Source of the DNA: Alphaproteobacteria bacterium | GTDB taxonomy: Bacteria > Pseudomonadota > Alphaproteobacteria > DSM-16000 > Inquilinaceae | Assembly: GCA_028277405.1 (NCBI GenBank) | Contig: JANQGH010000078.1 | Span: 31,557 to 95,556, forward strand | DNA: 64,000 nt | Direction of reading: 5' to 3' | Shown here: positions 1-64,000 of the stretch, piece after piece | Layout of the letters: the number at the start of each line of letters is the position of its first letter | Numbering within the stretch: position 1 is the first letter of the stretch | Translations under genes and position numbers: made by a program | The notes under the pieces: model-generated | Seen by the model: the letters and a program-made list of their open reading frames with translations, nothing else | What the model was told of the DNA's origin: nothing | Databases searched by the model: none

Positions 1-187
1 GGACGCCGCGTTCGGTCAGCGCGAAATCGGCTCGGCTCCGGTCGACAAGCGGCTTGCCGACAAGGCTCTCAAGGACGCGCACACGCGCTGAAACCGCAGG
101 CTGCGTCAGGTTGAGCCTGTCCGCGACCTGCTGATACGTCTCCAGCTGGCACAGCCAGTAGAAGGCCTCGACATGCTTGAGGTTCAT
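1..187 (-). CDS. LysR-family transcriptional regulator, N-terminal HTH part (gene runs off the left edge)
   Basis: Reverse-strand translation from the ATG at 187 gives MNLKHVEAFYWLCQLETYQQVADRLNLTQPAVSARVRVLESLVGKPLVDRS..., the classic LysR winged-HTH signature. It is divergent from the aldolase/TRAP operon. Confidence 0.8.
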   Translation of the reverse strand, partial: MNLKHVEAFYWLCQLETYQQVADRLNLTQPAVSARVRVLESLVGKPLVDRSRADFALTERGV

Positions 188-204
188 CGCTGACCAAACT
201 TTTC

Positions 205-233
205 TTTATGGCCGTCAATAAAACTTTGACTTT
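205..233. promoter_or_regulatory. Candidate LysR-type binding site in the divergent promoter region
   Basis: Inverted repeat TTTAT-N8-ATAAA at 205-222, of the T-N11-A style, followed by tandem ACTTTG ACTTTG at 222-233. It lies in the 81-bp gap between the LysR gene and the aldolase gene. Confidence 0.3.
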
Positions 234-268
234 GACCGGATGGCAAGAGACAGCGCAACCATAGGGCC

Positions 269-1069
269 ATGCAAGCGCATCTCTCGCGACACATCGATCC
301 TCCGGTCGGCCTGCGCAGCGCGCTCACAGAGCGGCGGCTCATAGGCTGTAGCTGGCTGTTTCTCGGCAGCCCGGCGGCAACGGAAATCCTGTCGCTTGCC
401 GGTTTCGATTGCTTGATCCTCGACCGCGAGCATTCGCCCGGGGGTTTGGATGTGCTCTACCATCAACTCAGAGCGTCCAAAGTGCCTGTGATTGTCCGCT
501 TGGCACGCGCTGACACGGCGGCCGCCAAGCTGGTGCTGGATGCCGGCGCGGCGGGTTTGGCTGTTTCGAATCTCGAAACGCCGCAAGACGCGTCGACACT
601 CGTACAGGCAACCCGCTACACGCCGGACGGCACGCGCGGCATTCAGCGCCTCAGCCGGGCGGCCGATTACGGGTTGAACTGGGACGGCTATCGACGCGGC
701 GTGGGCGCGGCACCGCTGACGATGGGCCTGATCGAGTCCCGGCGTGGCGTTGCGAACCTCGACGCCATCCTGGCCGTCGGTGGCCTGGATGTGGTGTTCA
801 TCGGTGCGGTCGATCTGGCGTCCGATATGGGCTTCGTTGACGACGTATCCCATCCGCAGGTTCTCGCCGCCATTGCCGAGATCGAGGCCATGGTCCTTGC
901 CAGCGGCAAGGTTCTCGGCGGCCTGGCGGACGATCGCGAGGATGCGGCCGCCAAACGGCAAAAAGGATATGGCTTCCTCAGCTTCGGTTCCGATGCCCGT
1001 TATCTGCGCGACGGCGCCCTTGCCGCCGCGAACCTCGCTCAAGACATCGCGCGGGAGACCGTGGAGTGA
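269..1069 (+). CDS. HpcH/HpaI-family 2-keto-3-deoxy-acid aldolase
   Basis: 266-aa ORF. The N-terminal region ...GCSWLFLGSPAATEILSLAGFDCLILDREHSPG... and the ...FIGAVDLASDMG... motif match HpcH/HpaI aldolases. Its stop overlaps the next start (GTGA). Confidence 0.85.
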   Translation: MQAHLSRHIDPPVGLRSALTERRLIGCSWLFLGSPAATEILSLAGFDCLILDREHSPGGLDVLYHQLRASKVPVIVRLARADTAAAKLVLDAGAAGLAVSNLETPQDASTLVQATRYTPDGTRGIQRLSRAADYGLNWDGYRRGVGAAPLTMGLIESRRGVANLDAILAVGGLDVVFIGAVDLASDMGFVDDVSHPQVLAAIAEIEAMVLASGKVLGGLADDREDAAAKRQKGYGFLSFGSDARYLRDGALAAANLAQDIARETVE

Positions 1070-1548
1070 GCGGCGGCGCAATGAAGTGGCGTGACCTCAT
1101 TCGCGAGCCGGACCTGACAGCGGCGAAGACAATTCTTTTGGGTTTCATCGTTATCTGCTCGCTGCAGGTATTTCTGCGCTTCATTCTGCCCATCCCTCTT
1201 TCCTGGACCGAAGAGCTGGCGTCGGCCTTCGTGATCTGGATGACGTTCCTCGGCATCATCGCGGTCGAGCGCAAAGGCACGCATATCCGGGTCGAACTGG
1301 TTGATGAGATGCTGCCGTCCAAGGCGGTGGCCGTTCTGTACGGCGTATTCGACGTGGCAATACTGGCATGCCTGGTGGCCATCATCTGGGGCGGCTGGGA
1401 AACGCTGCACGAAACCGCCTATCAGCGCACGCCGGCGCTAGGCATTCCTCTGAACGCGCTGATCGCCGTGGTTCCCTTGGCGTCGATACCGCTTGCCTAT
1501 TTCGTAGTCCGCAACGCGCTGCGGCGGTTCAAGGCGGCCTGGTCATGA
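1066..1548 (+). CDS. dctQ: TRAP transporter small permease (DctQ family)
   Basis: 160-aa hydrophobic ORF with about four predicted TM helices, placed directly before a DctM-type gene. An alternative ATG start lies at 1081. Confidence 0.85.
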   Translation: MSGGAMKWRDLIREPDLTAAKTILLGFIVICSLQVFLRFILPIPLSWTEELASAFVIWMTFLGIIAVERKGTHIRVELVDEMLPSKAVAVLYGVFDVAILACLVAIIWGGWETLHETAYQRTPALGIPLNALIAVVPLASIPLAYFVVRNALRRFKAAWS

Positions 1549-1561
1549 AAGCGGCGCCGGC

Positions 1562-2854
1562 ATGACCGTGGATCCGCTCACCGTCACCATGATCATTGCC
1601 TCCATCGGGCTGATCGTCATGGGCTTCCCGATCGGCTATGCGATGGTGCTGTGTTCGCTGGTCTACATCGTCACCCATGGTCTGCCGCTGTCGCTTCTGG
1701 TGCATGAGCTGGGGCTGACGCTGAACAGCTTCACCATGATCGCCATCCCCCTGTTCATGTTCGCCGGAAAGCTTATGACGGCGAGCGGCATCTCCGATCG
1801 CATCTTCGATTTCACCAACAACCTCGTCGGCCGGATACCGGGCGGGCTTGGCCATGTGAACGTGGCGTCCAGCCTGGTCTTTGCCGGCATGTCCGGCTCA
1901 ACGATCGCCGACGTCGCCGGGCTCGGCGAGATCGAATACAAGGCCATGACGAAGAAGGGCTACGACCCCGACTTCACCATGGGCGTCACCCTGTCTTCGG
2001 CCGCCATTGGCCCGATCCTGCCGCCATCGCTTCCCATGGTGCTGTACGGGGTGGCCGCCGGCACCTCTATTTCAGGCCTCTTCCTTGGCGGCGTCCTGCC
2101 GGGCCTTCTGATCGCCTTCAGCCTGATGGTCTACGTCTTCTTCGTCGGGCTCGCCCGCGGTTATCGCGTGGATATCTGGGCCGGTTGGCGGGCGCTTTGG
2201 ATCTCGTTCCTGCGCGCTTTGCCGCCGCTGTTGACCCCTTTCATTATCGTTGGCGGCATGGCCTTTGGCTGGTTCTCACCCACCGAAGCGGCCACCATTG
2301 CCGTCCTGTGGGCGATGTTCATCTCGGCCATCGTCTATCGCTCGCTGACCTTCAACGCCTTTGTCCAGGTGTTGCGCGAGGTCGCCCTGTCGTCCTCAAG
2401 ACTGTTGTTCGTCATCGCCTCGGCCTTTCTGTTCGGCTGGGTCGCCACCTTCGGCCAAGTGCCGCAAATGCTGGCCCACGCGATCGAAAGCAACATCGAG
2501 AGCCCGGTGGTGTTCCTGCTGGTGTGCATCGTTGTCAACCTGATCCTCGGCGCGGTGCTGGAAAACGCGATCCCGCTCCTGATCCTGGCACCCATGCTCG
2601 CCCCCATCGCCGAGAACACATACGGCCTCGATCCGATCCATTTCGGTGTCGTGATGGTGTTCAACATCATGATCGGCCAGTTCACACCGCCGATCGGCCT
2701 ATCGCTGTTCGTGATGCGCGACATCACCGGCTTCCGTTTGGGCCGGGTGTTCTTCGCGGTGCTGCCGTTCCTGTTTCCGCTGCTCATCTCACTGCTGATC
2801 ATGGCCTTCGTCCCGCAGATCGTTACGGCGATCCCGCGGGCGGCAGGCTTCTAA
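1562..2854 (+). CDS. dctM: TRAP transporter large permease (DctM family)
   Basis: 430-aa polytopic membrane ORF with typical DctM length and composition, in Q-M-P gene order. Confidence 0.9.
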   Translation: MTVDPLTVTMIIASIGLIVMGFPIGYAMVLCSLVYIVTHGLPLSLLVHELGLTLNSFTMIAIPLFMFAGKLMTASGISDRIFDFTNNLVGRIPGGLGHVNVASSLVFAGMSGSTIADVAGLGEIEYKAMTKKGYDPDFTMGVTLSSAAIGPILPPSLPMVLYGVAAGTSISGLFLGGVLPGLLIAFSLMVYVFFVGLARGYRVDIWAGWRALWISFLRALPPLLTPFIIVGGMAFGWFSPTEAATIAVLWAMFISAIVYRSLTFNAFVQVLREVALSSSRLLFVIASAFLFGWVATFGQVPQMLAHAIESNIESPVVFLLVCIVVNLILGAVLENAIPLLILAPMLAPIAENTYGLDPIHFGVVMVFNIMIGQFTPPIGLSLFVMRDITGFRLGRVFFAVLPFLFPLLISLLIMAFVPQIVTAIPRAAGF

Positions 2855-2882
2855 GAGCCCAATTCAAACAAGGAGGAAGACA

Positions 2883-3893
2883 ATGATCAACCGACGCGCC
2901 CTTCTCGTTGCCGCCACTGCCGCAACGCTCACCGCAACGGCGCTGCCCGTCTTTGCCGATGATGTGACGCTGCGCTTCGCCCACGTCGTGCGCGAAGGCG
3001 ACCCGGCCTATATCGCGGCGGAAGCCTTCGTGGAGAGGGTGGAAGAACTGTCGGGCGGTGAGATCTCCGTGGAGGTGTTTCCGGCCGGACAGCTCGGCGA
3101 CAACAGGCGGCTTTTCGCACAGATCCAGTCCGGCGCTGTCGATATGACCTACACGCCGTTCAACATGCTGTCGGACATCGTACCGGAATTTGCCACCATC
3201 ACCGGCGGCTACATGTTCGAAAGCCAGGAGCATCAAAGGCGCGTTCTTGACGACCCGGAGTTTGGCGGTGCCTGGGCCGAAGAGCTGCTTGAGCTTGGAG
3301 GCTTGCGCATCCTGTCGAGCTTCCACTATGGCACGCGCAATGTGACGACCGCCGACACGCCAGTCCGCAGCCCGGACGACCTGGCGGGTCTGAGGCTGCG
3401 CGCGGTGCCAAATGCCATGTCGCTTGCCACCGTCACCGGCCTTGGTGCGGCACCGACACCGGTGGCCTGGCCAGAGACCTTCCAGGCGCTGCGCCAGGGG
3501 ATCGTCGATGGGCAGGAAAACCCGATCCCCGTGCTTCACGCGGCCGGCTTCTATGAGGTCCAGGGATACCTCATCAAGACGGGGCATCAGATGTCTGCGC
3601 TGCCCTTCTTGATCAGCGAGGCATCCTGGCAAGACCTATCGCCCGAACATCAGGCAGCCATTCAGGAAGCAGCGACCTATGCCGCCGGCGTGGCCGAAGA
3701 AACCATGATCACCTTCACCGAAACGCTGGAAAGCGACCTGGTTGATCGCGGCATGACGATCATCGAGCTGACCGACGAAGAAATTGCGGTGTTTCGAGAC
3801 TCCGTGCGGGCCAACGTCGCGGCGGAGTTCGACGGCACGGTGCTGCCCGAGGGCTTGATCGGCCGCATCCACGCGCTGGCGGACGCGCAATGA
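2883..3893 (+). CDS. dctP: TRAP substrate-binding protein (DctP family)
   Basis: 336 aa with signal peptide MINRRALLVAATAATLTATALPVFA. DctP-like motifs are present (...VEVFPAGQLG..., ...FQALRQGIVDGQENP...). An AGGAGGA Shine-Dalgarno sequence lies upstream. Confidence 0.9.
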   Translation: MINRRALLVAATAATLTATALPVFADDVTLRFAHVVREGDPAYIAAEAFVERVEELSGGEISVEVFPAGQLGDNRRLFAQIQSGAVDMTYTPFNMLSDIVPEFATITGGYMFESQEHQRRVLDDPEFGGAWAEELLELGGLRILSSFHYGTRNVTTADTPVRSPDDLAGLRLRAVPNAMSLATVTGLGAAPTPVAWPETFQALRQGIVDGQENPIPVLHAAGFYEVQGYLIKTGHQMSALPFLISEASWQDLSPEHQAAIQEAATYAAGVAEETMITFTETLESDLVDRGMTIIELTDEEIAVFRDSVRANVAAEFDGTVLPEGLIGRIHALADAQ

Positions 3894-3915
3894 CACTGGA
3901 GGACACATCTGGTGA

Positions 3916-3936
3916 GCGGGGCGCCGGGCGCCCCGC
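3916..3936 (+). terminator. GC-rich stem-loop after dctP (no U-tract)
   Basis: GCGGGGCGC-cgg-GCGCCCCGC is a perfect 9-bp inverted repeat, 23 nt after the dctP stop and 23 nt before the next start. Confidence 0.4.
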
Positions 3937-3958
3937 CGACGCCTGACGGAGAGCACTC

Positions 3959-4813
3959 GTGCGCGTCAGTGTCATCCAAATGAACTCCGTCAACGACAAG
4001 ACGGCCAATCTGGCGCAAGCTCGTCGTTTGGCGGAGGCCGCCATCGCCGCCGACGCGCCTGACCTGATCTCCTTTCCGGAAAACATGAGTTGGTGTGGTG
4101 GCAGCCCGCAGGACCGGCTGGCGGCTGCCGAAGACATCGCGACCGGCCCGACCTATGCGCTGTGTCGCAATCTCGCTGTGACACATGGCGTTTGGGTCCA
4201 TTGCGGCACGATTCCCGAGCGCGCACCGCATGAGCCGCGCAACCGGAACACCACGCTGGTCCTCAACCGCGACGGATTGGAGGCTGGGCGCTATTCCAAA
4301 ATCCACATGTTCGACATGGAAACGCCGGACGGGCAGGTCTACCGCGAGTCGGCGGTCAACCAGCCGGGCACGGGAATAGCCACGGTTAAGTTGGAGGGCG
4401 GCTTAAAGGCCGGGCTGACGGTTTGCTACGACATACGGTTTGCGGAGCTTTACGTGGCGCTGGCCAAAGCCGGCGTCGATGTCTTGTTTGTACCTGCCGC
4501 CTTTACCATGCAGACCGGCCGCGACCATTGGGAAGTGTTGCTGCGCGCCCGCGCGATTGAGACGCAATGCTGGGTGATTGCGGCGGCACAGTCAGGTGAG
4601 TTTCCGGTGCCCGACGGACGTCGCCAGATGTACGGTCGATCGATGATTATCGATCCCTGGGGCACGGTTGTTGCTCAGGCCAGCGACGGACCCGGCTGGG
4701 CAACGGGGTCCGTTGATCGGGAGAGCTTGACCAACGTCCGGGCCCGCATGCCGACCTTGCAGCATAGGCGGCGTTGGGGCGAGAACGGGCTGGCGCAAGG
4801 CCCAGACGTGTAG
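3959..4813 (+). CDS. Carbon-nitrogen hydrolase family protein (Nit/amidase-like)
   Basis: 284 aa with a GTG start. The catalytic-triad context is visible: ...LISFPEN... (Glu), ...YSKIHMFD... (Lys), ...LTVCYDIRF... (Cys). Confidence 0.85.
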   Translation: MRVSVIQMNSVNDKTANLAQARRLAEAAIAADAPDLISFPENMSWCGGSPQDRLAAAEDIATGPTYALCRNLAVTHGVWVHCGTIPERAPHEPRNRNTTLVLNRDGLEAGRYSKIHMFDMETPDGQVYRESAVNQPGTGIATVKLEGGLKAGLTVCYDIRFAELYVALAKAGVDVLFVPAAFTMQTGRDHWEVLLRARAIETQCWVIAAAQSGEFPVPDGRRQMYGRSMIIDPWGTVVAQASDGPGWATGSVDRESLTNVRARMPTLQHRRRWGENGLAQGPDV

Positions 4814-4862
4814 CATGGGGATGCCGGTACCCTGACCCGCACCAGTCTTGGCCAGGCCAGTG

Positions 4863-4877
4863 TGGGGGCCCTGCCCC
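4863..4877 (+). terminator. Short GC hairpin downstream of the C-N hydrolase gene
   Basis: GGGGGC-cct-GCCCCC lies 50 nt after the stop. It has no U-tract, so this is a weak call. Confidence 0.25.
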
Positions 4878-5063
4878 CAGCAATACAGGGCCCGGATTAG
4901 CGCAGAATCGGCCACCCAAAGAGAAGGCGCAACAGACGCGCGCAAAGGCCGATACGTCTTGATATTCGGTGCCTGGCGCCGTGCTCTCAGCATCGACGGA
5001 TAGCAGCCTTTGGCTTGGATTCTTGTCGGATCAAGCGCAGCCGACAGTGCGGCGCGATGCGTT

Positions 5064-5088
5064 CATTCTGACGAATGTGCACGAATGT
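5064..5088. promoter_or_regulatory. Candidate operator: direct repeat ACGAATGT x2 plus overlapping CATTC/GAATG inverted repeat
   Basis: ACGAATGT occurs at 5071-5078 and 5081-5088, a 10-bp register. CATTC (5064-5068) pairs with GAATG (5073-5077). The site is about 70 bp upstream of the GH116 start, and an AraC-type regulator is encoded in the same operon. Confidence 0.3.
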
Positions 5089-5157
5089 CATATGCGCAGC
5101 TGAGCAATCAATGCCCAGCCTGCTTTGGTACTTTGAAAGAAAAGGAAGCAGGAATCT

Positions 5158-7809
5158 ATGGGCACGGCGCAGTATTTCCAACACGCGGCAGCGGATGCTC
5201 CCTACGCCGTTTTTCCACTGGGTGGGATTGGTGCCGGCAGTATCGGCATCGGCGCTGACGGGCGATTGCAGGAATGGGAGATCTTCAACCGGCCGGCCAA
5301 GGGCAGCGTCAACGGATTCTCGCATTTTGCGATCCGTGCCGAGCGCGATGGCGAGGTTCTGGATACGCGCGTCTTGAACGGACCCTTTGCCGGCAACCGA
5401 AGCGGCGAGATCGTCGGCAAGCCCTTCAACACGTTTGGGTTCGGCCCACGCCGGGAGTACATGACCGGCTTTCCGCATTTTGAACGATCAAGCCTGACCG
5501 GCCCCTATCCGGTTGCCAACCTGGCGTTCGAAGACCATCGCTTCCCGGGTTCGGTCGAAATGCAGGCGCTCAGCCCGTTCATTCCCCTGGATGCAAGAGC
5601 GTCCTCCCTACCGGTCGCGCAGTTCGAAGTCCGCCTGTCCAACACCGGCGCGACCGCGTTGGACTATACCTTCTTCGGCTGCGTCAGCTTCGATTTCGCA
5701 AACGCAAGGATCGAGGTCGATCAGGCCGACGGCCTGAGCATCGTGGGCAAGGCTGCGTGCGATCCGCAGTCCGTGGACTATGCGGAGATCGCGCTGGCAA
5801 CCGACCATCCCGATGTCAGCTATCAGCGCCACCTCTATCGCGGCACCTGGTTCGACATGATGGAGGTCTATTGGGCGGATATCAGCCGCGGCGGCCGGCT
5901 GACCGACCGGTTTTACGAGAAGGCCGCCAATCCGGCGATCTCACAATCCTGGCGGGCGGACGCCGAGCACAGCGTGATGGCCGCCCATGTCCGCGTTGGC
6001 GCGGGCGAAACCAAAACGCTGCGGCTCGCCATCGGCTGGTACGTCCCCAACGTCAAGAAGACCTGGGTGTCGCGCTTTGACGTCTTGAAGGAAAACCAGA
6101 ACGTCAGGCCGGTCTGGAAGAATTACTACGCCACGCAATGGGCCGGCGCCGCCGACGTGCTGGCCGAAACGTTCGAACGCTGGGATGATCTGGTGGCAAG
6201 AACGCTCGAATTCAGGGCGTGTCTGGCGGCGTCGACCCTGCCCTTGCCCGTGCTTGACGCGGTGTCGGCCAATCTTTCGGTCATCAAGTCCCCCACGGCG
6301 CTCCGGCTCGAGGATGGCGCCTTTTACGGTTGGGAAGGGTGCCATCCGGAGGCCGGCTGCTGTGAGGGTTCCTGCACGCATGTCTGGAACTATCAGCAGG
6401 TTCTGCCGTTCCTCTTTCCGGAGTTGGAACGTTCGCTGCGGGAATCGGAATTCTTCGAGAACCAGGTTCCGGAGACCGGGGGGCTGGGCTTCCGCCTCGC
6501 CCTTCCGAAAGGGATTGGCGTCAGTGCCGAGCGGCCTTGCGCCGACGGCCATTTCGGCGCCGTCATCAAGACCTATCGCGACTGGAAACTGAGCGGCGAC
6601 ATCGATTGGCTGCGGCGCCTGTGGCCCCATGTCGCGGCGGCGGTTGAATTTGCCTGGCATGCCGGCAACTACGACAAATGGGATCCGTCGCAAAGCGGGG
6701 TCTTGACCGGGCGCCAGCACCATACGCTCGACATGGAACTGTTCGGACCGAACGCCTGGCTGAACGGCTTTTACCTGGGCGCGCTGCTTGCCGGCGCGGA
6801 AATGGCCGACGCCCTGGGCGATTCCGACCGCGCCGACCTGTACCGCGAGATCTTCGAGCGCGGAAAGGCATGGACCGCCGAGAACCTGTTCAACGGCAGC
6901 TATTTCATCCAGAAGATCGACGTCACCGACAAGTCCGTGCTCGACGAGTTCAACTTCGCCGAAGGCATGACCAGCTATGTCGGCGGGTCGACCTACGACC
7001 AGTACTGGAGCGACGAGCACGGCGAGATCAAATACCAGATCGCCGATGGCTGCGAGATCGACCAGGTGCTGGCGCAGTGGCACGCCAACTTGTACGGGCT
7101 CGGCGAGATTTTCGATGCCGGGCAGTTTGCCTCGGCCGTCAGGTCCATCTACGCCCACAATTTCGCCGCGCGCTTGGGCGACGAGGCCAACCCTTGCCGC
7201 GTCTTCGGCATGGCGGAAGAAAGCGGCACGCTGATGTGCGCCTGGCCGGCACGGGCCGCGCGGCCCGCCATCCCGGTTCCCTACTCCCAGGAAACGATGC
7301 ACGGCTTCGAATACGCATTCGGCAGCCAACTAATGATGATCGGCGAGATCGAGAAGGGCATCGAGGTCTTCGCCGCGGTACGCGACCGGTATCGGGGGCA
7401 CAATCGCAACCCATGGAACGAGATCGAATGCGGGTCGAACTACGCACGATCGATGTCGAGCTATGCGGCACTGCTGGTGCTCTCGGGCTTTGGTTTCGAG
7501 GCCGTCAGGGGCGAGATGTCCTTCGACCCCATGGTGCAGTCGCAGGGGGTGTTCGAAGGGTTCTGGTGCAATGCCAACGCCTGGGGAACGATCCGCATCG
7601 GGCATGGCAGCGCAAGGCTGGAGGTGCGCGGCGGGACGCTTCGCCTGTCGGCCCTGTCCCTCTGCGGCTTGACCTACGGGGCGGCCGAACTGGCCGACCA
7701 GGACGACGCTGAAGCCGGCGCACGCCATGTCGTCTTTCCGGCGGGCGCAACGCTGTCGTTTGCCGACGAGAAGCTCGATCTCACGGGACGACAACCGATT
7801 GACATGTAA
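5158..7809 (+). CDS. Glycoside hydrolase family 116 (GBA2-type beta-glucosidase/beta-xylosidase-like)
   Basis: 883 aa. The N-terminal motif ...FPLGGIGAGSIGIGADGRLQEWEIFNRP... and the overall size fit GH116. There is no signal peptide, so it is probably cytoplasmic. Confidence 0.8.
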   Translation: MGTAQYFQHAAADAPYAVFPLGGIGAGSIGIGADGRLQEWEIFNRPAKGSVNGFSHFAIRAERDGEVLDTRVLNGPFAGNRSGEIVGKPFNTFGFGPRREYMTGFPHFERSSLTGPYPVANLAFEDHRFPGSVEMQALSPFIPLDARASSLPVAQFEVRLSNTGATALDYTFFGCVSFDFANARIEVDQADGLSIVGKAACDPQSVDYAEIALATDHPDVSYQRHLYRGTWFDMMEVYWADISRGGRLTDRFYEKAANPAISQSWRADAEHSVMAAHVRVGAGETKTLRLAIGWYVPNVKKTWVSRFDVLKENQNVRPVWKNYYATQWAGAADVLAETFERWDDLVARTLEFRACLAASTLPLPVLDAVSANLSVIKSPTALRLEDGAFYGWEGCHPEAGCCEGSCTHVWNYQQVLPFLFPELERSLRESEFFENQVPETGGLGFRLALPKGIGVSAERPCADGHFGAVIKTYRDWKLSGDIDWLRRLWPHVAAAVEFAWHAGNYDKWDPSQSGVLTGRQHHTLDMELFGPNAWLNGFYLGALLAGAEMADALGDSDRADLYREIFERGKAWTAENLFNGSYFIQKIDVTDKSVLDEFNFAEGMTSYVGGSTYDQYWSDEHGEIKYQIADGCEIDQVLAQWHANLYGLGEIFDAGQFASAVRSIYAHNFAARLGDEANPCRVFGMAEESGTLMCAWPARAARPAIPVPYSQETMHGFEYAFGSQLMMIGEIEKGIEVFAAVRDRYRGHNRNPWNEIECGSNYARSMSSYAALLVLSGFGFEAVRGEMSFDPMVQSQGVFEGFWCNANAWGTIRIGHGSARLEVRGGTLRLSALSLCGLTYGAAELADQDDAEAGARHVVFPAGATLSFADEKLDLTGRQPIDM

Positions 7810-7836
7810 TCAACCAACGAAAAGGGAGGAGGCGAA

Positions 7837-9138
7837 ATGATCAAGAACACCATGCCCTTTACTGCGGCCCTTACTGCGGTCTTTGCCGCGGTCACATCGA
7901 TTTCCGCCGGCGCCGCGCTAGCCCAGCCGGCCAGCGATACCGAGGCGACACTTACCGTTGTTCAATGGGCAAACGACCAGATTATCTCCAGCACGAACAA
8001 CGCCATTGAGCGGTTCGCCGAACGCTATCCGAACGTCACCATCGAGACCCAGTATGTCCCGATCGGCGGAGGCTCCTGGGGCGACTACAGCAATGCCTTT
8101 TTGAACTCGGTCGCGGCGGGGGACGCACCCGACATCATCGCGTCGGCCATCGAGGGGTTCGCCGAGATCGCCTCGACCGGGCTGCTGGTCGATCTGGAGA
8201 CCGTGTTCGCCGCCGATCCCCACGCCGAGGAGGTGATGGCCGGAATCGACCCCAACCTGATGGACGGAATGCGCACCCGGCCGACGGGGGAGCTGAACTT
8301 CTTCCCCACCGAATGGAACAACATCGTCATGTTCTACAACCAGGACATGTTCGACGCGGCCGGTCTTGACTATCCGGCGGCGGACTGGACGTGGGACGAT
8401 TTCCTCGCGGCGGCCGGGGCGCTTACGCTTCGAGACGATAACGGCAACATAACCCAGTATGGCTATATCGTTCCCGGTTTCAATTTCGGCCTCCAGCCCT
8501 GGTTCCTCACCAACAACGCGTCGATCTTGGACGAGGATTGGCGGGAACCAACCGTGACCACGCCGGAATACCGCGAGAGCCTGCAGTTCCTGCACGACCT
8601 GGTTCACGTGCATGAGGTCGCGCCGACCTATGAGGGGGGCGTCGGCAGCGAGCGGTTCGCCGCGGGCCAGGTTGCCATGTTCTCCGCCGGCCATTGGCCC
8701 GTGCCGCAGTTCATCGCATCGGGGTTGGAAAATGTCGGCGTGCAGCACATGCCGCAAAACAGGGTCCAGACCACGGTCTTCGGCATCGGCGGATTGGCGA
8801 TCGTGAATCAGTCAGCCCATCAGGATCTCGCTTGGGAGTTCATCAAGGAGATGACGGGCGACATCTATCAGCAGGAACTGGCGGACTCGATGCGGTCCAT
8901 TCCATCCGCACGCCGGCAAGCCACGCACCCCTCCTACACGGCCTGGCCGGAGAATTCGGAAATCTTCTACGAAACGGCCGCCACCGCCATCCCCGTGCCG
9001 TCGCCGCCCAACTTCGCGCAAATGCAAGAGATCTTCGAGCGGCACATGAGCGCGTACATGGCCAACGATCAGGATCTGGACACGACGATTTCCCAATTGG
9101 ATCGCGAACTTCAGCGCGCTATGTCCCGCGCGTACTGA
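7837..9138 (+). CDS. ABC sugar transporter substrate-binding protein (family 1)
   Basis: 433 aa with signal peptide ...AVFAAVTSISAGAALAQ and a GGGAGGAGG Shine-Dalgarno sequence. It is followed by two MalF/MalG-type permease genes. Confidence 0.9.
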   Translation: MIKNTMPFTAALTAVFAAVTSISAGAALAQPASDTEATLTVVQWANDQIISSTNNAIERFAERYPNVTIETQYVPIGGGSWGDYSNAFLNSVAAGDAPDIIASAIEGFAEIASTGLLVDLETVFAADPHAEEVMAGIDPNLMDGMRTRPTGELNFFPTEWNNIVMFYNQDMFDAAGLDYPAADWTWDDFLAAAGALTLRDDNGNITQYGYIVPGFNFGLQPWFLTNNASILDEDWREPTVTTPEYRESLQFLHDLVHVHEVAPTYEGGVGSERFAAGQVAMFSAGHWPVPQFIASGLENVGVQHMPQNRVQTTVFGIGGLAIVNQSAHQDLAWEFIKEMTGDIYQQELADSMRSIPSARRQATHPSYTAWPENSEIFYETAATAIPVPSPPNFAQMQEIFERHMSAYMANDQDLDTTISQLDRELQRAMSRAY

Positions 9139-9151
9139 GCGGTGACCGGGT

Positions 9152-9177
9152 CCCGGCGAACACAGCGGTTCGCCGGG
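9152..9177 (+). terminator. Intercistronic stem-loop after the SBP gene
   Basis: CCCGGCGAAC-acagcg-GTTCGCCGGG is a perfect 10-bp stem, 14 nt after the SBP stop and before the permease gene. It has no U-tract. Confidence 0.5.
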
Positions 9178-9208
9178 GCGTCGGCCGCGCGTCCAGGGTA
9201 GGCAATCC

Positions 9209-10096
9209 ATGGCAACGCTAAAGGCACGTGAGGCCCGGGCCGGCTTTCTGTTCGTGGCCCCGGCCTATGTCCTGTACCTGATCTTTCTGGCGATACCGCT
9301 CGTGGCCTCGTTCGGCCTGTCGGTGTTTGAAGTCGATCGGATCAGGATGGACTTCGAGTATGTCGGCCTTGAAAACTTCGACTGGATCTTTACCGACCCG
9401 CGGTTCTGGACGACGTTCCGCAACACCTTCTATTTCATTTCCATGTCGGTCATCGGCAATGTCGGCCTCGGGCTCGTCCTGGCGTTCGCGTTGAACCGGG
9501 TGCTTCCGACGCCGATCCTTTATGTGCTGCGCCTGTCCTACTTTTTGCCCGTGCTCGTCTCTCTGGCGTTTGTCTCGTTCATCTGGAAGTTTCTGTTTTC
9601 GACCGACCTTGGCGCGATCAACTACTATCTGCGACAGGTCGGCATCGGCAATGTCGGATGGCTGACGGACAGCAGCGTTGCCATGTTCTCCGTCATCATC
9701 ATCGACGTTTGGAAGAATGTCGGGTTCTTCATCATCATCTTCCTTGCCGCCCTGCAGGGGATTCCGCGGTCGCTGATGGAGGCGGCCAGTATCGACGGCG
9801 CGAGTTCCTGGGTGGTGGCGACGCGGATAAAGATCCCCTACATCGCGCCGGTCATTCTGTTTTGCGCCACCTATGCCACCATCGGCGGCCTGCAGGTTTT
9901 CGACAGCATACGGATCCTGACCAATGGCGGTCCCGGCGACGCGACGCGGTCGGTGGTCATGTATATGGTCTCCGAGGCCTTCAGCGCCGGGCAGTTGGGC
10001 ACCGCGTCCGCCGCCGCGCTGACCCTGCTGGTCGTCATCTCCATTGTCGTCGCAATTCAGATGATCATCGCCCGCTGGTTTCTGGGCGAACGGTGA
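9209..10096 (+). CDS. ABC sugar transporter permease (MalF/UgpA-like)
   Basis: 295-aa polytopic ORF with an EAA-loop-like ...LMEAASIDGASSWVVATRIKIP... motif. Confidence 0.9.
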   Translation: MATLKAREARAGFLFVAPAYVLYLIFLAIPLVASFGLSVFEVDRIRMDFEYVGLENFDWIFTDPRFWTTFRNTFYFISMSVIGNVGLGLVLAFALNRVLPTPILYVLRLSYFLPVLVSLAFVSFIWKFLFSTDLGAINYYLRQVGIGNVGWLTDSSVAMFSVIIIDVWKNVGFFIIIFLAALQGIPRSLMEAASIDGASSWVVATRIKIPYIAPVILFCATYATIGGLQVFDSIRILTNGGPGDATRSVVMYMVSEAFSAGQLGTASAAALTLLVVISIVVAIQMIIARWFLGER

Positions 10097-10101
10097 CGGC
10101 G

Positions 10102-10989
10102 ATGCGCAGCGTAACGCTTCCACCCGACACCCCGGTTGCCCGGCGCCTTCTTTCCGCGATGCAGGTTGTGCACTGGCGCAATACGGCGGTCCTGATCGTC
10201 CTTCTTGTCGGCGCGGTGCTAATGCTGCTGCCGTTTTTCTGGATGTTCGCCACCAGCATGCGCCCGGCCGGCGAGGCCTATCAATTGCCGCCGTCCTTCT
10301 TGCCGGACGACATCAGGCTCGACAGCTATCATGAACTGTTCGCCAGCCCCGTGCCTTTCCTGCGCATGTACTGGAACAGCTTTGTGGTTGCCGCCGTGAC
10401 GACGATCGGCGTCATCATCACCAGCGCCATGGCGGCCTTTGCCTTTTCGCGGACCCGGTTTCCCGGCAAGAACCTGCTGTTTGCGTCGATGCTGCTGGGG
10501 TTGATGGTGCCGCCGGCCCTGCTGCTGATCCCCCTCTTCTTCGGCATGGCCTCGGTCGGGATCGTCGACAGCATCTGGGCCTTGATCCTGCCGGCGATGA
10601 CCAACCCGCTGGCGGTCTTCATGATGCGCCAGTTCATGCGCAGCCAACCGCGCGAATATGAGGAAAGCGCCTTTGTCGACGGCGCCAGCTACTGGACGAT
10701 CTTCTGGCGCATCTCGCTGCCCCAGATGGGACCGCCGATCGCGGCACTCTCGATCATCGTGTTCACCTCAAGCTGGAACAATTTCCTGTTGCCGCTGGTC
10801 TTCGTGCGGTCCTTCGAAGCGATGACGCTGCCGGTCGGCATCCTGTCGCTGGAGTCGAGTTTCGGCGGCGCCGCCCTGTCGATCATAATGGCGGCGGTGA
10901 CCGTCGCCGTGCTGCCGCTCTTCGTGGTTTTCCTGATCGCTCAACGGTTCATCATCGAGAGCATCGCAAGCACCGGCGTCAAGAAGTAG
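10102..10989 (+). CDS. ABC sugar transporter permease (MalG/UgpE-like)
   Basis: The in-frame ATG at 10102 gives MRSVTLPP...; a GTG at 10093 overlapping the previous stop as GTGA is an alternative start. An EAA-loop-like ...EESAFVDGASYWTIFWRISLP... motif is present. The tracked ORF start at 9658 is an out-of-gene extension. Confidence 0.85.
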   Translation: MRSVTLPPDTPVARRLLSAMQVVHWRNTAVLIVLLVGAVLMLLPFFWMFATSMRPAGEAYQLPPSFLPDDIRLDSYHELFASPVPFLRMYWNSFVVAAVTTIGVIITSAMAAFAFSRTRFPGKNLLFASMLLGLMVPPALLLIPLFFGMASVGIVDSIWALILPAMTNPLAVFMMRQFMRSQPREYEESAFVDGASYWTIFWRISLPQMGPPIAALSIIVFTSSWNNFLLPLVFVRSFEAMTLPVGILSLESSFGGAALSIIMAAVTVAVLPLFVVFLIAQRFIIESIASTGVKK

Positions 10990-10999
10990 GGGTATCTGC

Positions 11000-11894
11000 A
11001 TGCTGGGTTCACAAGCCATTGATTTCACCGGATCGGTTGCCGGGCTGGACATCGGCGTGCCCGAGATATTCCGCTTCGGTTTCGCGCATTTTCCGACCGC
11101 CGTGGCCACCTTCGACAACTGGGCCAACCATGACGGTCCGGAGATCGTGTTCATGGTCAGCGGGGAAGCGTGCTGGGAGTTGGACGATGGGCTGATGGTG
11201 CCGCTTTATGGCGGCCAAAGCGCTCTTTTTGCCGCCAATCTGCGCCACCGCATCACCAACGGCATCTACCCGCCCTGCAGCGCGTTCTGGATCATTCTAA
11301 GTGGCCCCGTCCGGGCCGCGACTCCCGGGCTTCTGAGCGAGGAAAGCGTTAAGGAGTTCCAGTCCGACCTGGGCAGGCGGGGGCTGACGCGAACGATCCG
11401 GGAACGATGCCTGGAGAGCATTTCCGAAATCACCCGCATGATGAAGGACAAGCGGCTCTATTCCGGCCATGAGTTGCTGATCGCCGAAATGCGCGCGCAT
11501 CTGCACCTGGTCTTGATAGAGACCTGGAAGGCGCATCGCTATCACCAGAAGTCGAAGGCCGACAGCGCGTTCGTCGATCGCATCCTGAAGCACATGCACG
11601 ATGCCGACGGGGACACGGCGTCCATCGGCAAGCTGGCAAGGGACTTGGGATGCAGCCGCGGGCATCTTCACAACGTGTTCCGAAGCGCCGTCGGCATGCC
11701 GCCCAGCGATTATGCGCGTCGGCTGCGGATCAAGGAGGCGTGCAGGCATTTGTCCGCGGATTCGGCCTCGATCACCGCGATCGCGTTTGAAAACGGCTTC
11801 AGCAGTTCGCAGCATTTCAGCCGGGTCTTCAAACGATATCTCGGCCTGACGCCGTCCAGTTACCGAAGCCAGATCGCAAAGTTTGGAGCGTTTC

Positions 11895-11923
<29 letters not shown>
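11000..11923 (+). CDS. AraC-family transcriptional regulator (cupin-like N-domain plus HTH_AraC)
   Basis: 307 aa. The C-terminus ...ITAIAFENGFSSSQHFSRVFKRYLGLTPSSYR... is the AraC signature. The gene sits between the permease and ATPase genes of the same operon. Confidence 0.85.
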
Positions 11924-13007
<1,084 letters not shown>

Positions 13008-13164
13008 GCAAACCAATCTGGCCCACCTTATGCCAAGGATCGATGTTGCGCCCGATGGCCATGAAGCGGCTGGCCAAGAAGCTCCGTCAATGGCATATCT
13101 GTGAGTGATATCTGATCTCTCTCAGCGATACTCCGTTGGTTCCATGACCGGGGCCGGGAGACCG

Positions 13165-15011
<1,847 letters not shown>

Positions 15012-15015
<4 letters not shown>

Positions 15016-16136
15016 AGGGGGCGATGTAGATCAAGCTCGAGGCCGATGCCCGGTCGATCGTCCAGATGCAGGTGCCCGTCGGTCATCTCGACAGCGCCGT
15101 CAAGATGCTCGTCGCGGATGGTGTTGGGGTTGACGTCGACCTCCAGCAAGCCGCAGCCGCCAACCGCAGCAAGCAGGTGCGCCGATGCCAAAAGTCCGAC
15201 CGCACCGCCCAGGAAGTGCGGGCAATAGACGACGCCCCGGCTGGAAGCGTGCCGTGCCATGGCAAGACAGCCCGACACGCCGCCCCACTTGGCCACATCC
15301 GGTTGCAAGAAGCCGAGACAAGCGCCGTCAACGGCCGCTTCGAACTCGGACGGATGATTCAGATTCTCTCCGGCTGCCAGGGCGGTCGGCATGGCGTCTG
15401 CCAGCACTTGCCATTCCTCCAGCGGCCGGTCGGCACGCAGCGGTTCCTCCAGCCAGGCAAGATCATACTCAACGAGAGACGGCGCGATTGTCAGCGCCTG
15501 GTCGATTTTCCACCCCTGATTGGCGTCCGCCATCAGGCGATGATGCGGTTCAAGGACGGCGGATGCGCGGGCCAGCGTGCGCATATCGACATCGTTTCCG
15601 AAGCCGACCTTCACCTTGAAGGCCGTATGCTGCTGCTTCATGGCCCGCTCGATCGTCGTATCGGGTGCCTCGGGCCCGATGCCGCTGGCGTAGCAGGCGA
15701 TCTGGGGGCGTGCCTGGCCGTTCAGAAAGCGGAACAGCGGAAGCCCCGCGCGGCGGGCGGCCAGATCGTGGCAGGCGGCATCCAATCCCGCGCAGATCTG
15801 CCTCAGCGGCCCCCACTCGCCGGATTGGATCGCCAGCACGTGAAGCCGGTCCATCAGCGTTCGATAAACCGATGCGGGCGCGATCGCGCCGAGGCCGATG
15901 AGCATCGGGCCGACCACGGTCTCGATGAGGTTTTTGCGATGCTCGGCGCCGACCGTCGGAAAGTTGCACCAGACCTCCCCCCAACCGATGGCGCCATCGC
16001 GGTCTTCGACGCGCACATACAGCATGGGACGATCCGTCATCGTTCCGAACGATGTACGCACCGGCACGTCGATGGGCACCCGAAACAGATGCGCGTCGAC
16101 GCGGCGAATTCCGGGCAATGGAACCTCAGAGGACAC
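15012..16136 (-). CDS. Enolase-superfamily enzyme, mandelate racemase subgroup (probable acid-sugar dehydratase)
   Basis: 374 aa with a KxK motif (FKVKVG). Metal ligands are in ADANQGW, LEEP and AAGEN. The Asp/His dyad context is LQPDVAKWGG and CPHFLGG. Confidence 0.85.
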
Positions 16137-16147
16137 GTTTTACCATT

Positions 16148-16181
16148 GTATCATTCAATGAGAACGGATATCATTTGATCA
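16148..16181. promoter_or_regulatory. Two TATCATT-containing boxes in the divergent enolase/IclR promoter region (candidate IclR operator)
   Basis: GTATCATTCAATGA (16148-16161) and GATATCATTTGATCA (16167-16181) form an AT-rich island in GC-rich DNA. The same half-site recurs at 17555-17590. Confidence 0.5.
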
Positions 16182-16218
16182 CATTCGTCAGGCGCGCGCA
16201 AGCAACTCGAAGGTAGCT

Positions 16219-17061
16219 ATGTCAACGACCGATGCTGTCGCAGAAGCCGAGCGGAACGCACATTCGAGCGACGACAAGCGCCATCATCTCGGCGTCGTCG
16301 ATCGCGCCATGCACATTCTGCGCTGCCTGTCCGATCATCCCGATGGCTTGACGCTTACCGAGTTGAGCGGTGTCACGATGCTGCACAAGGCGACGGTCGG
16401 CCGTTTTCTGAGAACGCTGGAGAAAGGCGGTTTCGCATCGGTCGGCCAGAGCAAAAGATGGACCGTTGGGCCGGTGCTTGTGGACATTGCCATGCGCGCG
16501 CAACGCCGGCTTGATGCGCGCGACGTGGCGCGGCCGATCATGGAAGAGCTTTGCCGGGCGACCAACGAGACCGTGCAGATGGCTGTCCTGGCCGATGACG
16601 GCATTGCCTATGTCGACAAGGTCGAGCCACCCGAGCAGCCGCTTCGGATCAATACGCAGATCGGCTCGCGGCGGCCTGTCCATTGCACGGGTCTTGGCAA
16701 GGTGCTGGCCGCCTTCCACCCGGAGCCGGCGGAAATAGAGCGCATCCTGAAATCCGCCGGCATGCCGCGCGTGACGCCGCAAACCATCACGTCCTGGTCC
16801 GCCTTTCAGGAGGAGTTGGCGCGCATCCGGCACCGCGGATACGCCATTGACGACCGGGAATACAATGAACTGGTCACATGTGCCGCCGCACCGATCCGCG
16901 ACTCGTCGGGCCGCGTGATCGCGGGCCTCAGCCTTTCTCTCATTGGCGTCGCGGCCGACAGCACGCGCTTTGGCGAGCTGGCGCAAGCCTTGGAAAAGGC
17001 CGCCGACAAGATTTCCAACGGCATGGGGTGGAGCGGGGTCGAAGATGACGACGCAGGCTAA
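16219..17061 (+). CDS. IclR-family transcriptional regulator
   Basis: 280 aa. The N-terminal wHTH (...VDRAMHILRCLSDHPDGLTLTELSGVTMLHKATVGRFLRTLEKGGF...) is followed by an IclR effector domain (...GLGKVLAA..., ...GYAIDDREYNELVTCAAAPIRD...). Confidence 0.9.
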   Translation: MSTTDAVAEAERNAHSSDDKRHHLGVVDRAMHILRCLSDHPDGLTLTELSGVTMLHKATVGRFLRTLEKGGFASVGQSKRWTVGPVLVDIAMRAQRRLDARDVARPIMEELCRATNETVQMAVLADDGIAYVDKVEPPEQPLRINTQIGSRRPVHCTGLGKVLAAFHPEPAEIERILKSAGMPRVTPQTITSWSAFQEELARIRHRGYAIDDREYNELVTCAAAPIRDSSGRVIAGLSLSLIGVAADSTRFGELAQALEKAADKISNGMGWSGVEDDDAG

Positions 17062-17584
17062 GGCAACACTCGACCGTACTGAGGAAAACCTGTCACGTCT
17101 CGGCCTGGTACTGCCCGATCCACCGCCGCTGGCCGGGCTGTACGAGCATGCGGTCCACAGCGCCGGCCAGCTGTATCTGTCGGGAAAGGGGCCGCGCCAA
17201 ACCGATGGAACCCGTCCGGCGGGAAAGGTCGGCTTGGATTTTACCGTGGCCGAAGCCCGTGAACACGCGGCTGTGACGGGCTTGAACCTGATTGCCGTCG
17301 TCAAGCAGGAGCTGGGGTCGCTCGATCGGGTCGCGAGAATCGTCAAGGTTCTGGGGCTGGTCAACGCGACGCCGGGTTTCGCCCATCATGCAGACGTGAT
17401 CGATGGGTGCTCGCGGCTTCTGATCGACGTGTTCGGCGACCGCGGCCGCCATGCCCGTTCGGCCGTTGGCGTCTCCAGCCTGCCGGGAAACATGACCGTG
17501 GAGATCGAGATGATCGTCGAACTGTCTCTGGATGGTCAGATCGAACAGCAGCAAGTATCATTAAATGATACTTTATATTGTTAG
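17045..17584 (+). CDS. RidA/YjgF/UK114-family protein (enamine/imine deaminase-like)
   Basis: The ATG at 17045 overlaps the iclR 3' end. RidA-like motifs ...GQLYLSGKGP... and ...ARSAVGVSSLPGNMTVEIEMIVEL are present. About 20 extra C-terminal residues read into the AT-rich operator region. Confidence 0.8.
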   Translation: MTTQAKATLDRTEENLSRLGLVLPDPPPLAGLYEHAVHSAGQLYLSGKGPRQTDGTRPAGKVGLDFTVAEAREHAAVTGLNLIAVVKQELGSLDRVARIVKVLGLVNATPGFAHHADVIDGCSRLLIDVFGDRGRHARSAVGVSSLPGNMTVEIEMIVELSLDGQIEQQQVSLNDTLYC

Positions 17585-17590
17585 ATGATA
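17555..17590. promoter_or_regulatory. Perfect palindrome GTATCATT-A-AATGATAC plus a fourth TATCAT half-site (candidate IclR operator)
   Basis: The 17-bp perfect palindrome lies at 17555-17571. GATGATA at 17584-17590 is TATCATC on the other strand. The site is 60-100 bp upstream of the aldolase/SDR/ABC operon start. Confidence 0.55.
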
Positions 17591-17622
17591 TTATTGTTGC
17601 GGCCACCGTGATCCCTTGTTAG

Positions 17623-17643
17623 CCTCCCTGGCGTGAGGGGAGG
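17623..17643 (+). promoter_or_regulatory. Hairpin pairing CCTCCC with the GGGAGG Shine-Dalgarno sequence of the aldolase gene
   Basis: CCTCCC (17623-17628) and GGGAGG (17638-17643) are separated by a 9-nt loop. The 3' arm is the only SD-like element, 9 nt before the TTG start at 17653. Confidence 0.35.
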
Positions 17644-17652
17644 GTCCGTATC

Positions 17653-18492
17653 TTGACAGTCGAAGCGTTGGGCACTGCTGATCGGGTGGGTAACCCTTTT
17701 CGCCGGGCCGTGGGGCTTGGCCGCCCGCTTGTCGGCATCTGGTCCATGCTCAACTCCAGCCATGCCATCGAGGGGCTGGCCTATTCAGGGTTCGACTGGA
17801 TCTTGATCGATGGTGAGCACGCGCCGCTGACCCTGGCCGACGCCATGTCCCATCTGCGCACGCTGGAAGACAAGGCGATTGCGCCGATCGTGCGTCTGCC
17901 GTGGAACGATTCCGTCCTGATGAAGCAGTATCTGGACGCCGGCGCGCGCACCGTGATGCTGCCGATGATCCAGGACAAGGAGGAAGCCGCGCAGGCAGTG
18001 GCCGCCATGCGCTACCCGCCGCGCGGCCATCGCGGCGTGGCGTTGATGCAGCGCGCCAGCCGCTACGGCCGGATCAAGGACTATCTGCAGCACGCCGATG
18101 GCGATCTTTTTCTGATCGTGCAGATCGAGACTGGCCGGGCACTACGGAACATCCAGGAAATCGCCGCGGTCGATGGCGTGGACGCCCTGTTTTTTGGCCC
18201 GGCCGATCTTGCGGCGAGCATGGGCCATATCGGGCAGCCGGATCATCCGGAGGTCATGACGGCCATCGCCGAAGGGCATGAGACGACGCGCCGTGCCGGC
18301 AAGGTTGCCGGCGTTCTGGCGCCGAACGCGGAGGTTGCCGAACGGCACTTGCAGGCCGGCTTCGGCTTTGTCTCGGTCACCAGCGATTGCGCCTTGTTGT
18401 TCAACGGTGCCGATGCGACCGCACAGCGTTTCAAGGCGCTCGCGGCCCAGAACACGGCGGCATCGCCGGAAGGGCATCGCCACCATGGCTGA
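17653..18492 (+). CDS. HpcH/HpaI-family 2-keto-3-deoxy-acid aldolase (second paralogue in the window)
   Basis: 279 aa with a TTG start. The motifs ...NPFRRAVGLGRPLVGIWSMLNSSHAIEGLAYSGFDWILIDGEHAP... and ...FFGPADLAASMG... match the family. Confidence 0.85.
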   Translation: MTVEALGTADRVGNPFRRAVGLGRPLVGIWSMLNSSHAIEGLAYSGFDWILIDGEHAPLTLADAMSHLRTLEDKAIAPIVRLPWNDSVLMKQYLDAGARTVMLPMIQDKEEAAQAVAAMRYPPRGHRGVALMQRASRYGRIKDYLQHADGDLFLIVQIETGRALRNIQEIAAVDGVDALFFGPADLAASMGHIGQPDHPEVMTAIAEGHETTRRAGKVAGVLAPNAEVAERHLQAGFGFVSVTSDCALLFNGADATAQRFKALAAQNTAASPEGHRHHG

Positions 18493-19450
18493 GCGTGTTC
18501 TGGTCATCGGTGCCAGCGGCTTCATCGGACGCGCGGTATCGACGGCGTTGCGCAGGCAAGGCATGGAGATCATCGGCTTTGACGTCGCCACGCATCTGCA
18601 GGCCCGGACGGCGGACGGCGACCATATTGATGGTTCGGTCACGGACCGGGCGGCCCTGTCGAACGCGGTGCGACGCCTCAAGCCCGACACCGTCATCTCG
18701 CTCGCCGCGTTCAGCCGGCCCTCGATCGGCCTGGCGATCTCAGCCGACGTAGATCACGACGCGGCCTTCGCGGTCAATGTCGGTGGCCTGCGCAATGTCA
18801 TCGAGGTGGCTGTCGCGCATGGCGTGCGGCGGGTCATCTGGTCGAGTTCAACGGTCGTTCTGGGTGCCGCCGCGCCGGATCGCACCGCCGCCTTGGACGA
18901 GACGGCACCAACCGCGCCGGTCAACGTCTACGGGCTGACAAAGGTGCTTGCCGAGCAGATGTCGAGCTATGCCCACCGCGTAATGGCGCTCGATATCGCC
19001 GCTGTGCGCCCGACCCTGGTGATGGGTCCGGATCATCCCTATTCCGGCATTCTCGACCCGCTGAAACGCCTGTTCAGTCATCCCGTCGCATCCGGCCGGG
19101 TCGATCTGAGCTGGGGCGCGCACCGGTTCGATATCGTCCATGTCGACGATGTTGCGCATGCGATTTTGGCCCTGTGCCAACGGCCCGGACGCCTGTCGCA
19201 GATCTATCATGTCAATGGCGGCCCAACGACCGCCAGCGAGATCGTCGACACGGTCAAGGCGCTGCGTCCGGGCCTTGAGGCGCGACTGTCCGAAAGCGCG
19301 CCGGACACCGTGTATCCGCTGGTCTCAGCGGGCCGAATTGCTGCCGAAACCGGGTTCGTTCCACGCTTTACCCCCCAGGACGTGATTGCCGATTGCGTCG
19401 GACGGCCCACCGCACGTCACGATTACAGCAAGGGAGGTATCAATGCTTGA
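18485..19450 (+). CDS. NAD(P)-dependent epimerase/dehydratase-family (extended SDR) oxidoreductase
   Basis: The ATG at 18485 overlaps the aldolase stop (ATGGCTGA). The Rossmann motif VLVIGASGFIGRAV and the catalytic YxxxK context (...YGLTKVLAE...) are present. The tracked start at 18278 is an extension. Confidence 0.85.
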   Translation: MAERVLVIGASGFIGRAVSTALRRQGMEIIGFDVATHLQARTADGDHIDGSVTDRAALSNAVRRLKPDTVISLAAFSRPSIGLAISADVDHDAAFAVNVGGLRNVIEVAVAHGVRRVIWSSSTVVLGAAAPDRTAALDETAPTAPVNVYGLTKVLAEQMSSYAHRVMALDIAAVRPTLVMGPDHPYSGILDPLKRLFSHPVASGRVDLSWGAHRFDIVHVDDVAHAILALCQRPGRLSQIYHVNGGPTTASEIVDTVKALRPGLEARLSESAPDTVYPLVSAGRIAAETGFVPRFTPQDVIADCVGRPTARHDYSKGGINA

Positions 19451-21044
19451 ATTCCGCAGAAGAACATTGCTCCAGAGCGCGGCTGTTGCGCCGCTCGCCG
19501 GGCTGTTGGGGTCGTCGCTGTTTCCGCAGCGTGCCATGGCCGACGACAGCGTGCTCTATGGCGAGCTGGATCCGCAGGCGCAGCGCGGCGGCAGCCTCAC
19601 GGTCGGGTCGTTGATCGAACCGCCCTCCATGGACATCTACCACCAGGCCGGTGAGGCGGTGAATTTCATTGCCGTCCTGATGTACCAGACGCTGGTCTAT
19701 GCCGATCCGTCGGGCACCGCGCATCCTCTGCTTGCCGAAAGCTGGGAAATCTCACCGGACGCCACCACCTACACCTTCAATCTGCGACAGGGCGTCACCT
19801 TCCATACCGGCGAGCCGTTCGAGGCCGAAGACGTCAAATACAGTCTCGACTATCAGCGCAATCCGGAAAACGGCACGATCGGCGCGCGTGATTTCGCCGA
19901 CATCGCCCAGGTCGATGTGCTCGACACCCATGTGGTTCGGGTCACGCTGCAAGGCCCCAATTCGGCGTTCCTGATCACGCTTGCCCACCGCAACGCATCA
20001 CCCATTCCGCGCGGCTGGTACGATCGGCCGAATGCCCGTGCCCTGTTGAACAGCACCAGCGTCGGCACCGGACCGTTCCGTTTGGCCGAATTCCAGCCAA
20101 ACAGCTACATCCGGATGGAGCGGAACCCGGACTATTGGCAGCCGGGCCTGCCTCATCTCGACGAGATCATCGTCAACTTCATTCCTAACAGCGCCGGCAT
20201 GCTGGTCGCGGTCAGGAATGGGCGCGTCGACATGGCGGTTCTGGTCAGGCCGCAGGATGCGCTGCAATTGGAGGGCGAAGAAGGCCTGACGGTTCAGCGC
20301 TCGATCTCGCTGAACCAGAAGTCTCTCGATCTGGACTGCACTTACGGTCCGCTGACCGACGAGCGCGTGCGCCAGGCCATCGCGCTGCTGATTGATCGCG
20401 ACGCGGTGATGCAGGCCGGCATTGCCGGGTACGGCCAGGTCCTGGGCACCATGGTCCCCGGCATGCAGGATCGCTGGGGCGTGCCCCTTGATCAGTTGCC
20501 CAATCAGACGGTCGATGTCGATCTGGCACGGACGCTTCTGACCGAGGCCGGCCATGCCGACGGTTTCGACATCGACCTGACGACCATCATCGGCTACGAA
20601 TGGATGGAACCTGCCGCATTGGCACTGGTTGAGCAGTTGGCCGCCGGAGGCATCCGCGCCAATATCAACCGCGTCGACCTCGGCACCTGGCTGAGCAATT
20701 TCCGATCGCGCCAGATGGGCTTCACGCTCAACGACTGGGGCACGCCGCCGGACCCCAATATTCTTTTCTATCGCCATTTCCACAAACAGCCCGAGGGTGC
20801 CGACTTCCGCAATTGGAACGACGACATCGCCAGCGATCTTCTCGATCGCGGCCGCGCGGCGCTGACGTTTGAGGAACGCAGGGCACTCTACGATGCGTTC
20901 CAGCTGCGTCTCGCCGAAAGCGTACCCACCGTCATGATGTTCGGGGCCGACCACCTGATCGTGGTTTCCAACAGGGTCAAGAACCATCGCATGCACCCGA
21001 TCGGATGGCATTTCGGGCTGGTCAAGACCTGGCTGGAGGCCTGA
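19443..21044 (+). CDS. ABC substrate-binding protein, family 5 (peptide/nickel/opine type)
   Basis: The ATG at 19443 gives a Tat-like signal MLEFRRRTLLQSAAVAPLAGLL.... The length of about 533 aa and motifs such as ...LAESWEISPDATTYTFNLRQGVTFH... are typical of family 5. Confidence 0.9.
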   Translation: MLEFRRRTLLQSAAVAPLAGLLGSSLFPQRAMADDSVLYGELDPQAQRGGSLTVGSLIEPPSMDIYHQAGEAVNFIAVLMYQTLVYADPSGTAHPLLAESWEISPDATTYTFNLRQGVTFHTGEPFEAEDVKYSLDYQRNPENGTIGARDFADIAQVDVLDTHVVRVTLQGPNSAFLITLAHRNASPIPRGWYDRPNARALLNSTSVGTGPFRLAEFQPNSYIRMERNPDYWQPGLPHLDEIIVNFIPNSAGMLVAVRNGRVDMAVLVRPQDALQLEGEEGLTVQRSISLNQKSLDLDCTYGPLTDERVRQAIALLIDRDAVMQAGIAGYGQVLGTMVPGMQDRWGVPLDQLPNQTVDVDLARTLLTEAGHADGFDIDLTTIIGYEWMEPAALALVEQLAAGGIRANINRVDLGTWLSNFRSRQMGFTLNDWGTPPDPNILFYRHFHKQPEGADFRNWNDDIASDLLDRGRAALTFEERRALYDAFQLRLAESVPTVMMFGADHLIVVSNRVKNHRMHPIGWHFGLVKTWLEA

Positions 21045-21053
21045 CCGAACGAT

Positions 21054-21995
21054 ATGGTCCGTTTCGTTGCGCGCCGGCTGGCGGCTTCGCTTGTAACGCT
21101 GATCCTGGCGAGCATCGTGGTGTTCGCCATGGTCCGCGCGGTGCCGGGCGATATCGTCGAGCAGATGCTCGGCCAGTTGGGCGGTACCGAAGGCGAGGCC
21201 ACGCTGCGCCGGTTCTTCGGCTTGGACCAGCCGATCTACCTTCAATATCTGGCGTGGCTGGGGGGTGCCGTTCAAGGTGATCTGGGTGTGTCGTGGCGGC
21301 TCGGCAGACCCGTCGCCGGCCTTGTGACATCGGCGTTTCTGGTTTCGTTTCAACTGTCGCTGCTGGTGCTGGTGATTTCGGCTGTCATCGGCGTTCCCGT
21401 CGGCCTGATCGTCGGCCGCCGCTCAGGCGGCGCGCTTGATAGCATCGTCCAGTCCTTCAATGTCGTGGCGCTGGCAACGCCTGTGTTCTGGATCGGCCTT
21501 ATGCTGCTGTTCGGCGTCTCGGAAGTGTTTTCCTGGTCGCCGCCAACAATCTACGTCTCGCCTTTTCGGTCGGTGGCCGACAATCTGACGATCCTGCTGC
21601 TGCCCATCCTCAGCCTGGCCTTCCTCCAGATCGCGGCCTACGCGCAGTTTGTGCGCCAGCACGTCATCGAAGCGCTGGGCCAGGAATATGTGCGGGCCGC
21701 CCGTGCGCGCGGCGTGCCGATGCGCCGGCTTTTGATGACCCATGTCTTGCGCAACATCCTGGTGCCGTTGTCGACGTTCATGGGGCTGATCTTCATCCAG
21801 ATTCTGGGCGGCGTGGTGGTCATCGAATCCATCTTTGGCCTGCCAGGCCTGGGCAGGCTGCTGGTCAATGCCCTCAACGCCCGCGACTTCCCGGTCGTGC
21901 AAGGGGCCCTGTTGGCGGTTCTTGTCGCCGCCATCACGGTCAATCTCATCGTTGACCTGTTCTATCGGGCCATCGACCCAAGACTGAGAACATGA
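21054..21995 (+). CDS. ABC permease (DppB/OppB-like)
   Basis: 313 aa. The N-terminus MVRFVARRLAASLVTLILASIVVFAMVRAVPGD is the conserved DppB-type start. Confidence 0.9.
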   Translation: MVRFVARRLAASLVTLILASIVVFAMVRAVPGDIVEQMLGQLGGTEGEATLRRFFGLDQPIYLQYLAWLGGAVQGDLGVSWRLGRPVAGLVTSAFLVSFQLSLLVLVISAVIGVPVGLIVGRRSGGALDSIVQSFNVVALATPVFWIGLMLLFGVSEVFSWSPPTIYVSPFRSVADNLTILLLPILSLAFLQIAAYAQFVRQHVIEALGQEYVRAARARGVPMRRLLMTHVLRNILVPLSTFMGLIFIQILGGVVVIESIFGLPGLGRLLVNALNARDFPVVQGALLAVLVAAITVNLIVDLFYRAIDPRLRT

Positions 21996-22813
21996 CCGCG
22001 GCCTTGACCATCTATTTGAAGTCCCGCCCGGGGCTGGTTGTCGGTGCCGTCATCATCATCGGTCTTCTAACGGTCGCCGCCGCGCCGGGCCTGTTCGCCA
22101 CCGATCCGCCCGAAGCCATCGACGTCTCCAATGCGCTTCAGGCCCCCTCCGCCGCGCACTGGTTCGGCACCGATCATGTCGGTCGCGATATCTATTCGCG
22201 CGTCGTCTACGGCGCGCGCACGACCTTGGGCATCGTGTCGGGCTCGCTGTTGCTGTCGGCGATTATTGGCGGCCTGGCAGGCGCGATCGCCGGCTATGTC
22301 AAGGGCTGGACCGACATCTCGTCGGGCCAGGTGATCGAGGTGATCCTGAGTTTTCCGCCGATCTTTCTCGGTGTGATGATCACCGGGATTCTCGGTGCCG
22401 ACATTGGCTTTCTCGTGCTCGCGCTGGCCGTCGTCTACCTGCCGCTGTTCTTTCGCGCCGCGCGTTCGGCAACCATGATTGAAAGCGCGCGGCCCTATGC
22501 GGAGGCCGCGCAAGCGCTGGGCGGCAGCCGCAGCCGCATCCTCTTGCGGCACCTTTTGCCGAACGTCGTGCCGAGCATCGGCACGCAGTACATCATCCTG
22601 TTTCCGCTTGCGCTGCAGGTTCAAGCAGCGCTGGGTTTTCTCGGGCTTGGCGTTCAGCCGCCAACGCCCGATTGGGGCGCAAGTCTTCAGGAAAGCAAGG
22701 ATTACCTGCTTTTCGCGCCATGGACGGCGCTGTTTCCGGGGCTGGCGCTGATCGTCGCCTCGCTGGCCGTCATTCTCGTGGGCCGCGGTCTGCAACACAG
22801 GAAAGGTCAATAA
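21992..22813 (+). CDS. ABC permease (DppC/OppC-like)
   Basis: 273 aa with a 4-nt overlap on the previous gene. The motif ...HWFGTDHVGRDIYSRVVYGAR... is typical of DppC. Confidence 0.9.
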   Translation: MTAALTIYLKSRPGLVVGAVIIIGLLTVAAAPGLFATDPPEAIDVSNALQAPSAAHWFGTDHVGRDIYSRVVYGARTTLGIVSGSLLLSAIIGGLAGAIAGYVKGWTDISSGQVIEVILSFPPIFLGVMITGILGADIGFLVLALAVVYLPLFFRAARSATMIESARPYAEAAQALGGSRSRILLRHLLPNVVPSIGTQYIILFPLALQVQAALGFLGLGVQPPTPDWGASLQESKDYLLFAPWTALFPGLALIVASLAVILVGRGLQHRKGQ

Positions 22814-22824
22814 GGAAGTCTGCC

Positions 22825-23697
22825 ATGGAGATCAGCTGCGTTGCACAAACCGAGGACAATCTCGGCGAGGGTGTTATCTGGAATCCCGGCGAGCAGAGCC
22901 TCTATTGGGTCGATGCCTATGGCCCGGCCGTGCATCGGCTTCGGCACGCCGGCGGCGATATCCGGTCCTGGACGCTGCCTGAAGTCATCGGTTCTCTGGT
23001 GTTCACCAGTGCCGGCGGAATCGTCGCCGGGCTGCAGTCGGGCTTCTGCCGGCTCTCGCTCGATCCGGTTGCGGTCGAACCGGTCACCAACCCTCAGCCG
23101 GGACCGGACGTTATCTTCAACGACGGCAAATGCGACCGGCGGGGACGCTATCTGGTCGGCACCATGGACCGCAATTTCACGCCGGGCGCCGGCAAGCTTT
23201 GGCGCCTCGATGCGGACTGGTCGACGCATATGCTCGACGACGGGATCACCATCTCGAACGGCCTGGGGTGGAGCCCGGACAACAAGACCATGTACTTCGC
23301 CGACACCCGCGCGCTGGTCGTCTACGCCTATGATTATGATATCGAAACAGGCGACGTCGCCAACAAACGGACGTTCTTTCGGACCGACGACATGGTCGGG
23401 CGCGTGGACGGCGCAACGGTTGATCGCGACGGCAATTACTGGTGCGCCATGATCCACGACGGTTCGATCTGCTGCTTCGATCCGAACGGCAGGCTGGACA
23501 GACGCATCGAGCTGCCGGTGAAGCACCCAACCATGTGCAGCTTCGGCGGGCCGAACCTCGACACGCTCTATGTGGTGACGAGCCGGCGCTTCCTCGACGA
23601 TGACGGCCTTCGCGAACAGCCGCTCGCCGGCAGCCTGTTCGCCATCACCGGCACCGGGGCGGTTGGCCTGCCCGAACCCTACTTCGCGGGCGAATGA
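22825..23697 (+). CDS. SMP-30/gluconolactonase/LRE-family lactonase
   Basis: The ATG at 22825 gives ...LGEGVIWNPGEQSLYWVDAYG.... Further motifs are ...NDGKCDRRGRYLVGTM..., ...SNGLGWSPDNKTMYFADT... and ...DGATVDRDGNYWCA.... Confidence 0.85.
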   Translation: MEISCVAQTEDNLGEGVIWNPGEQSLYWVDAYGPAVHRLRHAGGDIRSWTLPEVIGSLVFTSAGGIVAGLQSGFCRLSLDPVAVEPVTNPQPGPDVIFNDGKCDRRGRYLVGTMDRNFTPGAGKLWRLDADWSTHMLDDGITISNGLGWSPDNKTMYFADTRALVVYAYDYDIETGDVANKRTFFRTDDMVGRVDGATVDRDGNYWCAMIHDGSICCFDPNGRLDRRIELPVKHPTMCSFGGPNLDTLYVVTSRRFLDDDGLREQPLAGSLFAITGTGAVGLPEPYFAGE

Positions 23698-23698
23698 C

Positions 23699-24559
23699 AT
23701 GAAAGCGTGGCAGGCCATGAGCGCCGAAGAGCGGGAGTACCATTACAACCCGCAGAGGTCGGTGGCCGACTTTTCCAGCTTCCAGACCCATCGCAATCGG
23801 ATCAGCCAGATCTGTCGGCAGACCCTGACCGCGCATCTGGATGTCAACTACGGCGAGGGCAAGCTGCACGGTCTCGACATCTTCCCCGCTGACGCCGGGT
23901 CGCCGGTGCACATCTTCTTTCACGGCGGCTACTGGCGCGCCCAGGACAAGGCCAATTTCGCCTTTATCGCACGCGATCTCGTCCAACGCGGCGTGACCGT
24001 CGTTACGGCGAACTACGATCTTTGCCCCACCGTCACACTCGATGGCGTGACAGCGTCGGCGCTCGACGCCATCACATGGTGCCACCGCAACATCGCTGAC
24101 TATGGCGGGCGGCCCGACGCCATCAGCGTTTCGGGCAATTCAGCCGGCGCGCATCTCTGTGCCATGGCGCTGGCAACGGATTGGGGGCAGCGCGGGCTGC
24201 CGGGAGACCTGATCAAAGGGGCGGTCGTCATCAGCGGCGTCTATGATCCGGAACCGGCGCGCCATACCAGCGTGGCCGCCGACCTCAATCTCGACGATGC
24301 GGTGATCGCGCGCAACAACGCGCTTGCCTTGGCGCCGCATTCGCGCTGCCCGATCTGGATTTTCGCCGGCGGCAAGGAGCCTTGGGCTTGGGTCGATCAA
24401 AGCTTCGATTATGCCCGCCACCTCCGCCAGCATGATCGGGATCCCGAAGTGCACATCCTGCCCGGCTATCACCACTTCAACATCATGGATCAGTATCTTG
24501 ATCCGTCCAGCCCGATCGCCAAAGCGGTCTTGCTGGCCTGTCTCGGCAAACCGGCGTGA
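23699..24559 (+). CDS. Alpha/beta hydrolase (Abhydrolase_3 / arylformamidase-esterase type)
   Basis: The oxyanion motif HGGYW and the nucleophile elbow GNSAGAH are present. It starts 2 nt after the lactonase stop. Confidence 0.8.
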   Translation: MKAWQAMSAEEREYHYNPQRSVADFSSFQTHRNRISQICRQTLTAHLDVNYGEGKLHGLDIFPADAGSPVHIFFHGGYWRAQDKANFAFIARDLVQRGVTVVTANYDLCPTVTLDGVTASALDAITWCHRNIADYGGRPDAISVSGNSAGAHLCAMALATDWGQRGLPGDLIKGAVVISGVYDPEPARHTSVAADLNLDDAVIARNNALALAPHSRCPIWIFAGGKEPWAWVDQSFDYARHLRQHDRDPEVHILPGYHHFNIMDQYLDPSSPIAKAVLLACLGKPA

Positions 24560-24590
24560 TACCAACTTGCAATGACAATGACTCATGGGA

Positions 24591-24990
24591 CCGCGATGCC
24601 GAGGATCTGTTGGCCGAGCGGGTGTCGACGTCAGCTATGAGGCGGTTCGCCCGTGGGCATTGAAACTCGGCCCTCAGATTACAGGTCGCCTGTGACGGCT
24701 TCGGCACAGGCCAAGGACGACGAAGGCGAGGTGCTTGAGATCCTCGTCCAGCGTCGGCGGAACCGGGCCACAGCTGGCAGGTTGATGCGCACTCTGCCGA
24801 AAAAGCAGGGCTTGTGCCGTCCGTAGTCACAGCCGACAAGCCGGGCTGCTATGGAACTGCGTTCAACGATTTGGGCCTTTCAGCGCAACACGAGCAGGGT
24901 CTGAGGAAGAACAACCGGGCCGAAGTCTCACATCAGCCTAACCGCCGGCGCGAACGAAAGATGCTGCGGTTCAAATCGCACGGCTCGGCT
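24591..24990 (+). pseudogene. IS6-family transposase pseudogene (5'-truncated, frameshifted, internally deleted)
   Basis: Pieces lie in three frames: RDAEDLLAER / GVDVSYEAVRPWALKLGPQI / DDEGEVLEILVQRRRNRATAGRLMRTLPKKQGL / VPSVVTADKPGCYGTAF...GLRKNNRAEVSHQPNRRRERKMLRFKS. They match the conserved IS6-family transposase order. The N-terminus and the central DDE segment are missing, and no terminal inverted repeats were seen. Confidence 0.7.
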
Positions 24991-25043
24991 TGGATGTTCC
25001 GACCTGCCCCCTTTGAAGATGAGGAGCGACGCCGAAGAAGCTG

Positions 25044-25805
25044 CTAACGCTGAACCTCGACAAGGACGGCCTTGTCGCTTAGCGGGGGTCCCTTGGAGGC
25101 TTTGTCCCAAAAGGCAAAGAGTAAACTGACCGCATTCAGACCATACGCGATGGACTGGTTTCCACCCAGGTACTTTGCGGCGAACGCGCCCAATGAAGCG
25201 GCAAAGCTTGCGGTCGATGCGACTTTCTTCAGGAGGTGTCTTTGCGGGTCGTTCCATGAGAGCACGGCCTGGGCCCCTGAGAATCCGGTCGCCAGCAGGC
25301 TTAGTCCGGTGTCGATTTGTCCAAGCGAAGCATTGCCAAATACGCCGGATTCTGAAATCAGCGGTCTGGCGGCGGACATGGCCTTGGTGGCCAAGGCGGA
25401 CATCTCAACAGCATGCTGTTGGCGCTTCCTGGTGATGTCTCGCCAGTGATCATCGTGAACGACGGGTGATCGAGATGCAGGATGTGGGGTGCTGCCGGCG
25501 TGGCCCGTTTCGACGGCCTTGAGAATCGCCGGGTCATCGATTTTCCCTGGTCCCTGGTCAAGCAGCCATTGGGCGATACTGCCCGTCCCCAAGACGTAGT
25601 GGTCCGGAGTATCCGGCACGGAAATCAGCGGTGTCGACGCTCCGAGTTCTGGTGGTGCATCGGTTGCCGAGGCAACGGCCGAAACCTCCGAAGAGAGGAG
25701 TGCTTGTCGAAGCCATCCATAATGAGTTCCGCCAATGCCGATGATCCCGACATTGACTGATGGAAATGTCTTGAGGATTTCGTCAGTGGCTTTGTCGGCG
25801 GTCAT
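25044..25805 (-). CDS. Orphan hypothetical protein (253 aa), no family recognised
   Basis: This is the longest protein-like ORF in a lower-GC patch. Third-position GC in the first 22 codons is clearly lower than in neighbouring genes, and there is no Shine-Dalgarno sequence before the ATG. The C-terminal third has small-residue-rich hydrophobic segments (GLSLLATGFSGAQAVL, ASFAASLGAFAAKYLGG, AYGLNAVSLLFAFW). Confidence 0.4.
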   Translation of the reverse strand: MTADKATDEILKTFPSVNVGIIGIGGTHYGWLRQALLSSEVSAVASATDAPPELGASTPLISVPDTPDHYVLGTGSIAQWLLDQGPGKIDDPAILKAVETGHAGSTPHPASRSPVVHDDHWRDITRKRQQHAVEMSALATKAMSAARPLISESGVFGNASLGQIDTGLSLLATGFSGAQAVLSWNDPQRHLLKKVASTASFAASLGAFAAKYLGGNQSIAYGLNAVSLLFAFWDKASKGPPLSDKAVLVEVQR

Positions 25806-26080
25806 AGTCGGAGGAACCTGGCACGGTTTTCACGGGTGTCTGCACATGGCTGTCAATCCACTAGGCATTCGATTTTGGTCGTTTTCAAGTGAAAAAGTGG
25901 TGCGGAACTGGTCCAGATACGCGCAATTCGAAGCTGAAGAGACAGACTGCGCGACATTTGGAAGCACTGTCAGCCATCATTCCCGGTGCTTCGCCGCGGT
26001 TACGCCGAGGCGAAGATCAGGGCCAGCGTGCCTCAAAGGCCGGATGAGGCGCACCTGTTGGGGGTCTGCTACGGGCTGTC

Positions 26081-26155
26081 CCGCGAGGTTGCATGAGCAC
26101 TTTAAGGGTATCCTGCAAGTCGATGATTATGCGGGGTTTGAGAGGCTTGCCGAAA
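26081..26155 (+). mobile_element. Short IS66-family transposase fragment
   Basis: The translation ...PARLHEHFKGILQVDDYAGFERLA... resembles the conserved IS66 transposase motif (..F.G.LQ.D.YAGY..L). It is only about 25 codons long with no flanking transposase sequence. Confidence 0.45.
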
Positions 26156-26163
26156 GCGACGCG

Positions 26164-26343
26164 GCCAGCCTGATAGGTCGTGAAGGCGAGACTGACCTGC
26201 TGTTCCGCTAGCCAGGCGGGGAAGTGTCGTGACGCGGTGACCTCGAACGTGGCATCGGACGTCGCCTCGGGAAGGCTCTCAGCGGTTTCGCCAGACGCGC
26301 TTGGCTGCTGGCCTAATGCATCGGCGTCTGGGTCGACAGCCAT
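26164..26343 (-). pseudogene. Truncated N-terminal fragment of a TIGR03032-like conserved hypothetical gene
   Basis: The ATG at 26343 has a GGAGGTG Shine-Dalgarno sequence, 30 nt after the giant gene's stop. Residues ...TFEVTASRHFPAWLAEQQVSLAFTTYQAG match my recollection of the TIGR03032 N-terminal motif. Similarity stops at about 26164, where the antisense of the IS66 fragment begins. Confidence 0.5.
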
Positions 26344-26372
26344 GCCACCTCCAGTTTCAGGAGCACCTTAGC

Positions 26373-29300
26373 TTAGACAAGCAGGAAATCGTCATCGTGG
26401 AGTTCCGCCAGGTTCACGCCGAGCAGCGTGACACTGTCGTCGGCATCGAGGGCGATCACCACATCATCGCCAACCTGGCTCGCGGCCGTCAACACGTCGG
26501 CCCCATCGGCAAACCCGAACGCCGCGATGTCCAGGACATCGTCCGAACCGGCGCCGGCCTGGAAGTCTACAACCGTATCGTTGCCACTGCCGTCTGCGAA
26601 GATGAACAGGTCGTCGCCGACTGCACCGGTCATCCGATCGTCGCCCGCATCGCCGGTGATCGTGTCGTCGCCTTGGGCCGCGACGATAATGTCGGCATTG
26701 GCCGTGCCCACGAGGATGTCCGCGTTCGCCGTGCCCACGACGTCGACGGCACCCGTCGCGTTGTTGCCGAAGATGACGTAGCTTTCTCCGGCATTGCCGA
26801 TGCTGCCTTTGTCCGCCAGAAATGCGCTGACGATCAGGTCATCGAACCCGTCGCCATTTACATCGCCCGCGCCACTCACCGATCGACCGACACGATCGCC
26901 GATGTCAATGCCGTCGAGGCGGAAACCGTTGGTCCCGTCCAGTGTCGCAAGATCGATTGCCGGGTCGAACCCTCCCGCAGCGCCGAACACCACATAGCTT
27001 TCCCCGGCTGTCTCGTTACCATTGGGATCGCCGCGCACGGCGCCGATGATCACATCGTCGAAGCCGTCACCATTGAAATCGCCCGCGCCGCTGACGGACC
27101 AGCCCGCATCATCGACCGGATCAATGCCGTCGAGGCGGAAGCCGTTGGTCCCGTCCAGCGTCGACAGATCGATGTTGGCGGCAAATCCACCAGCGGCGCC
27201 GAAGACCACATAAGCTTCACCGCCTGGACTGGCCTTGTAAGCGCCGATGATGATGTCATCGAAGCCGTCACCGTTGACGTCGCCGGCATCGCTCACCGAC
27301 ACGCCTGAACGGTCGGAGGCATCGATGCCGTCCAGCCGGAAGCCGTTGGTGCCGTCGAGCGTCGACAGATCAAACGAAGCTGCGAAGCCGCCGGCGGCGC
27401 CGAACACCACGTAGCTCTCGCCCGCTTCGCCGTTGCCGCCGGGATCCGCCTGTCGTGCACCGATGATCAGATCGTCGAACCCGTCGCCATTGACGTCGCC
27501 GGCACTGCTGACCGAAACGCCCGAATAATCGTCGGCGTCGATACCGTCGAGCCGAAAGCCGTTACTGCCGTTGAGCGAGGCTAGATCGAGCGCCGGAGCA
27601 AAGCCGCCGGCGGCGCCGAACACCACATAGCTTTCGCCGGTGAAGCCGTTGCTGCCGGCTGCCCCGACGATCACGTCGTCGAACCCGTCTCCATTGATGT
27701 CGCCGGCACCGCTGACCGAATACCCAGAGGCGTCAACGCTATCGATACCGTCGAGCCGGAAGCCATTGGTACCGTCAAGCGACGCCAGATCAAGCGCAGG
27801 CGCAAAACCGCCTGCGGCGCCGAACACCACATAGCTCTCGCCGGCCAACGCGTCGCCGCCAGGGGCAGCGTAGACGGCGCCAATGATCAGATCATCAAAT
27901 CCGTCGCCGTTGACGTCCCCGGCATCGCTCACCGAGACGCCCGAGCGATCGGAAACATCGATGCCTTGCAGGCGAAAACCGTTGGTTCCGTCCAAGGTCG
28001 ACAGGTCAATCGCGTCGGGGAACCCGGCCGCGGCGCCGAATACCACGTAACTCTCGCCGGCTTCGTTGTTGCCGCCGGGGCTGGCGGCAAATGCGCCGAC
28101 GATGACGTCGTCGAACCCGTCACCGTTGATGTCACCCGCGCCGCTGACCGAAAAGCCCGAGCGATCATTGTTGTCAATGCCGTCGAGCCGGAAGCCGTTG
28201 CTGCCGGTCAGGTCGGCAAGCGATATGACGGCAGGGAAATCAATCGTCGCGGTAAGCTCGCTTTCGACAAGCACCGTCGCCTGGCCGAGGGAAAATGCCC
28301 TATAGGTGCCTGTCTCGCCCAGCGGGTCGATAACCGCCGCGCCCTCACCCCAGAGGCCCTCCAGCAGCACCGTGTCGGCGGCATCGCCCTTGATCAGGAT
28401 CGTGTTCGAGGTCGAGGACAGGCCAAGAACATCGAGCCTGTCGAGAACAATCGTGTTGGCCGTCGATCCGCCGAGGTCGATCTTCTCGACGTCGACGAGC
28501 CGGTTGTCGGAAAGAGATGGGGACGGACCAAGCGCATCGACATTGACCGTGTCGATACCCGACCCGAGATCGACCGCGAGGGCCCCATCCGGCCCGATCA
28601 CCGCGACATCGTCGCCGGCACCGCCGCGGAACGCGTCCAGGCCGCCACCGCCGATCATGAGATCATCTCCGAGGCCGCCGACGAAGCTTTCAGCAGCCAC
28701 CGTGCCGATCAGCGTGTCATTCGCGTCGCCGCCGAGGAATGCCACAGTGCCCGTGACGTCGCGGCCAAAGATCACGTAGCTTTCGCCGGCATCTACGGCA
28801 CTACCGGGATCGCCGCCAGGTGCGCCGATGATCAGGTCATCGAACCCGTCGCCATCGATGTCACCGGCGGAACTGACTGAGAAGCCCGCAGCGTCGACGA
28901 GGTCAATACCGTCAAGCCGGATCCCGTTGGTCCCGTCCAAGGCCGACAGATCAAGCGCGGCGCCAAACCCGCCCGCGGCGCCGAACACGACGTAGCTTTC
29001 ACCGGCACCTTCGACACCGCCTGGATCACCTCCGAAGGCGCCGATGATCAAATCATCGAACCCGTCGCCATTGAAGTCGCCGGCGCCGCTGACCGAATGA
29101 CCGGCGTTGTCGCCGTTCGCGATTCCGTCAATCCGGAAGCCATTGCTGCCGTCGAGCGTAGACAGATCGAGTGCCGGTGCAAAACCGCTGCCGGCACCGA
29201 ACACCACATAGCTTTCGCCGGCTGCATCATTTCCACCTGGATCACCTCCGGCGGCGCCGATGATCAGGTCGTCGAAACCATCGCCGTTAACATCGCCGGC

Positions 29301-32300
29301 ATTGCTGACGGAGTTGCCTGAGAGATCGCCTGCATTGATGCCGTCGAGCCGGAAGCCGTTGCTGCCGTCCAAAGTCGACAAATCCAGGAAACTGCCGAAG
29401 CCGCCCGCGGCCCCAAACACCACGTAGCTCTTGCCTGCGTTGGCGTCGCCACCCAGGTCAGCCTGCCGAGCCCCGATAATCAGGTCGTCGAACCCGTCGC
29501 CGTTGACGTCGCCGGCGTCGCTCACGGAAACGCCGGAGTAGTCGCCAGGGTCGACACCGCCTATGCGGAACCCAACAGTGCCGTTCAAACTGCCGAGGCT
29601 GAAGTCAGAAGGAAACGCGTTGGGGCCGCCGAATATCACGTAGCTTTCGCCGGCCTCGGCGTTGCCGGCCGGGTCGGCGCGTGCAGCGCCGATGATAACG
29701 TCATCAAAGCCGTCACCGTTGAAGTCGCCAACACCGCTCACGGAGTATCCCGACACATCGTTGTCGTCAATGCCGTCGAACCGGACCCCATTGGTCCCGT
29801 CCAGCGTCGACAGGTCGAGCACGGGTGCAAAGCCGCCCGCGGCACCGAACACAACATAGGTCTCGCCCGCCCTGTCGCTGCCGCCGGGGTCGCCATATAC
29901 GGCGCCGATGATCAGGTCGCCGAACCCGTCGCCGTTCACATCACCCGCGGAGCTCACGGAAACGCCCGAACGGTCGGACACATCGATGCCGTCCAGCCGA
30001 AAGCCGTTGGTACCATCCAGCGTCGACAGATCGACGGCAGCCGGGAACCCGCCCGCCGCGCCGAACACCACATAGCTCTCGCCGGCCTCGCTATTGCTGT
30101 TGGGATCGGCGAGGACCGCACCGATGATGATATCGTCAAACCCGTCGCCATTGACGTCCCCGGCGCTGCTCACGGACCGGCCTGAGATGTCGGAACCGTC
30201 AATACCATCGAGCCGGAAGCCGTTATTTCCGTCGAGGTCGGCAAGCGATATGACGGTTGGGAAAGCGACGGTCGCAGCCACCTCGCTCTCGACCAGCACG
30301 GTTGCTTGGCCGAGCGAGAATGCGGTGTATGTACCCGTCTCTCCAAGCGGGTCGACAATGTCCGCGCCCTGCGTCCAAAGACCGTCAAGCACGACCGCGT
30401 CACTGGCATCGCCCTTGATCAGAACCGTGTTGGAGGTCGAGGACAGGCCAAGGACGTCAAGCTTGCCGAGAGTCAGCGTATTGGCCGTGGAGCCGCCCAG
30501 GTCGACCTTCTCGACGTCGACGAACAGGGTGCCGGAGAAGGAGGGTGCCGGACCGAGCGCATCGACATTCACCGTGTCGATGCCCGACCCGAGATCGACC
30601 GCAATGGCTCCGTCGGCCCCGATGACCGCAATGTCGTCGCCGGCCCCGCCGCGAAATGCATCAAGGCCACCGCCGCCGACCATGAGGTCATTGCCAAGGC
30701 CGCCGACGAAGCTTTCGGCCGCCACCGTGCCGGTCAGCGTGTCGTCTGCGTCGCCGCCGAGGAACGCCACCGCGCCATTCACGTCGCCGCCAAGGATCAC
30801 GTAGCTTTCGCCGGCGCCTGGACCAGCTTGCAGGGTACCGATGATCAGGTCATCGAAGCCGTCGCCATTGATGTCGCCGGCTCCGTTGACCGAAATGCCC
30901 GATGCTTCGAAGGCATCGACGCCCTCGAGCCTGAAACCGTTGGTCCCGTCCAGTGTCGAAAGATCGAGCACCGGTGCGAAACCACCCAAGGTGCCGAATA
31001 CGACATAGCTTTCACCGGCAAACTCACTGCCGCCCGGATTGCTGCGGGCAGCGCCAATGATCAGGTCATCGACGCCGTCGCCGTTGAAGTCGCCGGCATC
31101 GCTTACCGAGATACCGGCACCATCGCCAGCATCGATACCGTCGAGCCGGAAGCCGTTACTGCCGTCCAACGCCTCAAGATCGAGCGTCGCGGAGAATCCG
31201 GTGCCTCCGAAAACGACATAGGTTTCACCGGCCTCTGCCTTGCCGCCCGGGTCGGCATTTGCGGCGCCGACGATCAGATCGTCGATCCCGTCGCCGTTCA
31301 CGTCGCCCGCGCCACTCACCGAGGCCCCCAAGGCGTCGCCGCCATCAAGAGCATCGATCCGGAAGCCGTTGTCGCCATTAAGGGTCGACAAATCCAAAGC
31401 ACCGCCGAAGCCACCCGCGGCACCAAACACCACGTAGCTGGCGCCGTCCCCTCCGTTGGCAGCGATTGCGCCGACAATCAGATCGTCGAACCCGTCGCCG
31501 TTGATGTCGCCGGCGTTGCTGATCGAAGCGCCTAGGGCGTCGCCGGCGTCAATGCCGTCAATACGGAAGCCATTGCTCCCGTTCAGTGCGCCGAGGTCCA
31601 GAGCGGCGGCAAAGCCTTCCGCGGCACCGAACACCACATAGCTTTCGCCGGCATCCTGGTTGCCACCCGGGTCGCCGCGAAACGCGCTGATGATAACGTC
31701 GTCAAGTCCATCGCCGTTGACGTCTCCGGCGCCGCTGACATTGATGCCTGCGAAGTCGCCGTCGTCGATGCCGTCGAGCCGGAAGCCGTTGCTGCCGTCG
31801 AGCGTGGACAGGTCGAACGCGGGCGCGAAGCCGCCGGCGGCGCCGAACACGACATAGCTCTCGCCGGATGCTCCATTGCCGCCCGCTTCACCGTAAGCCG
31901 CGCCAATGATGACGTCGCCAAATCCATCGCCGTTGACGTCGCCAGCACCACTGACCGCAATGCCCGATAAATTGCCGGGACCGATGCCGTCGAGCCGGAA
32001 ACCGTTGCTGCCGTCAAGGCTCGACGGATCGAAAACGGCAGGGAATCCATCGGCGGTGCCGAACACGATGTAGCTTTCGCCGGCATCCTCGTTGCCGTCC
32101 GGATCGCCTCGAGCTGCGCTGACGATGATGTCGTCGAACCCGTCGCCGTTGAAGTCCCCAGCACTGCTAACGGCCTGACCAAAGACGTCGGTATCGTCAA
32201 TGCCGTCGAGCCGGAAACCGTTGGCGCCAGTCAGGTCGGCAAGCGATATGACGGACGGGAAGCCGACGGTGACGGTAAGCTCGCCCTCAACAAGCACCGT

Positions 32301-35300
32301 GGCCTGGCCGAGGGAGAATGCCTGGTAGGTTCCCGTTTCTCCCATCGGATTGATGACGTCGGCGCCCTGGCCCCAAAAGCCCTTCAGCAAGATCGAGTCG
32401 GCGGCATCGCCCTTGATCAGAACCGTGTTCGACGTGGAGGACAGGTTGAGCAGGTCGAGCTTGCTGAGAGCCAGCGTGTTGGCCGTCGATCCGCTGAGGT
32501 CGATCTTCTCCACGTCGACGAACAGGGCACCGGAAACGAAAGGCGACGGCCCGAGCGCATCGATGTTGACCGTGTCGATGCCCGAACCGAGATCAACCAC
32601 GAGGGCCCCGTCCGGCCCGATCACGGCAATGTCGTCACCGGCCCCACCGCGGAACACATCGAGCCCACCGCCGCCGATCATGAGATCATTGCCGCGGCCA
32701 CCGACAAAGCTCTCCGCCGCCGCCGTGCCGGTCAGCGTGTCGTTCGCGTCGTTGCCGAGATACGTGACCGCGCCGGTCACGTCGCCGCCGAAGATCACAT
32801 AGCTTTCACCGGCGGCGGCATTTGCGAGTGGAGCACCGATGATCAAATCATCGAACCCGTCGCCATTGACATCGCCCGCCGCATTGACCGACGGGCCCGA
32901 GTAATCGGCCGGATCGATTCCGTCGATGCGGAAACCATTGGTCCCGTCCAGCGCCGACAGGTCGAGCGCCGCCGAAAAACCGCCAGCAGCGCCAAACACC
33001 ACATAGGTTTCGCCAGCATCGGCGTTGCCGTTCGGATCGCCGCCGAAGGCGCCGATGATCAGATCGTCGAAACCGTCGCCATTGAAGTCGCCGGCACCGC
33101 TGACCGCAAAACCCGATGTGTCATCAGCATCGATGCCGTCGAGCCGGAAGCCATTGGTTCCGTCCAGCGCCGATAGATCAAAGGTAGGGGCGAAACCGCC
33201 TGCAGCCCCAAAAACGACATAGCTCTCGCCGGCGCCTGCCTCGCCGCCGGGGTCCGCCTCCCGGGCCCCGACAATGAGATCATCGAAACCATCGCCATTG
33301 ACGTCGCCCGCGCTGCTAACGGACACACCTGCATTGTCGTCGGCGTCGACGCCGTCCAGCCGGAAGCCGTTGCTGCCATCCAAGGTCGACAAATCGAAAG
33401 AGCTGCCGAAGGCGTCCGCGCCGCCGAACAAAACATATGCCCCGCCGGCTGCGTTGTTACCGTCAGGATCGATCCCACTGGCGCCAATAACGAGGTCAGC
33501 AAAACCGTCGCCGTTGACGTCCCCCGCCCCGCTGACCGAATAGCCGAAGCTGTCGCCGGCATCGAGACCGGCGATCCGGAACCCATCGTTGCCGTTCAGC
33601 CCCCCTAGATCGATGACGGCAGGGAATCCACCCGCAGCGCCGAACACCACATAGCTTTCGCCGGCAATGTTAAAACCGTCGGGATCAGCACGGCGCGCAC
33701 CGACGATGATGTCGTCAAAGCCATCGCCATTCATGTCGCCAGCGCTGCTGACCGAGAAGCCCGAGATGTCGTCGGTATCGACGCCGTCGAGGCGGAAACC
33801 GTTGCTGCCATCCAGTGTCGCCAGATCGAACGCGGGAGCAAAGCCGCCTGCGGCGCCAAACACCACGTAGCTTTCCCCAGCTCCGTCCTCACCATTCGGA
33901 TCGGCCTCTACAGCGCCAATGATCAGGTCGCTGAAACCGTCACCATTGACGTCGCCCGCTGTGCTCACTCGCCGCCCCGAGAAATCGCCAGCGTCGATAC
34001 CATCGAGCCGGAAGCCGTTCGTTCCATCCAGCGTGGCCAGATCGAGTGTAGCCGAGAATCCGCCGGCGGCGCCGAACACCACATAGCTTTCGCCGGCATA
34101 GGCCTCGCCGCCCGGACTGCCGCGATAGGCGCCGATGAAAATGTCGTCAAAGCCATCGCCGTTGACATCCCCGGCGGTGCTGACAGATCCGCCCGCCACG
34201 TCGCCGCCATCGATGCCGTCTATCCGAAAGCCGTTGGTACCGTCGAGATCGGCGAGGCTGAAGCTGCCCGTGATGGTGACGGTGACGGTTTGGATGTCGG
34301 TTTCCGCGCCGTCGGAGACTTGCAGCGTGTAATCGAGCACCAGCGTTTGCCCGAAACCCAGATAGTCGAACGCCTCAGCCCCGGAATCGAAGTCCCAGGC
34401 GATCGTTCCGGTCGTGGCGGTGCCGTCGATCACGGGGTTGGGCCCCAGATTCAGCATGGCGAGCAGCATGGCGTCGTCCGGCCGCCCGGCACTGGGCGCC
34501 GTTCCGCCTGCTGTCACTGAAAGAACGACCGCATCGACGCTGTCATTAAGGTCGGGGTCGGCGACCGTTAGCGTCCCGCTGGCGGTCAGCCCGGCATCGG
34601 TCTCGTCCAGCGCCACGGACGCGCTGTCGCCCGCCTCAATGGTGATCTCCGGCGCATCGTTGGCGCCGTCAAACTGGAAGTCGTCCTCGTGAAGGTCGGC
34701 GAGCTGGACGTTAAGCAGCGTGACGCTGTCGTCGGCGTCGAGCGCGATGACGACATCGCTGCCAAGCTCCGTCGCCGCCGCCAGCACACCGGCCAGATCC
34801 ACGAAGCCGAAGGCGCCGATTTCCAGTACGTCGTCGGTCCCGACGCCGGCCTGGAAATTCTCGATCGTGTCGTTGCCGCTGCCGTCGACGTAGAGGAACA
34901 GGTCGTTGCCGGCCCCACCATCGAGCGTGTCGTTGTCCGCCCCGCCATCGATGACATCGTCTGCGCTGCCGCTCAGGATGGAGTCATTGCCAGCGCCGCC
35001 ATTGACGACCTGCGTGATGCTGGAGGCGCTGGCGTCGAACACATCGTCGCCATCTCCGAGATTGGTGGTGACCGTGTTCTGGCTAACGCCCGCGGTTTCC
35101 AGGTTGGCGCCGATCGTGACACTGTCGGCGCCATCCCCTGTTGCGATCTCGATATCCTCGATACCGGTGACGGAGGAGGCAACGCCGTCGACACGGCTCG
35201 CAAAGTCGCCGTCATTGTCGACATTGTCGATGACGATGACATTACCCGAACCATCGCCATTGATCACCAGGGTGTCGTCGCCCAATCCGCCATCGATTAC

Positions 35301-38300
35301 GTCAGCGCCGTCGCCGACGGTATAGACGATCGTATCGGCGCCCCCGCCCGCATCGATCACGTCGTTGCCGCCAAGCCCCTCGATGAGATCGGTTCCGTCG
35401 CCCCCGACCAGAGTGTCTCTGTTGGCCGTGCCGGACGATCCACCATCGACATCGCCGACCTGGGACGCAGCCGCGCTGATGGCGCCGTTAAGAGCGGAGC
35501 CGGTGAACTGTTGCTCGGCATTTGAGGCGTCGTCGTTCTCGCCGGCGTCGGCAAGGGCGTCCGCCGCGTCGCCCTGAGCGACGATGGCGACCTTGGCAAT
35601 CTCCGTCAGCAGAGCGTTGTCCGGACTGCTCGTCTCCAGCTCCGAAATCTTCTCATTAGAGGCCGCGATGACGGTCGATGCGTCCTCCGCGGTGTTGGCC
35701 ACCGCCGCCGCGCCGATGCCGGCGTCGACCGCCGCATCGGTGATGAGTGTCTCGACGGTCTGCGGATCGTCCAGCGGCAGGGGGCCGCCTGCGCCGGCCA
35801 GATCGGCCGCCAGGCTGTCGAAAGCGACGTCAATGGCGGTGTCCTCATCGACGGCCCCTTGGCCTGCCCCTTCAACGAGGGCGGCAACCTGAACGACCGT
35901 GTTTTGGACCTGAACCTGCGTGGCAAGGATTTGCGCACCGACCGGATCACCCGCGGCGGCGGCCTCGACGGGATCGAATGTCGACAGGTCGACACCCGAC
36001 GGCAGGTCAAGCGATTGTTCTAGAATGGCTTGCGCCGCCGACGCATCGAGCGCCGCGCCGCTATCGATCAACGCGGCCATCAAGGTCGTGAGGGGCGTCA
36101 AAACCGTCGACCCTTCCGGGGCCCGCAACTGGCCCTTGAAGGCAAGGCCGGTCGATACGTCGACGCCGCCGAACAGGACAAGTGGCCCAGCCCCACCCAC
36201 CAGGCTGAAATCGCCGTCGGCATTGGTTGTGGTGAAGGCCTCGCCGCCGTCGAGAACGCCATTCATGTTGGCATCGGCAAAGACCGTCGCACCTGCGATG
36301 TAACCATCGACCGCCGACCCGATAAGCGCGTCCTCGACGACAACATTCAGCTCATCGGACACGAACTGGCCGCTTGTGTCGGTCGCCGTGACGACGACGG
36401 TGTAGGTGCCGTTGTCTCCGTCCAGCGGCGCTCCGGACAGCCGACCGGTCACACTGTCAAATTGCATCCAGGTTGGCAGCGGATCGCCATTGAGCAGCGT
36501 GGCGGAGAATGTCAGCGTGTCCGACGCGTCTGCATCGGCGAAGGCCGGGCCGGTATCGAGTTCGAAGCCGCCACTTTCCTCGGCAACCGACGGGTCCGGC
36601 AAGGAGGCAATCAGGATCGGCGCATCGTTTTCTCCGGTCACCTCGACCGTCAGGGTCGAAGACGACGGCGCGCCACTGTCGTCGGACATCGTGTAGTCGA
36701 TGGTCACCATGGCGGTATCGCCGACATCGAGCTCGTCGAAGTCCGTGCCCGGATCGAACCGGACCTGGTTGCCATCGATCGTCACGGACCCTGTGGTCAG
36801 GGCCCCTGCCGCGATGCCGGCCACCGACACGCCGTCGATGCTGTCCAGCGAAAAGGTCGCCGGGCCGTCGCCCGCGTCGACATCCGTATCGTTGGCCAGG
36901 ACATCAACGGTCAGGATGGTGTTCTCCGCCGTGCTGTCCGCATCCGATGCCGCGACCGGCGCCTCGTTCACGTTCGTCACCGTGACGGCGATGGTCTGTG
37001 TCGTTGGCGTGACGCCGTCCGTGACCTGAACCTCGACCTCATAGACGTTGTCGGCATCGGCATCGCCAGGCGTTTCGAAGTCAGGCGCATTGACGAAGGA
37101 GAGGTTGCCATCATTGTCGATGGTGAACAGGGCGTCATCGGCCCCGTTGCCGGTGATCGAGAATTCCAGCGGCCCGCCGACGGTGTCGGCATCGGTCGCG
37201 ATCACCTGCAGGACGGTCTGGGTGTTCTCGCCCACCGTAGCGCTGTCGGACGAGCTGATGATGGGCGCGTTGTCGTTCTCGTCCCCCACTGTGACGGTGA
37301 TGGTTTGGGTATCGATATTGAAGCCGTCGCTTGCCTCGACCGTGACTTCGTAAAGGTTGTCGGCGTCGGCATCGGCGGGGGTTTCGAAATCCGGCGCCGT
37401 GTTGAAGGTCAGACCCCCCGTGTCGGCATCGATGCTGAACAGGGCGGCATCCGCCCCGCCGACAATCCTGAAGACCGGCGTCTCGCCATCGGCGTCCTCG
37501 GCCATCACGGTTGTCACCGAGCCTGTGTTCTCGGCCACGGCGATCGACGCCGTTTCGCCGCCGCCATCACTGGTGATGACCGGCGCGTTCGGGCTCGGGA
37601 CCTGGGTGAATGTCACCGCATCGATACGGGCGAACTCCCAGGCATCGCGGGTGCCCTTCAGGGTGATCTCGTCACCCTGTTTCAGCGACAGACCGTCGAT
37701 GACATGGGTTGAGATCGTCGAGCCGTCGCCTCCATTGCCGTTGTTGTTTTGCGTCAGGTCAATCGTCTCGATCAGAACGCCGTTCAGATAGATCTCGATG
37801 GCGCCTTCGCCGTCATTCTCGTCGATGTAGGCAAGCCTGAAATCGTAAAAGCCGTCTTCAGCGCCGAAGACAAAGGAGGCTTCGCCCTCGTCCCGTCTCA
37901 ACCGGATCACCTGGCCGCCGGACGCGGCGTCGACATCGTCTTCCCGATAGTTCCGAAGCGCCATGTCTTCGGCTTCGATCGTAAATGTACCGTCCGCATC
38001 CGGCTGCCAGACCAGCCCGGCGGAGAGTTCGCGATAGCGCACCCAGTTGCCGACGACATTGCCGGTGTCGACGACCGTCAACTGCGCCCCCGGCGGCGGA
38101 ACATCACCGAGGAAGGCGAAGAAATCATCGCGATCGGTTTCGCTGACGCCGCTAACCTCAACATCGATTAGGTAGAACCGATTGCCGTCTTGGTCTTCGA
38201 GAACGAGATATCGCTCCGCGTAGATCCGGACGCCCTCGTGCACGGTCTCGCCGTCCAGCACGATATCCGCCCGTTGGCCGGTTCTATCGTTGCCAATCTC

Positions 38301-38480
38301 GTTTCGGTAGGCATCGCCGGAAAGGCCACCGTCATTGTCCTGAACAGTGACAGCCGCACTGGCACTAACCGGCATCACAAATGCGTCGCCAACATTCAGC
38401 CAGTCATCGTCTGCGGCTAGGAGTTCAGAACCGATAAAGGCGGTGAACTCGTAAGTACGAAGATGCGAGTTGTTCGGCAT
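26373..38480 (-). CDS. Giant (4035 aa) mosaic RTX / cadherin / FG-GAP repeat surface protein, probable type I secretion substrate (adhesin-like)
   Basis: A single uninterrupted 12,108-nt ORF with no N-terminal signal peptide. It has GGxGxD nonapeptide blocks, an acidic composition and a C-terminus ...LHDDDFLLV. The domain layout is detailed in the sub-features below. Confidence 0.9.
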   Translation of the reverse strand: MPNNSHLRTYEFTAFIGSELLAADDDWLNVGDAFVMPVSASAAVTVQDNDGGLSGDAYRNEIGNDRTGQRADIVLDGETVHEGVRIYAERYLVLEDQDGNRFYLIDVEVSGVSETDRDDFFAFLGDVPPPGAQLTVVDTGNVVGNWVRYRELSAGLVWQPDADGTFTIEAEDMALRNYREDDVDAASGGQVIRLRRDEGEASFVFGAEDGFYDFRLAYIDENDGEGAIEIYLNGVLIETIDLTQNNNGNGGDGSTISTHVIDGLSLKQGDEITLKGTRDAWEFARIDAVTFTQVPSPNAPVITSDGGGETASIAVAENTGSVTTVMAEDADGETPVFRIVGGADAALFSIDADTGGLTFNTAPDFETPADADADNLYEVTVEASDGFNIDTQTITVTVGDENDNAPIISSSDSATVGENTQTVLQVIATDADTVGGPLEFSITGNGADDALFTIDNDGNLSFVNAPDFETPGDADADNVYEVEVQVTDGVTPTTQTIAVTVTNVNEAPVAASDADSTAENTILTVDVLANDTDVDAGDGPATFSLDSIDGVSVAGIAAGALTTGSVTIDGNQVRFDPGTDFDELDVGDTAMVTIDYTMSDDSGAPSSSTLTVEVTGENDAPILIASLPDPSVAEESGGFELDTGPAFADADASDTLTFSATLLNGDPLPTWMQFDSVTGRLSGAPLDGDNGTYTVVVTATDTSGQFVSDELNVVVEDALIGSAVDGYIAGATVFADANMNGVLDGGEAFTTTNADGDFSLVGGAGPLVLFGGVDVSTGLAFKGQLRAPEGSTVLTPLTTLMAALIDSGAALDASAAQAILEQSLDLPSGVDLSTFDPVEAAAAGDPVGAQILATQVQVQNTVVQVAALVEGAGQGAVDEDTAIDVAFDSLAADLAGAGGPLPLDDPQTVETLITDAAVDAGIGAAAVANTAEDASTVIAASNEKISELETSSPDNALLTEIAKVAIVAQGDAADALADAGENDDASNAEQQFTGSALNGAISAAASQVGDVDGGSSGTANRDTLVGGDGTDLIEGLGGNDVIDAGGGADTIVYTVGDGADVIDGGLGDDTLVINGDGSGNVIVIDNVDNDGDFASRVDGVASSVTGIEDIEIATGDGADSVTIGANLETAGVSQNTVTTNLGDGDDVFDASASSITQVVNGGAGNDSILSGSADDVIDGGADNDTLDGGAGNDLFLYVDGSGNDTIENFQAGVGTDDVLEIGAFGFVDLAGVLAAATELGSDVVIALDADDSVTLLNVQLADLHEDDFQFDGANDAPEITIEAGDSASVALDETDAGLTASGTLTVADPDLNDSVDAVVLSVTAGGTAPSAGRPDDAMLLAMLNLGPNPVIDGTATTGTIAWDFDSGAEAFDYLGFGQTLVLDYTLQVSDGAETDIQTVTVTITGSFSLADLDGTNGFRIDGIDGGDVAGGSVSTAGDVNGDGFDDIFIGAYRGSPGGEAYAGESYVVFGAAGGFSATLDLATLDGTNGFRLDGIDAGDFSGRRVSTAGDVNGDGFSDLIIGAVEADPNGEDGAGESYVVFGAAGGFAPAFDLATLDGSNGFRLDGVDTDDISGFSVSSAGDMNGDGFDDIIVGARRADPDGFNIAGESYVVFGAAGGFPAVIDLGGLNGNDGFRIAGLDAGDSFGYSVSGAGDVNGDGFADLVIGASGIDPDGNNAAGGAYVLFGGADAFGSSFDLSTLDGSNGFRLDGVDADDNAGVSVSSAGDVNGDGFDDLIVGAREADPGGEAGAGESYVVFGAAGGFAPTFDLSALDGTNGFRLDGIDADDTSGFAVSGAGDFNGDGFDDLIIGAFGGDPNGNADAGETYVVFGAAGGFSAALDLSALDGTNGFRIDGIDPADYSGPSVNAAGDVNGDGFDDLIIGAPLANAAAGESYVIFGGDVTGAVTYLGNDANDTLTGTAAAESFVGGRGNDLMIGGGGLDVFRGGAGDDIAVIGPDGALVVDLGSGIDTVNIDALGPSPFVSGALFVDVEKIDLSGSTANTLALSKLDLLNLSSTSNTVLIKGDAADSILLKGFWGQGADVINPMGETGTYQAFSLGQATVLVEGELTVTVGFPSVISLADLTGANGFRLDGIDDTDVFGQAVSSAGDFNGDGFDDIIVSAARGDPDGNEDAGESYIVFGTADGFPAVFDPSSLDGSNGFRLDGIGPGNLSGIAVSGAGDVNGDGFGDVIIGAAYGEAGGNGASGESYVVFGAAGGFAPAFDLSTLDGSNGFRLDGIDDGDFAGINVSGAGDVNGDGLDDVIISAFRGDPGGNQDAGESYVVFGAAEGFAAALDLGALNGSNGFRIDGIDAGDALGASISNAGDINGDGFDDLIVGAIAANGGDGASYVVFGAAGGFGGALDLSTLNGDNGFRIDALDGGDALGASVSGAGDVNGDGIDDLIVGAANADPGGKAEAGETYVVFGGTGFSATLDLEALDGSNGFRLDGIDAGDGAGISVSDAGDFNGDGVDDLIIGAARSNPGGSEFAGESYVVFGTLGGFAPVLDLSTLDGTNGFRLEGVDAFEASGISVNGAGDINGDGFDDLIIGTLQAGPGAGESYVILGGDVNGAVAFLGGDADDTLTGTVAAESFVGGLGNDLMVGGGGLDAFRGGAGDDIAVIGADGAIAVDLGSGIDTVNVDALGPAPSFSGTLFVDVEKVDLGGSTANTLTLGKLDVLGLSSTSNTVLIKGDASDAVVLDGLWTQGADIVDPLGETGTYTAFSLGQATVLVESEVAATVAFPTVISLADLDGNNGFRLDGIDGSDISGRSVSSAGDVNGDGFDDIIIGAVLADPNSNSEAGESYVVFGAAGGFPAAVDLSTLDGTNGFRLDGIDVSDRSGVSVSSAGDVNGDGFGDLIIGAVYGDPGGSDRAGETYVVFGAAGGFAPVLDLSTLDGTNGVRFDGIDDNDVSGYSVSGVGDFNGDGFDDVIIGAARADPAGNAEAGESYVIFGGPNAFPSDFSLGSLNGTVGFRIGGVDPGDYSGVSVSDAGDVNGDGFDDLIIGARQADLGGDANAGKSYVVFGAAGGFGSFLDLSTLDGSNGFRLDGINAGDLSGNSVSNAGDVNGDGFDDLIIGAAGGDPGGNDAAGESYVVFGAGSGFAPALDLSTLDGSNGFRIDGIANGDNAGHSVSGAGDFNGDGFDDLIIGAFGGDPGGVEGAGESYVVFGAAGGFGAALDLSALDGTNGIRLDGIDLVDAAGFSVSSAGDIDGDGFDDLIIGAPGGDPGSAVDAGESYVIFGRDVTGTVAFLGGDANDTLIGTVAAESFVGGLGDDLMIGGGGLDAFRGGAGDDVAVIGPDGALAVDLGSGIDTVNVDALGPSPSLSDNRLVDVEKIDLGGSTANTIVLDRLDVLGLSSTSNTILIKGDAADTVLLEGLWGEGAAVIDPLGETGTYRAFSLGQATVLVESELTATIDFPAVISLADLTGSNGFRLDGIDNNDRSGFSVSGAGDINGDGFDDVIVGAFAASPGGNNEAGESYVVFGAAAGFPDAIDLSTLDGTNGFRLQGIDVSDRSGVSVSDAGDVNGDGFDDLIIGAVYAAPGGDALAGESYVVFGAAGGFAPALDLASLDGTNGFRLDGIDSVDASGYSVSGAGDINGDGFDDVIVGAAGSNGFTGESYVVFGAAGGFAPALDLASLNGSNGFRLDGIDADDYSGVSVSSAGDVNGDGFDDLIIGARQADPGGNGEAGESYVVFGAAGGFAASFDLSTLDGTNGFRLDGIDASDRSGVSVSDAGDVNGDGFDDIIIGAYKASPGGEAYVVFGAAGGFAANIDLSTLDGTNGFRLDGIDPVDDAGWSVSGAGDFNGDGFDDVIIGAVRGDPNGNETAGESYVVFGAAGGFDPAIDLATLDGTNGFRLDGIDIGDRVGRSVSGAGDVNGDGFDDLIVSAFLADKGSIGNAGESYVIFGNNATGAVDVVGTANADILVGTANADIIVAAQGDDTITGDAGDDRMTGAVGDDLFIFADGSGNDTVVDFQAGAGSDDVLDIAAFGFADGADVLTAASQVGDDVVIALDADDSVTLLGVNLAELHDDDFLLV
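26376..26618 (-). other. C-terminal module of the giant protein (putative T1SS secretion/folding domain)
   Basis: GDDLFIFADGSGNDTVVDFQAGAGSDDVLDIAAFGFADGADVLTAASQVGDDVVIALDADDSVTLLGVNLAELHDDDFLLV. Position and composition fit an RTX-protein C-terminal region. Confidence 0.6.
26619..26768 (-). repeat. Terminal RTX nonapeptide block
   Basis: GTANADILVGTANADIIVAAQGDDTITGDAGDDRMTGAV contains GGxGxD-like calcium-binding repeats. Confidence 0.75.
26769..28226 (-). repeat. FG-GAP array 4: seven blades (predicted beta-propeller)
   Basis: Seven units of about 62-70 aa, each with ...NGFRLDGID..D..G.SVS.AGD(V/I/F)NGDGFDD(L/V/I)I(I/V)(G/S)A...GESYVVFGAAGGF...DLS.LDG. Confidence 0.85.
28227..28766 (-). 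repeat. Inter-propeller linker module 3 (RTX nonapeptides plus conserved beta-rich domain)
   Basis: GRDVTGTVAFLGGDANDTLIGTVAAESFVGGLGDDLMIGGGGLDAFRGGAGDD...VDVEKIDLGGSTANTIVLDRLDVLGLSSTSNTILIKGDAADTVLLEGLW...YRAFSLGQATVLVESELTATIDFPAV. Confidence 0.8.
28767..30251 (-). repeat. FG-GAP array 3: seven blades
   Basis: Seven GD(V/F/I)(N/D)GDGF(D/G)D loops were counted, with the same blade consensus as array 4. Confidence 0.85.
30252..30791 (-). repeat. Inter-propeller linker module 2
   Basis: GGDVNGAVAFLGGDADDTLTGTVAAESFVGGLGNDLMVGGGGLDAFRGGAGDD...VDVEKVDLGGSTANTLTLGKLDVLGLSSTSNTVLIKGDASDAVVLDGLW...YTAFSLGQATVLVESEVAATVAFPTV. Confidence 0.8.
30792..32249 (-). repeat. FG-GAP array 2: seven blades
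   Basis: Seven GD(F/V/I)NGDG(F/L/I/V)(D/G)D loops were counted. Confidence 0.85.
32250..32790 (-). repeat. Inter-propeller linker module 1
   Basis: GGDVTGAVTYLGNDANDTLTGTAAAESFVGGRGNDLMIGGGGLDVFRGGAGDD...VDVEKIDLSGSTANTLALSKLDLLNLSSTSNTVLIKGDAADSILLKGFW...YQAFSLGQATVLVEGELTVTVGFPSV. Confidence 0.8.
32791..34268 (-). repeat. FG-GAP array 1: seven blades
   Basis: Seven GD(V/M/F)NGDGF(D/S/A)D loops were counted. The array starts at ...ITGSFSLADLDGTNGFRIDG. Confidence 0.85.
34269..34670 (-). other. VCBS/Ig-like beta domain between the internal C-terminal-like module and propeller 1
   Basis: DGANDAPEITIEAGDSASVALDETDAGLTASGTLTVADPDLNDSVD...IAWDFDSGAEAFDYLGFGQTLVLDYTLQVSDGAETDIQTVTVTITG has a pattern typical of VCBS-type repeats in large RTX adhesins. 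Confidence 0.55.
34671..34910 (-). repeat. Internal copy of the C-terminal module (aa 1191-1270)
   Basis: GNDLFLYVDGSGNDTIENFQAGVGTDDVLEIGAFGFVDLAGVLAAATELGSDVVIALDADDSVTLLNVQLADLHEDDFQF aligns without gaps to the true C-terminus. My hand alignment gives 51 identities in 73 positions. Confidence 0.85.
34911..35435 (-). repeat. Internal RTX nonapeptide block (aa ~1016-1190)
   Basis: GTANRDTLVGGDGTDLIEGLGGNDVIDAGGGADTIVYTVGDGADVIDGGLGDDTLVINGDGSGN...NGGAGNDSILSGSADDVIDGGADNDTLDGGA. Confidence 0.8.
35436..36332 (-). other. Ala/Asp/Val-rich non-repetitive stalk region (aa ~717-1015)
   Basis: It starts DALIGSAVDGYIAGATVFADANMNGVLDGGEAFTTTNADGDFSL.... A long Ala-rich, probably helical stretch follows (...AAQAILEQSLDLPSG...AALVEGAGQGAVDEDTAIDVAFDSLAADLAGAG...). 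No family was recognised. Confidence 0.4.
36333..36629 (-). other. Dystroglycan-type cadherin-like (Cadg / He_PIG-like) Ig domain
   Basis: ...FADADASDTLTFSATLLNGDPLPTWMQFDSVTGRLSGAPLDGDNGTYTVVVTATD... matches the characteristic LP.W..FD..TG.LSGTP...D.G.Y...V.A.D pattern. Confidence 0.7.
36630..36965 (-). other. VCBS/bacterial cadherin-like domain
   Basis: NEAPVAASDADSTAENTILTVDVLANDTDVDAGDGPATFSLDSIDG...VRFDPGTDFDELDVGDTAMVTIDYTMSDDSGAPSSSTLTVEVTGEND. Confidence 0.6.
36966..37586 (-). repeat. Two tandem cadherin-like repeats
   Basis: Each unit of about 105 aa follows ...AENT..V..V.A.DAD....F.I.G.GADDALF.ID...G.L.F...PDFE.P.DADADN.YEV.V...DG....TQTI.VTV.(D/N)(E/V)N(D/E)(N)AP. Confidence 0.75.
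37605..37994 (-). other. CBM6/CBM35-like (galactose-binding-like) putative lectin domain
   Basis: FTIEAEDMALRNYREDDVDAASGGQVIRL...EASFVFGAEDGFYDFRLAYIDENDGEGAIEIYLNGVLIETIDL...LKQGDEITLKGTRDAWEFARIDAVTF matches the IEAED...ASGG...G.Y.....Y......I.....G........G.........L..G...I.........D.I.F pattern of CBM6-type modules. Confidence 0.5.
37995..38480 (-). other. N-terminal ~160 aa of the giant protein, no recognisable family
   Basis: MPNNSHLRTYEFTAFIGSELLAADDDWLNVGDAFVMPVSASAAVTVQDNDGGLSGDAYRNEIGNDRTGQRADIVLDGETVHEGVRIYAERYLVLEDQDGNRFYLIDVEVSG... has no signal peptide or TM segment. Confidence 0.4.
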
Positions 38481-38837
38481 GAGTCAGCACCCAGATTCTT
38501 GACGATCCGTCACAGTGCCGTTCAGCGCTGAAGGTCCGGGCAAGCCGGCTTCTGCAACTATTTGCTAGTTTGCGTGTTATTTTTCACTGTGCGAGTCTTC
38601 TACCACATATTGTAACCCAAGCTGAGAAACTCATGAAGTAGAAATCGGCGCTCGTGGAAAACTGGTTGTGTTTGGCGGCGGTTTTATGCCGAGAAATCTC
38701 TCACCGTGGTTTGAGCTCGGCGTCGCACAGTGATCCTCCGTTTGCTGCCCTGACCGCGCTTCGCTGAAATCGCCCGACTTCAGATGCCATGAGGAGAGAC
38801 CCTGCAGACCGTTGATCGGGGGTCTTGAAGACGAGGC
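38481..38837 (-). promoter_or_regulatory. 357-bp comparatively AT-rich upstream region of the giant gene (promoter and long leader expected here)
   Basis: This is the only sizeable non-coding stretch upstream. A TACAAT hexamer lies on the minus strand at 38609-38614, and an AT-rich block at about 38560-38590. No convincing -35 element or strong SD (only GGGTG) was seen. Confidence 0.35.
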
Positions 38838-39617
38838 TCAGCCAAGGCTCAGAGAAACCTCGCCCAGGCCAGTCATGGTCACGACGATCTCCCCAGGGTC
38901 ACCATGATACCAGATCGGACAGTGCGTGCCGCAAAGGACGATTTGGCCGGCCTGAAGACGCAGCCCGCGTTTCGTCAAGTGACGCGCAAGCCAGATGACG
39001 GCGTCTATCGGATCCTGCGGTGCCGCGCCCGTTACCTGCAACTCCACCTTTCCGTTGACGCTGACCTCAGTGCGCAGACTTGCCGGATTCAGGTCCTGCG
39101 GCGCCATGCCCGGTCCCCCGATCACGGCACCCTCGTTGGAGATGTTCTGTGCGACGACATCTGCGATATCGATCGAGGGCATATCGATGTCGCGCATATC
39201 CAGAAGTTCGATCGCCGGAACAAAGCGATCGATCGCGGCGATCACGTCCTGCCGGTCGGCAGGCCCGTCGGAGACCTCAAGGTCGGTCTTCATGATCGCG
39301 GCGATCTCCGGCTCGAACGCGAACTGCCTGAACGTGGCTGCCGTGAGCCGCGCGGGACTTTGCCGGGTCTGGCTTTTGAATACGCGTCCGCTGAGAGGCT
39401 CTTCCAACGCGAACTTCTCCAGAAGATGCGGCGCGTTCGCGGCGATCTTCCAGCCGGCAACCGCCTGCCGATCAGCACATGCGGTAAGCTGTTCCGCCAA
39501 CGCGTCCTGAAGGCGATACGCCTCGTCAAGCGTACGCGCGGGATCGGTGGCATACGGGGCGAACGCGGCATGTGCCATCACATCCGCCATAATCTTCTGC
39601 ACTATAGCGTCGGTCAT
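38838..39617 (-). CDS. 2-keto-4-pentenoate hydratase / 2-oxohept-3-enedioate hydratase-family (FAH-fold) enzyme
   Basis: MhpD/HpcG-like pattern: ...AYRLQDAL...GWKIA...FEPEIAAIM...VPAIELLD...VAQNISNEGAVIGGP...PIDAVIWLARHL...GLRLQAGQIVLCGT.... The ATG at 39617 overlaps the upstream stop (ATGA); the tracked start at 39647 is 10 codons longer. Confidence 0.8.
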   Translation of the reverse strand: MTDAIVQKIMADVMAHAAFAPYATDPARTLDEAYRLQDALAEQLTACADRQAVAGWKIAANAPHLLEKFALEEPLSGRVFKSQTRQSPARLTAATFRQFAFEPEIAAIMKTDLEVSDGPADRQDVIAAIDRFVPAIELLDMRDIDMPSIDIADVVAQNISNEGAVIGGPGMAPQDLNPASLRTEVSVNGKVELQVTGAAPQDPIDAVIWLARHLTKRGLRLQAGQIVLCGTHCPIWYHGDPGEIVVTMTGLGEVSLSLG

Positions 39618-40393
39618 CGAAGCAACTTTCTGAAGCGCGGCATCCAATCGAGACCCGCTGGCGTTTCGGTTTTGGGGTTGTATTCGGCAGAGACCTCGCC
39701 GTCGTAGCCGGTGGCCCGCAAGGCGTCGAGCGCGGCGGCGAAATCAATGTCTCCAGTGCCCGGTTCGTGCCGGCCGGGCGCATCGGCGAACTGAACATGG
39801 CCGATGCGCGGACCCGCCTCGGCGATTGCCGCGCAGAGATCCGGTTCGGTGATGGCCATGTGATAGAGGTCGAACTGAAGGAAGAGGTTGGGATGACCGA
39901 TGTCGGACAACACGCCCAACCCCGCCGCCAGGCCGGAGATGAAAAAGCCCGGCACATCGCCTCGGTTTACCGGCTCGACCATAACGCGCACGCCAATCTC
40001 CTGCATCACGTCGGCGGCATGGATCAGGTTCTGCCGCAAAACCCGGGCGCAGTCCGCCGGATCGGCATCGGCCGGGGGGCGCCCGGCAAGCACATTGACC
40101 TTCCTCACCCCCAGTACTTCCACGTTGCGCGCGCAATCGGCGACGGCGGCGCGGTAGGCCTGTTCCTGACCGGGCAGCGACGCGAGCCCGACCGCATCGC
40201 CGGGTCCGCGCGGCACGTTGATCAACGCAATCGGCATTGCGGTCCTGCGGGACTCCGCGGCGAGCGCGGCGATGTCACCCGGGTCGGGAAACTGAATTTC
40301 CACACCGTCAAACCCCGCCGCCCGCGCCGCCGCCAGGCGGTCGACGACCGGGACCTCGGTAAACATCATCGAGATGTTTGAAATCAGCCGCAT
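39614..40393 (-). CDS. Hydroxypyruvate isomerase / 2-oxo-tetronate isomerase-family (xylose-isomerase-like TIM barrel)
   Basis: The ATG at 40393 gives MRLISNISMMFTEVPVVDRLAAARAAGFDGVEIQFP..., the Hyi-family N-terminus. Also present: ...LQFDLYHMAI... and ...IGHVQFADAPGRHEPGTG.... Confidence 0.85.
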   Translation of the reverse strand: MRLISNISMMFTEVPVVDRLAAARAAGFDGVEIQFPDPGDIAALAAESRRTAMPIALINVPRGPGDAVGLASLPGQEQAYRAAVADCARNVEVLGVRKVNVLAGRPPADADPADCARVLRQNLIHAADVMQEIGVRVMVEPVNRGDVPGFFISGLAAGLGVLSDIGHPNLFLQFDLYHMAITEPDLCAAIAEAGPRIGHVQFADAPGRHEPGTGDIDFAAALDALRATGYDGEVSAEYNPKTETPAGLDWMPRFRKLLR

Positions 40394-40491
40394 CGGCCTC
40401 GCTTCAGATTTTGTGTTGACATGACAGAGCGTGTCGACCCCAAACTTCAACAGCCAACATTCTATGATGAAACTATCTTTGCGGAAACCAA

Positions 40492-42204
40492 ATGCCTGCT
40501 GACCCTGCCAAATCCCTTCGTTCGAGGATTACGACCGACGGGATCGACAGGACGCCGCATCGGGCCTTCATGCGGGCGATGGGTCTGGATGATGCGGCGA
40601 TTGCCAGGCCGATGGTCGGGGTCGTCAGCCAAAAGAGTGAAACCACCCCGTGCAACATGACCCACTATGCGCAGGTGGAGTTCGCAAAGACCGGCGTTGA
40701 GATGGCGGGCGGCACGCCGCGGGAGTTCACGACGATCTCCGTGTCCGATGGCATCGGGATGAACCACGAAGGCATGAAGTTCTCCCTGGTCAGCAGGGAG
40801 CTCATAGCCGACAGCATCGAGGCGGTGGTTCACGGCCATGCCTATGACGGGATCATCGGCTATGGCGGCTGCGACAAGACTTTGCCGGGCGTCATCATGG
40901 GCATGGTGCGGTGTAACGTGCCATCCGTGTTCGTTTATGGCGGCTCGGCCCTGCCCGGGCGCCACAACGGGGCGGATGTGTCCGTCTTGGACGCCTATGA
41001 AGCGGTCGGCGCGGTGCAGACCGGCATGATGACGGAGGATGAGCTCACCCAGCTTGAGGAGGCCTGCAAGCCGACGATCGGCGCCTGCGCCGGCCAGTTC
41101 ACGGCCAATACGATGGCGATGGTCTCCGAGGCGCTCGGCCTCACGGTGCCGAACTCCGCCATGATCCCGGGCGTCTATTCCGAACGACGGGGTGTGGGCC
41201 ACCGCGCCGGCGCGCTGGTGATGGAGATCATCGAACGCGGCGGCCCCCTGCCCCGCGACATCGTCACGCGAAAGGCGCTTGAGAACGCCTGCGCCATCGT
41301 CGCCGCCACGGGCGGATCAACCAACACCGCGTTGCACATCCCGGCGATCGCCCATGAGGCGGGGATCACGTTCACCGCTGATGATGTGGCCGATGTGTTG
41401 CGTCGCACGCCCTTCATCGGCAATTTGCGGCCCGGCGGGCAGTATCATGCCAAGGATGTCTATGAGATCGGCGGGGCGCATGTCGTGATCAAAGAGCTGA
41501 TCGCCCATGGGTTCCTGCATGGCGACACGCTGACGGTTACCGGTCGCACGTTGGCTGAGGAAGTGGCGGACGCGCCCGCGCCTGACGGTGAGGTGATCCG
41601 CCCCGTGACGGACGCAATCGCGGCCTCGGGCGGTGTCGTGGTCTTGAAAGGCAATCTCTGCCCCGATGGCGCGTTGTTGAAGGTGGCCGGGCTGAAATCG
41701 AAAGTGTTTTCCGGCACCGCGCGGGTGTTTGAAAGCGAGGACGACGCCGTCGAGGCGGTCCATAGCGGCGACTATTCCGAAGGTCAGGTTCTGATCGTGC
41801 GCAATGAGGGCCCTGTCGGCGGGCCCGGCATGCGCGAGATGCTGGGCCTGACCGCGCTGATCTATGGCCAAGGCATGGGCGAGAAAGTCGCCCTTTTGAC
41901 CGATGGCCGGTTTTCCGGCGCCACGCGCGGCATGTGCATTGGCCACGCGGCACCCGAAGCCGCGGTGGGCGGGCCCTTGGGGCTGGTCCGCTCCGGCGAC
42001 CGGATCACCATCGACGGCGCAGGGGCAACGATCACGCTTGACGTGTCCGATGCGGAGTTGGAGAGAAGGCGCGCGGCATGGGCGCCGCCCGAAAACCGCC
42101 ATCGCGCCGGTCTTTTACAGAAATACGCCGCAACCGTGGGGCAGGCCGATAAGGGGGCCGTGACCCATGCGGGCAATGCGCAATGGCCGGCGCCGCGCCG
42201 CTGA
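40492..42204 (+). CDS. IlvD/Edd-family dehydratase (dihydroxy-acid or sugar-acid dehydratase)
   Basis: 570 aa with ...[12 protein letters not shown]..., ...PCNMTH..., ...[30 protein letters not shown]... and ...[11 protein letters not shown].... Genomic context suggests a sugar-acid substrate rather than branched-chain amino acid synthesis. Confidence 0.85.
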
Positions 42205-42218
42205 AGGGTGAAAAGGCC

Positions 42219-43106
42219 ATGAGCGAGAAACGCACACTTGGATTTGTCGGCACCGGCCTGATGGGCGCCCCGATGACCGCACGCCTTCTGGCGGCGGGCA
42301 ACCGGGTTGTGGTCTGGAACCGCACCAGGGCGAAGGCGGAACCGCTTGTCGCCAAAGGCGCGGTGCTGGTCGAGAGTGCGGCCGATGTGGCCCGTCAGGC
42401 AGACATCGTCTTCATGTGCCTCACCGACACCAACGCGGTCGAAGAGGCGGTATTCGGCGCGGACGGGATCGCCGCCGGGGCCAGCGAGGGCGCCATTCTG
42501 GTCGACTTCTCCTCCATCCAGCCTGAGGCGACACGGGCCTTTGCCAAGCGGCTTGAAGCGGAAACCGGAATGCGCTGGCTCGACGCGCCGGTCTCGGGCG
42601 GGGTGCCGGGTGCCGAGGCGGGCACGCTGGCGATCATGGCGGGCGGCACGCAGGATGTATTCGAGGCCGTGAAGCCCTTTGTCCTGCAGATGGCGGCGCA
42701 GTTCACGCTGATGGGGCCGACCGGTGCCGGGCAGACGACCAAACTTTGCAATCAGGTGATCGTCGGATGCACGATGGCGGTTCTGGCGGAAGCCGCCCGC
42801 CTTGCGACAAATGCCGGTGTGGACGCCACGCGCCTTCCCGAAGCGCTGGCCGGCGGCTTTGCCGACAGCAAACCCTTGCAGTTATTTGTGCCCCGGATGG
42901 TGAACGGACAACACGAGCCGCCGCTCGGCCATGTCTATACGATGCTGAAAGATCTGGATTCCGTCGGTGAACTGGCGCGGGCGAGCGCGTCGCCGGTGCC
43001 GTTCACCGCGATGGCCGCGGAACAGTTCCGCTTGCTGAGCGTGCGCGGCGGCAACGACGCCGACGCGCTGGAGATCTTCAAGCTGAGCGGAGCCAGCAAG
43101 CTCTGA
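42219..43106 (+). CDS. 3-hydroxyisobutyrate / tartronate-semialdehyde / L-threonate dehydrogenase-family NAD(P) oxidoreductase
   Basis: The ATG at 42219 gives the Rossmann motif LGFVGTGLMGAPM. Also present: ...DAPVSGGVPGAEAGTLAIMAGG... and ...GAGQTTKLCNQ.... Confidence 0.85.
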   Translation: MSEKRTLGFVGTGLMGAPMTARLLAAGNRVVVWNRTRAKAEPLVAKGAVLVESAADVARQADIVFMCLTDTNAVEEAVFGADGIAAGASEGAILVDFSSIQPEATRAFAKRLEAETGMRWLDAPVSGGVPGAEAGTLAIMAGGTQDVFEAVKPFVLQMAAQFTLMGPTGAGQTTKLCNQVIVGCTMAVLAEAARLATNAGVDATRLPEALAGGFADSKPLQLFVPRMVNGQHEPPLGHVYTMLKDLDSVGELARASASPVPFTAMAAEQFRLLSVRGGNDADALEIFKLSGASKL

Positions 43107-43148
43107 CGGGAAAAGAAGCGACCACAGAACATCCACTTCAACAGGGAG

Positions 43149-44201
43149 ATGACCATGACAAAACTGAAGCTACTGACGGCCGCGCTGGCAACAGCCGCAT
43201 TCACGCTGCCCGCCTTTGCCCAGGAGACGACGACCCTTCGGATCGGCAACTGGCTGCCGCCGCACCACCTGATCGTCTCGGGCATCCTGCAGCCTTGGGC
43301 CGATGCGATCGAGGCGGAAACCGATGGATCCCTTCAGTTCGAACTCATGACCTCGGCCCTCGGGCCGCCGCCGGCACAGTTCGACCTGTTGCTCGACCAG
43401 GCGTTCGATGTCGGCTATGGCGTCAGCGGTCACAATGCCGGTCGTTTCACGATGACCCAGGTGATGGACCTGCCGTTCATGTCGCCCGACCCGTGGGCCG
43501 GTTCGGCTGCCGCCTGGCAGACCTATGACCGCTTTGGCGACGACTATGGGGAGCACGACGGCGCCCATGTGGTGGGCCTCTTCGTCCACTCCAATCCCAA
43601 CATCAACATGGCCGATGGCCGGGTCGAGACGCTGGCCGATTTGGAAGGCAGAACGATCCGCGTCGGCGGCAATGTGACGGGCCGGATCATGTCGGAGCTG
43701 GGTGCTTCGCCGGTGCAACTGCCGCCGACCGAGGCGCAGACGGCAATGGCGCGCGGTGTGGCCGACGGGATCACCTTCCCGCTGGAATCCATCGACTTTT
43801 TCGGCATCACGCCGGTGATCAACTCGATCACCCGGATACCAGGCGGCCTTTACACCGACACGTTCTGGATTGCCTTCAATCAGGACAGTTGGGATGCCCT
43901 GACCGAAGAGCAGCAGGCCGCCGTCACCAAGCATTCGGGCATGGCCATCGCGCTTCTGGCGGGCTTTGCCTGGACCAATGGCGACACCTATGGCGAAAGC
44001 CAGTTGATCGCGAATGATGTGGAGTTCATCACCCTGCCGGAGGAAGACGTCGCGGCCGCCCGCGAAATCCTGTCGCCGCTGGAAACGGAATGGCTGGAAC
44101 AGGCAAACGAGCGCGGCTTCGATGGCGAAGCGATCCTCAACTATGCCCGCGCCATGGTCGACCACTACGACACCGCAAGGGTCGTCAACGTCGTTCAATG
44201 A
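43149..44201 (+). CDS. TRAP substrate-binding protein (DctP family)
   Basis: 350 aa with signal peptide MTMTKLKLLTAALATAAFTLPAFA. It is followed by DctQ- and DctM-type genes. Confidence 0.85.
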   Translation: MTMTKLKLLTAALATAAFTLPAFAQETTTLRIGNWLPPHHLIVSGILQPWADAIEAETDGSLQFELMTSALGPPPAQFDLLLDQAFDVGYGVSGHNAGRFTMTQVMDLPFMSPDPWAGSAAAWQTYDRFGDDYGEHDGAHVVGLFVHSNPNINMADGRVETLADLEGRTIRVGGNVTGRIMSELGASPVQLPPTEAQTAMARGVADGITFPLESIDFFGITPVINSITRIPGGLYTDTFWIAFNQDSWDALTEEQQAAVTKHSGMAIALLAGFAWTNGDTYGESQLIANDVEFITLPEEDVAAAREILSPLETEWLEQANERGFDGEAILNYARAMVDHYDTARVVNVVQ

Positions 44202-44202
44202 C

Positions 44203-44246
44203 GGAGACCGGCGGCACCTAGAACTGTGGTGCCGCCGGCCGTCTCC
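44203..44246 (+). terminator. Long GC stem-loop directly after the TRAP SBP gene
   Basis: GGAGAC-CGGCGGCACC-tagaactgt-GGTGCCGCCG-(gcc bulge)-GTCTCC gives 10 plus 6 bp of pairing. It starts 2 nt after the stop and is followed by ...GGCTTCTT. Confidence 0.55.
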
Positions 44247-44281
44247 GGACGGCTTCTTACGTTCATGCCAAGGGTGCTTCG

Positions 44282-44785
44282 ATGGGGCTCACGGCGGTTT
44301 TTGACAAGGTATGCCTGACCCTCGCCTGGGCTTCGGGCGCGATCGCCGCCTTCGTCATGACCGTGACCTTTGTCGGCGTGGTGATGCGCTATGTCTTTCG
44401 TGACCCGCTAATGGGCGGGTTCGAAATGATCGAGATCGGCATGGGATTGATGGTCTTCACGGCCCTGCCCCTGATGGTTCGCAGGCGCGGGAACATCGCA
44501 GTCACGGTGCTGTCGGACCGCTTTCCGCCCGGGCTGGCGCGTGCGACGACGACGCTGTCCAATCTGGTCGGGGCGGCGTTGACCGGTTTCATCGCCTGGC
44601 GGGTCTGGCTGCAGGGCGAACGTCTCTTGACCTACGGCGAAGTGACCATGGAGTTGCGCGTGCCAAGAGGCCTGATCGCGCAAGGCATGGCCAGCCTTCT
44701 GGCCATCGCCGCCCTGGCCTTCCTCCTCTGCGCCGTCGAGGCCATCCGGCGGTCCAAGACCGACCCTGCGGGCGCAACCTCTTGA
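44282..44785 (+). CDS. TRAP transporter small permease (DctQ family)
   Basis: 167-aa hydrophobic ORF whose stop overlaps the DctM start. Confidence 0.85.
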   Translation: MGLTAVFDKVCLTLAWASGAIAAFVMTVTFVGVVMRYVFRDPLMGGFEMIEIGMGLMVFTALPLMVRRRGNIAVTVLSDRFPPGLARATTTLSNLVGAALTGFIAWRVWLQGERLLTYGEVTMELRVPRGLIAQGMASLLAIAALAFLLCAVEAIRRSKTDPAGATS

Positions 44786-46086
44786 TGGGCGTCTGGGAAA
44801 TCGCCGCCATATCCTTTGGCGGTGTCTTCGTCCTGATGATGACCGGCATGCCCATTGCCTTGGCCATGTTGCTGGTGGGGCTGGCCGGCATCTGGACCAA
44901 CATCTCCGAGCGCACGGCCATGGGCATGATCGGACAGTTGCCGATCAATGCCACCATGTCCTATGAGCTGTCGGTCCTGCCGATGTTCATCCTGATGGGG
45001 GTTTTCGTCACCCGTTCGCGGATGTCCGAGGACCTTTATCGCCTTTGCCACGGGTTTGTCGGCCATATGCGTGGCGGCCTGGCGGCGGCCACGATCCTGG
45101 CCTGCGGCGGATTCTCCGCCCTCAGCGGGTCTTCCATCGCCACGGCCGCGACGATGGCCAAGGTCGCCGTGCCAGAGATGCGCCGCTACGGCTATTCCGA
45201 CGGATTTGCCGCCTCAGCCGTGGCGGCCGGCGGCACGCTTGGTATTCTGATCCCGCCTTCGGTGATCCTGGTGCTGTACGGCATCGCTACGGGCACCGAT
45301 ATCGGCGCGCTGTTCCTGGCCGGGGTGCTGCCCGGCATTCTGGCGATCCTGCTTTATCTGGCGGCGATCCGGATCACCGCCAGCATCGACCCCTCTCGCG
45401 CCCCGTCCGCGCCCCGTCTGCCCTGGTCCGAACGGATCAGCCGTTTTCGCAGCATCGGCCCCATCCTGCTTTTGTTCGTCGCGATCATCGGCGGCCTGTA
45501 TCTGGGCGTCTTCACGCCCACCGAGGCCGGCGGTGTTGGCGCGACCGGGGCGCTTGCCTTCGCCCTATGGCGGCGTGCCCTGTCGTTCAGGGACTTTGTC
45601 GCCTCGCTGGTCGAGACGGTGCTGACGACGGCCAGCCTGTTCCTGGTGCTGATCGGCGCGCTGGTGTTTTCCAATTTCATGAACCTGATCGGCCTGCCGG
45701 CAGCGCTCTCCGATCTGATCACCTCTCTCGGGCTCGGGCCGATCGCGGTGATCCTGGCGATATTCGCGGTTTATCTCGTGCTCGGCATGTTCATGGAGAG
45801 CCTGTCGATGATCCTGCTGACGGTGCCGATCTTCTTTCCCATCGTCACCGAGATGGGCTTCGATCCGATCTGGTTCGGCATCTTCGCGGTCATGGTGACG
45901 GAACTGTCCCTGATCACCCCACCCGTGGGCCTCAACATCTTCGTCATCAAATCCGTGATTTCCGACCTGTCCGTCGGCAAGATCTATCGCGGCATCCTGC
46001 CCTTCGTGCTGGCGGATATCGTGCGCATTGTCACGATCATCGCAGTACCCTGGATTGTTCTGGTTGTGCCACAGATGGCGCGATAG
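44782..46086 (+). CDS. TRAP transporter large permease (DctM family)
   Basis: 434-aa polytopic ORF, collinear with the first DctM (1562-2854). Confidence 0.9.
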   Translation: MMGVWEIAAISFGGVFVLMMTGMPIALAMLLVGLAGIWTNISERTAMGMIGQLPINATMSYELSVLPMFILMGVFVTRSRMSEDLYRLCHGFVGHMRGGLAAATILACGGFSALSGSSIATAATMAKVAVPEMRRYGYSDGFAASAVAAGGTLGILIPPSVILVLYGIATGTDIGALFLAGVLPGILAILLYLAAIRITASIDPSRAPSAPRLPWSERISRFRSIGPILLLFVAIIGGLYLGVFTPTEAGGVGATGALAFALWRRALSFRDFVASLVETVLTTASLFLVLIGALVFSNFMNLIGLPAALSDLITSLGLGPIAVILAIFAVYLVLGMFMESLSMILLTVPIFFPIVTEMGFDPIWFGIFAVMVTELSLITPPVGLNIFVIKSVISDLSVGKIYRGILPFVLADIVRIVTIIAVPWIVLVVPQMAR

Positions 46087-46097
46087 GGGGCCGGACC

Positions 46098-46679
46098 ATG
46101 GGTGCCAAACAACCGTCGTCGCGCTCCCGGGCTGGTCAAAAACGGCGAACCGTGCCGAGCACGAACGCACAAGACATGCCGGCCCCGGGGGTCGCCCTAA
46201 CCTATGAAGACCGCCCCGTCCCGGAAGACGATCAGATCGATCACGGCATTCTGCACGAGTTTGTCGGCCTCTATCTGCGCGTGGCCTATGAGGCGGCCTA
46301 TGGTGATTTCGTCAAACGGCTGGGGCCGGAGGCGCTCAAGCCCGGCTACTTCACGATCCTGACCCTGATCGTGCACAATCCGTGGATCAGCCAGACCCAG
46401 ATCGGTACGGCCTCGGCGCGCGACAAATCCACGGTGACCAAGGCGCTGCGCTGGATGGAGGACACCGGCCTGATCACGCGCCACACCTCCGCGCGCGACC
46501 GCCGCGCACATCTCAGCGTTGCCACCGACAAAGGCATCGAAATGCAGGCGCGCATGGAAGCCAAGGCCGTATCCCATCTCGCGGCGTTGAACGACGCGAT
46601 CGGGCCGGAGAGATGTGACGAGTTCATCCAGATACTCAAAGACATGGCCGAAAACCTTCGCCGCCCAGGCAAGGATTAG
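46098..46679 (+). CDS. MarR-family transcriptional regulator
   Basis: The wHTH motif ...GYFTILTLIVHNPWISQTQIGTASARDKSTVTKALRWMEDTGLITRHTSARDRRAHLSVATDKG... is present. The start is uncertain (46098, or the ATG near 46167). The tracked ORF from 45045 is an out-of-frame overlap with dctM. Confidence 0.8.
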   Translation: MGAKQPSSRSRAGQKRRTVPSTNAQDMPAPGVALTYEDRPVPEDDQIDHGILHEFVGLYLRVAYEAAYGDFVKRLGPEALKPGYFTILTLIVHNPWISQTQIGTASARDKSTVTKALRWMEDTGLITRHTSARDRRAHLSVATDKGIEMQARMEAKAVSHLAALNDAIGPERCDEFIQILKDMAENLRRPGKD

Positions 46680-46782
46680 ACTTGGGCTTGAAAGGGCATT
46701 GTCACAGGAACGAGGCAGATCGGCAGGACTTGCCGAGATCCGGTCGGAAGTCATGCCGCAAGCGGTTCATCTGATCAGGCCG

Positions 46783-47703
46783 TCATGCGGGGTCATTGAT
46801 CTCAAGGACCAGGCGAATGCCATAGGGGTCAAACAGATCGAGGCAGGTCGCGTCACCGTGGGTTTCGACCGCGAAACCTCGGCTGCGGGCGGCTGTTGCA
46901 GCAGCGCCAGTCTCACCAACCGAGATACGCAGATCTCCGCAGAACGGACCCGCCGGCCAGTCCGCGCGCGGCAGAGACCCTGGGCCAATCGCGATCTCGG
47001 CAGCGCCGAACCGGACGCCGCCGGCAACAGCAGTGCCCCCCGCCGCGACCATGCGGGCGGCCAACGTCGCCTCCTCAGAGGGCTCGCAATAGACACGAAA
47101 CCCCGCGATGGCGTGCGCGCCATTGGCGTGGTCCAGAACCGCCGCGTCGCGCAGGAGTTCCGGCGTGCGGTGCTGGGTCCAGCACAACAGCGCCTCGTCC
47201 GCCGGGTCATAGTCGGCCACAAAGAAGGAAAAACGCGCCTCCCCCTCGACCGCGGGCCGCCTGACCGGGCGGGACCAGTCCATTACCGGACTGAGCGGCA
47301 GCCCGGTGATGTCGCGCGCGGCCACTCGGGCATCGGCCACACCGAAGGCGATGATATGCAGGCCGAAATGCTTGGCCTGTGCCCGCGACAGCAGATGCGA
47401 CCCGGGCGGACCGGTGATTTCCTGCAGCTCGATGTAACCGTCGCGCAGCATGATCGAGCATTGCTCGCTGCCGGCGTGGTTTCCGTCACCATCCAGATGG
47501 GCGGCGCGCGGTGTCAGGGTGAAGCCAAGGGCGGCGAAATCCTCCGCCGCCCGTGTCAGGTCGGGCACCAACAGCCCGACATGGTCGAGCGTGACGGTGC
47601 CCCTGCTCTCGTCGCTCACCAGGGAAGTAACCTCAGCGCCAATGGGCGGGCGTCGAGAACCCTGCGCTCGCCGGATCGCTTTCCACAAAGGCGCGGTAGT
47701 CAT
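46783..47703 (-). CDS. Glyoxalase/VOC-like two-domain protein
   Basis: ...VTLDHVGLLVPDLTRAAEDFAALGFTLTPRAAH...GYIELQEI... matches the Glyoxalase_3-type pattern. The tracked start overlaps metQ by 70 nt; an in-frame GTG at 47618 avoids the overlap. Confidence 0.7.
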   Translation of the reverse strand: MTTAPLWKAIRRAQGSRRPPIGAEVTSLVSDESRGTVTLDHVGLLVPDLTRAAEDFAALGFTLTPRAAHLDGDGNHAGSEQCSIMLRDGYIELQEITGPPGSHLLSRAQAKHFGLHIIAFGVADARVAARDITGLPLSPVMDWSRPVRRPAVEGEARFSFFVADYDPADEALLCWTQHRTPELLRDAAVLDHANGAHAIAGFRVYCEPSEEATLAARMVAAGGTAVAGGVRFGAAEIAIGPGSLPRADWPAGPFCGDLRISVGETGAAATAARSRGFAVETHGDATCLDLFDPYGIRLVLEINDPA

Positions 47704-48436
47704 CTGACATATAGGCGGCGATCAAGGCCTGCGCCCAGTCGGTCGACTCGTTGCCCTCGCGGCCGACAAGTGTGATCTGATACTGCAGTGCGGGGTCCTC
47801 CAAGGCGAAGGACTGGCTCAGCAGATTGCCCGAGGCGATGACGTGATTGCCCAGGGCAGCCGCGACATCGACATCGGCCATGGCGCGCATGATCTGCGGC
47901 GCATCCAGCGGCACGATCTCCAAATCTCTCGGGTTGTCGGCGATGTCGGTCTCGGTGGCGCGGGTCGGATTGACGCCGTCGCTGATGGTAATCAGCCCCA
48001 GCTCCTGCAGGAACGCCAGCGCCCGGCCCAGATTCGTCGGGTCATTTGGAACCGCGATGGACATGCCGTCCTCGATCCCGTCGACGGAGGAGACCGAGTT
48101 GGAATAAAGGCCCAGAGGCGCCGACGGGATATGCAGATAGGAGACCAGATCGCCGTCATTCTCTTCATTGAAGAGATTCATCCAGCCGTCATTCTGGAAG
48201 ACGTTGGCGTCAAGGTCGCCATCCAGCAGGGCGGTATTGGGCTGGATCGCGTTGGAGAATTCCACCGTCTCGATGGTGTAGCCCTGCTCTTCCAGGATCG
48301 GTCTGATCCCGCGCTCGAACTGGTCGGCATAGGGGCCGGGGAAAAAGCCCATGCGGATGGTGTCTTGGGCCTGCGCCAGCCCCGAGGCCAGGACAAGCGT
48401 GGTGCCGACGAGGCCGGCGGTAACAACTGTTTTCAT
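47633..48436 (-). CDS. metQ: MetQ/NlpA-family methionine-binding lipoprotein
   Basis: 267 aa with a signal sequence, followed by ...IRMGFFPGPYADQFE... and ...NDPTNLGRALAFLQELGLI.... Confidence 0.85.
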   Translation of the reverse strand: MKTVVTAGLVGTTLVLASGLAQAQDTIRMGFFPGPYADQFERGIRPILEEQGYTIETVEFSNAIQPNTALLDGDLDANVFQNDGWMNLFNEENDGDLVSYLHIPSAPLGLYSNSVSSVDGIEDGMSIAVPNDPTNLGRALAFLQELGLITISDGVNPTRATETDIADNPRDLEIVPLDAPQIMRAMADVDVAAALGNHVIASGNLLSQSFALEDPALQYQITLVGREGNESTDWAQALIAAYMSDDYRAFVESDPASAGFSTPAHWR

Positions 48437-48460
48437 TGGTCGTCTCCCTGGTTTTGGGCC

Positions 48461-49123
48461 CTAACGTTTGTCGACGGCGCGTGCGGCCCAGCTGCCCAGC
48501 CATTGCGTTAGCTGGACAAGGACGAACATGACGATCACGCACCAGATCATCACTTCGGTTTCAAAACGGTAATAGCCGTAGCGGATGGCCAGATCGCCAA
48601 TGCCACCCGCACCGATGGCGCCCGCGACGGCGGAATAGGCGATAAAGCTGATCGCGGTGATGGTGAGCGACGAGACGAGCGCCGGCATCGCCTCGGGCAA
48701 CAGGACGAGCCGCACGATCTGCGCATAGGAGGCGCCGGCCGAGATCGCGGCATCTACCACCCCACGGGGCACATCACGCAGGGACTGTTCGACAAGACGT
48801 GCAAAAAACGGGATCGCGGCAACCGAAAGCCCAACGGCGGCGGCGCGCGGCCCGATGGAGGTGCCTACCAGAAACCGGGTCACCGGGATCAGGATCACGA
48901 GCAGGATGATGAACGGGAAAGAGCGCAGCGCGTTCACCGCGTAGCCCAGAACCTCGTTGAACCAGCGCCGTTCCATCAACCCCCCGCGTCCGGTCAGATA
49001 GAGGACGAGGCCCAACGGCCCGCCGACAATGATGGCGACGCCCATGGTGATGCCCACCATCAGCAGCGTCTCCCAGATCGCCTTTTGCAGAAGATCGCCG
49101 TATTGAACGAGAGCATCGAACAT
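48461..49123 (-). CDS. metI: Methionine ABC transporter permease
   Basis: The ATG at 49123 gives MFDALVQYGDLLQKAIWETLLMVG..., a polytopic protein of about 220 aa. The tracked start at 49309 runs into metN. Confidence 0.85.
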   Translation of the reverse strand: MFDALVQYGDLLQKAIWETLLMVGITMGVAIIVGGPLGLVLYLTGRGGLMERRWFNEVLGYAVNALRSFPFIILLVILIPVTRFLVGTSIGPRAAAVGLSVAAIPFFARLVEQSLRDVPRGVVDAAISAGASYAQIVRLVLLPEAMPALVSSLTITAISFIAYSAVAGAIGAGGIGDLAIRYGYYRFETEVMIWCVIVMFVLVQLTQWLGSWAARAVDKR

Positions 49124-49133
49124 GAAAGTGACC

Positions 49134-49931
49134 TCAGGCGCTGCCGTCGGGCAGGACGGTTTCGTCGGTCCAGCCCTTCGCGGTTTCCAAGAAGAACTGC
49201 CCGAGCGGCGAGGCAGGGCGCGGATCGGACATATCGATCCATTCCCGGATCGCCCCGTCCTGCATGATCGCGCAGCGCTGGCAGACATAGTCGGCCACCT
49301 TGATGTCATGCGTGACGATCACGATGGTCGTGCCCCGCTCTGCATTCAGCCGCTTCAGAAAACGCAGGATCGAGAGCGACGTATGCGGATCCAGCGCCGA
49401 GGTCGCCTCGTCGCACAATAGCACGTCGGGTTCGTTGACGAGCGCGCGGGCGATGGCTACCCGCTGGCGCTGACCCCCTGAAAGCTGTGCCGGATAGGCA
49501 TCGACCTTGTCCTCCAAGCCGACGACCTTAAGCGCTTCTCGGGCGCGCTCACGCCGTTCGCGCCGGCCCACACCCGCAACTCTGAGGGCAAAGGCCACGT
49601 TGCCCAACGCGGTTTCGTGGCTGAGCAGATTGAACAGCTGAAAGATCATCCCGATCTTTCGCCGCTGCCGGCGCAACGGCGCTTCGCCTAGCGACGTCAG
49701 ATCGGCGCCGGCGACCTGCACGACGCCGGTTGTCGGCGTCTCCAGCATGTTCATCAAGCGCAAGAGTGTCGATTTGCCCGCGCCGGAGAAGCCCAGCAGG
49801 CCCACGATCTCGCCCGGCGCTATGGTCAGATCGGTCGGTCGCAAGGCGTCGACAGGCCCGGCCTCGGTCTGGAACCGTTTGGAGACATTACGCATGTCGA
49901 TGGCGGGCGCTGCATTTGCGCGAGCGGTCAC
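49134..49931 (-). CDS. metN: Methionine-type ABC transporter ATPase, short form without a C-terminal NIL domain
   Basis: Walker A GFSGAGKST, signature LSGGQRQRV and Walker B LLCDEATSALD are present. At 265 aa, only about 30 residues follow the ABC core. Confidence 0.8.
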   Translation of the reverse strand: MTARANAAPAIDMRNVSKRFQTEAGPVDALRPTDLTIAPGEIVGLLGFSGAGKSTLLRLMNMLETPTTGVVQVAGADLTSLGEAPLRRQRRKIGMIFQLFNLLSHETALGNVAFALRVAGVGRRERRERAREALKVVGLEDKVDAYPAQLSGGQRQRVAIARALVNEPDVLLCDEATSALDPHTSLSILRFLKRLNAERGTTIVIVTHDIKVADYVCQRCAIMQDGAIREWIDMSDPRPASPLGQFFLETAKGWTDETVLPDGSA

Positions 49932-50013
49932 GCGGCGTCTCCCTGCGGATAGAGGGCAGTCGGTGGCGCGGAGAAGGCATCGGGCGCGATACGGGCCGGT
50001 GTCTCCCGCCTGC

Positions 50014-50688
50014 TCATTCCGCTGCGTCCCGAACAGAGAGACCTACGATGCAGGCCTTAGCGGCAAGCACATGGGCCCGCATGACGTTTTCGGCCCAATC
50101 GGGCTCTCGCGCCTCGATGGCGTCGACCAGCTCTTCATGGTGCTGCGCGCTGCGGATCATCGCGCGGTCGGAGTAGCTGCGATAGGTCCACGCCACCACG
50201 CCCACATCCACGACCGCAGCGATGATGACCTGCAAGCGCGGGGATTTCGCGGCATTGTAAAGCAGGCGGTGAAAGGCCTCATTGGCTTGTGCGATCGCGT
50301 CGAAGTCCGCATTGCTGCGCGCCGGTGTGCGTGCGCTCATCACCTCGGCCAGCGTGCGCAGCCTGGCGATGTCTTCGGGCGTGCAGTTGAGCGCCGCCTG
50401 CCGCGCAGCATACGCCTCAATCCGCGCTCTGATCTCAAAGACGTACAGCAACTCTTCGGGCGCAAATTCGGCAACACGGGTTGAGTAGCCTTCGCCGCGT
50501 TCAACAAACCCTTCCGAGATCAGCCGTCCGATGGCCTCGCGCACGGGCGTCCTGCTCAGCTCAAGTCGCTCGGCCTGAGCCGTTTCTGTCAAGCGGTGCC
50601 CGGCGGGCAGCGTCCCGTTGAGGATATCGGCACGCAACCTGCTATAGGCCGTGTAGGTCGCATTCTGGCGATCGGTGAGCTTGGGCAT
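50014..50688 (-). CDS. GntR-family regulator (FadR/FCD subfamily)
   Basis: ...LRADILNGTLPAGHRLTETAQAERLELSRTPVREAIGRLISEGFV... is followed by a helical FCD-type C-domain. Confidence 0.85.
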   Translation of the reverse strand: MPKLTDRQNATYTAYSRLRADILNGTLPAGHRLTETAQAERLELSRTPVREAIGRLISEGFVERGEGYSTRVAEFAPEELLYVFEIRARIEAYAARQAALNCTPEDIARLRTLAEVMSARTPARSNADFDAIAQANEAFHRLLYNAAKSPRLQVIIAAVVDVGVVAWTYRSYSDRAMIRSAQHHEELVDAIEAREPDWAENVMRAHVLAAKACIVGLSVRDAAE

Positions 50689-51006
50689 GCCGCACCCCTG
50701 TCAGGCGGAAAGACACCGGCAATGAACACCACGACGCGTTCGAGACCCGGATACTTTCTGTATACCAAATCGTAAACATCCGGTCGGACAGCGCAAGATC
50801 AAATGCGATCTAAGGCAGTTTTGCATACAGAATTGTGGGAGCTGCTCGCGCGAACTGCCAAGGGAAGCAGCATCGCATGAGTGATCGTCTGGGATTGCTC
50901 CGACGAAATGGACATCATGAGCGAGTGACCTTTACCAAGGATCGATCTAACTGCTCAGTCCGGAATGCCGCTTGGCAAATAGGCCGAACCGGGGCAGCGT
51001 TTCGTC

Positions 51007-51930
51007 ATGTTCGATCGCATCGCCGATATGAGCCGGTTTCTGATGATCGTCGAGGCCGGTAGCTTTCATGAAGCCGCCGCCAGGCTGGAAACCAGCCAGC
51101 CCGCGTTGTCGCGGATCGTGAAAAAACTGGAGGGAGAGTGCGGCGGACCGCTGTTCGATCGCTTGCCGCGGGGTGTTGCGCTCACGCCGTTGGGTGCGCT
51201 GGTCGCCGAGCGGTGCCGCAGCATCCTGCGGGAATGTGAAGTGGCAACGGATGATATACGATCCTATACCAGCGGCCAACGCGGCACCATTCGCTTGTCC
51301 TCGGGTCCCGTTTGGATCTTTGCGATCCTGCCGCAGATTATGCCGGCGCTTCACGCGAGGTTTCCCCGCGTCGAGGTGCACCTGACGTCGCGGGGATACT
51401 ACGACGCGGTCAAACTGCTCGAGCAAGGCCTCCTTGACGTCCATGTCGGTGGCTTCGACTCCGAGGCGCCGTTACCGGTTCATTTGACCAGGGTGCCGCT
51501 ATTGGATCTCCGCCTGGGCGTTGTGGCCGTCCCCGATCATCCGGTCTTCGGTCGGCCGGCGAAGCTTGATCACCTGGCTGACTTTCCGTGGCTCGATTAC
51601 GGCCTGCGTCGCCCGGTCGACAGCCATGTTTGGCCCGGCGCCGACGATATCGAGCAGGAGGTCTTCGAGAGGACGGGCCGCCGCTTCCGCACCATCGTGC
51701 GGTGCGATGCGTCTGGTCTGGCTCTGATGCGTGCACAACCCTATTTCGCCTATCTGCCCGTTACGATCGCCGAAAACATGCCAGGACTGAAGCTCAAGGA
51801 AGTGCCAATAGGTCTCGACGAGAGGATTTTCGGCGCCGGCATCGTGCTTCGACGGTCGATGTTACGAAACCCGGTCGTCGAACAGCTGATCGAATCTCAT
51901 CGTGAGTTCATTGCCGGGCTGCTTACGTGA
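51007..51930 (+). CDS. LysR-family transcriptional regulator
   Basis: MFDRIADMSRFLMIVEAGSFHEAAARLETSQPALSRIVKKLE... is followed by a LysR substrate-binding domain. Confidence 0.9.
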   Translation: MFDRIADMSRFLMIVEAGSFHEAAARLETSQPALSRIVKKLEGECGGPLFDRLPRGVALTPLGALVAERCRSILRECEVATDDIRSYTSGQRGTIRLSSGPVWIFAILPQIMPALHARFPRVEVHLTSRGYYDAVKLLEQGLLDVHVGGFDSEAPLPVHLTRVPLLDLRLGVVAVPDHPVFGRPAKLDHLADFPWLDYGLRRPVDSHVWPGADDIEQEVFERTGRRFRTIVRCDASGLALMRAQPYFAYLPVTIAENMPGLKLKEVPIGLDERIFGAGIVLRRSMLRNPVVEQLIESHREFIAGLLT

Positions 51931-52054
51931 AGCGATCAGGTTCTGTTATCGAAATCGTAATTCGTTGACATGGATGGCATGTCTTCAGACCGTTAGTCTT
52001 GGCACGGAATCAATAGGCGGCGTGTTCAGCCGCCACTGAGTGGGAGGAGAGGCC

Positions 52055-53449
52055 GTGCCATTTTCAATCAATCGCCGACAGATCATCTTAAGCTCGTCCG
52101 CCATCGCCGCCAGCCTGGCGCTGCCCCGGATTGCCCTTGCCTCCGACGAAGGAGGGACAGCCACCGGCGTACGCTATGCGCGCAGAGACCAGATCAACAA
52201 TGGCGAGCCGATCCGGCTGGAGTATTGGGAATGGTCGGGCCAGCGGGCCGAATACCAGCGGGCTTGGGCCGAGGCCTATTCCGAGATGTACCCGAATGTC
52301 GAGATCGAGATCGTTCTTCAGCCCTGGGACAGCTACTGGCCGTCGCTGATCACCAACGTGCCGGCAGGCGCCGGGCCCGCGATGTGGCACATGCACGCCT
52401 CGAAAATGGTTGAGTTCTGTGACGGCAACTTGATGGACCCGATACCCGCCAGCGTCGCGGACGCGGATTACCTCAACCACCATTGGATCGGCTTTCCCGA
52501 AGGCGCAATGTCTTGTCCGGGCACGGGCAGCCTGCACACGGTACCGATGGGTGCGATGATGCCGTTGCTGTTCATCAATCTCGACAAGTGGCAGGCGGCG
52601 GGTCTGACCGAAGACGATATTCCGACCACCTGGGATCAACTGCGCGAGGTTGCCGCCCTGTTGACCGAGCGTGACGGCAGAAACCGCATCACTGTCGCGG
52701 GCCTGTCGATGGACGGGCAGGAATGGCTGCAGAACGCCGTCTATCAGCAGGGCCGCTATCTCTTCAATGCCGACGGCACCCAGGTGCAGGTGCAGAACCC
52801 CGAATATCGCGCAGCCCTGCAGTTCATTGCCGACCTGGTGCATACCGACGGCACGCTTGACAATGAAATCGCCTCACAACGCTACGACGGCTTCGCCGCC
52901 GGTCAGTCGGCGATGTATATCGGCTTTTCCTGGATCGCCGGTTTCCTGCGCGCGAACCGGCCGGACATGAATTGGGTGGCCGTTCTCTTGCCTACCCCTG
53001 ACGGGGACCTTGCGCCCGCCTACGGCAACATCCGGTTTGCCATCGAGGCCGTCGTCAACCCCTACACCGACGACACGACCAAGGAGGTCGCCTGGGACTT
53101 CTGGCACTTCAACTACAGCCGGGACGACGTCATCGTCGAGGACCTGGCGCTCTTCAACGGCTTCCTGCCGCCCTATGACCAGGTGCTGGGCGACCCAAGG
53201 GTCGAGGGCGACGTGCTGGCCTCAACCATGAGCCCGGCCGGCGGCTTCGGCATCATCAACGACCTGCCCAACGTCGTGCGCGACGAACAGTTGGAACTGG
53301 TCACGGCCGTCATCCTCGGCCAGGGCGATCTCGACACCCTGATGGCGGACAGCGAAAGGGCACAGAACGCCCTGCTGGCCGAACGGGACAACTGGAACAT
53401 CATCGAACGGAACTATGCCAACCATGCGATGATGATCGCGGATCAATAG
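52055..53449 (+). CDS. ABC sugar transporter substrate-binding protein (family 1)
   Basis: The GTG at 52055 lies 7 nt after GGAGG. A Tat-like signal ...INRRQIILSSSAIAASLALPRIALA is present. The tracked start at 52040 lies within the SD. Confidence 0.85.
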   Translation: MPFSINRRQIILSSSAIAASLALPRIALASDEGGTATGVRYARRDQINNGEPIRLEYWEWSGQRAEYQRAWAEAYSEMYPNVEIEIVLQPWDSYWPSLITNVPAGAGPAMWHMHASKMVEFCDGNLMDPIPASVADADYLNHHWIGFPEGAMSCPGTGSLHTVPMGAMMPLLFINLDKWQAAGLTEDDIPTTWDQLREVAALLTERDGRNRITVAGLSMDGQEWLQNAVYQQGRYLFNADGTQVQVQNPEYRAALQFIADLVHTDGTLDNEIASQRYDGFAAGQSAMYIGFSWIAGFLRANRPDMNWVAVLLPTPDGDLAPAYGNIRFAIEAVVNPYTDDTTKEVAWDFWHFNYSRDDVIVEDLALFNGFLPPYDQVLGDPRVEGDVLASTMSPAGGFGIINDLPNVVRDEQLELVTAVILGQGDLDTLMADSERAQNALLAERDNWNIIERNYANHAMMIADQ

Positions 53450-53459
53450 TTTCCTCCCT

Positions 53460-53495
53460 GCGGGCGGCGTGCTTCGGCGCGTCGCCCGCGCTTTT
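53460..53495 (+). terminator. Intrinsic-terminator-like hairpin (13-bp stem, UUCG loop, U-run) between SBP and permease genes
   Basis: GCGGGCGGCGTGC-TTCG-GCGCGTCGCCCGC gives 11 Watson-Crick and 2 G-U pairs, followed by GCTTTT. It starts 11 nt after the SBP stop. Confidence 0.65.
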
Positions 53496-54396
53496 GGCAG
53501 TCTCGATGACCTCACGAAACCTCTTCATTTACGGCGCACCCGTCCTGGCCGGCGGTTTCTTTCTCGTCTGGTACATCCTGCCGATCGGCTGGGTCGTCGG
53601 CATCTCGTTTTGGGATTACTCGCCGATCGGCAGCAACAACGCGCCAGCAGGTCTCGACAACTTCCGCGAAGCGCTGTTCGAGGACCACGTGTTTTGGGCT
53701 GCGGTGCGCAACACGGTCTATTTCACGTTCGGCAATGTCGTGCTCGGCACCATCCTGGCCCTGTTCATCGCCAACGGCCTGGCAAGACTGAAGCTCGTTC
53801 GGCGCTTTGCCCAGACCGCCTATTTCATGCCGACCTTGTTTTCCGTCGTCGCCGCCGCCGTGGTCTGGGAGGAGATCTTCCAGCCCCGCTTCGGCATCCT
53901 GAACAATGGCCTCTACTACATCACCGACCTCCTTGGCCTGCCCCCGTTCCCCGAGATCGGCTGGACCACCACGACCGAATGGTCCATGCCCACCGTGATC
54001 CTTTTCGGGCTTTGGAAGTTTCTCGGCATCCGGATCATCATCCTGCTGGCAGCGATCGAAGCCGTGCCCAGGGACCTCTACGAGGCCGCCTCGATCGAGG
54101 GCGGCAGCCGTTGGCAGCAATTCCGCTACATCACCATCCCGATGATCAAGCCCGCGATCTGGTTCGTCGTCATCGCCGGGGTCATCAACTCGTTCCAGGT
54201 CTTCGAGCCGATGTATGTGATCACCGACGGCGGGCCGCTGCGCTCGACGATCTCGATCGTGATGCTGATCACCGAGACCGCGTTCGAACGGCAGCGGTTC
54301 GGTTATTCGGCCTCGATCTCGGTCATGCTGTTTTTGACCATACTGGCCGTCACAGCCGTTCTCTTCTGGCTCCGCAGCCGCTCGGACGAAATCTGA
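53494..54396 (+). CDS. ABC sugar transporter permease (MalF-like)
   Basis: 300-aa polytopic ORF with EAA loop ...LYEAASIEGGSRWQQFRYITIP.... The start is TTG at 53494 or ATG at 53506. Confidence 0.85.
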   Translation: MAVSMTSRNLFIYGAPVLAGGFFLVWYILPIGWVVGISFWDYSPIGSNNAPAGLDNFREALFEDHVFWAAVRNTVYFTFGNVVLGTILALFIANGLARLKLVRRFAQTAYFMPTLFSVVAAAVVWEEIFQPRFGILNNGLYYITDLLGLPPFPEIGWTTTTEWSMPTVILFGLWKFLGIRIIILLAAIEAVPRDLYEAASIEGGSRWQQFRYITIPMIKPAIWFVVIAGVINSFQVFEPMYVITDGGPLRSTISIVMLITETAFERQRFGYSASISVMLFLTILAVTAVLFWLRSRSDEI

Positions 54397-55223
54397 TGGA
54401 CCGGGTGTTCCGCCAAAGCGCTTGGGCAAGCCTGGTCTTGTGGGCCGGCGCGCTGGTCATGCTGTTCCCGGCTGTCTGGATGGTGCTGTCGGCTTTCAAA
54501 TCGCCGCAAGAGCTGTTGGACTATCCGCCGACCTTCCTGCCCCAGGCCTGGTCATTCGAGTACATTCAGTACATTTGGACGGAGCGGAATTTCGGCCGGA
54601 TGATGCTAAATTCGGTCTTCGTCTCGACCACGGTCACGCTGCTGACGGTCCTTTCCAGCGCGTACATCGCCCACGTCTTCCGCGAATTCCGCTTTCCGCT
54701 GCGCCGGCCGTTGTTCTATCTGATCATCGCCACCACGATGATACCGCTGCCGGTGCTGGTGCTGCCGCATTTCCAGATCGTCTACTGGTTCGGCTGGCTG
54801 AACACCTATCAGGCCCTGATCCTGCCCTACGCCCTTTGGGGCTTCGGCGTCTTTTTGATCTACCAATTCCTGGCGGGCTTTCCGCGCGACCTGATCGAGG
54901 CCGCGCGGATCGAGGGGGCGAGCGAACGGCAGATCTTCCAGTACATCGTCCTGCCCCTGATCAAGAGCCCCTGCGTCGCGCTGGGCATCATAACCTTCCT
55001 GCACCAGTGGGAATCGCTGCTCTGGCCCCTGATCGCCGCCAACTCGCCCGATATGCAGTTGCTGCCGGCGGGGCTTGCCGCCCTGTCCAACAATGCCATC
55101 GAGTCCGCGGATCTGTTCAACCCCTACTCCGCCGCGCTGATCGCCGCGTTCCCGCTCCTTGTCGCCTTTCTGATCTTCCAAAGGATGATCGTGAAGGGCA
55201 TCGCCATGACGGGCATCAAATGA
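54396..55223 (+). CDS. ABC sugar transporter permease (MalG-like)
   Basis: The ATG at 54396 overlaps the previous stop (ATGA), giving MDRVFRQSAWASLVLWAG.... The EAA loop is ...LIEAARIEGASERQIFQYIVLP.... Confidence 0.85.
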   Translation: MDRVFRQSAWASLVLWAGALVMLFPAVWMVLSAFKSPQELLDYPPTFLPQAWSFEYIQYIWTERNFGRMMLNSVFVSTTVTLLTVLSSAYIAHVFREFRFPLRRPLFYLIIATTMIPLPVLVLPHFQIVYWFGWLNTYQALILPYALWGFGVFLIYQFLAGFPRDLIEAARIEGASERQIFQYIVLPLIKSPCVALGIITFLHQWESLLWPLIAANSPDMQLLPAGLAALSNNAIESADLFNPYSAALIAAFPLLVAFLIFQRMIVKGIAMTGIK

Positions 55224-56728
55224 CCCGCCGGCCCAACATTCTGATCGTCTGCACCGATCAGCAACGGACCGACACGCTGTCCTGCTACGGCGCCCGCCAC
55301 ATCGACACGCCAGGTTTCGATCGGATCGCCAGGGAAGGGGTTCGATTCACGCGTGCCTACGCGCCGTCCGCCGTCTGTACGCCAAGCCGCGTATCGCTGT
55401 TGTCCGGGCAATATGCCGGGCGGCACAAGGTATGGAGCATCGGCGTGAACACGGGCGACGACGTGCGCATGATGCAGCATGATCTGGCGGCGGACGGGTA
55501 CCGCACGGCCCTCATCGGCAAGGCGCATTTGGAGGCCTACCAGGTCCCGCCAGAGCAAAGCCGGGAGTCAGTTGCCGGTTTCGAGAGGGGCTATGGTGAC
55601 TGGTCTGGCCCCTATTACGGGTTTCAACAGGTCCAGCTTGCTTTGGGTCATGTGAACTACGGCATGACGGGGCATTACGGCGCCTGGCTGCGCGAACGGT
55701 TCACCGAAGCGGAGATCGAGGGGTTCAAGCACCTGATCCCTCGCTCGAACACACCGTCATTCGGTGGCGAAGGCTATGATTGGGACCTGCCCGTGGCCGC
55801 GCACAATTCCGTCTGGGCCGCCGATCGCGCGGTCGACTATATCGGCCGCCAAGACGGTACTGCCCCGTTTTTCCTGTTCGTCAGCTTCCAGGATCCGCAC
55901 CACCCCCACGCGCTGCCGAGGGATTACGCGAACCGAATACGGCCGGATGCCATTCCGCAGCCCAGGTACAGCGAGGGAGAGCTTGACGACCGGCCGGAGC
56001 ATTTTCGGCTTGCCCGCGAGGGCCGCTTGCAAGGATCTCGTTACGTCGGCAGTTCCTGGCCAATGTCGGGGCAGGGTCACGGTGCCGACTTCCGTCAAGT
56101 CAGCCGGAGCGCCGCTGTGGACGGGCGCCGCCAGTACTACGGGATGGCCGCGTTGATCGACGACCAACTCCCGCGAATCTGGGCCGCGCTGGAGGCCGCC
56201 GGCCTCTACGACGATACGCTCATCATCGTCACGTCAGACCACGGCGAACTTCTGGGCGACCACGGATTGTGGATGAAGGGGCCGTTTCATTATGAAGAAG
56301 TCATCCGGGTGCCCCTCTTGATGAAGCCCCCTGCCGACATGTGCTCGCTGTCGTATGAACGTGGCTGGGATGAGCCCGTTTCCCTGGTCGACATTTGCCC
56401 GACCTGTCTCCACGTCGCCGGCATTGCCGGGCCACCCGAACTGGATGGCGTTTCGCTTCTGCACCCCGAAAGGAACCGCCGTGTTCTTGTCGAAACGGTC
56501 CAGGAATGGCACGCGCTGTCTTGTCTCTCGATCATCGAGTCCCAGCACAAGTTCACCTGCTATCCAGAAGAAAACTTCGGCGAACTGACGGACTTTGATC
56601 GAGACCCATTCGAGCAGACGAACCGGTTTGCAGCCGAGCCTGAGACGCGCAGCGAAATGCTTCAAGCGCTCATGTCGTTGCAATACGGTTTCAACAGGTC
56701 GCCAAAAACCCGCATCGGATATGCATAG
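55220..56728 (+). CDS. Cys-type sulfatase (arylsulfatase family), cytoplasmic
   Basis: The ATG at 55220 overlaps the permease stop (ATGA). The N-terminus is NILIVCTDQQRTD, and the formylglycine motif is CTPSRVSLLSGQ. Also present: ...VTSDHGELLGDHGLWMKG.... There is no signal peptide. Confidence 0.9.
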   Translation: MTRRPNILIVCTDQQRTDTLSCYGARHIDTPGFDRIAREGVRFTRAYAPSAVCTPSRVSLLSGQYAGRHKVWSIGVNTGDDVRMMQHDLAADGYRTALIGKAHLEAYQVPPEQSRESVAGFERGYGDWSGPYYGFQQVQLALGHVNYGMTGHYGAWLRERFTEAEIEGFKHLIPRSNTPSFGGEGYDWDLPVAAHNSVWAADRAVDYIGRQDGTAPFFLFVSFQDPHHPHALPRDYANRIRPDAIPQPRYSEGELDDRPEHFRLAREGRLQGSRYVGSSWPMSGQGHGADFRQVSRSAAVDGRRQYYGMAALIDDQLPRIWAALEAAGLYDDTLIIVTSDHGELLGDHGLWMKGPFHYEEVIRVPLLMKPPADMCSLSYERGWDEPVSLVDICPTCLHVAGIAGPPELDGVSLLHPERNRRVLVETVQEWHALSCLSIIESQHKFTCYPEENFGELTDFDRDPFEQTNRFAAEPETRSEMLQALMSLQYGFNRSPKTRIGYA

Positions 56729-56845
56729 AGCCATTTGGAGATGACCGATCGACTGCCCTCCTTACCCGATGTGAAGTCATCGGTGCCAACGGGTGGCTCT
56801 CATACGGAGTGAAGGGCAGTTTGACGGCCGTCGATCTGGCGCACG

Positions 56846-57040
56846 TCAGTGTATGTGCGTGTCGTGGATCTCGGCCAGCACGTCAGGACGGATGAGCGCC
56901 TCCGGCGGACCCCGATGGATCAGCCTGCCGTCGCACAGCGCCACGATGCGGTCGGCGTAGCGCCATCGACAGGGATCAAACGGGTTGAGTGGTCGCGTCG
57001 GACGGTCCGGGTCAACCACGGAACGGCCTGGCGTCGGCAC
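56846..57040 (-). pseudogene. Remnant of an ABC ATPase 3' end (iron-siderophore/haem FecE/HmuV-like C-terminus)
   Basis: ...RYADRIVALCDGRLIHRGPPEALIRPDVLAEIHDTHIH resembles the C-terminal ~40 aa of FecE/HmuV-type ATPases. No Walker motifs lie upstream in any frame. Confidence 0.45.
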
Positions 57041-57058
57041 GCATGTCTTGATCCGCCG

Positions 57059-58024
57059 TCAAAGGCCTCGTGAGCCCTCCAGGTGAATGCAAGCGGCCTT
57101 GTGGCCATTGGCCGAAACGGCCGTCATCGGCGGGCTGACCGAAGCGCATTCCGATGTCGCGATGGGACAGCGTGTTCGAAAGACACACCCCGAAGGTGGG
57201 GCCATCGGGCTGGGAATGTCGCCCTCAAGCCCGATCCGCGGCGCCGTCCTCGGAGTCAGGCGGGGTACCGACGACAGCAGCGCCTTGGTATAGGGGTGGC
57301 TGGGTCGGTCATAGATGTCGCGCCGCGAGCCGATCTCCATCACCTTGCCGAGATACATGACCACGACCCGGTCGCACAGATGTTCGACGACGGCGAGATC
57401 GTGGGCGATGAACAGCATGGTCAGGCCCAACTCGTGCTGCAGGTCCTGGATCAAGTTGACAATCTGCGCCTGCACCGAAACGTCGAGCGCCGATACGGGC
57501 TCGTCCGCGATAATGAAGTCAGGTTCGATTGCCAAGGCGCGCGCGATACCGATACGCTGGCGCTGGCCGCCCGAAAACTCGTGGGGGTAAAGGCGGGCCG
57601 CATCGTCGGGAAGGCCCACCTGCGCCAGAAGAGATTGAACCCGGTCGGCCCTGTCCCGCCGGCTGCCGATGTTCTGAATCGCCAGCCCCTCCGCGATGGT
57701 CGCGCCGACTTTCTTCCGGGGATTGAGAGACGCGTAAGGGTCCTGGAAGATATACTGCATCCGCCGGCGCCATGGCCGGAACTCACGTTCGGAGAGATGG
57801 GAAAGCGGGACACCGTCAAACAGGATTTCGCCCGACGTCGGTTTCTGAAGGCGCAGGATCGACAGGCCGACGGTGCTCTTCCCCGAACCGCTTTCCCCCA
57901 CCAGGCCCATGACCTCGCCGCGACGGATGTCAAAACTGACATCGTCGACGGCCTTGACAACGGCGCGCCGGCCATGGGGGAAGTGGGTGCGCAGCGACCG
58001 GACGGATACGAGCGGGTTGGACAC
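57059..58024 (-). CDS. Peptide-type ABC ATPase (DppF/OppF-like)
   Basis: Walker [10 protein letters not shown] and signature FSGGQRQRI are present. The C-terminal oligopeptide-ATPase extension has ...SHPYTKALL...CVFRTRCP.... The GTG start directly follows the upstream stop. Confidence 0.9.
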
Positions 58025-59044
58025 TCAAATCTCCCGACTGCGCAGGCAGCGTCCGGGATGACCCTCGCCCCGGTCCATCAGGGCGGGGGGTGCGACGCGG
58101 CAGGCGTCGCGAACATGCGCGCATCGCGGCGCGAACAAGCATCCGGCCGGACGGGCCCTCGGCGGCGGTATGTTGCCGGGAATGGCGCGCAGCCGGCCCT
58201 CGGTGGCCCCCGGCACGCTGCCCAGCAAGCCCCTTGTGTAGGGGTGGCAGGGGCTGTCCAAGACAGCGCGCACCGGCCCCTCCTCCACGACGCTGCCGCT
58301 GTACATGACGACGACGCGGTCAGCGATCTCCGACACCACGGCAAGGTCGTGGGTGACGAACAGGATCGACATGCCCAACTCCGTCTTCAGCCGGTCAAGC
58401 AGGGCCAGGATCTGCGCCTGAATGGTGACGTCGAGCGCGGTTGTCGGCTCGTCCGCGATCAGGAGCTGCGGCCGGCAGGCAAGGGCGATGGCGATCATCA
58501 CACGCTGGCGCATGCCGCCCGACATTTGATGAGGGAACTGGTCGAAACGTTCTTCGGGCGCGGGAATGCCCACCAGACGGAGCAGCCCGATCGCGTCGGC
58601 CCGAGCCGTCTGGCGGTCCAGGCGGCGATGCTGGTGCAACCCTTCGGTGATCTGATCGCCCGCTGTCAGAACGGGATTGAGTGACGTCATCGGTTCCTGG
58701 AATATCATCCCGATCTCGTTGCCGCGGATCTTGCGCATCTGCTTTTCCGACAAGAGCGCAAGATCCACCACCGACCCGTCGCGTCGCCTGAAGACCAGCG
58801 ATCCGGAGTCGATCCGGGCGTTGTTCGCCAACAGGCGCATGATCGACAGGCTGGTCACGCTCTTGCCCGACCCGCTTTCACCGACAACGGCGACTGTCTC
58901 GCAGCTTCCGACGGTCACGCTGAGATCGTCGACCGCGCGGGCGGGTCCGCGCTCGGTATGGAAGGTTGCCGTCAGGCCGGTCACCGTCAGGACTGGCGAG
59001 CCGCCGTCATGCACCTGAAGCGCCCCGCTTGCCGCTGATCGCAC
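58025..59044 (-). CDS. Peptide-type ABC ATPase (DppD/OppD-like)
   Basis: Walker [10 protein letters not shown], signature MSGGMRQRV and ...CHPYTRGLL...CLFAPRC... are present. The start is uncertain: ATG at 59044 or GTG at 59014. Both overlap the upstream gene. Confidence 0.9.
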
Positions 59045-60443
59045 GAGGCCGCCAGGTGAATGCGGTGTCGAACGGATAGGTCGGAACCGTCTTGCGCCGC
59101 CGCGTCAGCCGCGCGACATCCTGATCCACGACGCCTGGAGACAGAACCATCAGGCTGGGGTTCGCGATCGGCGCCAGCTCGGGCGACAGATAGCCCGACT
59201 TCACCGCCACGATACCGGCCTTGCGCGGATCCAGCCCCAGCGCGCTGAAATCGGCAATGTCATGGTAGGGGCGGCGATGGCTGGAAAGCACCACGGTGAC
59301 ACCGCCGATACCGATCACGGCCTGCCGCCGTGCCCCGGAACCATCCAGGCGCAGCACCTCGGCCCTGGCGCGGACCGGCACCGACGCCGGATCGAGCGTG
59401 CCGCCGATGGTCAGATCCACGGTTGCGCCGGCGCCGGCCGCAAAGCACGCGTCAACGGCCGGGCGGTCACAGATGCCGGCGAAAACCGTATCGGGCGCGT
59501 TCTGCGCGATCAGTTCCGCCAGCAACTCCGCCCGATCGCCCACCCCGCCACCGGTCGGATTGTCGCCGCTCTCGGCAAGGATCACGGGTGAGGTGGTCGC
59601 CGCGACGGCGCGTGCGACACACTCGCGAACCGTACCGGTTTCGGAACCGAATGCGAATTCGTGTCGGGCATCCCAATAGGCCTGCGCAATCTTCTCCGCG
59701 GCATTCGTACACGCTTCGACGTCCGTCCCGGTCATGACCGCAGCGGCGGTCGCGCGCGGCTCGTCCGCCCAGACATAGCCCACCTGCAGCGAGGCATCCC
59801 AGATGCCGTCCTCGGCATCGATCCCCGGCAGACGGGCATAGAGGGATTTGGCTGGTTCGTCTTCCGTCGAGGTCCGCTCGCCGGGCAGCAGGACCGGCAC
59901 GGGAACCCAGCGAATGACAGGCCGCACGCTCGTTTGGAGGCAGCGCATCAGCATGTCAAGCGTTCGCGCCTGGGTCTCCGGGATGTCGATATGGGGCGCT
60001 GTCCGATAGGTCGAGAAAACGTCGATCGCATCGATCACGCGCTGCGACAGGTTGCCGTGCAGATCATAGCTGACGCCGATGATGCAGTCCTCGCCGACCA
60101 CCTCTCGCGCGGCCGAAATCCAGTCGCCCTCGGCATCCTCCATGCCCTCCACGAAGACGGCACCATGCATCGCAAGATAAAGCCCTTGCACCGGACAGGC
60201 CGCGCGAAGCCGGTCGAGAAACTCGGTCTTGAAGGCCTCGTAGGTTTCGCGCCGGATCGGACCGCCCGCGATGTTGCGGGCATAAAAGGTCGGGCACCAG
60301 GTGGCAGGCCGACCTTTCAGCACGTCGAAATAAGGCTGGGTGATCATGGTGTCACCCCGCCAGATCGTGAAATCCGCCTCGGTCATCAGCACGGGATTGT
60401 ATGTGCTGCACTCCGTATGGAGGCCGCCGACCGCTACTTTCAT
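59007..60443 (-). CDS. M81-family metallopeptidase (MlrC / microcystinase C-like)
   Basis: 478 aa. The N-terminus MKVAVGGLHTECSTYNP... and the overall two-domain length fit the MlrC family (DUF1485 plus MlrC_C). Confidence 0.8.
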   Translation of the reverse strand: MKVAVGGLHTECSTYNPVLMTEADFTIWRGDTMITQPYFDVLKGRPATWCPTFYARNIAGGPIRRETYEAFKTEFLDRLRAACPVQGLYLAMHGAVFVEGMEDAEGDWISAAREVVGEDCIIGVSYDLHGNLSQRVIDAIDVFSTYRTAPHIDIPETQARTLDMLMRCLQTSVRPVIRWVPVPVLLPGERTSTEDEPAKSLYARLPGIDAEDGIWDASLQVGYVWADEPRATAAAVMTGTDVEACTNAAEKIAQAYWDARHEFAFGSETGTVRECVARAVAATTSPVILAESGDNPTGGGVGDRAELLAELIAQNAPDTVFAGICDRPAVDACFAAGAGATVDLTIGGTLDPASVPVRARAEVLRLDGSGARRQAVIGIGGVTVVLSSHRRPYHDIADFSALGLDPRKAGIVAVKSGYLSPELAPIANPSLMVLSPGVVDQDVARLTRRRKTVPTYPFDTAFTWRPRAISGKRGASGA

Positions 60444-61609
60444 GCCTTGAACCTTTCCACGGGATCGGGGGCGAGCAGGAACCGATGGGCCGCAATCGAT
60501 GCCGCACCGACCGCATGCGCACCGGGAGGGGGTCGGGATATGTCAAGCAGAGTTCGGCTGCGCATCTGCGGCAGAACGTTCGCATTGACGGATTGCCGCA
60601 GCGTGGTGGCGAACAGGCCATCGACCGGTTCCGCCGAAATGCGCACCAGCACCTGTTCGGGGTTCACGATCTGGATGACATGCGCCACGACAAGGCCCAG
60701 GGCCTCGCCGGCGTTGTGGAGAATCGCGACGGCATCGGCATTGCCACGGGCCGCTTCCCGCTCCAGCGCATCGAAATCATGATCGACGAATCCGGCCTGC
60801 CGAGCCGCTATCCTGATGGCGCGCAGGCTTGCAATCGTATCGAGACAGCCGCGCTTGCCGCATTGGCACGGCGTACCGTTCGGCGCCACCGTGACATGGG
60901 CGACCTCGCCCGCGCCCCCTGAATGACCGCGAATGAGGTCCCGCCCGACGAAGACGGCGCCGCCGATCCCGTCGCCCATATCAATCAGCACGAATGACGA
61001 GGCGTCGGACGCGGCCCCGAACAGCTTCTCGCTCATCGCCAGGGAGTTGGCGTCGTTTTCGACATGCACGGGAAGGCCGAGATGGGCGGCGGCATCGCGC
61101 CCCAAAGGTTCGTTTTCCCACCCCATCAATGTCGACCGGATGCATGTGTCTTGCGCCGCGTTGACGACCCCGGTCAACGAGATGCCGACCCCGTGCAGGC
61201 TATCGCGATCAATGCCCGTGGCCTTCAGCAAATCGTCTATCGCCTTCTCTAGCAGCGGAGGAACTTCGGCAGGATCGGTAACGACCGCCAACTGCGCCGT
61301 TCCCACGATCTTGCCAAGCGCGTCGCAAAGCACGAGCCGCGAACGGTGAGGCTGCAGCGACAAGCCGGCAAACCAGCTCGTGCCGGCGCCGAGCGCCAAT
61401 CGCACCGACGGCCGGCCCGCGCCGCGCCGCGTGTCGGCCTCAAGCAGTAAGCCTTGGGCGATCAGTTCACGCGCGGCGGTGGTGACCGTCGCCTTGGACA
61501 TCCCCGTGGTTTCGGCGATCTCGGTACGGCTCAGGGGGCCGGCCTCGGAAACCGCCCAAAGGATCCGCCGATGCTGTGGAAGGGGCAACTTCATAAAGGT
61601 TTCGGTCAA
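60440..61609 (-). CDS. ROK-family transcriptional regulator (NagC/Mlc-like)
   Basis: The N-terminal wHTH (...ILWAVSEAGPLSRTEIAETTGMSKATVTTAARELIAQGLL...) is followed by a ROK sugar-kinase-like fold with the Zn motif ...PCQCGKRGCLD.... The stop overlaps the MlrC-like start (ATGA). The start is TTG at 61609 or ATG at 61594. Confidence 0.85.
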   Translation of the reverse strand: MTETFMKLPLPQHRRILWAVSEAGPLSRTEIAETTGMSKATVTTAARELIAQGLLLEADTRRGAGRPSVRLALGAGTSWFAGLSLQPHRSRLVLCDALGKIVGTAQLAVVTDPAEVPPLLEKAIDDLLKATGIDRDSLHGVGISLTGVVNAAQDTCIRSTLMGWENEPLGRDAAAHLGLPVHVENDANSLAMSEKLFGAASDASSFVLIDMGDGIGGAVFVGRDLIRGHSGGAGEVAHVTVAPNGTPCQCGKRGCLDTIASLRAIRIAARQAGFVDHDFDALEREAARGNADAVAILHNAGEALGLVVAHVIQIVNPEQVLVRISAEPVDGLFATTLRQSVNANVLPQMRSRTLLDISRPPPGAHAVGAASIAAHRFLLAPDPVERFKA

Positions 61610-61696
61610 CGCTCCTTAAGAAAGGCCCACCCGTGAGCCGGCACCGCAAACATCGCGATACTCTCTTGACTTTGTTATCTCGCGTGGATCAAAAAG

Positions 61697-61729
61697 GCAA
61701 TCTTAGTTCGGTTATTGAACTAAGATTGC
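61697..61729. promoter_or_regulatory. Perfect 13-bp inverted repeat with 7-nt spacer (candidate ROK-regulator operator)
   Basis: GCAATCTTAGTTC-ggttatt-GAACTAAGATTGC is AT-rich and lies in the divergent region between the ROK operon and the family-5 SBP gene. Confidence 0.55.
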
Positions 61730-61972
61730 TGACTTAAGGTGAGATTTGGTAGCAAGAAATGCGCTGTGGGGCTAATTCGACCTGCCTCTGGCTCGAACGC
61801 CCTGTCAGCGGGCGACCAGAACTCCGGATGGATCAACAGGGACAATGGGATCCATCCTCAGACGGGGCTTATCGACGCTCGCTTCGCGAGTTCACGGGCG
61901 GCCCTTCAACCCGCGGATCCGTCCGGTCAAATCGGCGCGGGTCCACGCCACAACACGCTTCTGGGGGATAGC

Positions 61973-63514
61973 ATGACGAACCGTCCAATTTTTTCGAAAT
62001 CGATCCGTACCGCGCTCATGGCCTCTTCGGTCGCCCTGCTGGCGCTGGGGGCCCAGGCTGAAACCCTGACGGTGATGCAAAGCGAGGCGCCGCGGTCCAT
62101 GGATCCGGCGGACCAGACGGCCACGTTCACGCAAGTGGTGCTCGCGCCCATGTATGAAGGCCTTGTCGGCCGGAACAGCGATCTGGCGATCGTGCCCCTG
62201 CTCGCGACCGAATGGGCGCCGGACGACACCGGCCTGGTCTGGACGTTTCAATTGCGCGACGGCGTGACGTTTCACGATGGAACGCCGCTGGATGCCGCGG
62301 CCGTCGTGGCCAGTTTCGAGCGTCTTCTTGATCCCGCGCGCGGTCTGGCGGCCGCCGGCCGGGTTGCGGCAGTGCTCGAAAGTGTCGAGGCCGTCGACGA
62401 CATGACGGTGTCATTCACACTGATCCAGCCCTATGCCGGCTTCATCGATCTGTTGGCGACCGCTGTTGGCTATATCGTCAGCCCGACGGCGGATGCCGCG
62501 GGCACCCTCGGCACCAATGCCGTCGGCACCGGTCCGTTCAGCTTTGTCGAATGGCAGTCGGGCGAGCACGTGACCCAGACAGCCAATCCGGACTATTGGG
62601 GCGAGATGCCGACGCTCGAAGGCCTGGAATTCACGTGGACATCGGAGCCGTCCGTCCTGTCCATGGCCGCCCAGACGGGCGAAGCCGACGTCGTGAATCC
62701 GCTGCCGCCGATTTTCGCCCAAACCGTCGAGGCGGACCCCAACCTGACGCTGATCGACCAACCCGGTTCGGCGATGTTTTGGGTGTCGCTCAACGTTCTC
62801 GACGAACCGCTCGATCATGTCGCGGCCCGGCAGGCGCTGAATTTCGCCACGGACCGCGATGCACTGGTCTCGGCATTGCGGCGAGGGTACGCCGTGGCCG
62901 CCAATTCTCCATTGGCGCCGACCAACCCCGCCTGGGACGCAAGCCTCGACCCCTACCCCTACGATCTGGACAGGGCCCGCGCGCTTCTCGCCGAGGCCGG
63001 CGTCCCCGACGGGTTTTCGATGAGCGTGGCCGTGCAGGAACCCGAGGCCCCGATCGCCGAGGCCTTGCAGGGCATGTGGTCGGACATCGGCGTCGATCTG
63101 GAAGTGCGTCGGCTGGAAAGCGGTGTCTGGGTCGAAGCCGCCTTCAACGATCCCGAAGCCAAGGCGGAAGACGGTCTGAGCGCCGTCATCGCATCCTGGA
63201 GCTCAGGGTCGTTCAACAGCGACCTGCAGTTCCGCCCCCTCTATTCGACGGGCGCCTGGGCTCCCGGCGGCGCCAATCTCGGCTTCTTCACGTCCGAAGC
63301 GCTCGACGCGATTATCGACGAGGCGGCCGCGGAACTCGATGAGGACGCGCGCAATGCGCTCTATGTCGAGGCGCAGAGGATCGTGAACCAAGAGGCGCCG
63401 CACGTGTTGCTGTATTCGAACCGCGACCTGGCGGCCACGTCGGCCAATGTGGAAGGTATCACGATGCTTCCCGGCGGCCTCATCCTCGTCGCCAACGCCA
63501 CCAAGTCGAACTAG
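61973..63514 (+). CDS. ABC substrate-binding protein, family 5 (peptide type)
   Basis: The ATG at 61973 follows a GGGGGA SD and gives the signal peptide MTNRPIFSKSIRTALMASSVALLALGAQA. The motif ...LATEWAPDDTGLVWTFQLRDGVTFHDG... is present. The tracked start at 61739 adds a non-signal-like extension. Confidence 0.9.
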   Translation: MTNRPIFSKSIRTALMASSVALLALGAQAETLTVMQSEAPRSMDPADQTATFTQVVLAPMYEGLVGRNSDLAIVPLLATEWAPDDTGLVWTFQLRDGVTFHDGTPLDAAAVVASFERLLDPARGLAAAGRVAAVLESVEAVDDMTVSFTLIQPYAGFIDLLATAVGYIVSPTADAAGTLGTNAVGTGPFSFVEWQSGEHVTQTANPDYWGEMPTLEGLEFTWTSEPSVLSMAAQTGEADVVNPLPPIFAQTVEADPNLTLIDQPGSAMFWVSLNVLDEPLDHVAARQALNFATDRDALVSALRRGYAVAANSPLAPTNPAWDASLDPYPYDLDRARALLAEAGVPDGFSMSVAVQEPEAPIAEALQGMWSDIGVDLEVRRLESGVWVEAAFNDPEAKAEDGLSAVIASWSSGSFNSDLQFRPLYSTGAWAPGGANLGFFTSEALDAIIDEAAAELDEDARNALYVEAQRIVNQEAPHVLLYSNRDLAATSANVEGITMLPGGLILVANATKSN

Positions 63515-63521
63515 CGCCAGG

Positions 63522-63554
63522 GACCCGGCGGCCGGATCGGCTGGGCGCCGGGTC
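63522..63554 (+). terminator. GC stem-loop after the SBP gene
   Basis: GACCCGGCG-(15 nt)-CGCCGGGTC is a perfect 9-bp stem, 8 nt after the stop and before the permease gene. Confidence 0.45.
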
Positions 63555-63580
63555 TCGTTACGTTCGGGCGGAATGCGGTG

Positions 63581-64000
63581 ATGCAGGCATATTTTGTAAA
63601 AAAGCTTCTCATGCTGCCGCTGATCCTGCTCGGCGTCTCGTTCATCGTCTTCGTGTCGATCCGGGCCTTGCCGGGCGATCCCGCCCGGCTCATGGCCGGC
63701 CCCGAGGCGACACAGCAGGCCGTGGACGACATGCGCGTCCGGCTCGGCCTGGAGCAACCCCTGCCGATCCAATATGCCGGCTTCCTGATGGATGCCGTCC
63801 GTGGCGATTTCGGCACCTCGATCCGTTCGCAAAAGCCGGTATCGGAGGAACTGGCCAGCCGCTTCGGCGCAACGATGAGCCTTGCGGCGGTCGCCTATTT
63901 CTTCGCCACGCTGATCGGCGTGCCGGCGGGCATGGCGGCGGCCGTCTGGAAGGGACGCGCGCCGGATCAGATCGTCATGATCGTCGCGATCCTTGGCGCG
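63581..64000 (+). CDS. ABC permease (DppB/OppB-like), 5' part; runs off the right edge
   Basis: My translation from the ATG at 63581 gives MQAYFVKKLLMLPLILLGVSFIVFVSIRALPGDPARLMAGPEATQQAVDDMRVRLGLEQPLPIQYAGFLMDAVRGDFGTSIRSQKPV..., the conserved DppB N-terminus. It is absent from the ORF track because it has no stop in the window. Confidence 0.85.
   Translation, partial: MQAYFVKKLLMLPLILLGVSFIVFVSIRALPGDPARLMAGPEATQQAVDDMRVRLGLEQPLPIQYAGFLMDAVRGDFGTSIRSQKPVSEELASRFGATMSLAAVAYFFATLIGVPAGMAAAVWKGRAPDQIVMIVAILGA

What the first reader, a model, noticed from the sequence alone, without database searches (positions are those of the whole stretch)
26373..38480. 12.1-kb single ORF encoding a 4035-aa mosaic RTX / cadherin / lectin / FG-GAP protein
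One uninterrupted ORF takes up 19% of the window. Read N to C it combines at least nine module types: an unassigned N-domain, a CBM6/35-like domain, two cadherin repeats, a VCBS-like domain, a dystroglycan-type cadherin-like domain, an Ala-rich stalk, RTX blocks, four FG-GAP arrays with three conserved linkers, and a C-terminal module. It has no signal peptide, carries GGxGxD blocks and ends in an acidic ...DDDFLLV tail, which fits type I secretion substrates. Adhesin domains combined with four integrin-like propellers is not a layout I can assign to a characterised adhesin (LapA, SiiE, RtxA, BapA types). The ligand and role are open.
Basis: partly seen in the sequence, partly recalled or inferred. 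Interest (0 to 1): 0.75.

Follow-up and report, generated by a model that had tools for sequence, protein, structure and literature searches.

The report
Giant calcium-dependent secreted adhesin-like protein
This is a real 12.1-kb gene for a 399-kDa calcium-binding protein, probably a type I-secreted surface or matrix adhesin, built by fusing units that are separate secreted proteins in other bacteria; it belongs to a large, unstudied family rather than being a one-off.

Summary
The ORF is real: 26373-38480 on the minus strand, 4035 codons, no internal stop, no cysteine.

Pfam confirms 28 FG-GAP blades (4 x 7), two cadherin repeats, Cadherin_4/Big_9, He_PIG and RTX repeats. The CBM6/35-like call holds only at the level of predicted structure. 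The "stalk" is a conserved domain with no Pfam family.

- The three "linkers" are RTX repeats plus a cap domain. That combination forms the C-terminus of stand-alone ~665-aa propeller proteins elsewhere.
- Residues 1158-1272 are a relic of a complete C-terminal secretion domain. The protein is therefore an in-frame chain of whole type I secretion substrates.
- The gene lies in a 14.3-kb segment that a 94-98% identical relative lacks at both junctions.

The layout is not unique. Giant proteins with 3-8 such propellers, linkers and cadherins are common, and one 4178-aa metagenome protein is collinear with residues 1275-4034. None that I found has been characterised.

No secretion genes lie in the window. 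The central 6.5 kb rests on this assembly alone.

Verdict: an ordinary new member of the giant RTX adhesin class, with a clear fusion history. Ligand unknown; polysaccharide binding is the best guess.

The parts
26373..38480 (-). Whole gene: 4035 codons plus stop. 399 kDa, no Cys, 17% Gly, 13.6% Asp.
38007..38480 (-). aa 1-158, N1: first beta-sandwich domain of a conserved ~300-aa N-terminal 'head'. No Pfam or NCBIfam family.
   Evidence: AF2 model with pLDDT 85. Head found at 49-63% identity at the N-terminus of 10 shorter alphaproteobacterial proteins or fragments. No family hit.
37590..38006 (-). aa 159-297, N2: second beta-sandwich, CBM6/35/36-like fold. It starts with an IEAED motif and ends with IDAVTF.
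   Evidence: Foldseek matches single CBM36/CBM35/CBM6 modules with TM about 0.75, rmsd about 3 A, E about 1e-6. The profile gives a weak hit to the CBM35 of 3zm8. Pfam is not significant.
36990..37583 (-). aa 300-497: two cadherin repeats.
   Evidence: Pfam PF00028, E 4e-16, 2 stretches. 55-59% identical to cadherin pairs in many RTX proteins.
36645..36989 (-). aa 498-612: bacterial Ig/cadherin-like domain (Cadherin_4 / Big_9).
36333..36623 (-). aa 620-716: He_PIG (dystroglycan-type cadherin-like) domain.
   Evidence: Pfam PF05345, E 2e-13
It opens with a DGYIAGATVFADANxNG motif.
   Evidence: No Pfam or PDB sequence hit. Homologous at 34-43% in P0091, P0285 and P0359.
34665..35450 (-). aa 1011-1272: RTX block plus a relic of a complete C-terminal secretion/cap domain. 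It ends ...LHEDDFQF and is followed directly by DGANDAPE.
   Evidence: 59% identical to the true C-terminus. Matches PueAB 374-613 of 616. The stand-alone homologue L022 ends ...EDDFNFV*.
34257..34664 (-). aa 1273-1408: Ig/VCBS-like domain that opens the second half.
   Evidence: Homologous to the same position in P0285 and to L003 and L023. No significant Pfam hit.
32772..34256 (-). aa 1409-1903: propeller 1, seven FG-GAP blades.
   Evidence: AF2 model with pLDDT 78. Foldseek matches integrin alpha propellers at E 1e-17, TM about 0.7.
32241..32771 (-). aa 1904-2080: linker 1, three GGxGxD nonapeptides plus a ~130-aa cap domain ending ...GFPSVISL.
30777..32240 (-). aa 2081-2568: propeller 2, seven blades.
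30243..30776 (-). aa 2569-2746: linker 2 (RTX plus cap domain).
28758..30242 (-). aa 2747-3241: propeller 3, seven blades.
28218..28757 (-). aa 3242-3421: linker 3 (RTX plus cap domain).
26763..28217 (-). aa 3422-3906: propeller 4, seven blades.
26376..26762 (-). aa 3907-4035: terminal RTX block plus cap and putative type I secretion signal, ending ...HDDDFLLV.
   Evidence: NCBIfam PueAB 499-615 of 616, serralysin 322-448 of 462, SMc04171 440-573 of 574. PDB sequence hits to CyaA RTX-V, HlyA, family I.3 lipase 479-614 of 617, protease C and serralysin.
24560..38826 (.). 14.27-kb segment that a close relative lacks at both junctions. It holds the giant gene, its ~350-nt upstream region, a TIGR03032 gene fragment and an unassigned ORF.
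   Evidence: Window 11055-24559 and 38827-49910 are 97.7% and 94.1% identical to a 6.12-Mb JGI contig. There the two blocks lie about 33 kb apart and in the other order.

Best explanation
The gene encodes a very large, acidic, calcium-dependent extracellular protein. It most likely leaves the cell through a type I secretion system encoded elsewhere in the genome. It most likely acts as a multivalent adhesin or matrix cross-linker.

Anatomy (shown). The protein is an in-frame chain of units that are complete proteins in other bacteria.
- Part A (aa 1-1272): a two-domain beta-sandwich head whose second domain has a CBM6/35/36-like fold, then two cadherin repeats, an Ig-like domain, a He_PIG domain, a conserved unassigned ~290-aa domain, an RTX block, and a relic C-terminal secretion/cap domain.
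- Part B (aa 1273-4035): an Ig-like domain followed by four units. Each unit is a seven-bladed integrin-alpha-type propeller with a DxNGDGxxD loop in every blade, then RTX nonapeptides and a ~130-aa cap. The last unit instead carries a lipase/serralysin/CyaA-type RTX cap and C-terminal signal.

Mechanism (inferred from what is known of RTX proteins):
1. The chain stays unfolded in the low-calcium cytoplasm.
2. It is threaded out C-terminus first.
3. It folds outside in steps. Each RTX/cap module binds calcium and nucleates folding of the propeller ahead of it, which also prevents back-sliding.

Function (inferred by analogy). The four propellers and the lectin-like head bind polysaccharide or surface ligands, so that one molecule bridges the cell or its exopolysaccharide to another surface.
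For: - ORF integrity and purifying selection.
- Domain families.
- 28 of 28 blades carry the GDxNGDG calcium-loop motif.
- The predicted propeller matches integrin alpha head propellers.
- The C-terminal 135-175 aa align to the ends of proven type I substrates.
- No Cys, no transmembrane segment, no Sec-like N-terminus, 684 acidic against 101 basic residues.
- The linker region matches the serralysin/protease C C-terminal domain.
- Stand-alone unit proteins of ~665 aa cover a whole unit at 54-56% identity. They start M..INLSSLDGSNGFRLDG and end ..TDFPNIV*.
- In locus L024 such genes sit in tandem as 670, 675, 1335 (two fused units) and 658 aa, and the fusion joints line up with ours.
- A stand-alone head-plus-Ig-plus-RTX protein (L022, 1319 aa) ends EDDFNFV*. 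Ours reads EDDFQF and then continues.
- The head has a CBM-like fold.
- From the literature: the FG-GAP propeller of Vibrio cholerae Bap1/RbmC binds exopolysaccharide directly (PMC10102183). RTX blocks fold vectorially from a C-terminal cap (PMC9120197, PMC10511787, PMC6891781).
Against: - No ABC exporter, membrane fusion protein or TolC gene lies anywhere in the 64-kb window. Secretion is therefore inferred only from the substrate side.
- No LapA-type N-terminal retention module or BapA prefix was detected. Whether the protein stays on the cell is unknown.
- No ligand has been tested for any member of this propeller family that I could find.
- The CBM-like call rests on a predicted structure from a 10-sequence alignment. 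No ligand-binding residues were identified.
- The central 6.5 kb has no second assembly.
Confidence: 0.68

Rival explanations
1. The ORF as given is partly an assembly product. Either the number of propeller units is wrong, or two different giant genes were joined through their repeats. Such an in-register join would stay in frame.
For: - The independently assembled contigs stop inside the repeats, at 27501 and 34067. Nothing else covers 27502-34066.
- The gene sits exactly at a synteny breakpoint relative to a 94-98% identical genome. A false join would produce that picture.
- The exact 4035-aa product is not on record, although neighbouring proteins from the same NCBI contig are.
Against: - The units are only 70-74% identical in DNA and the longest exact repeat is 37 nt. 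Any assembler with k above about 40, or with read pairs, resolves that. The contigs that broke may simply come from a small-k assembly; the k value is my recollection, not checked.
- dS between units is about 1 or more, so there are no near-identical copies to collapse.
- Each propeller has exactly seven blades and each linker is complete.
- Both flanks adjoin gene ends that the relative lacks. A chimera would therefore need two separate giant genes and two insertions.
Confidence: 0.08
2. It is secreted but is not an adhesin. It would be a released structural or calcium-binding matrix or S-layer-like protein, or a carrier for the head domain, with no specific ligand for the propellers.
For: - No retention module was detected.
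- The head family also occurs as small proteins. One is a 501-aa head-plus-RTX protein, P0246.
- RTX-like proteins of unknown role dominate several Roseobacter exoproteomes (PMC3933643, PMC2953401).
Against: - Cadherin, He_PIG, CBM-like and integrin-type propeller domains are binding modules wherever they have been studied.
- Four propellers kept under purifying selection suggest multivalent binding rather than bulk.
- S-layer RTX proteins are, from my own knowledge, usually about 1000 aa and not built like this.
Confidence: 0.15
3. It is a polysaccharide-degrading enzyme. The propellers would be catalytic, as in propeller-fold polysaccharide lyases, and the head would be its carbohydrate-binding module.
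For: - The head has a CBM-like fold.
- The window also carries GH116 and sulfatase genes and many sugar importers.
Against: - The best structural and sequence matches of the propeller are integrin alpha heads, at E 1e-17 and 3e-11. No lyase appears among the 50 structural hits listed.
- No glycoside hydrolase or lyase family was hit in Pfam or NCBIfam.
- Every blade is a regular calcium-loop blade with no evident active-site insertion.
Confidence: 0.04
4. It is a pore-forming RTX cytotoxin of the HlyA/CyaA kind.
For: RTX repeats are present. There are weak NCBIfam hits to the RTX_toxin and EhxA models.
Against: - Those hits cover only the repeat region, at 48-55 bits against cut-offs of 1000-2000.
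- There is no hydrophobic pore-forming domain.
- There is no acyltransferase gene nearby.
Confidence: 0.02

Closest known systems
Giant type I-secreted RTX adhesins (LapA, MpIBP, SiiE, FrhA, MhLap)
   Same: - Hundreds of kDa, no Sec signal, acidic and Cys-poor.
- Calcium-dependent Ig/cadherin-like domains.
- Ligand-binding modules toward the C-terminal side.
- RTX block plus uncleaved C-terminal signal.
   Different: - No detectable N-terminal retention module.
- No long run of near-identical extender repeats.
- No LapG/LapD or secretion genes nearby.
- Four integrin-type propellers, each with its own RTX/cap, which no characterised member has.
- A lectin-like head at the N-terminus.
Bacterial integrin-type seven-bladed FG-GAP propeller proteins (Chouhan et al. 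2011, PMC3192720)
   Same: - Seven regular FG-GAP blades, with a calcium loop in nearly every blade.
- More regular than human integrins.
- Tandem copies were already noted in that paper.
   Different: - That survey reported at most two tandem propellers; here there are four.
- It assumed a cytoplasmic role, whereas the RTX/cap modules and C-terminal signal argue for export.
- No function was assigned there.
Vibrio cholerae Bap1 / RbmC biofilm adhesins (PMC10102183)
   Same: A calcium-binding FG-GAP-type propeller is combined with other lectin or binding modules. The propeller binds the cell's own exopolysaccharide and the other modules bind foreign surfaces ('double-sided tape'). This is the best functional model for the present protein.
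   Different: - From my own knowledge, not checked here: Bap1 and RbmC have one eight-bladed propeller, a Sec signal and type II secretion.
- They carry beta-prism domains and no RTX.
- No Bap1 or RbmC chain appeared among the 61 PDB sequence matches at E <= 0.001.
Rhizobium Rap proteins (RapA2, RapD), cadherin-like lectins secreted by the PrsDE type I system (PMC9298526)
   Same: Alphaproteobacterial, type I-secreted, calcium-binding cadherin-like domains. They bind the producer's acidic exopolysaccharide.
   Different: Small proteins of one or two domains, with no propellers and no CBM-like head.
C-terminal RTX/cap domains of serralysins, family I.3 lipases (PueA/B, PML) and CyaA RTX block V
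   Same: The terminal 135-175 aa and the internal relic align with these to within a few residues of their ends. The tail is an acidic residue followed by hydrophobic residues.
   Different: Those proteins have one such domain at the true C-terminus. Here there is one terminal copy, one internal relic of the same type, and three internal caps of a second type.
Uncharacterised metagenomic giants P0285 (4178 aa) and P0250 (5256 aa), and stand-alone units such as P0172 (670 aa)
   Same: - P0285 is collinear with aa 1275-4034 at 40% identity in one alignment and shares the unassigned 'stalk' domain.
- P0250 has five propellers, five linkers and cadherin pairs.
- P0172 equals one unit at 55% identity over 99% of its length.
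   Different: - None of them has the N1+N2 head.
- Units are more alike within each protein than between proteins. The unit number was therefore reached independently, or the units are homogenised.

Membership tests
RTX / type I secretion substrates | Tandem GGxGxDxUx calcium-binding nonapeptides (Pfam HemolysinCabind) | tested here: met
   PF00353 at E 4e-12 for the whole protein. It is significant separately in the 1010-1275 block, linker 1 and the C-terminus. 13 strict GGxGxD motifs fall in four clusters, and the C-terminal block has looser G[GSAD]xGxD copies.
RTX / type I secretion substrates | Uncleaved C-terminal secretion region homologous to that of proven substrates | tested here: met
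   - NCBIfam alignments reach PueAB 615 of 616, SMc04171 573 of 574 and serralysin 448 of 462.
- PDB sequence hits to CyaA RTX-V, HlyA, lipase 479-614 of 617 and protease C.
- This is homology only. Secretion itself was not tested.
RTX / type I secretion substrates | No N-terminal Sec or Tat signal peptide | tested here: met
   The N-terminus MPNNSHLRTYEFTAFIGSELLAADDD has no basic n-region or hydrophobic core. The highest 19-residue hydropathy in the first 30 windows is 1.34. No dedicated signal-peptide predictor was available.
RTX / type I secretion substrates | Cognate ABC exporter, membrane fusion protein and TolC-like outer membrane protein in the genome | tested here: not met
   None in the 64-kb window. 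All ABC proteins there are importer ATPases that sit with solute-binding proteins and permeases. Only the window was available, so the rest of the genome cannot be tested.
LapA-like RTX adhesins | N-terminal retention module or BapA-prefix domain with a LapG-type cleavage site, plus LapG/LapD genes | tested here: not met
   No NCBIfam or Pfam hit in aa 1-300. The only AA[GV] in the first 350 aa is at residue 42, inside a predicted strand. No LapG or LapD gene lies in the window.
LapA-like RTX adhesins | Long extension region of many near-identical Ig-like repeats | tested here: not met
   There are only about five Ig/cadherin-type domains, of four different families.
Integrin-alpha-type seven-bladed FG-GAP propeller | Seven FG-GAP repeats per domain, calcium loops of the DxDxDGxxD type, and a fold match to integrin alpha heads | tested here: met
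   - 28 Pfam stretches; 4 x 7 motif copies at a period of 67-72 aa within each array.
- phmmer to integrin alpha-V at E 3e-11.
- AF2 model with pLDDT 78; Foldseek E 1e-17, TM about 0.7.
Cadherin (PF00028) and He_PIG (PF05345) | Profile score above the curated cut-off | tested here: met
   59.5 bits against a cut-off of 28.8, and 51.1 bits against 24.
CBM6 / CBM35 / CBM36 carbohydrate-binding modules | Sequence membership (Pfam CBM_6 or relatives) | tested here: not met
   No CBM family at E <= 1. The only hit is a weak CatAgl_D1 match at E 0.031.
CBM6 / CBM35 / CBM36 carbohydrate-binding modules | Beta-jelly-roll fold superposable on solved modules | tested here: met
   Foldseek matches CBM36 (7ay3, 1w0n), CBM35 (2w1w, 3zm8) and CBM6 (8j3x). 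TM on the target is 0.73-0.76 for the stand-alone modules (7ay3, 1w0n, 2w1w), rmsd is 2.7-3.5 A and E is 1e-5 to 2e-6.
CBM6 / CBM35 / CBM36 carbohydrate-binding modules | Ligand-binding and calcium-site residues; actual sugar binding | not testable with these tools
   E169, E171, D220, E221 and D223 are invariant or nearly so in the head family. Their roles were not established.
Pore-forming RTX toxins | Hydrophobic pore-forming domain, acylation site and acyltransferase gene; full-length model score | tested here: not met
   The RTX_toxin model scores 48.5 bits against a cut-off of 1000 and covers the repeat region only. There is no hydrophobic domain and no acyltransferase gene nearby.

The most novel reading that the evidence does not exclude
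The internal secretion/cap domains may not be dead relics. The protein would then be a secreted 'polyprotein' of five complete type I substrates. Each retained RTX/cap would act as an obligatory calcium-driven ratchet and folding nucleus for the ~500-residue propeller upstream of it. Alternatively, each would mark a site where the chain is cut after export to release separate propeller units. That would make interspersed caps a general solution for pushing very long chains through a type I duct.
Probability: 0.15. Interest if true: 0.55.

Novelty: new member of a known kind. Interest (0 to 1): 0.3.

Why it matters
The gene itself is an ordinary member of the giant RTX adhesin class, from a bacterium that is probably a marine or environmental alphaproteobacterium. 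Two things are still useful.

First, it and its relatives give an unusually clear series of how such giants are built. Single ~665-aa propeller-RTX-cap genes occur in tandem, then as a two-unit fusion, and here as four units fused behind a complete head-and-cadherin substrate. The former C-termini remain readable at every joint.

Second, integrin-type propellers with their own RTX caps form a very large family (68,498 cluster representatives). I found no member with a known ligand. The 2011 survey of bacterial integrin-type propellers assumed they were cytoplasmic. The evidence here argues that many are exported, which makes them testable candidates for polysaccharide or surface binding in biofilms and particle attachment.

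Tried and rejected
- The full-length protein search timed out.
- The search for homologous proteins appears to list only hits up to about 1.75 times the query length, so it could not show full-length relatives. The exhaustive representative search was used for that instead.
- An exact look-up of the 4035-aa product found nothing.
- Pfam and NCBIfam on isolated segments gave nothing significant for N1, N2, the 'stalk' or the 1273-1408 domain. Pfam on homologues of the 'stalk' and of the linker gave nothing new. PDB sequence searches of the 'stalk' and of the head profile gave nothing significant.
- I tested whether P0285's four units are position-by-position orthologues of ours, which would have validated the copy number. 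They are not: identity within each protein exceeds identity between proteins.
- I looked for a pre-fusion state, meaning a head-family gene next to a propeller gene, in nine head-family loci. None was found.
- Promoter and terminator scans around the gene gave nothing above shuffles.
- The plasmid search gave only short matches at 70-76% identity to importer genes. There is therefore no evidence that the window is a known plasmid.
- The organism could not be named. Cluster mates are labelled only 'Pseudomonadota bacterium'. Head-domain relatives are Paracoccaceae, Silicimonas, Limibaculum and unclassified alphaproteobacterial MAGs.
Full report
OBSERVATION

The window has one ORF at 26373..38480 on the minus strand, running from ATG to TAG, 4035 codons, with no internal stop. 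At about 63% GC, an open run of this length has a chance probability near 1e-49 (my arithmetic from base composition). GC3 is 0.75, within the range of the neighbouring genes. The product is 399 kDa. It has no cysteine, 17% Gly and 13.6% Asp, no transmembrane-like segment and no Sec-like N-terminus. Homologues start M-x(7-10)-YEFTAF, which supports the start codon.

DOMAINS

Pfam, all above the curated cut-offs:
- FG-GAP in 28 stretches (E 1e-175).
- Cadherin x2 (E 4e-16).
- Cadherin_4/Big_9 at 495-612.
- He_PIG at 624-715 (E 2e-13).
- HemolysinCabind.

The motif GD[VFMI][ND]GDG occurs exactly 28 times, as four arrays of seven at a period of 67-72 aa.

A model of one unit (aa 1412-2083, pLDDT 78) has a seven-bladed propeller. 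Its best PDB matches are integrin alpha head propellers, at Foldseek E 1e-17 and TM about 0.7. The sequence search agrees, with integrin alpha-V at E 3e-11.

A model of aa 1-300 (pLDDT 85, from a 10-sequence alignment) shows two beta-sandwich domains.

The 'stalk' is a conserved domain. It recurs at 34-43% identity in P0091, P0285 and P0359. Its fold is unknown.

WHAT THE LINKERS AND THE INTERNAL RTX BLOCK ARE

The three 'linkers' each carry three GGxGxD nonapeptides and a ~130-aa domain. In the PDB sequence search this region aligns with the C-terminal domain of serralysin and protease C.

Many bacteria encode stand-alone proteins of about 665 aa that cover one whole unit at 54-56% identity and 97-99% coverage, for example P0172, P0190 and P0204. 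They begin M..INLSSLDGSNGFRLDG and end ..VGVNVTTDFPNIV*.

In locus L024 such genes sit in tandem as 670, 675, 1335 and 658 aa, and the 1335-aa product is two complete units. The joint in that two-unit protein and the three joints in ours line up with the stand-alone C-terminus followed by the stand-alone N-terminus. Ours read ...TV(G/A/D)FP(S/T/A)VISLADLxGxNGFRLDG.

Residues 1158-1268 are 59% identical to the protein's own last 111 residues. The block 1017-1268 aligns to PueAB positions 374-613 of 616. A stand-alone relative with the same head, Ig-like domains, RTX and C-terminus (L022, 1319 aa) ends ...EDDFNFV*. Ours reads ...EDDFQF and runs straight on into DGANDAPE.

The protein is therefore an in-frame chain of complete secreted proteins: one head/cadherin substrate (aa 1-1272) and four propeller units (aa 1273-4035).

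The units are old paralogues under purifying selection, with dS about 1.0-1.4 and dN/dS 0.15-0.21.

SECRETION

The last 135-175 residues align almost to the end of proven type I substrates:
- PueAB 499-615 of 616, SMc04171 440-573 of 574 and serralysin 322-448 of 462.
- CyaA RTX block V and its cap, HlyA, family I.3 lipase 479-614 of 617, and protease C.

The tail ...HDDDFLLV is an acidic residue followed by hydrophobic residues. From my own knowledge, that is the pattern of the protease/lipase group of substrates.

Against this, the window holds no ABC exporter, membrane fusion protein or TolC. Its ABC proteins are importer ATPases that sit with binding proteins and permeases, alongside TRAP transporters and catabolic enzymes. 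No LapA-type retention module or BapA prefix was detected. Export is therefore well supported from the substrate side only, and cell-surface retention is open.

HOW COMMON THE LAYOUT IS

An exhaustive search with one unit found 68,498 cluster representatives at E <= 0.001 and 15,235 at E <= 1e-30. I read the 147 newly returned sequences among the top 150 hits. Giants of 3000-7400 aa with 3-8 propellers and matching linkers are frequent among them, and several also carry cadherin pairs (P0250, P0273, P0275, P0303, P0330).

P0285 (4178 aa, ENA metagenome, flanked by transposases) is collinear with our residues 1275-4034 in one 3056-column alignment at 40% identity. It also shares the 'stalk' domain. 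Its units are not position-by-position orthologues of ours. The number four was therefore reached independently, or the units are homogenised.

The N1+N2 head occurs at 49-63% identity at the N-terminus of ten shorter proteins or fragments, eight of them complete ORFs of 744-1973 aa. They come from Paracoccaceae, Silicimonas, Limibaculum and unclassified alphaproteobacterial MAGs and metagenomes. None of them has propellers. The particular combination seen here was not found elsewhere, but each half is a known, widespread layout.

Chouhan et al. (PMC3192720) described bacterial integrin-type propellers, noted up to two tandem copies, and assumed a cytoplasmic role. I found no characterised member.

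GENOMIC SETTING AND ASSEMBLY

Contigs of sequencing run SRR20820739 are 100% identical to window 14527-27501 and 34067-46068. A contig of run SRR20820733 matches 14527-24498. Both ends of the gene (375 C-terminal and 1471 N-terminal codons) and their junctions with the flanks are thus seen twice.

These contigs break inside the propeller repeats. The units are only 70-74% identical in DNA and the longest exact repeat is 37 nt, so an ordinary assembly should resolve them. Even so, 27502-34066 has no second witness.

A 6.12-Mb contig in JGI sample 3300001596 is 97.7% and 94.1% identical to window 11055-24559 and 38827-49910. Homology stops exactly at the stop codon of the esterase gene and resumes just before the end of the hydratase gene. 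In that genome the two blocks are about 33 kb apart and in the other order.

The 14.27 kb between them is therefore strain-specific at a rearrangement point. It holds the giant gene, a 108-aa fragment of a TIGR03032 gene 30 nt downstream of the giant gene, and an unassigned 253-aa ORF. This fits an accessory, mobile-by-recombination gene. It is also the one observation that keeps a chimeric join from being fully excluded. I rate that possibility at about 8%.

MECHANISM

Shown:
- The modular anatomy.
- The calcium-loop motif in all 28 blades.
- Five RTX regions.
- A C-terminus homologous to those of type I substrates.
- Purifying selection on the units.

Inferred from established work on RTX proteins (PMC6891781, PMC9120197, PMC10511787):
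1. The chain stays unfolded at cytoplasmic calcium levels.
2. It exits C-terminus first.
3. It folds vectorially as each RTX/cap binds calcium. An interspersed cap behind every propeller would nucleate folding and prevent back-sliding of a 4000-residue chain.

Inferred by analogy:
- The FG-GAP propeller of V. cholerae Bap1/RbmC binds the cell's exopolysaccharide directly, and other modules bind foreign surfaces (PMC10102183).
- Rhizobial cadherin-like Rap proteins, which are type I substrates, bind acidic exopolysaccharide (PMC9298526).

The most likely role is a multivalent, calcium-dependent bridge between the cell or its polysaccharide and another surface. The four propellers and the CBM-like head would be the binding ends. 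The ligand is unknown.

VERDICT

The claim of an unusual architecture is not supported. This is a new member of the giant type I-secreted RTX adhesin class, from a very large family that has not been characterised. Its main value is the clear record of how it was built by gene fusion.

Noticed in passing
window 26017-26343 (-): A 108-aa ORF lies 30 nt downstream of the giant gene's stop. It matches only positions 2-32 of the 335-position TIGR03032 model (E 9e-7), and the rest is unrelated sequence. It looks like a truncated remnant of a TIGR03032-family gene inside the strain-specific segment.
   Followed up: partly
window 25044-25805 (-): An ORF of 253 aa (called as 119 aa in the other assembly) has no Pfam or NCBIfam hit. 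It lies in the strain-specific segment between the esterase gene and the giant gene.
   Followed up: partly
window 24560-38826; loci L016, L018: The flanks of the giant gene are 94-98% identical to a 6.12-Mb contig of JGI sample 3300001596. There the two flanking blocks are about 33 kb apart and in the opposite order. The gene therefore sits at a rearrangement breakpoint.
   Followed up: yes
L024 10001-21464 (also L025, L026): A tandem array of stand-alone propeller-RTX-cap genes of 670, 675, 1335 (two fused units) and 658 aa. A Y1 transposase gene sits between the last two. A MacB-type ABC pump with its adaptor lies about 7 kb upstream. No classical type I secretion genes are within 10 kb.
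   Followed up: partly
L009 8177-21196, L010 4511-17317 (Halomonas), L023 2-14113: Other giant ORFs of 4269-4704 aa carry two to four copies of a domain 26-36% identical to the CBM-like N2 domain. L023 also has RTX blocks. The N2-type module is therefore reused as an internal repeat in unrelated giants.
   Followed up: no
L011 (locus of P0285): The closest full-architecture relative (4178 aa) is flanked on both sides by DDE transposase genes or fragments. This is consistent with such genes moving as accessory cargo.
   Followed up: no
L001, L002, L004-L006 (head-family proteins of 744-918 aa): These head-bearing relatives have almost no GGxGxD motifs (0-1 each). They share a different conserved C-terminal region ending ...ESLDL, ...SFDF or ...SFDFA. 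The same head is therefore attached to at least two kinds of C-terminal export region.
   Followed up: no
window 1-24559 and 38838-64000: The rest of the window is dense in uptake and catabolic genes. These include three TRAP systems, several peptide- or sugar-type ABC importers, a GH116 glycosidase, a sulfatase, an MlrC-type peptidase, an IlvD/Edd-family dehydratase, and IclR, GntR, LysR, AraC and ROK regulators. No phage, plasmid or secretion genes were seen.
   Followed up: partly
L007 9107-13478: The head-family gene in this MAG contig is split over two overlapping frames. Its tail translates to an Arg-rich nonsense sequence. This looks like a frameshift error in that assembly rather than biology.
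   Followed up: no

Follow-up and report, generated by a model that had tools for sequence, protein, structure and literature searches.

Four seven-bladed FG-GAP propellers alternating with RTX modules in a giant, probably secreted, alphaproteobacterial protein

A giant protein in which four FG-GAP propellers of seven blades each alternate with RTX beta-roll modules is encoded in the alphaproteobacterial DNA analyzed here (64,000 nucleotides, hereafter the window), and it is probably a secreted bacterial surface protein. Its gene is one uninterrupted minus-strand frame of 12.1 kb, which opens with ATG and encodes 4,035 aa; the propeller region occupies the C-terminal two-thirds. From the N to the C terminus the protein is composed of a CBM-like region, cadherin/Ig domains, a first RTX block, three units made of one propeller and one 178-aa RTX module, a fourth propeller, and terminal RTX repeats with a putative C-terminal signal (Table 1). 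It contains 0 Cys, 17% D+E and 2.5% K+R, and no hydrophobic N-terminal signal was found in it. Because of the CBM-like N terminus, the cadherin/Ig domains, the RTX blocks, the acidic Cys-free composition and the DDFLLV C terminus, the whole resembles an adhesin or matrix protein exported by type I secretion, the ligand side being putative. We consider it fairly probable that this is an RTX-type exoprotein folding outside the cell in a Ca-dependent manner, whose propellers would be the interacting parts of a multivalent adhesin or matrix component.

Table 1. Features of the giant gene and the basis of their assignment (positions in the window; aa, residues of the protein)
Feature	Position	Strand	Basis
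Giant-protein ORF, complete (4,035 aa + stop)	26373..38480	-	Single open frame, ATG start
Two-beta-sandwich N-terminal region (aa 1-295)	37596..38480	-	AF2, pLDDT 85.1, pTM 0.76
Cadherin / Cadherin_4 / Big_9 / He_PIG Ig-like domains (aa about 300-715)	36336..37583	-	Pfam
Ala/Asp-rich region (aa about 720-1010)	35451..36323	-	Sequence read; without family match
First RTX block (aa 1017-1268)	34677..35432	-	HemolysinCabind; NCBIfam PueAB-like match 1017-1268
Tentative Ig/VCBS-like connector domain (aa about 1290-1407), ahead of propeller 1	34260..34613	-	By eye
Propeller 1 (aa 1408-1900), 7 FG-GAP blades	32781..34259	-	Motif count, alignment, blade HMM
K1 (aa 1901-2078), 178-aa RTX beta-roll + cap	32247..32780	-	77-80% identity to K2 and K3
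Propeller 2 (aa 2079-2566), 7 blades	30783..32246	-	Motif count, alignment, blade HMM
K2 (aa 2567-2744), RTX beta-roll + cap	30249..30782	-	Alignment with K1 and K3
Propeller 3 (aa 2745-3241), 7 blades; modelled block	28758..30248	-	AF2, Foldseek, phmmer
K3 (aa 3242-3419), RTX beta-roll + cap	28224..28757	-	phmmer, AF2 model
Propeller 4 (aa 3420-3907), 7 blades	26760..28223	-	Motif count, alignment, blade HMM
C-terminal RTX repeats + putative type I secretion signal (aa 3908-4035, end DDDFLLV)	26376..26759	-	HemolysinCabind 1.3e-9

The number of blades was determined in three ways. An earlier note on this DNA had placed 28 blades, as 7+7+7+7 with intact loops, at 26769-34268; the same number was obtained each time, and the propeller blocks were delimited at 26760-34259 on the minus strand. 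The regular expression GDx[ND]GDGxxD gives exactly 28 matches (aa 1437-3881) in four runs of seven, with a loop spacing of 72 aa inside runs (occasionally 67, 68 or 71) and gaps of 239, 239 and 243 aa between them; over 2,000 shuffles of the protein the mean is 0.0085 matches and the maximum 1. Pfam FG-GAP (PF01839) recognizes 28 stretches (568 bits, E = 1e-175). A blade HMM gives 28 matches at 84-116 bits, a partly circular check since it was trained on the same 28 copies that it counts; nothing further exceeds 1 bit in the protein, hence hidden degenerate blades are absent. As the profile and motif counts are equal, the repeat number does not contradict the proposed layout. Each block thus holds seven blades of about 72 aa (median blade-to-blade identity 66%), with a Dx[ND]xDGxxD loop joining strands 1 and 2.

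To what fold these blades correspond was examined with an AlphaFold2 model covering propeller 3 and its linker (pLDDT 86.6, pTM 0.75; about 90 pLDDT over the propeller itself), in which the block forms seven blades of four strands. Integrin alpha heads make up all top 50 Foldseek matches of this model (E 1e-22 to 1e-18), with a target-normalised TM of 0.70-0.75 to integrin alpha chains that are nearly propeller-only, and phmmer aligns propeller 3 with blades 4-7 of integrin alphaV (E = 3e-13). Block 3 is therefore predicted to be a closed seven-blade ring of the integrin-alpha type and not a solenoid, closure being deduced from strand order and from how well whole integrin heads superpose (TM-score); in the predicted ring the outer strand of the last blade is supplied by the N-terminal strand NGFRLDG. 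The integrin-like geometry put forward in the earlier note is borne out to this extent, for the one propeller modelled. Since integrin topology places the strand 1-2 hairpins opposite the ligand face, it is likelier that the Ca loops serve structure or folding than that they bind a ligand. Alternatively, the rings could have a catalytic role, as in RGL11 rhamnogalacturonan lyases and aldos-2-ulose dehydratase, or be toxin-associated, the TcB propeller and archaeal VCBS toxins being examples; these families lie in the same VCBS/FG-GAP supercluster (PMC8023676). This is highly improbable: the structural matches are integrin heads throughout, no catalytic domain or lyase family was matched in Pfam or NCBIfam, and four near-identical catalytic rings per chain would be unusual.

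The propeller copies are old and under strong purifying selection, as had been supposed, and they show no recent homogenisation. They are 66-74% identical to each other, with a pairwise dS of 1.1-1.5 and a dN/dS of 0.14-0.20. In the Ca loop pS reaches 0.77-0.80 for a pN of 0.04-0.06 (pN/pS 0.06-0.08). Homogenisation, the other explanation offered for the intact loops, is contradicted by this divergence; exact DNA repeats reaching 40 nt are absent from the copies, and the codons of the Ca motif differ synonymously between them. Alignment of the blades showed variability to be highest in the 4-1 and 2-3 loops (entropy 1.55 and 1.73 bits, pN/pS 0.46-0.62); with pN/pS below 1 there and synonymous sites saturated, this may result from relaxed constraint instead of ligand specificity. 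The same data bear on whether the array is an assembly artefact (collapsed or expanded repeats) or the remains of a pseudogene beside IS elements. Directly downstream there are indeed fragments of IS66 and IS240 as well as a truncated DUF4915 gene, and a short-read assembly breaks the same locus at this gene. Such an origin is nevertheless barely conceivable for a 12.1-kb frame without interruption, with dN/dS well below 1, whose copies differ by about 30% at the DNA level and are therefore not collapsible repeats; moreover, the protein is collinear over aa 1275-4034, at 40% identity, with a 4,178-aa homologue (ENA metagenome protein P0168).

The three stretches between propellers had been regarded as linkers. 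They are not mere spacers: each is a conserved 178-aa RTX beta-roll module with a serralysin-like cap, so that the repeat unit is a propeller plus an RTX module. With K3 as query, phmmer retrieves a CyaA RTX block (1.5e-7) and residues 327-458 of the serralysin/PrtC C-terminal domain (1e-6), and the AF2 model of K3 shows the short strands of a beta-roll and, after them, a capped sandwich. PF00353 matches are present in the protein. Part of the first RTX block (aa 1158-1268, ending in DDFQF) duplicates the C-terminal tail of the same protein (BLASTP, 59% over 111 aa, E = 5e-37). The tail itself resembles the RTX/C-terminal parts of EglC, serralysin and PueAB, with NCBIfam similarity below the curated family cut-offs. 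The final DDFLLV is an acidic residue followed by hydrophobic ones, an arrangement said to have been described by Ghigo and Wandersman in 1994 for type I substrates of the protease and lipase type, and the tails of homologues have similar D-x-x-D-F-hydrophobic ends. From these sequence features export by a T1SS is plausible; genes for its ABC transporter, membrane fusion protein and TolC were absent from the 64-kb window. Neither an N-terminal retention module nor a LapG-type [TAP]AA[GV] site was found in the protein, which may therefore be released and not cell-anchored.

The propellers might be, with the RTX modules, a ligand-free Ca-stiffened spacer projecting the CBM-like/cadherin region from the cell, by analogy with the Ig-like extender repeats of RTX adhesins. 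The modules are indeed repetitive, highly similar and predicted to be Ca-dependent, and homologues carry anything from 1 propeller to at least 6, a spread typical of extender regions. We nevertheless regard this as quite unlikely. A 490-aa propeller is a costly spacer, and the propellers lie at the C-terminal end, where RTX adhesins usually carry their ligand-binding domains. Furthermore, a propeller + K unit by itself makes up whole proteins of about 660 aa in Nitrosomonas, and this speaks for a function of its own.

In the N-terminal region, Pfam gave no match over aa 1-295, and only 9 sequence homologues of this stretch were found; its second half (about aa 160-295) adopts in the model a CBM6/35/36-like fold (Foldseek TM(target) 0.73-0.76, rmsd about 3 A, to the CBM36 and CBM35 structures 7ay3, 1w0n and 2w1w). 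Downstream, Pfam identified Cadherin (4e-16), He_PIG (2e-13), Cadherin_4 (5e-13) and Big_9 (5e-10); over the Ala/Asp-rich region and the RTX stretch it matched only the RTX part, and it gave no significant match for aa about 1290-1407, tentatively assigned by eye. The CBM-like fold brings in a sub-case of the adhesin reading, a multivalent lectin with sugars in inter-blade pockets, as in PVL (an integrin-like fungal lectin) or tachylectin-2, cross-linking or docking onto algal or bacterial exopolysaccharide. VCBS/FG-GAP-type propellers are typically tied to carbohydrate recognition (PMC9218822, PMC8023676), GH116-like, sulfatase and many sugar-uptake genes are also present in the window, and near-identical blades could offer up to 7 equivalent sites per ring. 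This sub-case is rather unlikely, however: the best structure and sequence matches are integrin heads and not PVL or tachylectin, no sugar-binding residues were identified, and inter-blade positions are among the variable ones, whereas a common sugar pocket would need conservation.

For the adhesin or matrix protein that we favor, the following course may be proposed. The chain would be exported unfolded, C terminus leading, through a type I system encoded elsewhere in the genome, and would fold once it reaches millimolar Ca2+ outside the cell. Structural Ca sites would be provided by the RTX modules and by the 28 blade loops; with them the protein would remain competent for export while in the low-Ca cytosol and become rigid outside, which would account for the very strong purifying selection on every loop. 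The variable 4-1 and 2-3 loops, whose integrin counterparts form the ligand face, would then be turned towards a putative glycan or protein ligand. The Ca-dependent binding role suggested by the earlier note thus stays putative.

The protein can be compared with several known systems. Integrin alpha heads (alphaV, alphaIIb, alpha5; PDB 3zdz, 8tcf, 4wk0 and others) share the seven-blade ring, the Dx[DN]xDG Ca hairpin at strands 1-2 and the velcro closure by an N-terminal strand. They differ in having Ca sites in only 3-4 blades, diverged blades and a repeat of about 60 aa versus 72 here; sequence identity to the propeller is only 17-21%, and the thigh, calf, transmembrane and cytoplasmic parts and obligate beta subunit of integrins have no counterpart in this protein. 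Vibrio cholerae Bap1 and RbmC also build a secreted matrix/adhesion protein on a Ca-binding FG-GAP-type propeller, a likeness by description, secretion being predicted here. Their FG-GAP/VCBS propeller is single and eight-bladed with an inserted beta-prism lectin, they use type II export, and they are not known to have RTX modules. PMC3161981 presents both as biofilm matrix adhesins.

With the RTX blocks of CyaA and the serralysin C-terminal beta-roll, the K modules and the tail share GGxGxD nonapeptide repeats followed by a cap. CyaA blocks are contiguous whereas here each alternates with a large propeller, and an acylation or pore-forming region and a protease domain are missing here. Ca-driven, cap-dependent, C-to-N folding and ratcheting of RTX blocks is established for CyaA (PMC9120197, PMC10511787, PMC8486122). 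Pereira and Lupas (2021, 2022) described highly repetitive, "recently amplified" beta-propellers in the VCBS/FG-GAP supercluster (PMC8023676, PMC9218822), which share bacterial origin, FG-GAP/alpha-integrin lineage and a median blade identity above 60% (66% here). In contrast, synonymous sites between our blades are saturated, so their high identity is due to constraint acting on an old array rather than to a recent amplification.

The closest systems are bacterial. Chouhan et al. 2011 (PLoS One 6:e25069, PMC3192720) reported integrin-type propellers in which each of the seven blades has a Ca site, as well as tandem copies of them (e.g. A3VFV0, Rhodobacterales HTCC2654, 14 repeats). By the paper's descriptions these share seven FG-GAP repeats per domain, loops more regular than those of integrins, a predicted completion of blade 7 by the N-terminal strand, the lack of a transmembrane helix and an alphaproteobacterial host; they differ by one or two propellers versus four, and conserved RTX modules between propellers are absent from that description. 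Runs of exactly seven intact loops also predominate in 120 close homologues, and dozens of homologues repeat the strict alternation of seven-bladed propeller and RTX module (P7-K). The contrast with integrins drawn earlier thus holds for all 28 loops; that it is special to this gene does not, all-blade Ca loops being the norm for bacterial FG-GAP propellers. Four, five or six such propellers are also found together in public proteins: Pelagibius litoralis WP_167224885.1 (3,411 aa, P7-K x4), Aureimonas altamirensis WP_285292760.1 (4,126 aa, six propellers) and P0168 have the same super-repeat with all loops intact, and P0168 has a similar tail end, DLANLDATDFVL. Their N-terminal halves are DUF5801 or other Ig-type versus CBM-like plus cadherin here. 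These relatives are uncharacterised, with "FG-GAP-like repeat-containing protein" as sole annotation. The present protein is thus a well-preserved example of a design common in bacteria and already described in 2011, and not a new type.

The giant protein, a product of 4,035 aa, is encoded on the minus strand in a single frame with an ATG start. The motif GDx[ND]GDGxxD, searched as a regular expression, occurs in it exactly 28 times (aa 1437-3881), as four runs of seven; successive motifs within a run are 72 aa apart, in a few places 67, 68 or 71 aa, and gaps of 239, 239 and 243 aa lie between the runs. By chance, a mean of 0.0085 matches is obtained (2,000 shuffles of the protein). The Pfam FG-GAP profile (PF01839) also marks 28 stretches (568 bits, E = 1e-175, cut-off 22.1). 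Another 28 matches, of 84-116 bits, are returned by a blade HMM made from the 28 copies of the protein itself, which makes this a partly circular check; like the regular expression it gives seven repeats per domain in each of the four runs, and it finds nothing else above 1 bit, i.e. no degenerate blades outside the four blocks. The earlier note, a reading from the sequence alone, had counted 7 + 7 + 7 + 7 blades at 26769-34268: its coordinates are correct and its count is reproduced by all three approaches, the profile-HMM recount reaching the same total as the motif. The four propellers (P1-P4, in N to C order) and the modules between them (K1-K3) are listed in the table with the other features of the locus.

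Features of the giant gene and of its downstream flank (residues of the giant protein; positions in the window)
Feature	Residues (aa)	Window positions	Strand	Remark
Giant protein ORF	1-4035	26373-38480	-	single frame
CBM-like domain	~160-295	37596-38003	-	second N-terminal sandwich
Ala/Asp/Val-rich stretch	~720-1010	35451-36323	-	~290 aa
Internal tail copy	1158-1268	34677-35009	-	end of first RTX block
P1	1408-1900	32781-34259	-	propeller
K1	1901-2078	32247-32780	-	linker module
P2	2079-2566	30783-32246	-	propeller
K2	2567-2744	30249-30782	-	linker module
P3	2745-3241	28758-30248	-	propeller
K3	3242-3419	28224-28757	-	linker module
P4	3420-3907	26760-28223	-	propeller
C-terminal tail	3908-4035	26376-26759	-	
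Truncated DUF4915 start		26017-26343	-	N-terminal fragment, E = 2.7e-4, directly downstream of giant gene
IS66 transposase fragment		25735-26211	+	downstream of giant gene
IS240-type DDE fragment		24814-25047	+	downstream of giant gene

The Ca-type loop Dx[DN]xDG is present in 28/28 blades; in the model it connects strand SVSSAG to strand LIIGA. The literal letters of the family name are mostly absent: the FG position reads SG, AG, LG or VG in 26 of the 28 blades, and GAP occurs once among them. The glycines are retained, and the PF01839 profile does not require the family-name letters.

The fold was modelled with AF2 on P3 and K3 (aa 2731-3419), from an alignment that combined 19 homologs with the four units of the window. 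The mean pLDDT is 86.6 and the pTM 0.75, with a pLDDT of about 90 throughout the propeller. According to DSSP the P3 model contains seven repeats, in each of which a short strand and a one-turn helix accompany the four strands GFRLD, SVSSAG, LIIGA and SYVVF. When P3 + K3 was compared with the PDB by Foldseek, integrin alpha head propellers accounted for 50/50 of the top matches (E 1e-22 to 1e-18, about 545 columns aligned, target-normalised TM 0.70-0.75), the targets being chains of 440-455 aa that are essentially propeller alone. The P3 sequence also aligns with the Ca-binding blades 4-7 of integrin alphaV (E = 3e-13). Because the structural match extends over whole integrin heads and goes together with this strand pattern and the alphaV alignment, the prediction is what a closed seven-blade ring, not a solenoid, would give, and the closed seven-bladed propellers proposed in the earlier note are thus supported, for P3, by the model. 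P1, P2 and P4 are assumed to fold in the same way, given their 66-74% identity to P3 or among themselves. Every propeller block opens with NGFRLDG (strand 4 in integrin numbering) and closes after YVIFG (strand 3), an order that would let the N-terminal strand complete blade 7; by analogy with the integrins, for which PMC3192720 describes this arrangement, a velcro closure would be expected here.

Three segments do separate the propeller blocks, as had been proposed, but they are not mere spacers. K1-K3 are 178 aa long each and mutually 77-80% identical, and in phmmer searches the K linker matches RTX blocks of CyaA (1.5e-7) and the C-terminal beta-roll domain of serralysin/PrtC (residues 327-458, 1e-6). 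In the model, K3 shows the short strands of a beta-roll and then a capped sandwich. Since these modules are conserved, match RTX beta-rolls and are modelled as a beta-roll with a cap, the repeat unit is a propeller plus an RTX module (P7-K). Stand-alone P7-K proteins of about 660 aa, annotated as "integrin alpha" or "FG-GAP repeat protein", are found in Nitrosomonas with 98-100% coverage. GGxGxD nonapeptide repeats are detected by PF00353 in 4 stretches over the whole giant protein (46 bits), and also in the linkers and the C-terminal tail.

The 28 blades share a mean pairwise identity of 66%, which rises to 70% when each blade is compared with its positional counterparts in the other propellers; with this mean the protein belongs to the highly repetitive beta-propellers, defined by a median internal blade identity >60% (Pereira & Lupas 2022). 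When the blades are compared as DNA, the closest counterpart from another propeller occupies the same position in 35/84 cases, against 12 expected by chance, and therefore a faint trace of whole-propeller duplication remains. Between propellers dS is 1.1-1.5 and dN/dS 0.14-0.20, no exact DNA repeat >=40 nt is found, and the codons of the Ca motif vary synonymously from copy to copy, so the copies are old. Intact loops in all blades had been attributed to purifying selection or to homogenisation. The first is borne out by the low dN/dS and by the Ca loop, the most constrained structural element (pN 0.04-0.06 for a pS of 0.77-0.80); recent gene conversion or homogenisation of the propellers is not supported, in view of their dS and the lack of exact repeats. 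That this single-frame gene, with such ratios, is an artefact or a pseudogene seems to us hardly credible. Synonymous divergence is clearly lower among the K modules (dS 0.66-0.69) than among P1-P4, though both would be expected to have duplicated together; this could reflect a later gene conversion confined to the linkers, or turnover of blades within the propellers.

Variation within the blades is greatest in the 4-1 and 2-3 loops (entropy 1.55 and 1.73 bits). Successive loops of a four-stranded meander lie on alternate faces, and in integrins the Ca hairpins (strands 1-2) sit on the face away from the ligand; from this topology the variable loops would fall on the integrin-type ligand face. 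Positive selection on these top-face loops is not supported by their pN/pS of 0.46-0.62, a weak test as the blades compared are paralogous and their synonymous sites saturated. We regard the giant protein, with moderate confidence, as an adhesin or matrix protein that is secreted by a type I system and folds on Ca. Its 28 blade loops, together with the RTX modules, would provide structural and folding Ca sites, and the propellers would present their variable top-face loops to a ligand. Among the other readings, a multivalent lectin comparable to PVL is rather unlikely, a passive extender stiffened by Ca is more doubtful still, and an enzyme or toxin module is very improbable.

A type I secretion substrate would have an uncleaved C-terminal signal and no N-terminal Sec signal. 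The C-terminal 128 aa contain RTX repeats, with a likeness to the tails of the type I substrates EglC, serralysin and PueAB that scores below the curated cut-offs; the protein ends in DDFLLV, its N-terminus lacks a hydrophobic signal, and its composition is 0 Cys, 17% D+E and 2.5% K+R. No genes for the ABC transporter, membrane fusion protein or TolC-like component of a type I system are present in the 64-kb window, which weakens the assignment as a type I substrate but does not exclude it, since such genes can be unlinked. We also suggest, tentatively, that the P7-K super-repeat serves as a cassette for secretion and folding. In type I export, proceeding from C to N, each capped RTX module would come out first and fold on Ca2+, acting as a ratchet or folding nucleus, and the 490-aa propeller would then exit blade by blade; the Ca loop of each blade would be selected mainly to hold the toroid unfolded in the low-Ca cytosol, rather than for ligand binding. 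Such a cassette would account for the 28/28 conservation, for the strictness with which P7 and K alternate in dozens of lineages, and for the stand-alone P7-K proteins.

The first third of the giant protein is built differently. Residues 1-295 are modelled as two beta-sandwiches (pLDDT 85), of which the second is a CBM6/35/36-like jelly-roll (Foldseek target-normalised TM 0.73-0.76, rmsd ~3 A, targets 7ay3, 1w0n and 2w1w). This CBM-like domain has no Pfam match and only 9 sequence homologs, all in alphaproteobacterial MAG fragments. A genome scan with the N-terminal 300 aa found only relatives 49-63% identical in Paracoccaceae, Silicimonas and Limibaculum MAGs, and two weak Halomonas matches (~30% identity); judging from where these relatives occur, a Rhodobacterales-like marine alphaproteobacterium is the probable host. 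The longest open frames of these relatives contain no propeller runs, and the N-terminal module is thus joined elsewhere to different C-terminal parts. It is followed by Cadherin, Cadherin_4/Big_9 and He_PIG domains (Pfam), then by the Ala/Asp/Val-rich stretch, which separates He_PIG from the first RTX block and has no family match. The end of the first RTX block is 59% identical to the C-terminus of the protein over 111 aa (E = 5e-37); it ends in DDFQF, versus DDFLLV at the true C-terminus, and lies just upstream of the propeller cassette. This internal copy looks like a fossil terminus, and suggests that an older exoprotein of about 1,290 aa acquired the cassette, by addition or by insertion.

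The neighbours of the giant gene in the window are uptake transporters and catabolic enzymes. A GH116-like glycosidase and a sulfatase (5158-7809 and 54422-56728) are accompanied, throughout the window, by two TRAP transporters and several ABC systems of the sugar- and peptide-uptake types, and an enzyme of the dihydroxy-acid/6-phosphogluconate dehydratase family is also encoded. This content fits a marine heterotroph using complex or sulfated carbohydrates, and is a possible context for a glycan-directed adhesin. The stretch 24814-26343, which carries the DUF4915 and transposase fragments, has a lower GC. An intact DUF4915 gene occupies the corresponding downstream place next to the four-propeller homolog of Pelagibius litoralis, which also has an IS240 gene on its upstream side, and the locus of P0168, a 4,178-aa homolog from ENA metagenomes, is flanked by DDE_Tnp_1 genes; this may reflect a partnership with DUF4915, or mobility of these giant genes. 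In a plasmid collection the flanking DNA gave short TRAP-transporter matches only. An exact look-up of public assemblies gave no record of the giant protein, and located the neighbouring ilvD-like gene on a single 12-kb Logan contig (SRR20820739) only. This contig carries an identical ilvD-like gene with similar neighbours by Pfam family, and breaks off where the giant gene would lie, within a fragment of 1,471 residues. As such repeats break short-read assemblies, multi-propeller proteins are probably under-counted in metagenomes.

This propeller design is very common in bacteria. A word-indexed search yielded at least 7,985 homologs at E <= 1e-10 (7,985/8,000 scored candidates); among the best 120 of them runs of exactly seven intact loops dominate, with 76 runs of 7 and 11 of 14. 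With HMMER, 59,426 of 1.84 billion cluster representatives match at E <= 1e-3 and 14,755 at E <= 1e-30; the best 150 of the 59,426 contain 317 motif runs exactly seven long, and 8, 4 and 2 of these proteins have four, five and six such runs, respectively. Many of the 60 homologs fetched with at least three propellers alternate strictly as P7-K. Named examples of multi-propeller homologs include WP_167224885.1 of Pelagibius litoralis (3,411 aa, P7-K x4), WP_285292760.1 of Aureimonas altamirensis (six propellers) and a protein of a Magnetococcales MAG. P0168 is collinear with aa 1275-4034 of the giant protein at 40% identity, and its tail has a similar ending: DLANLDATDFVL. If our reading as a Ca-folded adhesin or matrix protein holds, the giant protein would be a clean and unusually regular case of a large Ca-dependent bacterial surface protein made of integrin-type propellers. 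Its four near-identical rings, with about 7 predicted Ca sites each, would be a convenient model for Ca-triggered beta-propeller folding after type I secretion, and for finding the ligands of bacterial integrin-like propellers; its value is that of a representative of a large, functionally uncharacterised family.

In the literature searched, we found no description of the alternation of propeller and RTX modules, nor of a secretion-folding cassette role for FG-GAP propellers. Chouhan et al. 2011 (PMC3192720) describe bacterial integrin-type seven-bladed propellers in which each of the seven blades has the Ca motif; these are more regular than the propellers of integrins and sometimes in tandem, with 14-repeat proteins of Rhodobacterales HTCC2654 among the examples. 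Pereira & Lupas (PMC8023676, PMC9218822) place FG-GAP/alpha-integrin propellers in the VCBS supercluster and record bacterial propellers with >60% internal identity, and one preprint simply names FG-GAP proteins in a list of presumed cargo of type I secretion. The giant protein is not an integrin: the metazoan alpha subunit has thigh and calf domains, a transmembrane helix, a GFFKR tail and a beta-subunit partner, but here Pfam finds no such domains and there is no clear transmembrane segment. It also differs from retained RTX adhesins of the LapA/MpIBP type, which have an N-terminal retention module, as its first 400 aa lack a LapG-type [TAP]AA[GV] cleavage site and its N-terminus is modelled as a beta-sandwich plus a CBM-like domain. 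It overturns nothing, the fold, the all-blade Ca motif and the tandem copies being already in the literature and in RefSeq, and belongs to a known and abundant kind of protein.

What the first reader, a model, noticed from the sequence alone, without database searches (positions are those of the whole stretch)
34671..34910. The extreme C-terminal module is present a second time in the middle of the protein (aa 1191-1270)
The last ~80 residues are GDDLFIFADGSGNDTVVDFQAGAGSDDVLDIAAFGFADGADVLTAASQVGDDVVIALDADDSVTLLGVNLAELHDDDFLLV. They align without gaps to aa 1191-1270: GNDLFLYVDGSGNDTIENFQAGVGTDDVLEIGAFGFVDLAGVLAAATELGSDVVIALDADDSVTLLNVQLADLHEDDFQF. My hand alignment gives 51 of 73 positions identical. 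In both places the module directly follows an RTX nonapeptide block. So the first 1270 aa look like a complete RTX/cadherin adhesin with its own secretion-type C-terminus, to which the four-propeller array plus a second C-terminus has been appended. This is a visible gene-fusion or module-capture event. It raises the question of what an internal T1SS-type C-terminal domain does, for example act as a folding nucleus, a processing site or a cryptic secretion signal.
Basis: seen in the sequence. Interest (0 to 1): 0.65.

Follow-up and report, generated by a model that had tools for sequence, protein, structure and literature searches.

The report
Internal copy of RTX end-cap module
A giant, calcium-binding secreted surface protein carries a second, internal copy of the 80-residue module that ends it; the module is the folding "cap" of a calcium-binding beta-roll, and internal copies are a known and common arrangement rather than a new mechanism.

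Summary
In the 4035-aa ORF (window 26373-38480, minus strand), aa 1191-1270 align without gaps to aa 3955-4034. Identity is 55/80 residues and 180/240 bases, against a maximum of 22/80 in 20,000 composition-matched shuffles. The similarity stops sharply at both module edges.

The module is not only a secretion tag. It forms the last beta-roll turns plus the C-terminal cap of an RTX beta-roll. An AlphaFold2 model has pLDDT 95.6, and its best structural match is the C-terminal beta-roll of family I.3 lipases (TM 0.83). CyaA block V and the AlgE R-modules also match.

The family is large (4816 representative clusters). Among the 146 best hits with a full module, 81% carry it at the extreme C-terminus and 44% also or only carry it internally. 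Internal copies are therefore common.

The internal copy here is of the terminal subtype (LHxDDFxF), and both copies are under purifying selection (dN/dS 0.20). Stand-alone propeller-RTX-cap proteins exist. No stand-alone 1270-aa homologue was found.

The fusion or cassette-joining origin is plausible. The most likely present role is as a cap and folding nucleus for the internal RTX block.

This is a new member of a known kind, of modest interest.

The parts
26373..38480 (-). Giant ORF: 4035 aa, about 399 kDa, pI 4.05, no Cys. An RTX, cadherin and FG-GAP multi-domain protein.
37551..38480 (-). N-terminal domain, aa 1-310. No Pfam family. It is rare and heads other, shorter proteins in Paracoccaceae and other alphaproteobacterial MAGs.
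36321..37550 (-). Cadherin x2, Cadherin_4/Big_9 and He_PIG Ig-like domains, aa ~311-720.
35451..36320 (-). Un-named Ala-rich region, aa ~721-1010. Homologues occur in metagenome loci L011 and L012.
34911..35450 (-). Internal RTX nonapeptide block, aa ~1011-1190.
   Evidence: AF2 beta-roll
34671..34910 (-). Internal copy of the cap module, aa 1191-1270 (the finding). It forms the last beta-roll turns plus the C-cap and is of the terminal subtype.
34260..34670 (-). VCBS/cadherin-like Ig domain, aa 1271-1407, starting with the G-x-NDAP linker immediately after the cap.
32784..34259 (-). FG-GAP beta-propeller 1 (7 blades), aa 1408-1899.
32247..32783 (-). Inter-propeller linker 1, aa 1900-2078: RTX repeats plus a different, un-named ~100-aa domain ('capX').
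30786..32246 (-). FG-GAP beta-propeller 2, aa 2079-2565.
30249..30785 (-). Inter-propeller linker 2, aa 2566-2744. 77% identical to linker 1.
28761..30248 (-). FG-GAP beta-propeller 3, aa 2745-3240.
28224..28760 (-). Inter-propeller linker 3, aa 3241-3419.
26763..28223 (-). FG-GAP beta-propeller 4, aa 3420-3906.
26619..26762 (-). Terminal short RTX block, aa 3907-3954.
26376..26618 (-). C-terminal copy of the cap module, aa 3955-4035, ending ...HDDDFLLV just before the stop codon. Presumed T1SS signal region.

Best explanation
The 80-residue module is the C-terminal capping unit of an RTX beta-roll. It supplies the last roll turns, a short helix and closing strands. It is homologous to the C-terminal end of family I.3 lipases and serralysins, to CyaA block V and to the AlgE R-modules.

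In this protein it occurs twice because there are two independently capped beta-rolls of this type. One closes the long internal RTX block (aa ~1011-1190). The other closes the short terminal RTX block (aa 3907-3954).

Only the terminal copy lies at the free C-terminus, ending in Asp plus hydrophobic residues (DDDFLLV), so it can also act as the type I secretion signal. The internal copy most likely acts as the Ca2+-dependent folding nucleus, or cap, for the internal beta-roll. As the polypeptide leaves the cell C-terminus first, that roll would then serve as a further folding ratchet and rigid joint.

As to origin, the internal copy is of the terminal subtype and is fused without a spacer to the start of a VCBS-like domain. 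It most likely became internal when a [VCBS domain + propeller-RTX-cap] cassette was joined in frame behind an RTX-capped adhesin. The join could have been a gene fusion or a cassette recombination. The event is old (dS ~0.9), and both copies have since been kept by purifying selection.

Shown here: the duplication, the fold and its homologies, the family-wide positions of the module, the subtype of the internal copy, and the selection on both copies. Inferred: the folding-nucleus role, secretion by a T1SS, and the order of events.
For: - Duplication and sharp boundaries.
- Sequence homology of both copies to C-terminal regions of solved RTX proteins. The terminal copy matches lipase 2z8x 495-614/617, PrtC 325-448/462 and CyaA block V 5cvw. 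The internal copy also matches AlgE6 R1 2ml1.
- NCBIfam places the module at the C-terminal ends of the PueAB, serralysin and SMc04171 models, but internally (positions 95-210 of 459) in EglC.
- AF2 model of aa 1131-1271: pLDDT 95.6, pTM 0.90, showing a beta-roll followed by helix and strands. Foldseek hits: 2z8x TMq 0.83, LipA 2qua 0.73, AlgE6 R1-R3 0.67-0.70, CyaA block V 0.61-0.64.
- Family survey: 4816 representative clusters with E<=1e-3. Among the 146 best with a full module, 118 have a terminal copy, 64 an internal copy and 36 both.
- The terminal consensus ends ...LHxDDFxF, with 0-3 residues after it.
- Subtype test: the internal copy scores +26.4 on the terminal-versus-internal log-odds scale. 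The terminal set averages +39.5 and the internal set -45.6.
- Selection: dN/dS 0.20 and dS 0.91, against dS 0.65-0.69 for the three inter-propeller linkers.
- Stand-alone homologues of the last unit: P0201, P0200 and P0150.
- Junction to the G-x-NDAP linker.
- Protein-level T1SS-substrate traits: no Cys, pI 4.05, RTX repeats.
- Literature: a C-cap is needed for Ca2+-induced beta-roll folding, and in serralysins the signal lies in the last ~20 residues of the capping domain (PMC6891781). CyaA folds from C- to N-terminus starting at the block V cap (PMC9120197). AlgE enzymes carry 1-4 R-modules after each A-module (PMC4444821). Proteases end in Asp plus three hydrophobic residues (PMC2642768).
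Against: - No T1SS ABC, MFP or OMP genes lie in the 64-kb window, so secretion by a T1SS is inferred from the protein alone.
- No orthologue with the same architecture, and no stand-alone 1270-aa homologue, was found. The fusion cannot be dated or polarised.
- The three other RTX blocks in this protein, in the inter-propeller linkers, are followed by a different domain. This cap type is therefore not the only solution used here.
- The terminal-versus-internal subtype test used hits retrieved with a profile built from these two copies. This favours sequences that resemble them.
- The folding role of the internal copy was not tested experimentally.
Confidence: 0.65

Rival explanations
1. The internal copy arose by intragenic duplication or gene conversion of the protein's own terminal module, not by fusion of two separate genes. 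Its present function would be the same, as a structural cap.
For: - The internal copy's single closest relative is its own terminal copy (68%, against 66% for the best foreign terminal copy).
- In other proteins, internal copies are 96-99% identical to their own terminal copy (P0138, P0170, P0132). This shows that duplication of the terminal cassette is a recurrent route.
- Same-codon identity is slightly above expectation (34 observed against 24.4 +/- 3.6).
Against: - The units in front of the two copies are unrelated. One is a long RTX block after cadherin domains and the other a short RTX block after a propeller. Upstream identity is only 25% aa, so this is not a simple tandem duplication.
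- The terminal copy is as close, or closer, to terminal copies of other proteins (68-71%).
Confidence: 0.2
2. The internal copy is a working cryptic secretion or processing element. Cleavage near aa 1270 would expose ...DDFQF as a new C-terminus. Alternatively the T1SS ABC transporter would re-engage the internal copy as a relay signal, giving two products or aiding export of a 400-kDa substrate.
For: - The internal copy keeps every hallmark of terminal copies, including LHEDDFQF, and is under purifying selection.
- A paper title in the reference list of PMC3034196 (Sebo & Ladant 1993; I did not read the paper) says that CyaA repeat sequences can be recognised as alternative carboxy-proximal signals by the HlyA translocator.
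Against: - The conserved end residues are modelled as part of the folded cap, so structural constraint alone explains their conservation.
- The motif is followed directly by the next domain, with no spacer or recognisable cleavage site.
- Extreme C-terminal motifs are described as features of the free end (PMC2642768).
- Internal copies are widespread in the family, and most of them do not retain the terminal hallmarks.
Confidence: 0.07
3. The internal copy is a neutral relic of a fusion with no present function.
For: The fusion-type junction and the terminal-type sequence.
Against: - dN/dS is 0.20 at dS ~0.9, and first and second codon positions are much better conserved than third positions.
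- The AF2 model shows an intact capped roll at pLDDT 95.6.
- An uncapped beta-roll is reported not to fold (PMC6891781).
Confidence: 0.05
4. The internal copy is an assembly artefact: a chimeric contig joining two RTX genes through the shared module.
For: The giant protein is absent as an exact sequence from the large protein collection. Repeat-rich genes are prone to misassembly.
Against: - The two copies share only 75% nt identity, with no long exact stretch, so they would not be collapsed or bridged by an assembler.
- A chimera formed through the repeat would leave one copy at the join, not two copies 8.3 kb apart.
- The frame is continuous over 12.1 kb, and composition is uniform across the two halves (GC 63-64%, GC3 75-78%).
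Confidence: 0.03

Closest known systems
C-terminal beta-roll plus C-cap of family I.3 lipases (Pseudomonas sp. MIS38 lipase 2z8x, Serratia LipA 2qua) and serralysin proteases (PrtC, AprA)
   Same: The fold is the same: RTX beta-roll turns closed by a C-terminal cap that ends the protein. Foldseek gives TMq 0.83 to 2z8x. Sequence hits align to the last ~120 residues of these enzymes. The terminal copy ends in Asp plus hydrophobic residues, like the proteases (PMC2642768).
   Different: Here the unit also occurs internally, 2765 residues from the C-terminus. The passengers are adhesin-type domains and propellers, not an enzyme. Pfam PF08548 does not cover the module.
R-modules of Azotobacter vinelandii AlgE mannuronan C-5 epimerases (2ml1, 2ml2, 2ml3, 2agm)
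   Same: These are self-contained units of RTX repeats plus a C-terminal part. They occur both internally and at the C-terminus of one secreted protein, with 1-4 per A-module (PMC4444821). The internal copy matches AlgE6 R1 by sequence (E = 1e-5) and by fold (TMq 0.67-0.70).
   Different: There is no A-module here. The R-modules are only distant relatives (24-28% identity). [quoted passage not shown]
CyaA RTX block V with its C-terminal capping structure (5cvw/5cxl), and the multi-block CyaA RTX domain
   Same: The module aligns to the block V capping segment. The proposed mechanism is the one described for CyaA: a cap-nucleated, Ca2+-driven, C-to-N folding ratchet (PMC9120197, PMC6891781).
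   Different: In CyaA the five RTX blocks are contiguous and folding is templated from block to block. Here the two capped rolls are separated by four propellers, so the internal roll needs its own cap.
Stand-alone FG-GAP propeller-RTX-cap proteins (P0201 781 aa, P0200 853 aa, P0150 523 aa) and the 4 x [propeller-RTX-cap] protein P0138
   Same: The propeller, RTX and cap order is the same, at 47-55% identity to the last unit of the giant protein. Their terminal modules are among the closest relatives of both copies. P0138 repeats the cassette four times, so three caps are internal.
   Different: In P0138 every propeller is followed by this cap type, and the copies are 97-99% identical. In the giant protein the inter-propeller positions carry a different domain, and the only internal copy precedes the propeller array.

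Membership tests
RTX protein / type I secretion substrate | Tandem Gly/Asp-rich nonapeptide (GGxGxD) Ca2+-binding repeats | tested here: met
   Pfam PF00353, E = 3.8e-12, 4 stretches. 19 GGxGxD-like motifs. The AF2 model shows a beta-roll.
RTX protein / type I secretion substrate | Uncleaved signal at the extreme C-terminus (in the protease/lipase class, an acidic residue followed by hydrophobic residues) | tested here: met
   The protein ends ...HDDDFLLV. 118 of 146 family members end 0-3 residues after DDFxF. The motif definition is from PMC2642768. Signal activity itself cannot be tested with these tools.
RTX protein / type I secretion substrate | Cognate ABC transporter, membrane fusion protein and outer-membrane factor, mostly located within a single rtx locus with the substrate gene (PMC3034196) | tested here: not met
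   30 flanking ORFs across the 64-kb window were scanned with Pfam. They encode only TRAP and ABC uptake systems, regulators and metabolic enzymes. The genes may lie elsewhere in the genome, and the rest of the genome is not available.
RTX protein / type I secretion substrate | Acidic, Cys-poor polypeptide | tested here: met
   0 Cys and pI 4.05. That this is typical of the class rests on my own knowledge.
Capped RTX beta-roll unit (serralysin/lipase C-terminal domain; AlgE R-module-like) | Beta-roll closed by a C-terminal cap of helix plus strands, forming an autonomous fold | tested here: met
   AF2 pLDDT 95.6. Foldseek TMq 0.83 to 2z8x and 0.67-0.70 to AlgE6 R1-R3.
Capped RTX beta-roll unit (serralysin/lipase C-terminal domain; AlgE R-module-like) | Significant sequence similarity to the C-terminal regions of solved members | tested here: met
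   Against the terminal copy: lipase 8e-8, PrtC 5e-7, CyaA block V 1.7e-9. Against the internal copy: lipase 1.4e-7, PrtC 2.4e-6, AlgE6 R1 1.1e-5.
Pfam Peptidase_M10_C (PF08548) / HCBP_related (PF06594) | Match above the Pfam gathering score over the module | tested here: not met
   Neither family matches either 141-aa RTX+cap segment at E<=1. The only PF08548 hit is sub-threshold (19.7 bits against a cut-off of 20.7) and lies on the RTX part of inter-propeller linker 1.
NCBIfam T1SS C-terminal target domain models (e.g. the VC_A0849 subclass) | Match to a curated domain model of a T1SS C-terminal target | tested here: not met
   The NCBIfam scan at E<=0.1 returned only partial matches to full-length families (PueAB, EglC, serralysin, SMc04171, RTX_toxin) and no C-terminal target domain model. 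That such a model exists in the library is my recollection.
LapA/MpIBP-type RTX adhesin | N-terminal retention module with a periplasmic protease site, a long array of extender Ig-like repeats, and C-terminal RTX plus signal | tested here: inconclusive
   Cadherin and Ig-like domains and the C-terminal RTX plus signal are present. The N-terminal 310 aa match no Pfam or NCBIfam family. No specific retention-module test was available.

The most novel reading that the evidence does not exclude
The internal, terminal-type module is a functional second secretion element. It would either be exposed by proteolysis at ~aa 1270, so that one gene yields two separately handled T1SS-type products. Or it would act as a relay site that the T1SS ABC transporter re-engages during export of a 400-kDa substrate.
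Probability: 0.06. Interest if true: 0.75.

Novelty: new member of a known kind. Interest (0 to 1): 0.3.

Why it matters
The finding shows how giant RTX surface proteins are assembled. The building block is a [passenger domain - RTX - cap] cassette that can be stacked. When this happens, a module that usually ends the protein becomes an internal cap.

The survey also gave a practical by-product. This cap family is large (about 4800 representative clusters) and has no Pfam or NCBIfam domain model. Its terminal and internal copies can be told apart by sequence: H74, D76 and D77 are present in 78-96% of terminal copies and in only 11-50% of internal copies. This could help annotate true T1SS C-termini and recognise fused or truncated gene models.

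For the biology of secretion it adds nothing unexpected. Internally capped beta-rolls are already known from the AlgE epimerases and CyaA.

Tried and rejected
- Searching with aa 1-1271 was swamped by multi-cadherin proteins, with at most 40% coverage. It said nothing about stand-alone homologues.
- An exact look-up of the giant protein found nothing, so the source genome could not be identified directly. Relatives of the N-terminal domain point to Paracoccaceae and other alphaproteobacterial MAGs.
- GTDB loci sharing the N-terminal domain (L001-L008) encode shorter proteins (744-1973 aa) with other C-termini, and none has this module. The L007 reading frame was clearly wrong and L008 looks frameshifted, so both were ignored.
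- A search across the junction (aa 1131-1420) returned only proteins of about 510 aa or less. None had the cap-to-VCBS junction. P0287 covers 92% of the query but has a different segment in place of the cap.
- A metagenome scan for the junction found nothing. A scan for aa 721-1010 found two distant loci.
- I tested whether the inter-propeller linkers carry a diverged copy of the same cap. hhalign aligns only the RTX part, so this was rejected.
- A compositional anomaly between the two halves, as a sign of foreign origin, was not found.
- The low-complexity explanation was rejected by the shuffle test.
- The assembly-chimera explanation was rejected on the geometry of the two copies and their 75% nt identity.
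Full report
**Observation**

The window holds one 12.1-kb ORF on the minus strand (26373-38480), encoding 4035 aa.

Aligned without gaps to aa 3955-4034 (window 26379-26618), it gives 55/80 identical residues and 180/240 identical bases. In 20,000 composition-preserving shuffles the identity averaged 8.8 +/- 2.7, with a maximum of 22. The BLASTP self-hit has E = 1e-35, and there is no further copy in the window.

Similarity is confined to the module. The 48 residues upstream are 25% identical, which is only the general level between RTX repeats. At the DNA level identity is 53% upstream, 75% inside and 32% downstream.

**Anatomy of the protein**

Pfam finds the following:
- 28 FG-GAP repeats
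- two cadherin domains
- Cadherin_4/Big_9
- He_PIG
- RTX repeats

Motif positions show four 7-bladed propellers, at aa 1408-1899, 2079-2565, 2745-3240 and 3420-3906. They are separated by three 179-aa linkers that are 77-80% identical to one another.

The linkers contain RTX repeats followed by a different, un-named ~100-aa domain. A profile-profile comparison aligns only their RTX part to the module studied here.

The protein has no Cys, a pI of 4.05 and a mass of ~399 kDa. Thirty flanking ORFs encode TRAP and ABC uptake systems, regulators and metabolic enzymes. No T1SS component lies in the window.

**What the module is**

No Pfam family covers it. NCBIfam gives only partial matches: to the C-terminal ends of the PueAB, serralysin and SMc04171 models, and to an internal stretch (95-210 of 459) of the EglC glycanase model.

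Against the sequences of solved structures, the terminal copy plus its RTX block matches:
- CyaA block V with its cap (5cvw, E = 1.7e-9)
- the last 120 residues of the Pseudomonas MIS38 lipase (495-614 of 617)
- PrtC (325-448 of 462)

The internal copy matches the same lipase and protease ends, and also the AlgE6 R1 module.

An AlphaFold2 model of aa 1131-1271, built on a 36-sequence alignment, has pLDDT 95.6 and pTM 0.90. It shows beta-roll strands followed by a helix and closing strands. Foldseek against the PDB places it on:
- the C-terminal beta-roll of family I.3 lipases (2z8x, TMq 0.83; LipA 2qua, 0.73)
- AlgE6 R1-R3 (0.67-0.70)
- CyaA block V (0.61-0.64)

The module is therefore the end of a beta-roll plus its C-cap. 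According to Baumann's review, in serralysins this C-terminal domain "caps the RTX domain" and holds the secretion signal in its last ~20 residues. The same review reports that C-terminal protection of the roll is needed for Ca2+-induced folding (PMC6891781). [quoted passage not shown]

**How common the module is, and where it sits**

A profile built from the two copies finds 4816 representative clusters with E<=1e-3 and 862 with E<=1e-10.

I re-mapped full-length copies on the 150 best proteins. Of the 146 with at least one full-length copy:
- 118 have a copy within 8 residues of the C-terminus
- 64 have at least one internal copy
- 36 have both
- 28 have only internal copies (some of these may be truncated gene calls)

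Arrays reach 15 tandem copies (P0121). The ranking favours multi-copy proteins, so these fractions are not population estimates. They do show that internal copies are ordinary.

Terminal copies end ...LHxDDFxF plus 0-3 residues. Terminal and internal copies differ systematically:

| Position | Terminal copies | Internal copies |
|---|---|---|
| H74 | 78% | 11% |
| D76 | 86% | 34% |
| D77 | 96% | 50% |

On a log-odds scale built from these two sets, the giant's internal copy scores +26.4. Terminal copies average +39.5 +/- 17.7 and internal copies -45.6 +/- 28.1, and only 2 of 150 internal copies score higher. The internal copy here is therefore of the terminal subtype.

One caveat applies: the hits were retrieved with a profile built from these two copies.

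**Origin**

The terminal copy is as similar to terminal copies of unrelated proteins (68-71%) as it is to the internal copy (68%). The internal copy's nearest relatives are its own partner (68%) and foreign terminal copies (66%, 61%...). The 69% identity thus reflects strong family conservation, not recency.

For the pair, dS is 0.91 and dN/dS is 0.20. The three linkers have dS of 0.65-0.69. Same-codon identity is only slightly above expectation, at 34 observed against 24.4 +/- 3.6. The split is therefore old, probably older than the amplification of the propeller units. Both copies are under purifying selection.

Directly after ...DDFQF comes DGANDAP. This is the G-x-NDAP linker that starts a VCBS/cadherin-like domain found in tandem arrays elsewhere (P0280, P0283). 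There is no spacer.

Stand-alone proteins with the propeller-RTX-cap order exist:
- P0201: 781 aa, starts at the propeller start, 7 FG-GAP repeats
- P0200: 853 aa, 48% identical over giant aa 3248-4032
- P0150: 523 aa, 55% identical over giant aa 3642-4034

Proteins sharing the N-terminal domain are 744-1973 aa long and end otherwise. One of them (L003, Silicimonas MAG, 1973 aa) ends in RTX plus another cap type. A metagenome fragment homologous to aa 725-1168 ends ~170 residues later in RTX plus a cap.

I found no stand-alone 1270-aa homologue ending in DDFQF, and no protein sharing the cap-to-VCBS junction. In other proteins, internal copies are 96-99% identical to their own terminal copy (P0138, P0170, P0132). 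This shows that duplication of the terminal cassette is a recurrent way for this module to become internal.

Here the units in front of the two copies are unrelated. An in-frame join of two different RTX-capped units therefore fits better than a simple tandem duplication, although the latter cannot be excluded.

**Mechanism**

Inferred from the established behaviour of the families cited: the protein is exported C-terminus first by a T1SS that recognises the terminal copy. Outside the cell, Ca2+ folds the terminal capped roll, then the propellers and linker rolls. When the internal capped roll emerges, its own cap nucleates folding of the 180-residue RTX block upstream of it. This gives a further ratchet step and a rigid joint between the propeller array and the cadherin stalk.

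The conserved LHEDDFQF end is modelled as ordered. Structural constraint is therefore enough to explain why it is retained internally.

A role as a cryptic signal or processing site is not excluded, but nothing seen here supports it.

**Comparison, novelty and verdict**

Internally placed capped RTX units are known from the AlgE epimerases, which have 1-4 R-modules per A-module (PMC4444821), and from the multi-block CyaA RTX domain. The database survey here shows the same for this cap family, including a 4 x [propeller-RTX-cap] protein (P0138).

The case is a new member of a known kind. The 'internal secretion domain' puzzle largely dissolves once the module is recognised as a beta-roll cap. 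Interest is modest (0.3).

Noticed in passing
window 32247-32783, 30249-30785, 28224-28760 (minus strand; aa 1900-2078, 2566-2744, 3241-3419): Three 179-aa inter-propeller linkers are 77-80% identical. Each has RTX repeats followed by a ~100-aa domain (…VDVEKIDL…LIKGDAAD…GETGTY.AFSLGQATVLVE…). That domain matches no Pfam family and is not homologous to the cap module beyond the RTX part. It may be a second, undescribed kind of beta-roll cap.
   Followed up: partly
window 37551-38480 (minus strand; aa 1-310): The N-terminal 310-aa domain has no Pfam or NCBIfam match. It has only 9 relatives in the 5.8-billion-protein collection and 8 clear relatives (49-63% identity) among the GTDB species genomes, all Paracoccaceae, other alphaproteobacterial or unclassified Pseudomonadota MAGs; two Halomonas loci match only partly (29% identity). 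There it heads shorter proteins (744-1973 aa) with quite different C-terminal parts.
   Followed up: partly
window 35451-36320 (minus strand; aa 721-1010): An Ala-rich ~290-aa region lies between the Ig-like domains and the internal RTX block. It has no family match apart from a weak CarboxypepD_reg hint. Distant homologues (33-44% identity) occur in two metagenome loci, L011 and L012.
   Followed up: partly
database proteins P0121-P0270: The cap family has about 4800 representative clusters but no Pfam or NCBIfam domain model. Terminal and internal copies differ at H74, D76 and D77, so a simple classifier could flag true T1SS C-termini, truncated gene calls and fusions.
   Followed up: partly
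P0121 (2555 aa) and P0138 (4067 aa): P0121 has 15 tandem copies of the module at an exact 153-aa period and no terminal copy. P0138 has four [FG-GAP propeller-RTX-cap] cassettes at a 609-aa period, with caps 97-99% identical to one another, which indicates very recent cassette amplification.
   Followed up: partly
whole window, 1-64000: No type I secretion genes lie near the giant gene. The neighbourhood holds TRAP transporters (DctP/DctM at 1562-3893 and 43149-46086), several ABC uptake systems, a GH116-like glycosidase (5158-7809), a sulfatase (54422-56728), dihydroxy-acid dehydratase (40492-42204) and an MlrC-like peptidase (59007-60443).
   Followed up: yes
window 25044-25805 (-) and 38904-39707 (+): The ORFs immediately flanking the giant gene (253 aa and 267 aa) have no Pfam match. 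It is unclear whether they are real genes.
   Followed up: no
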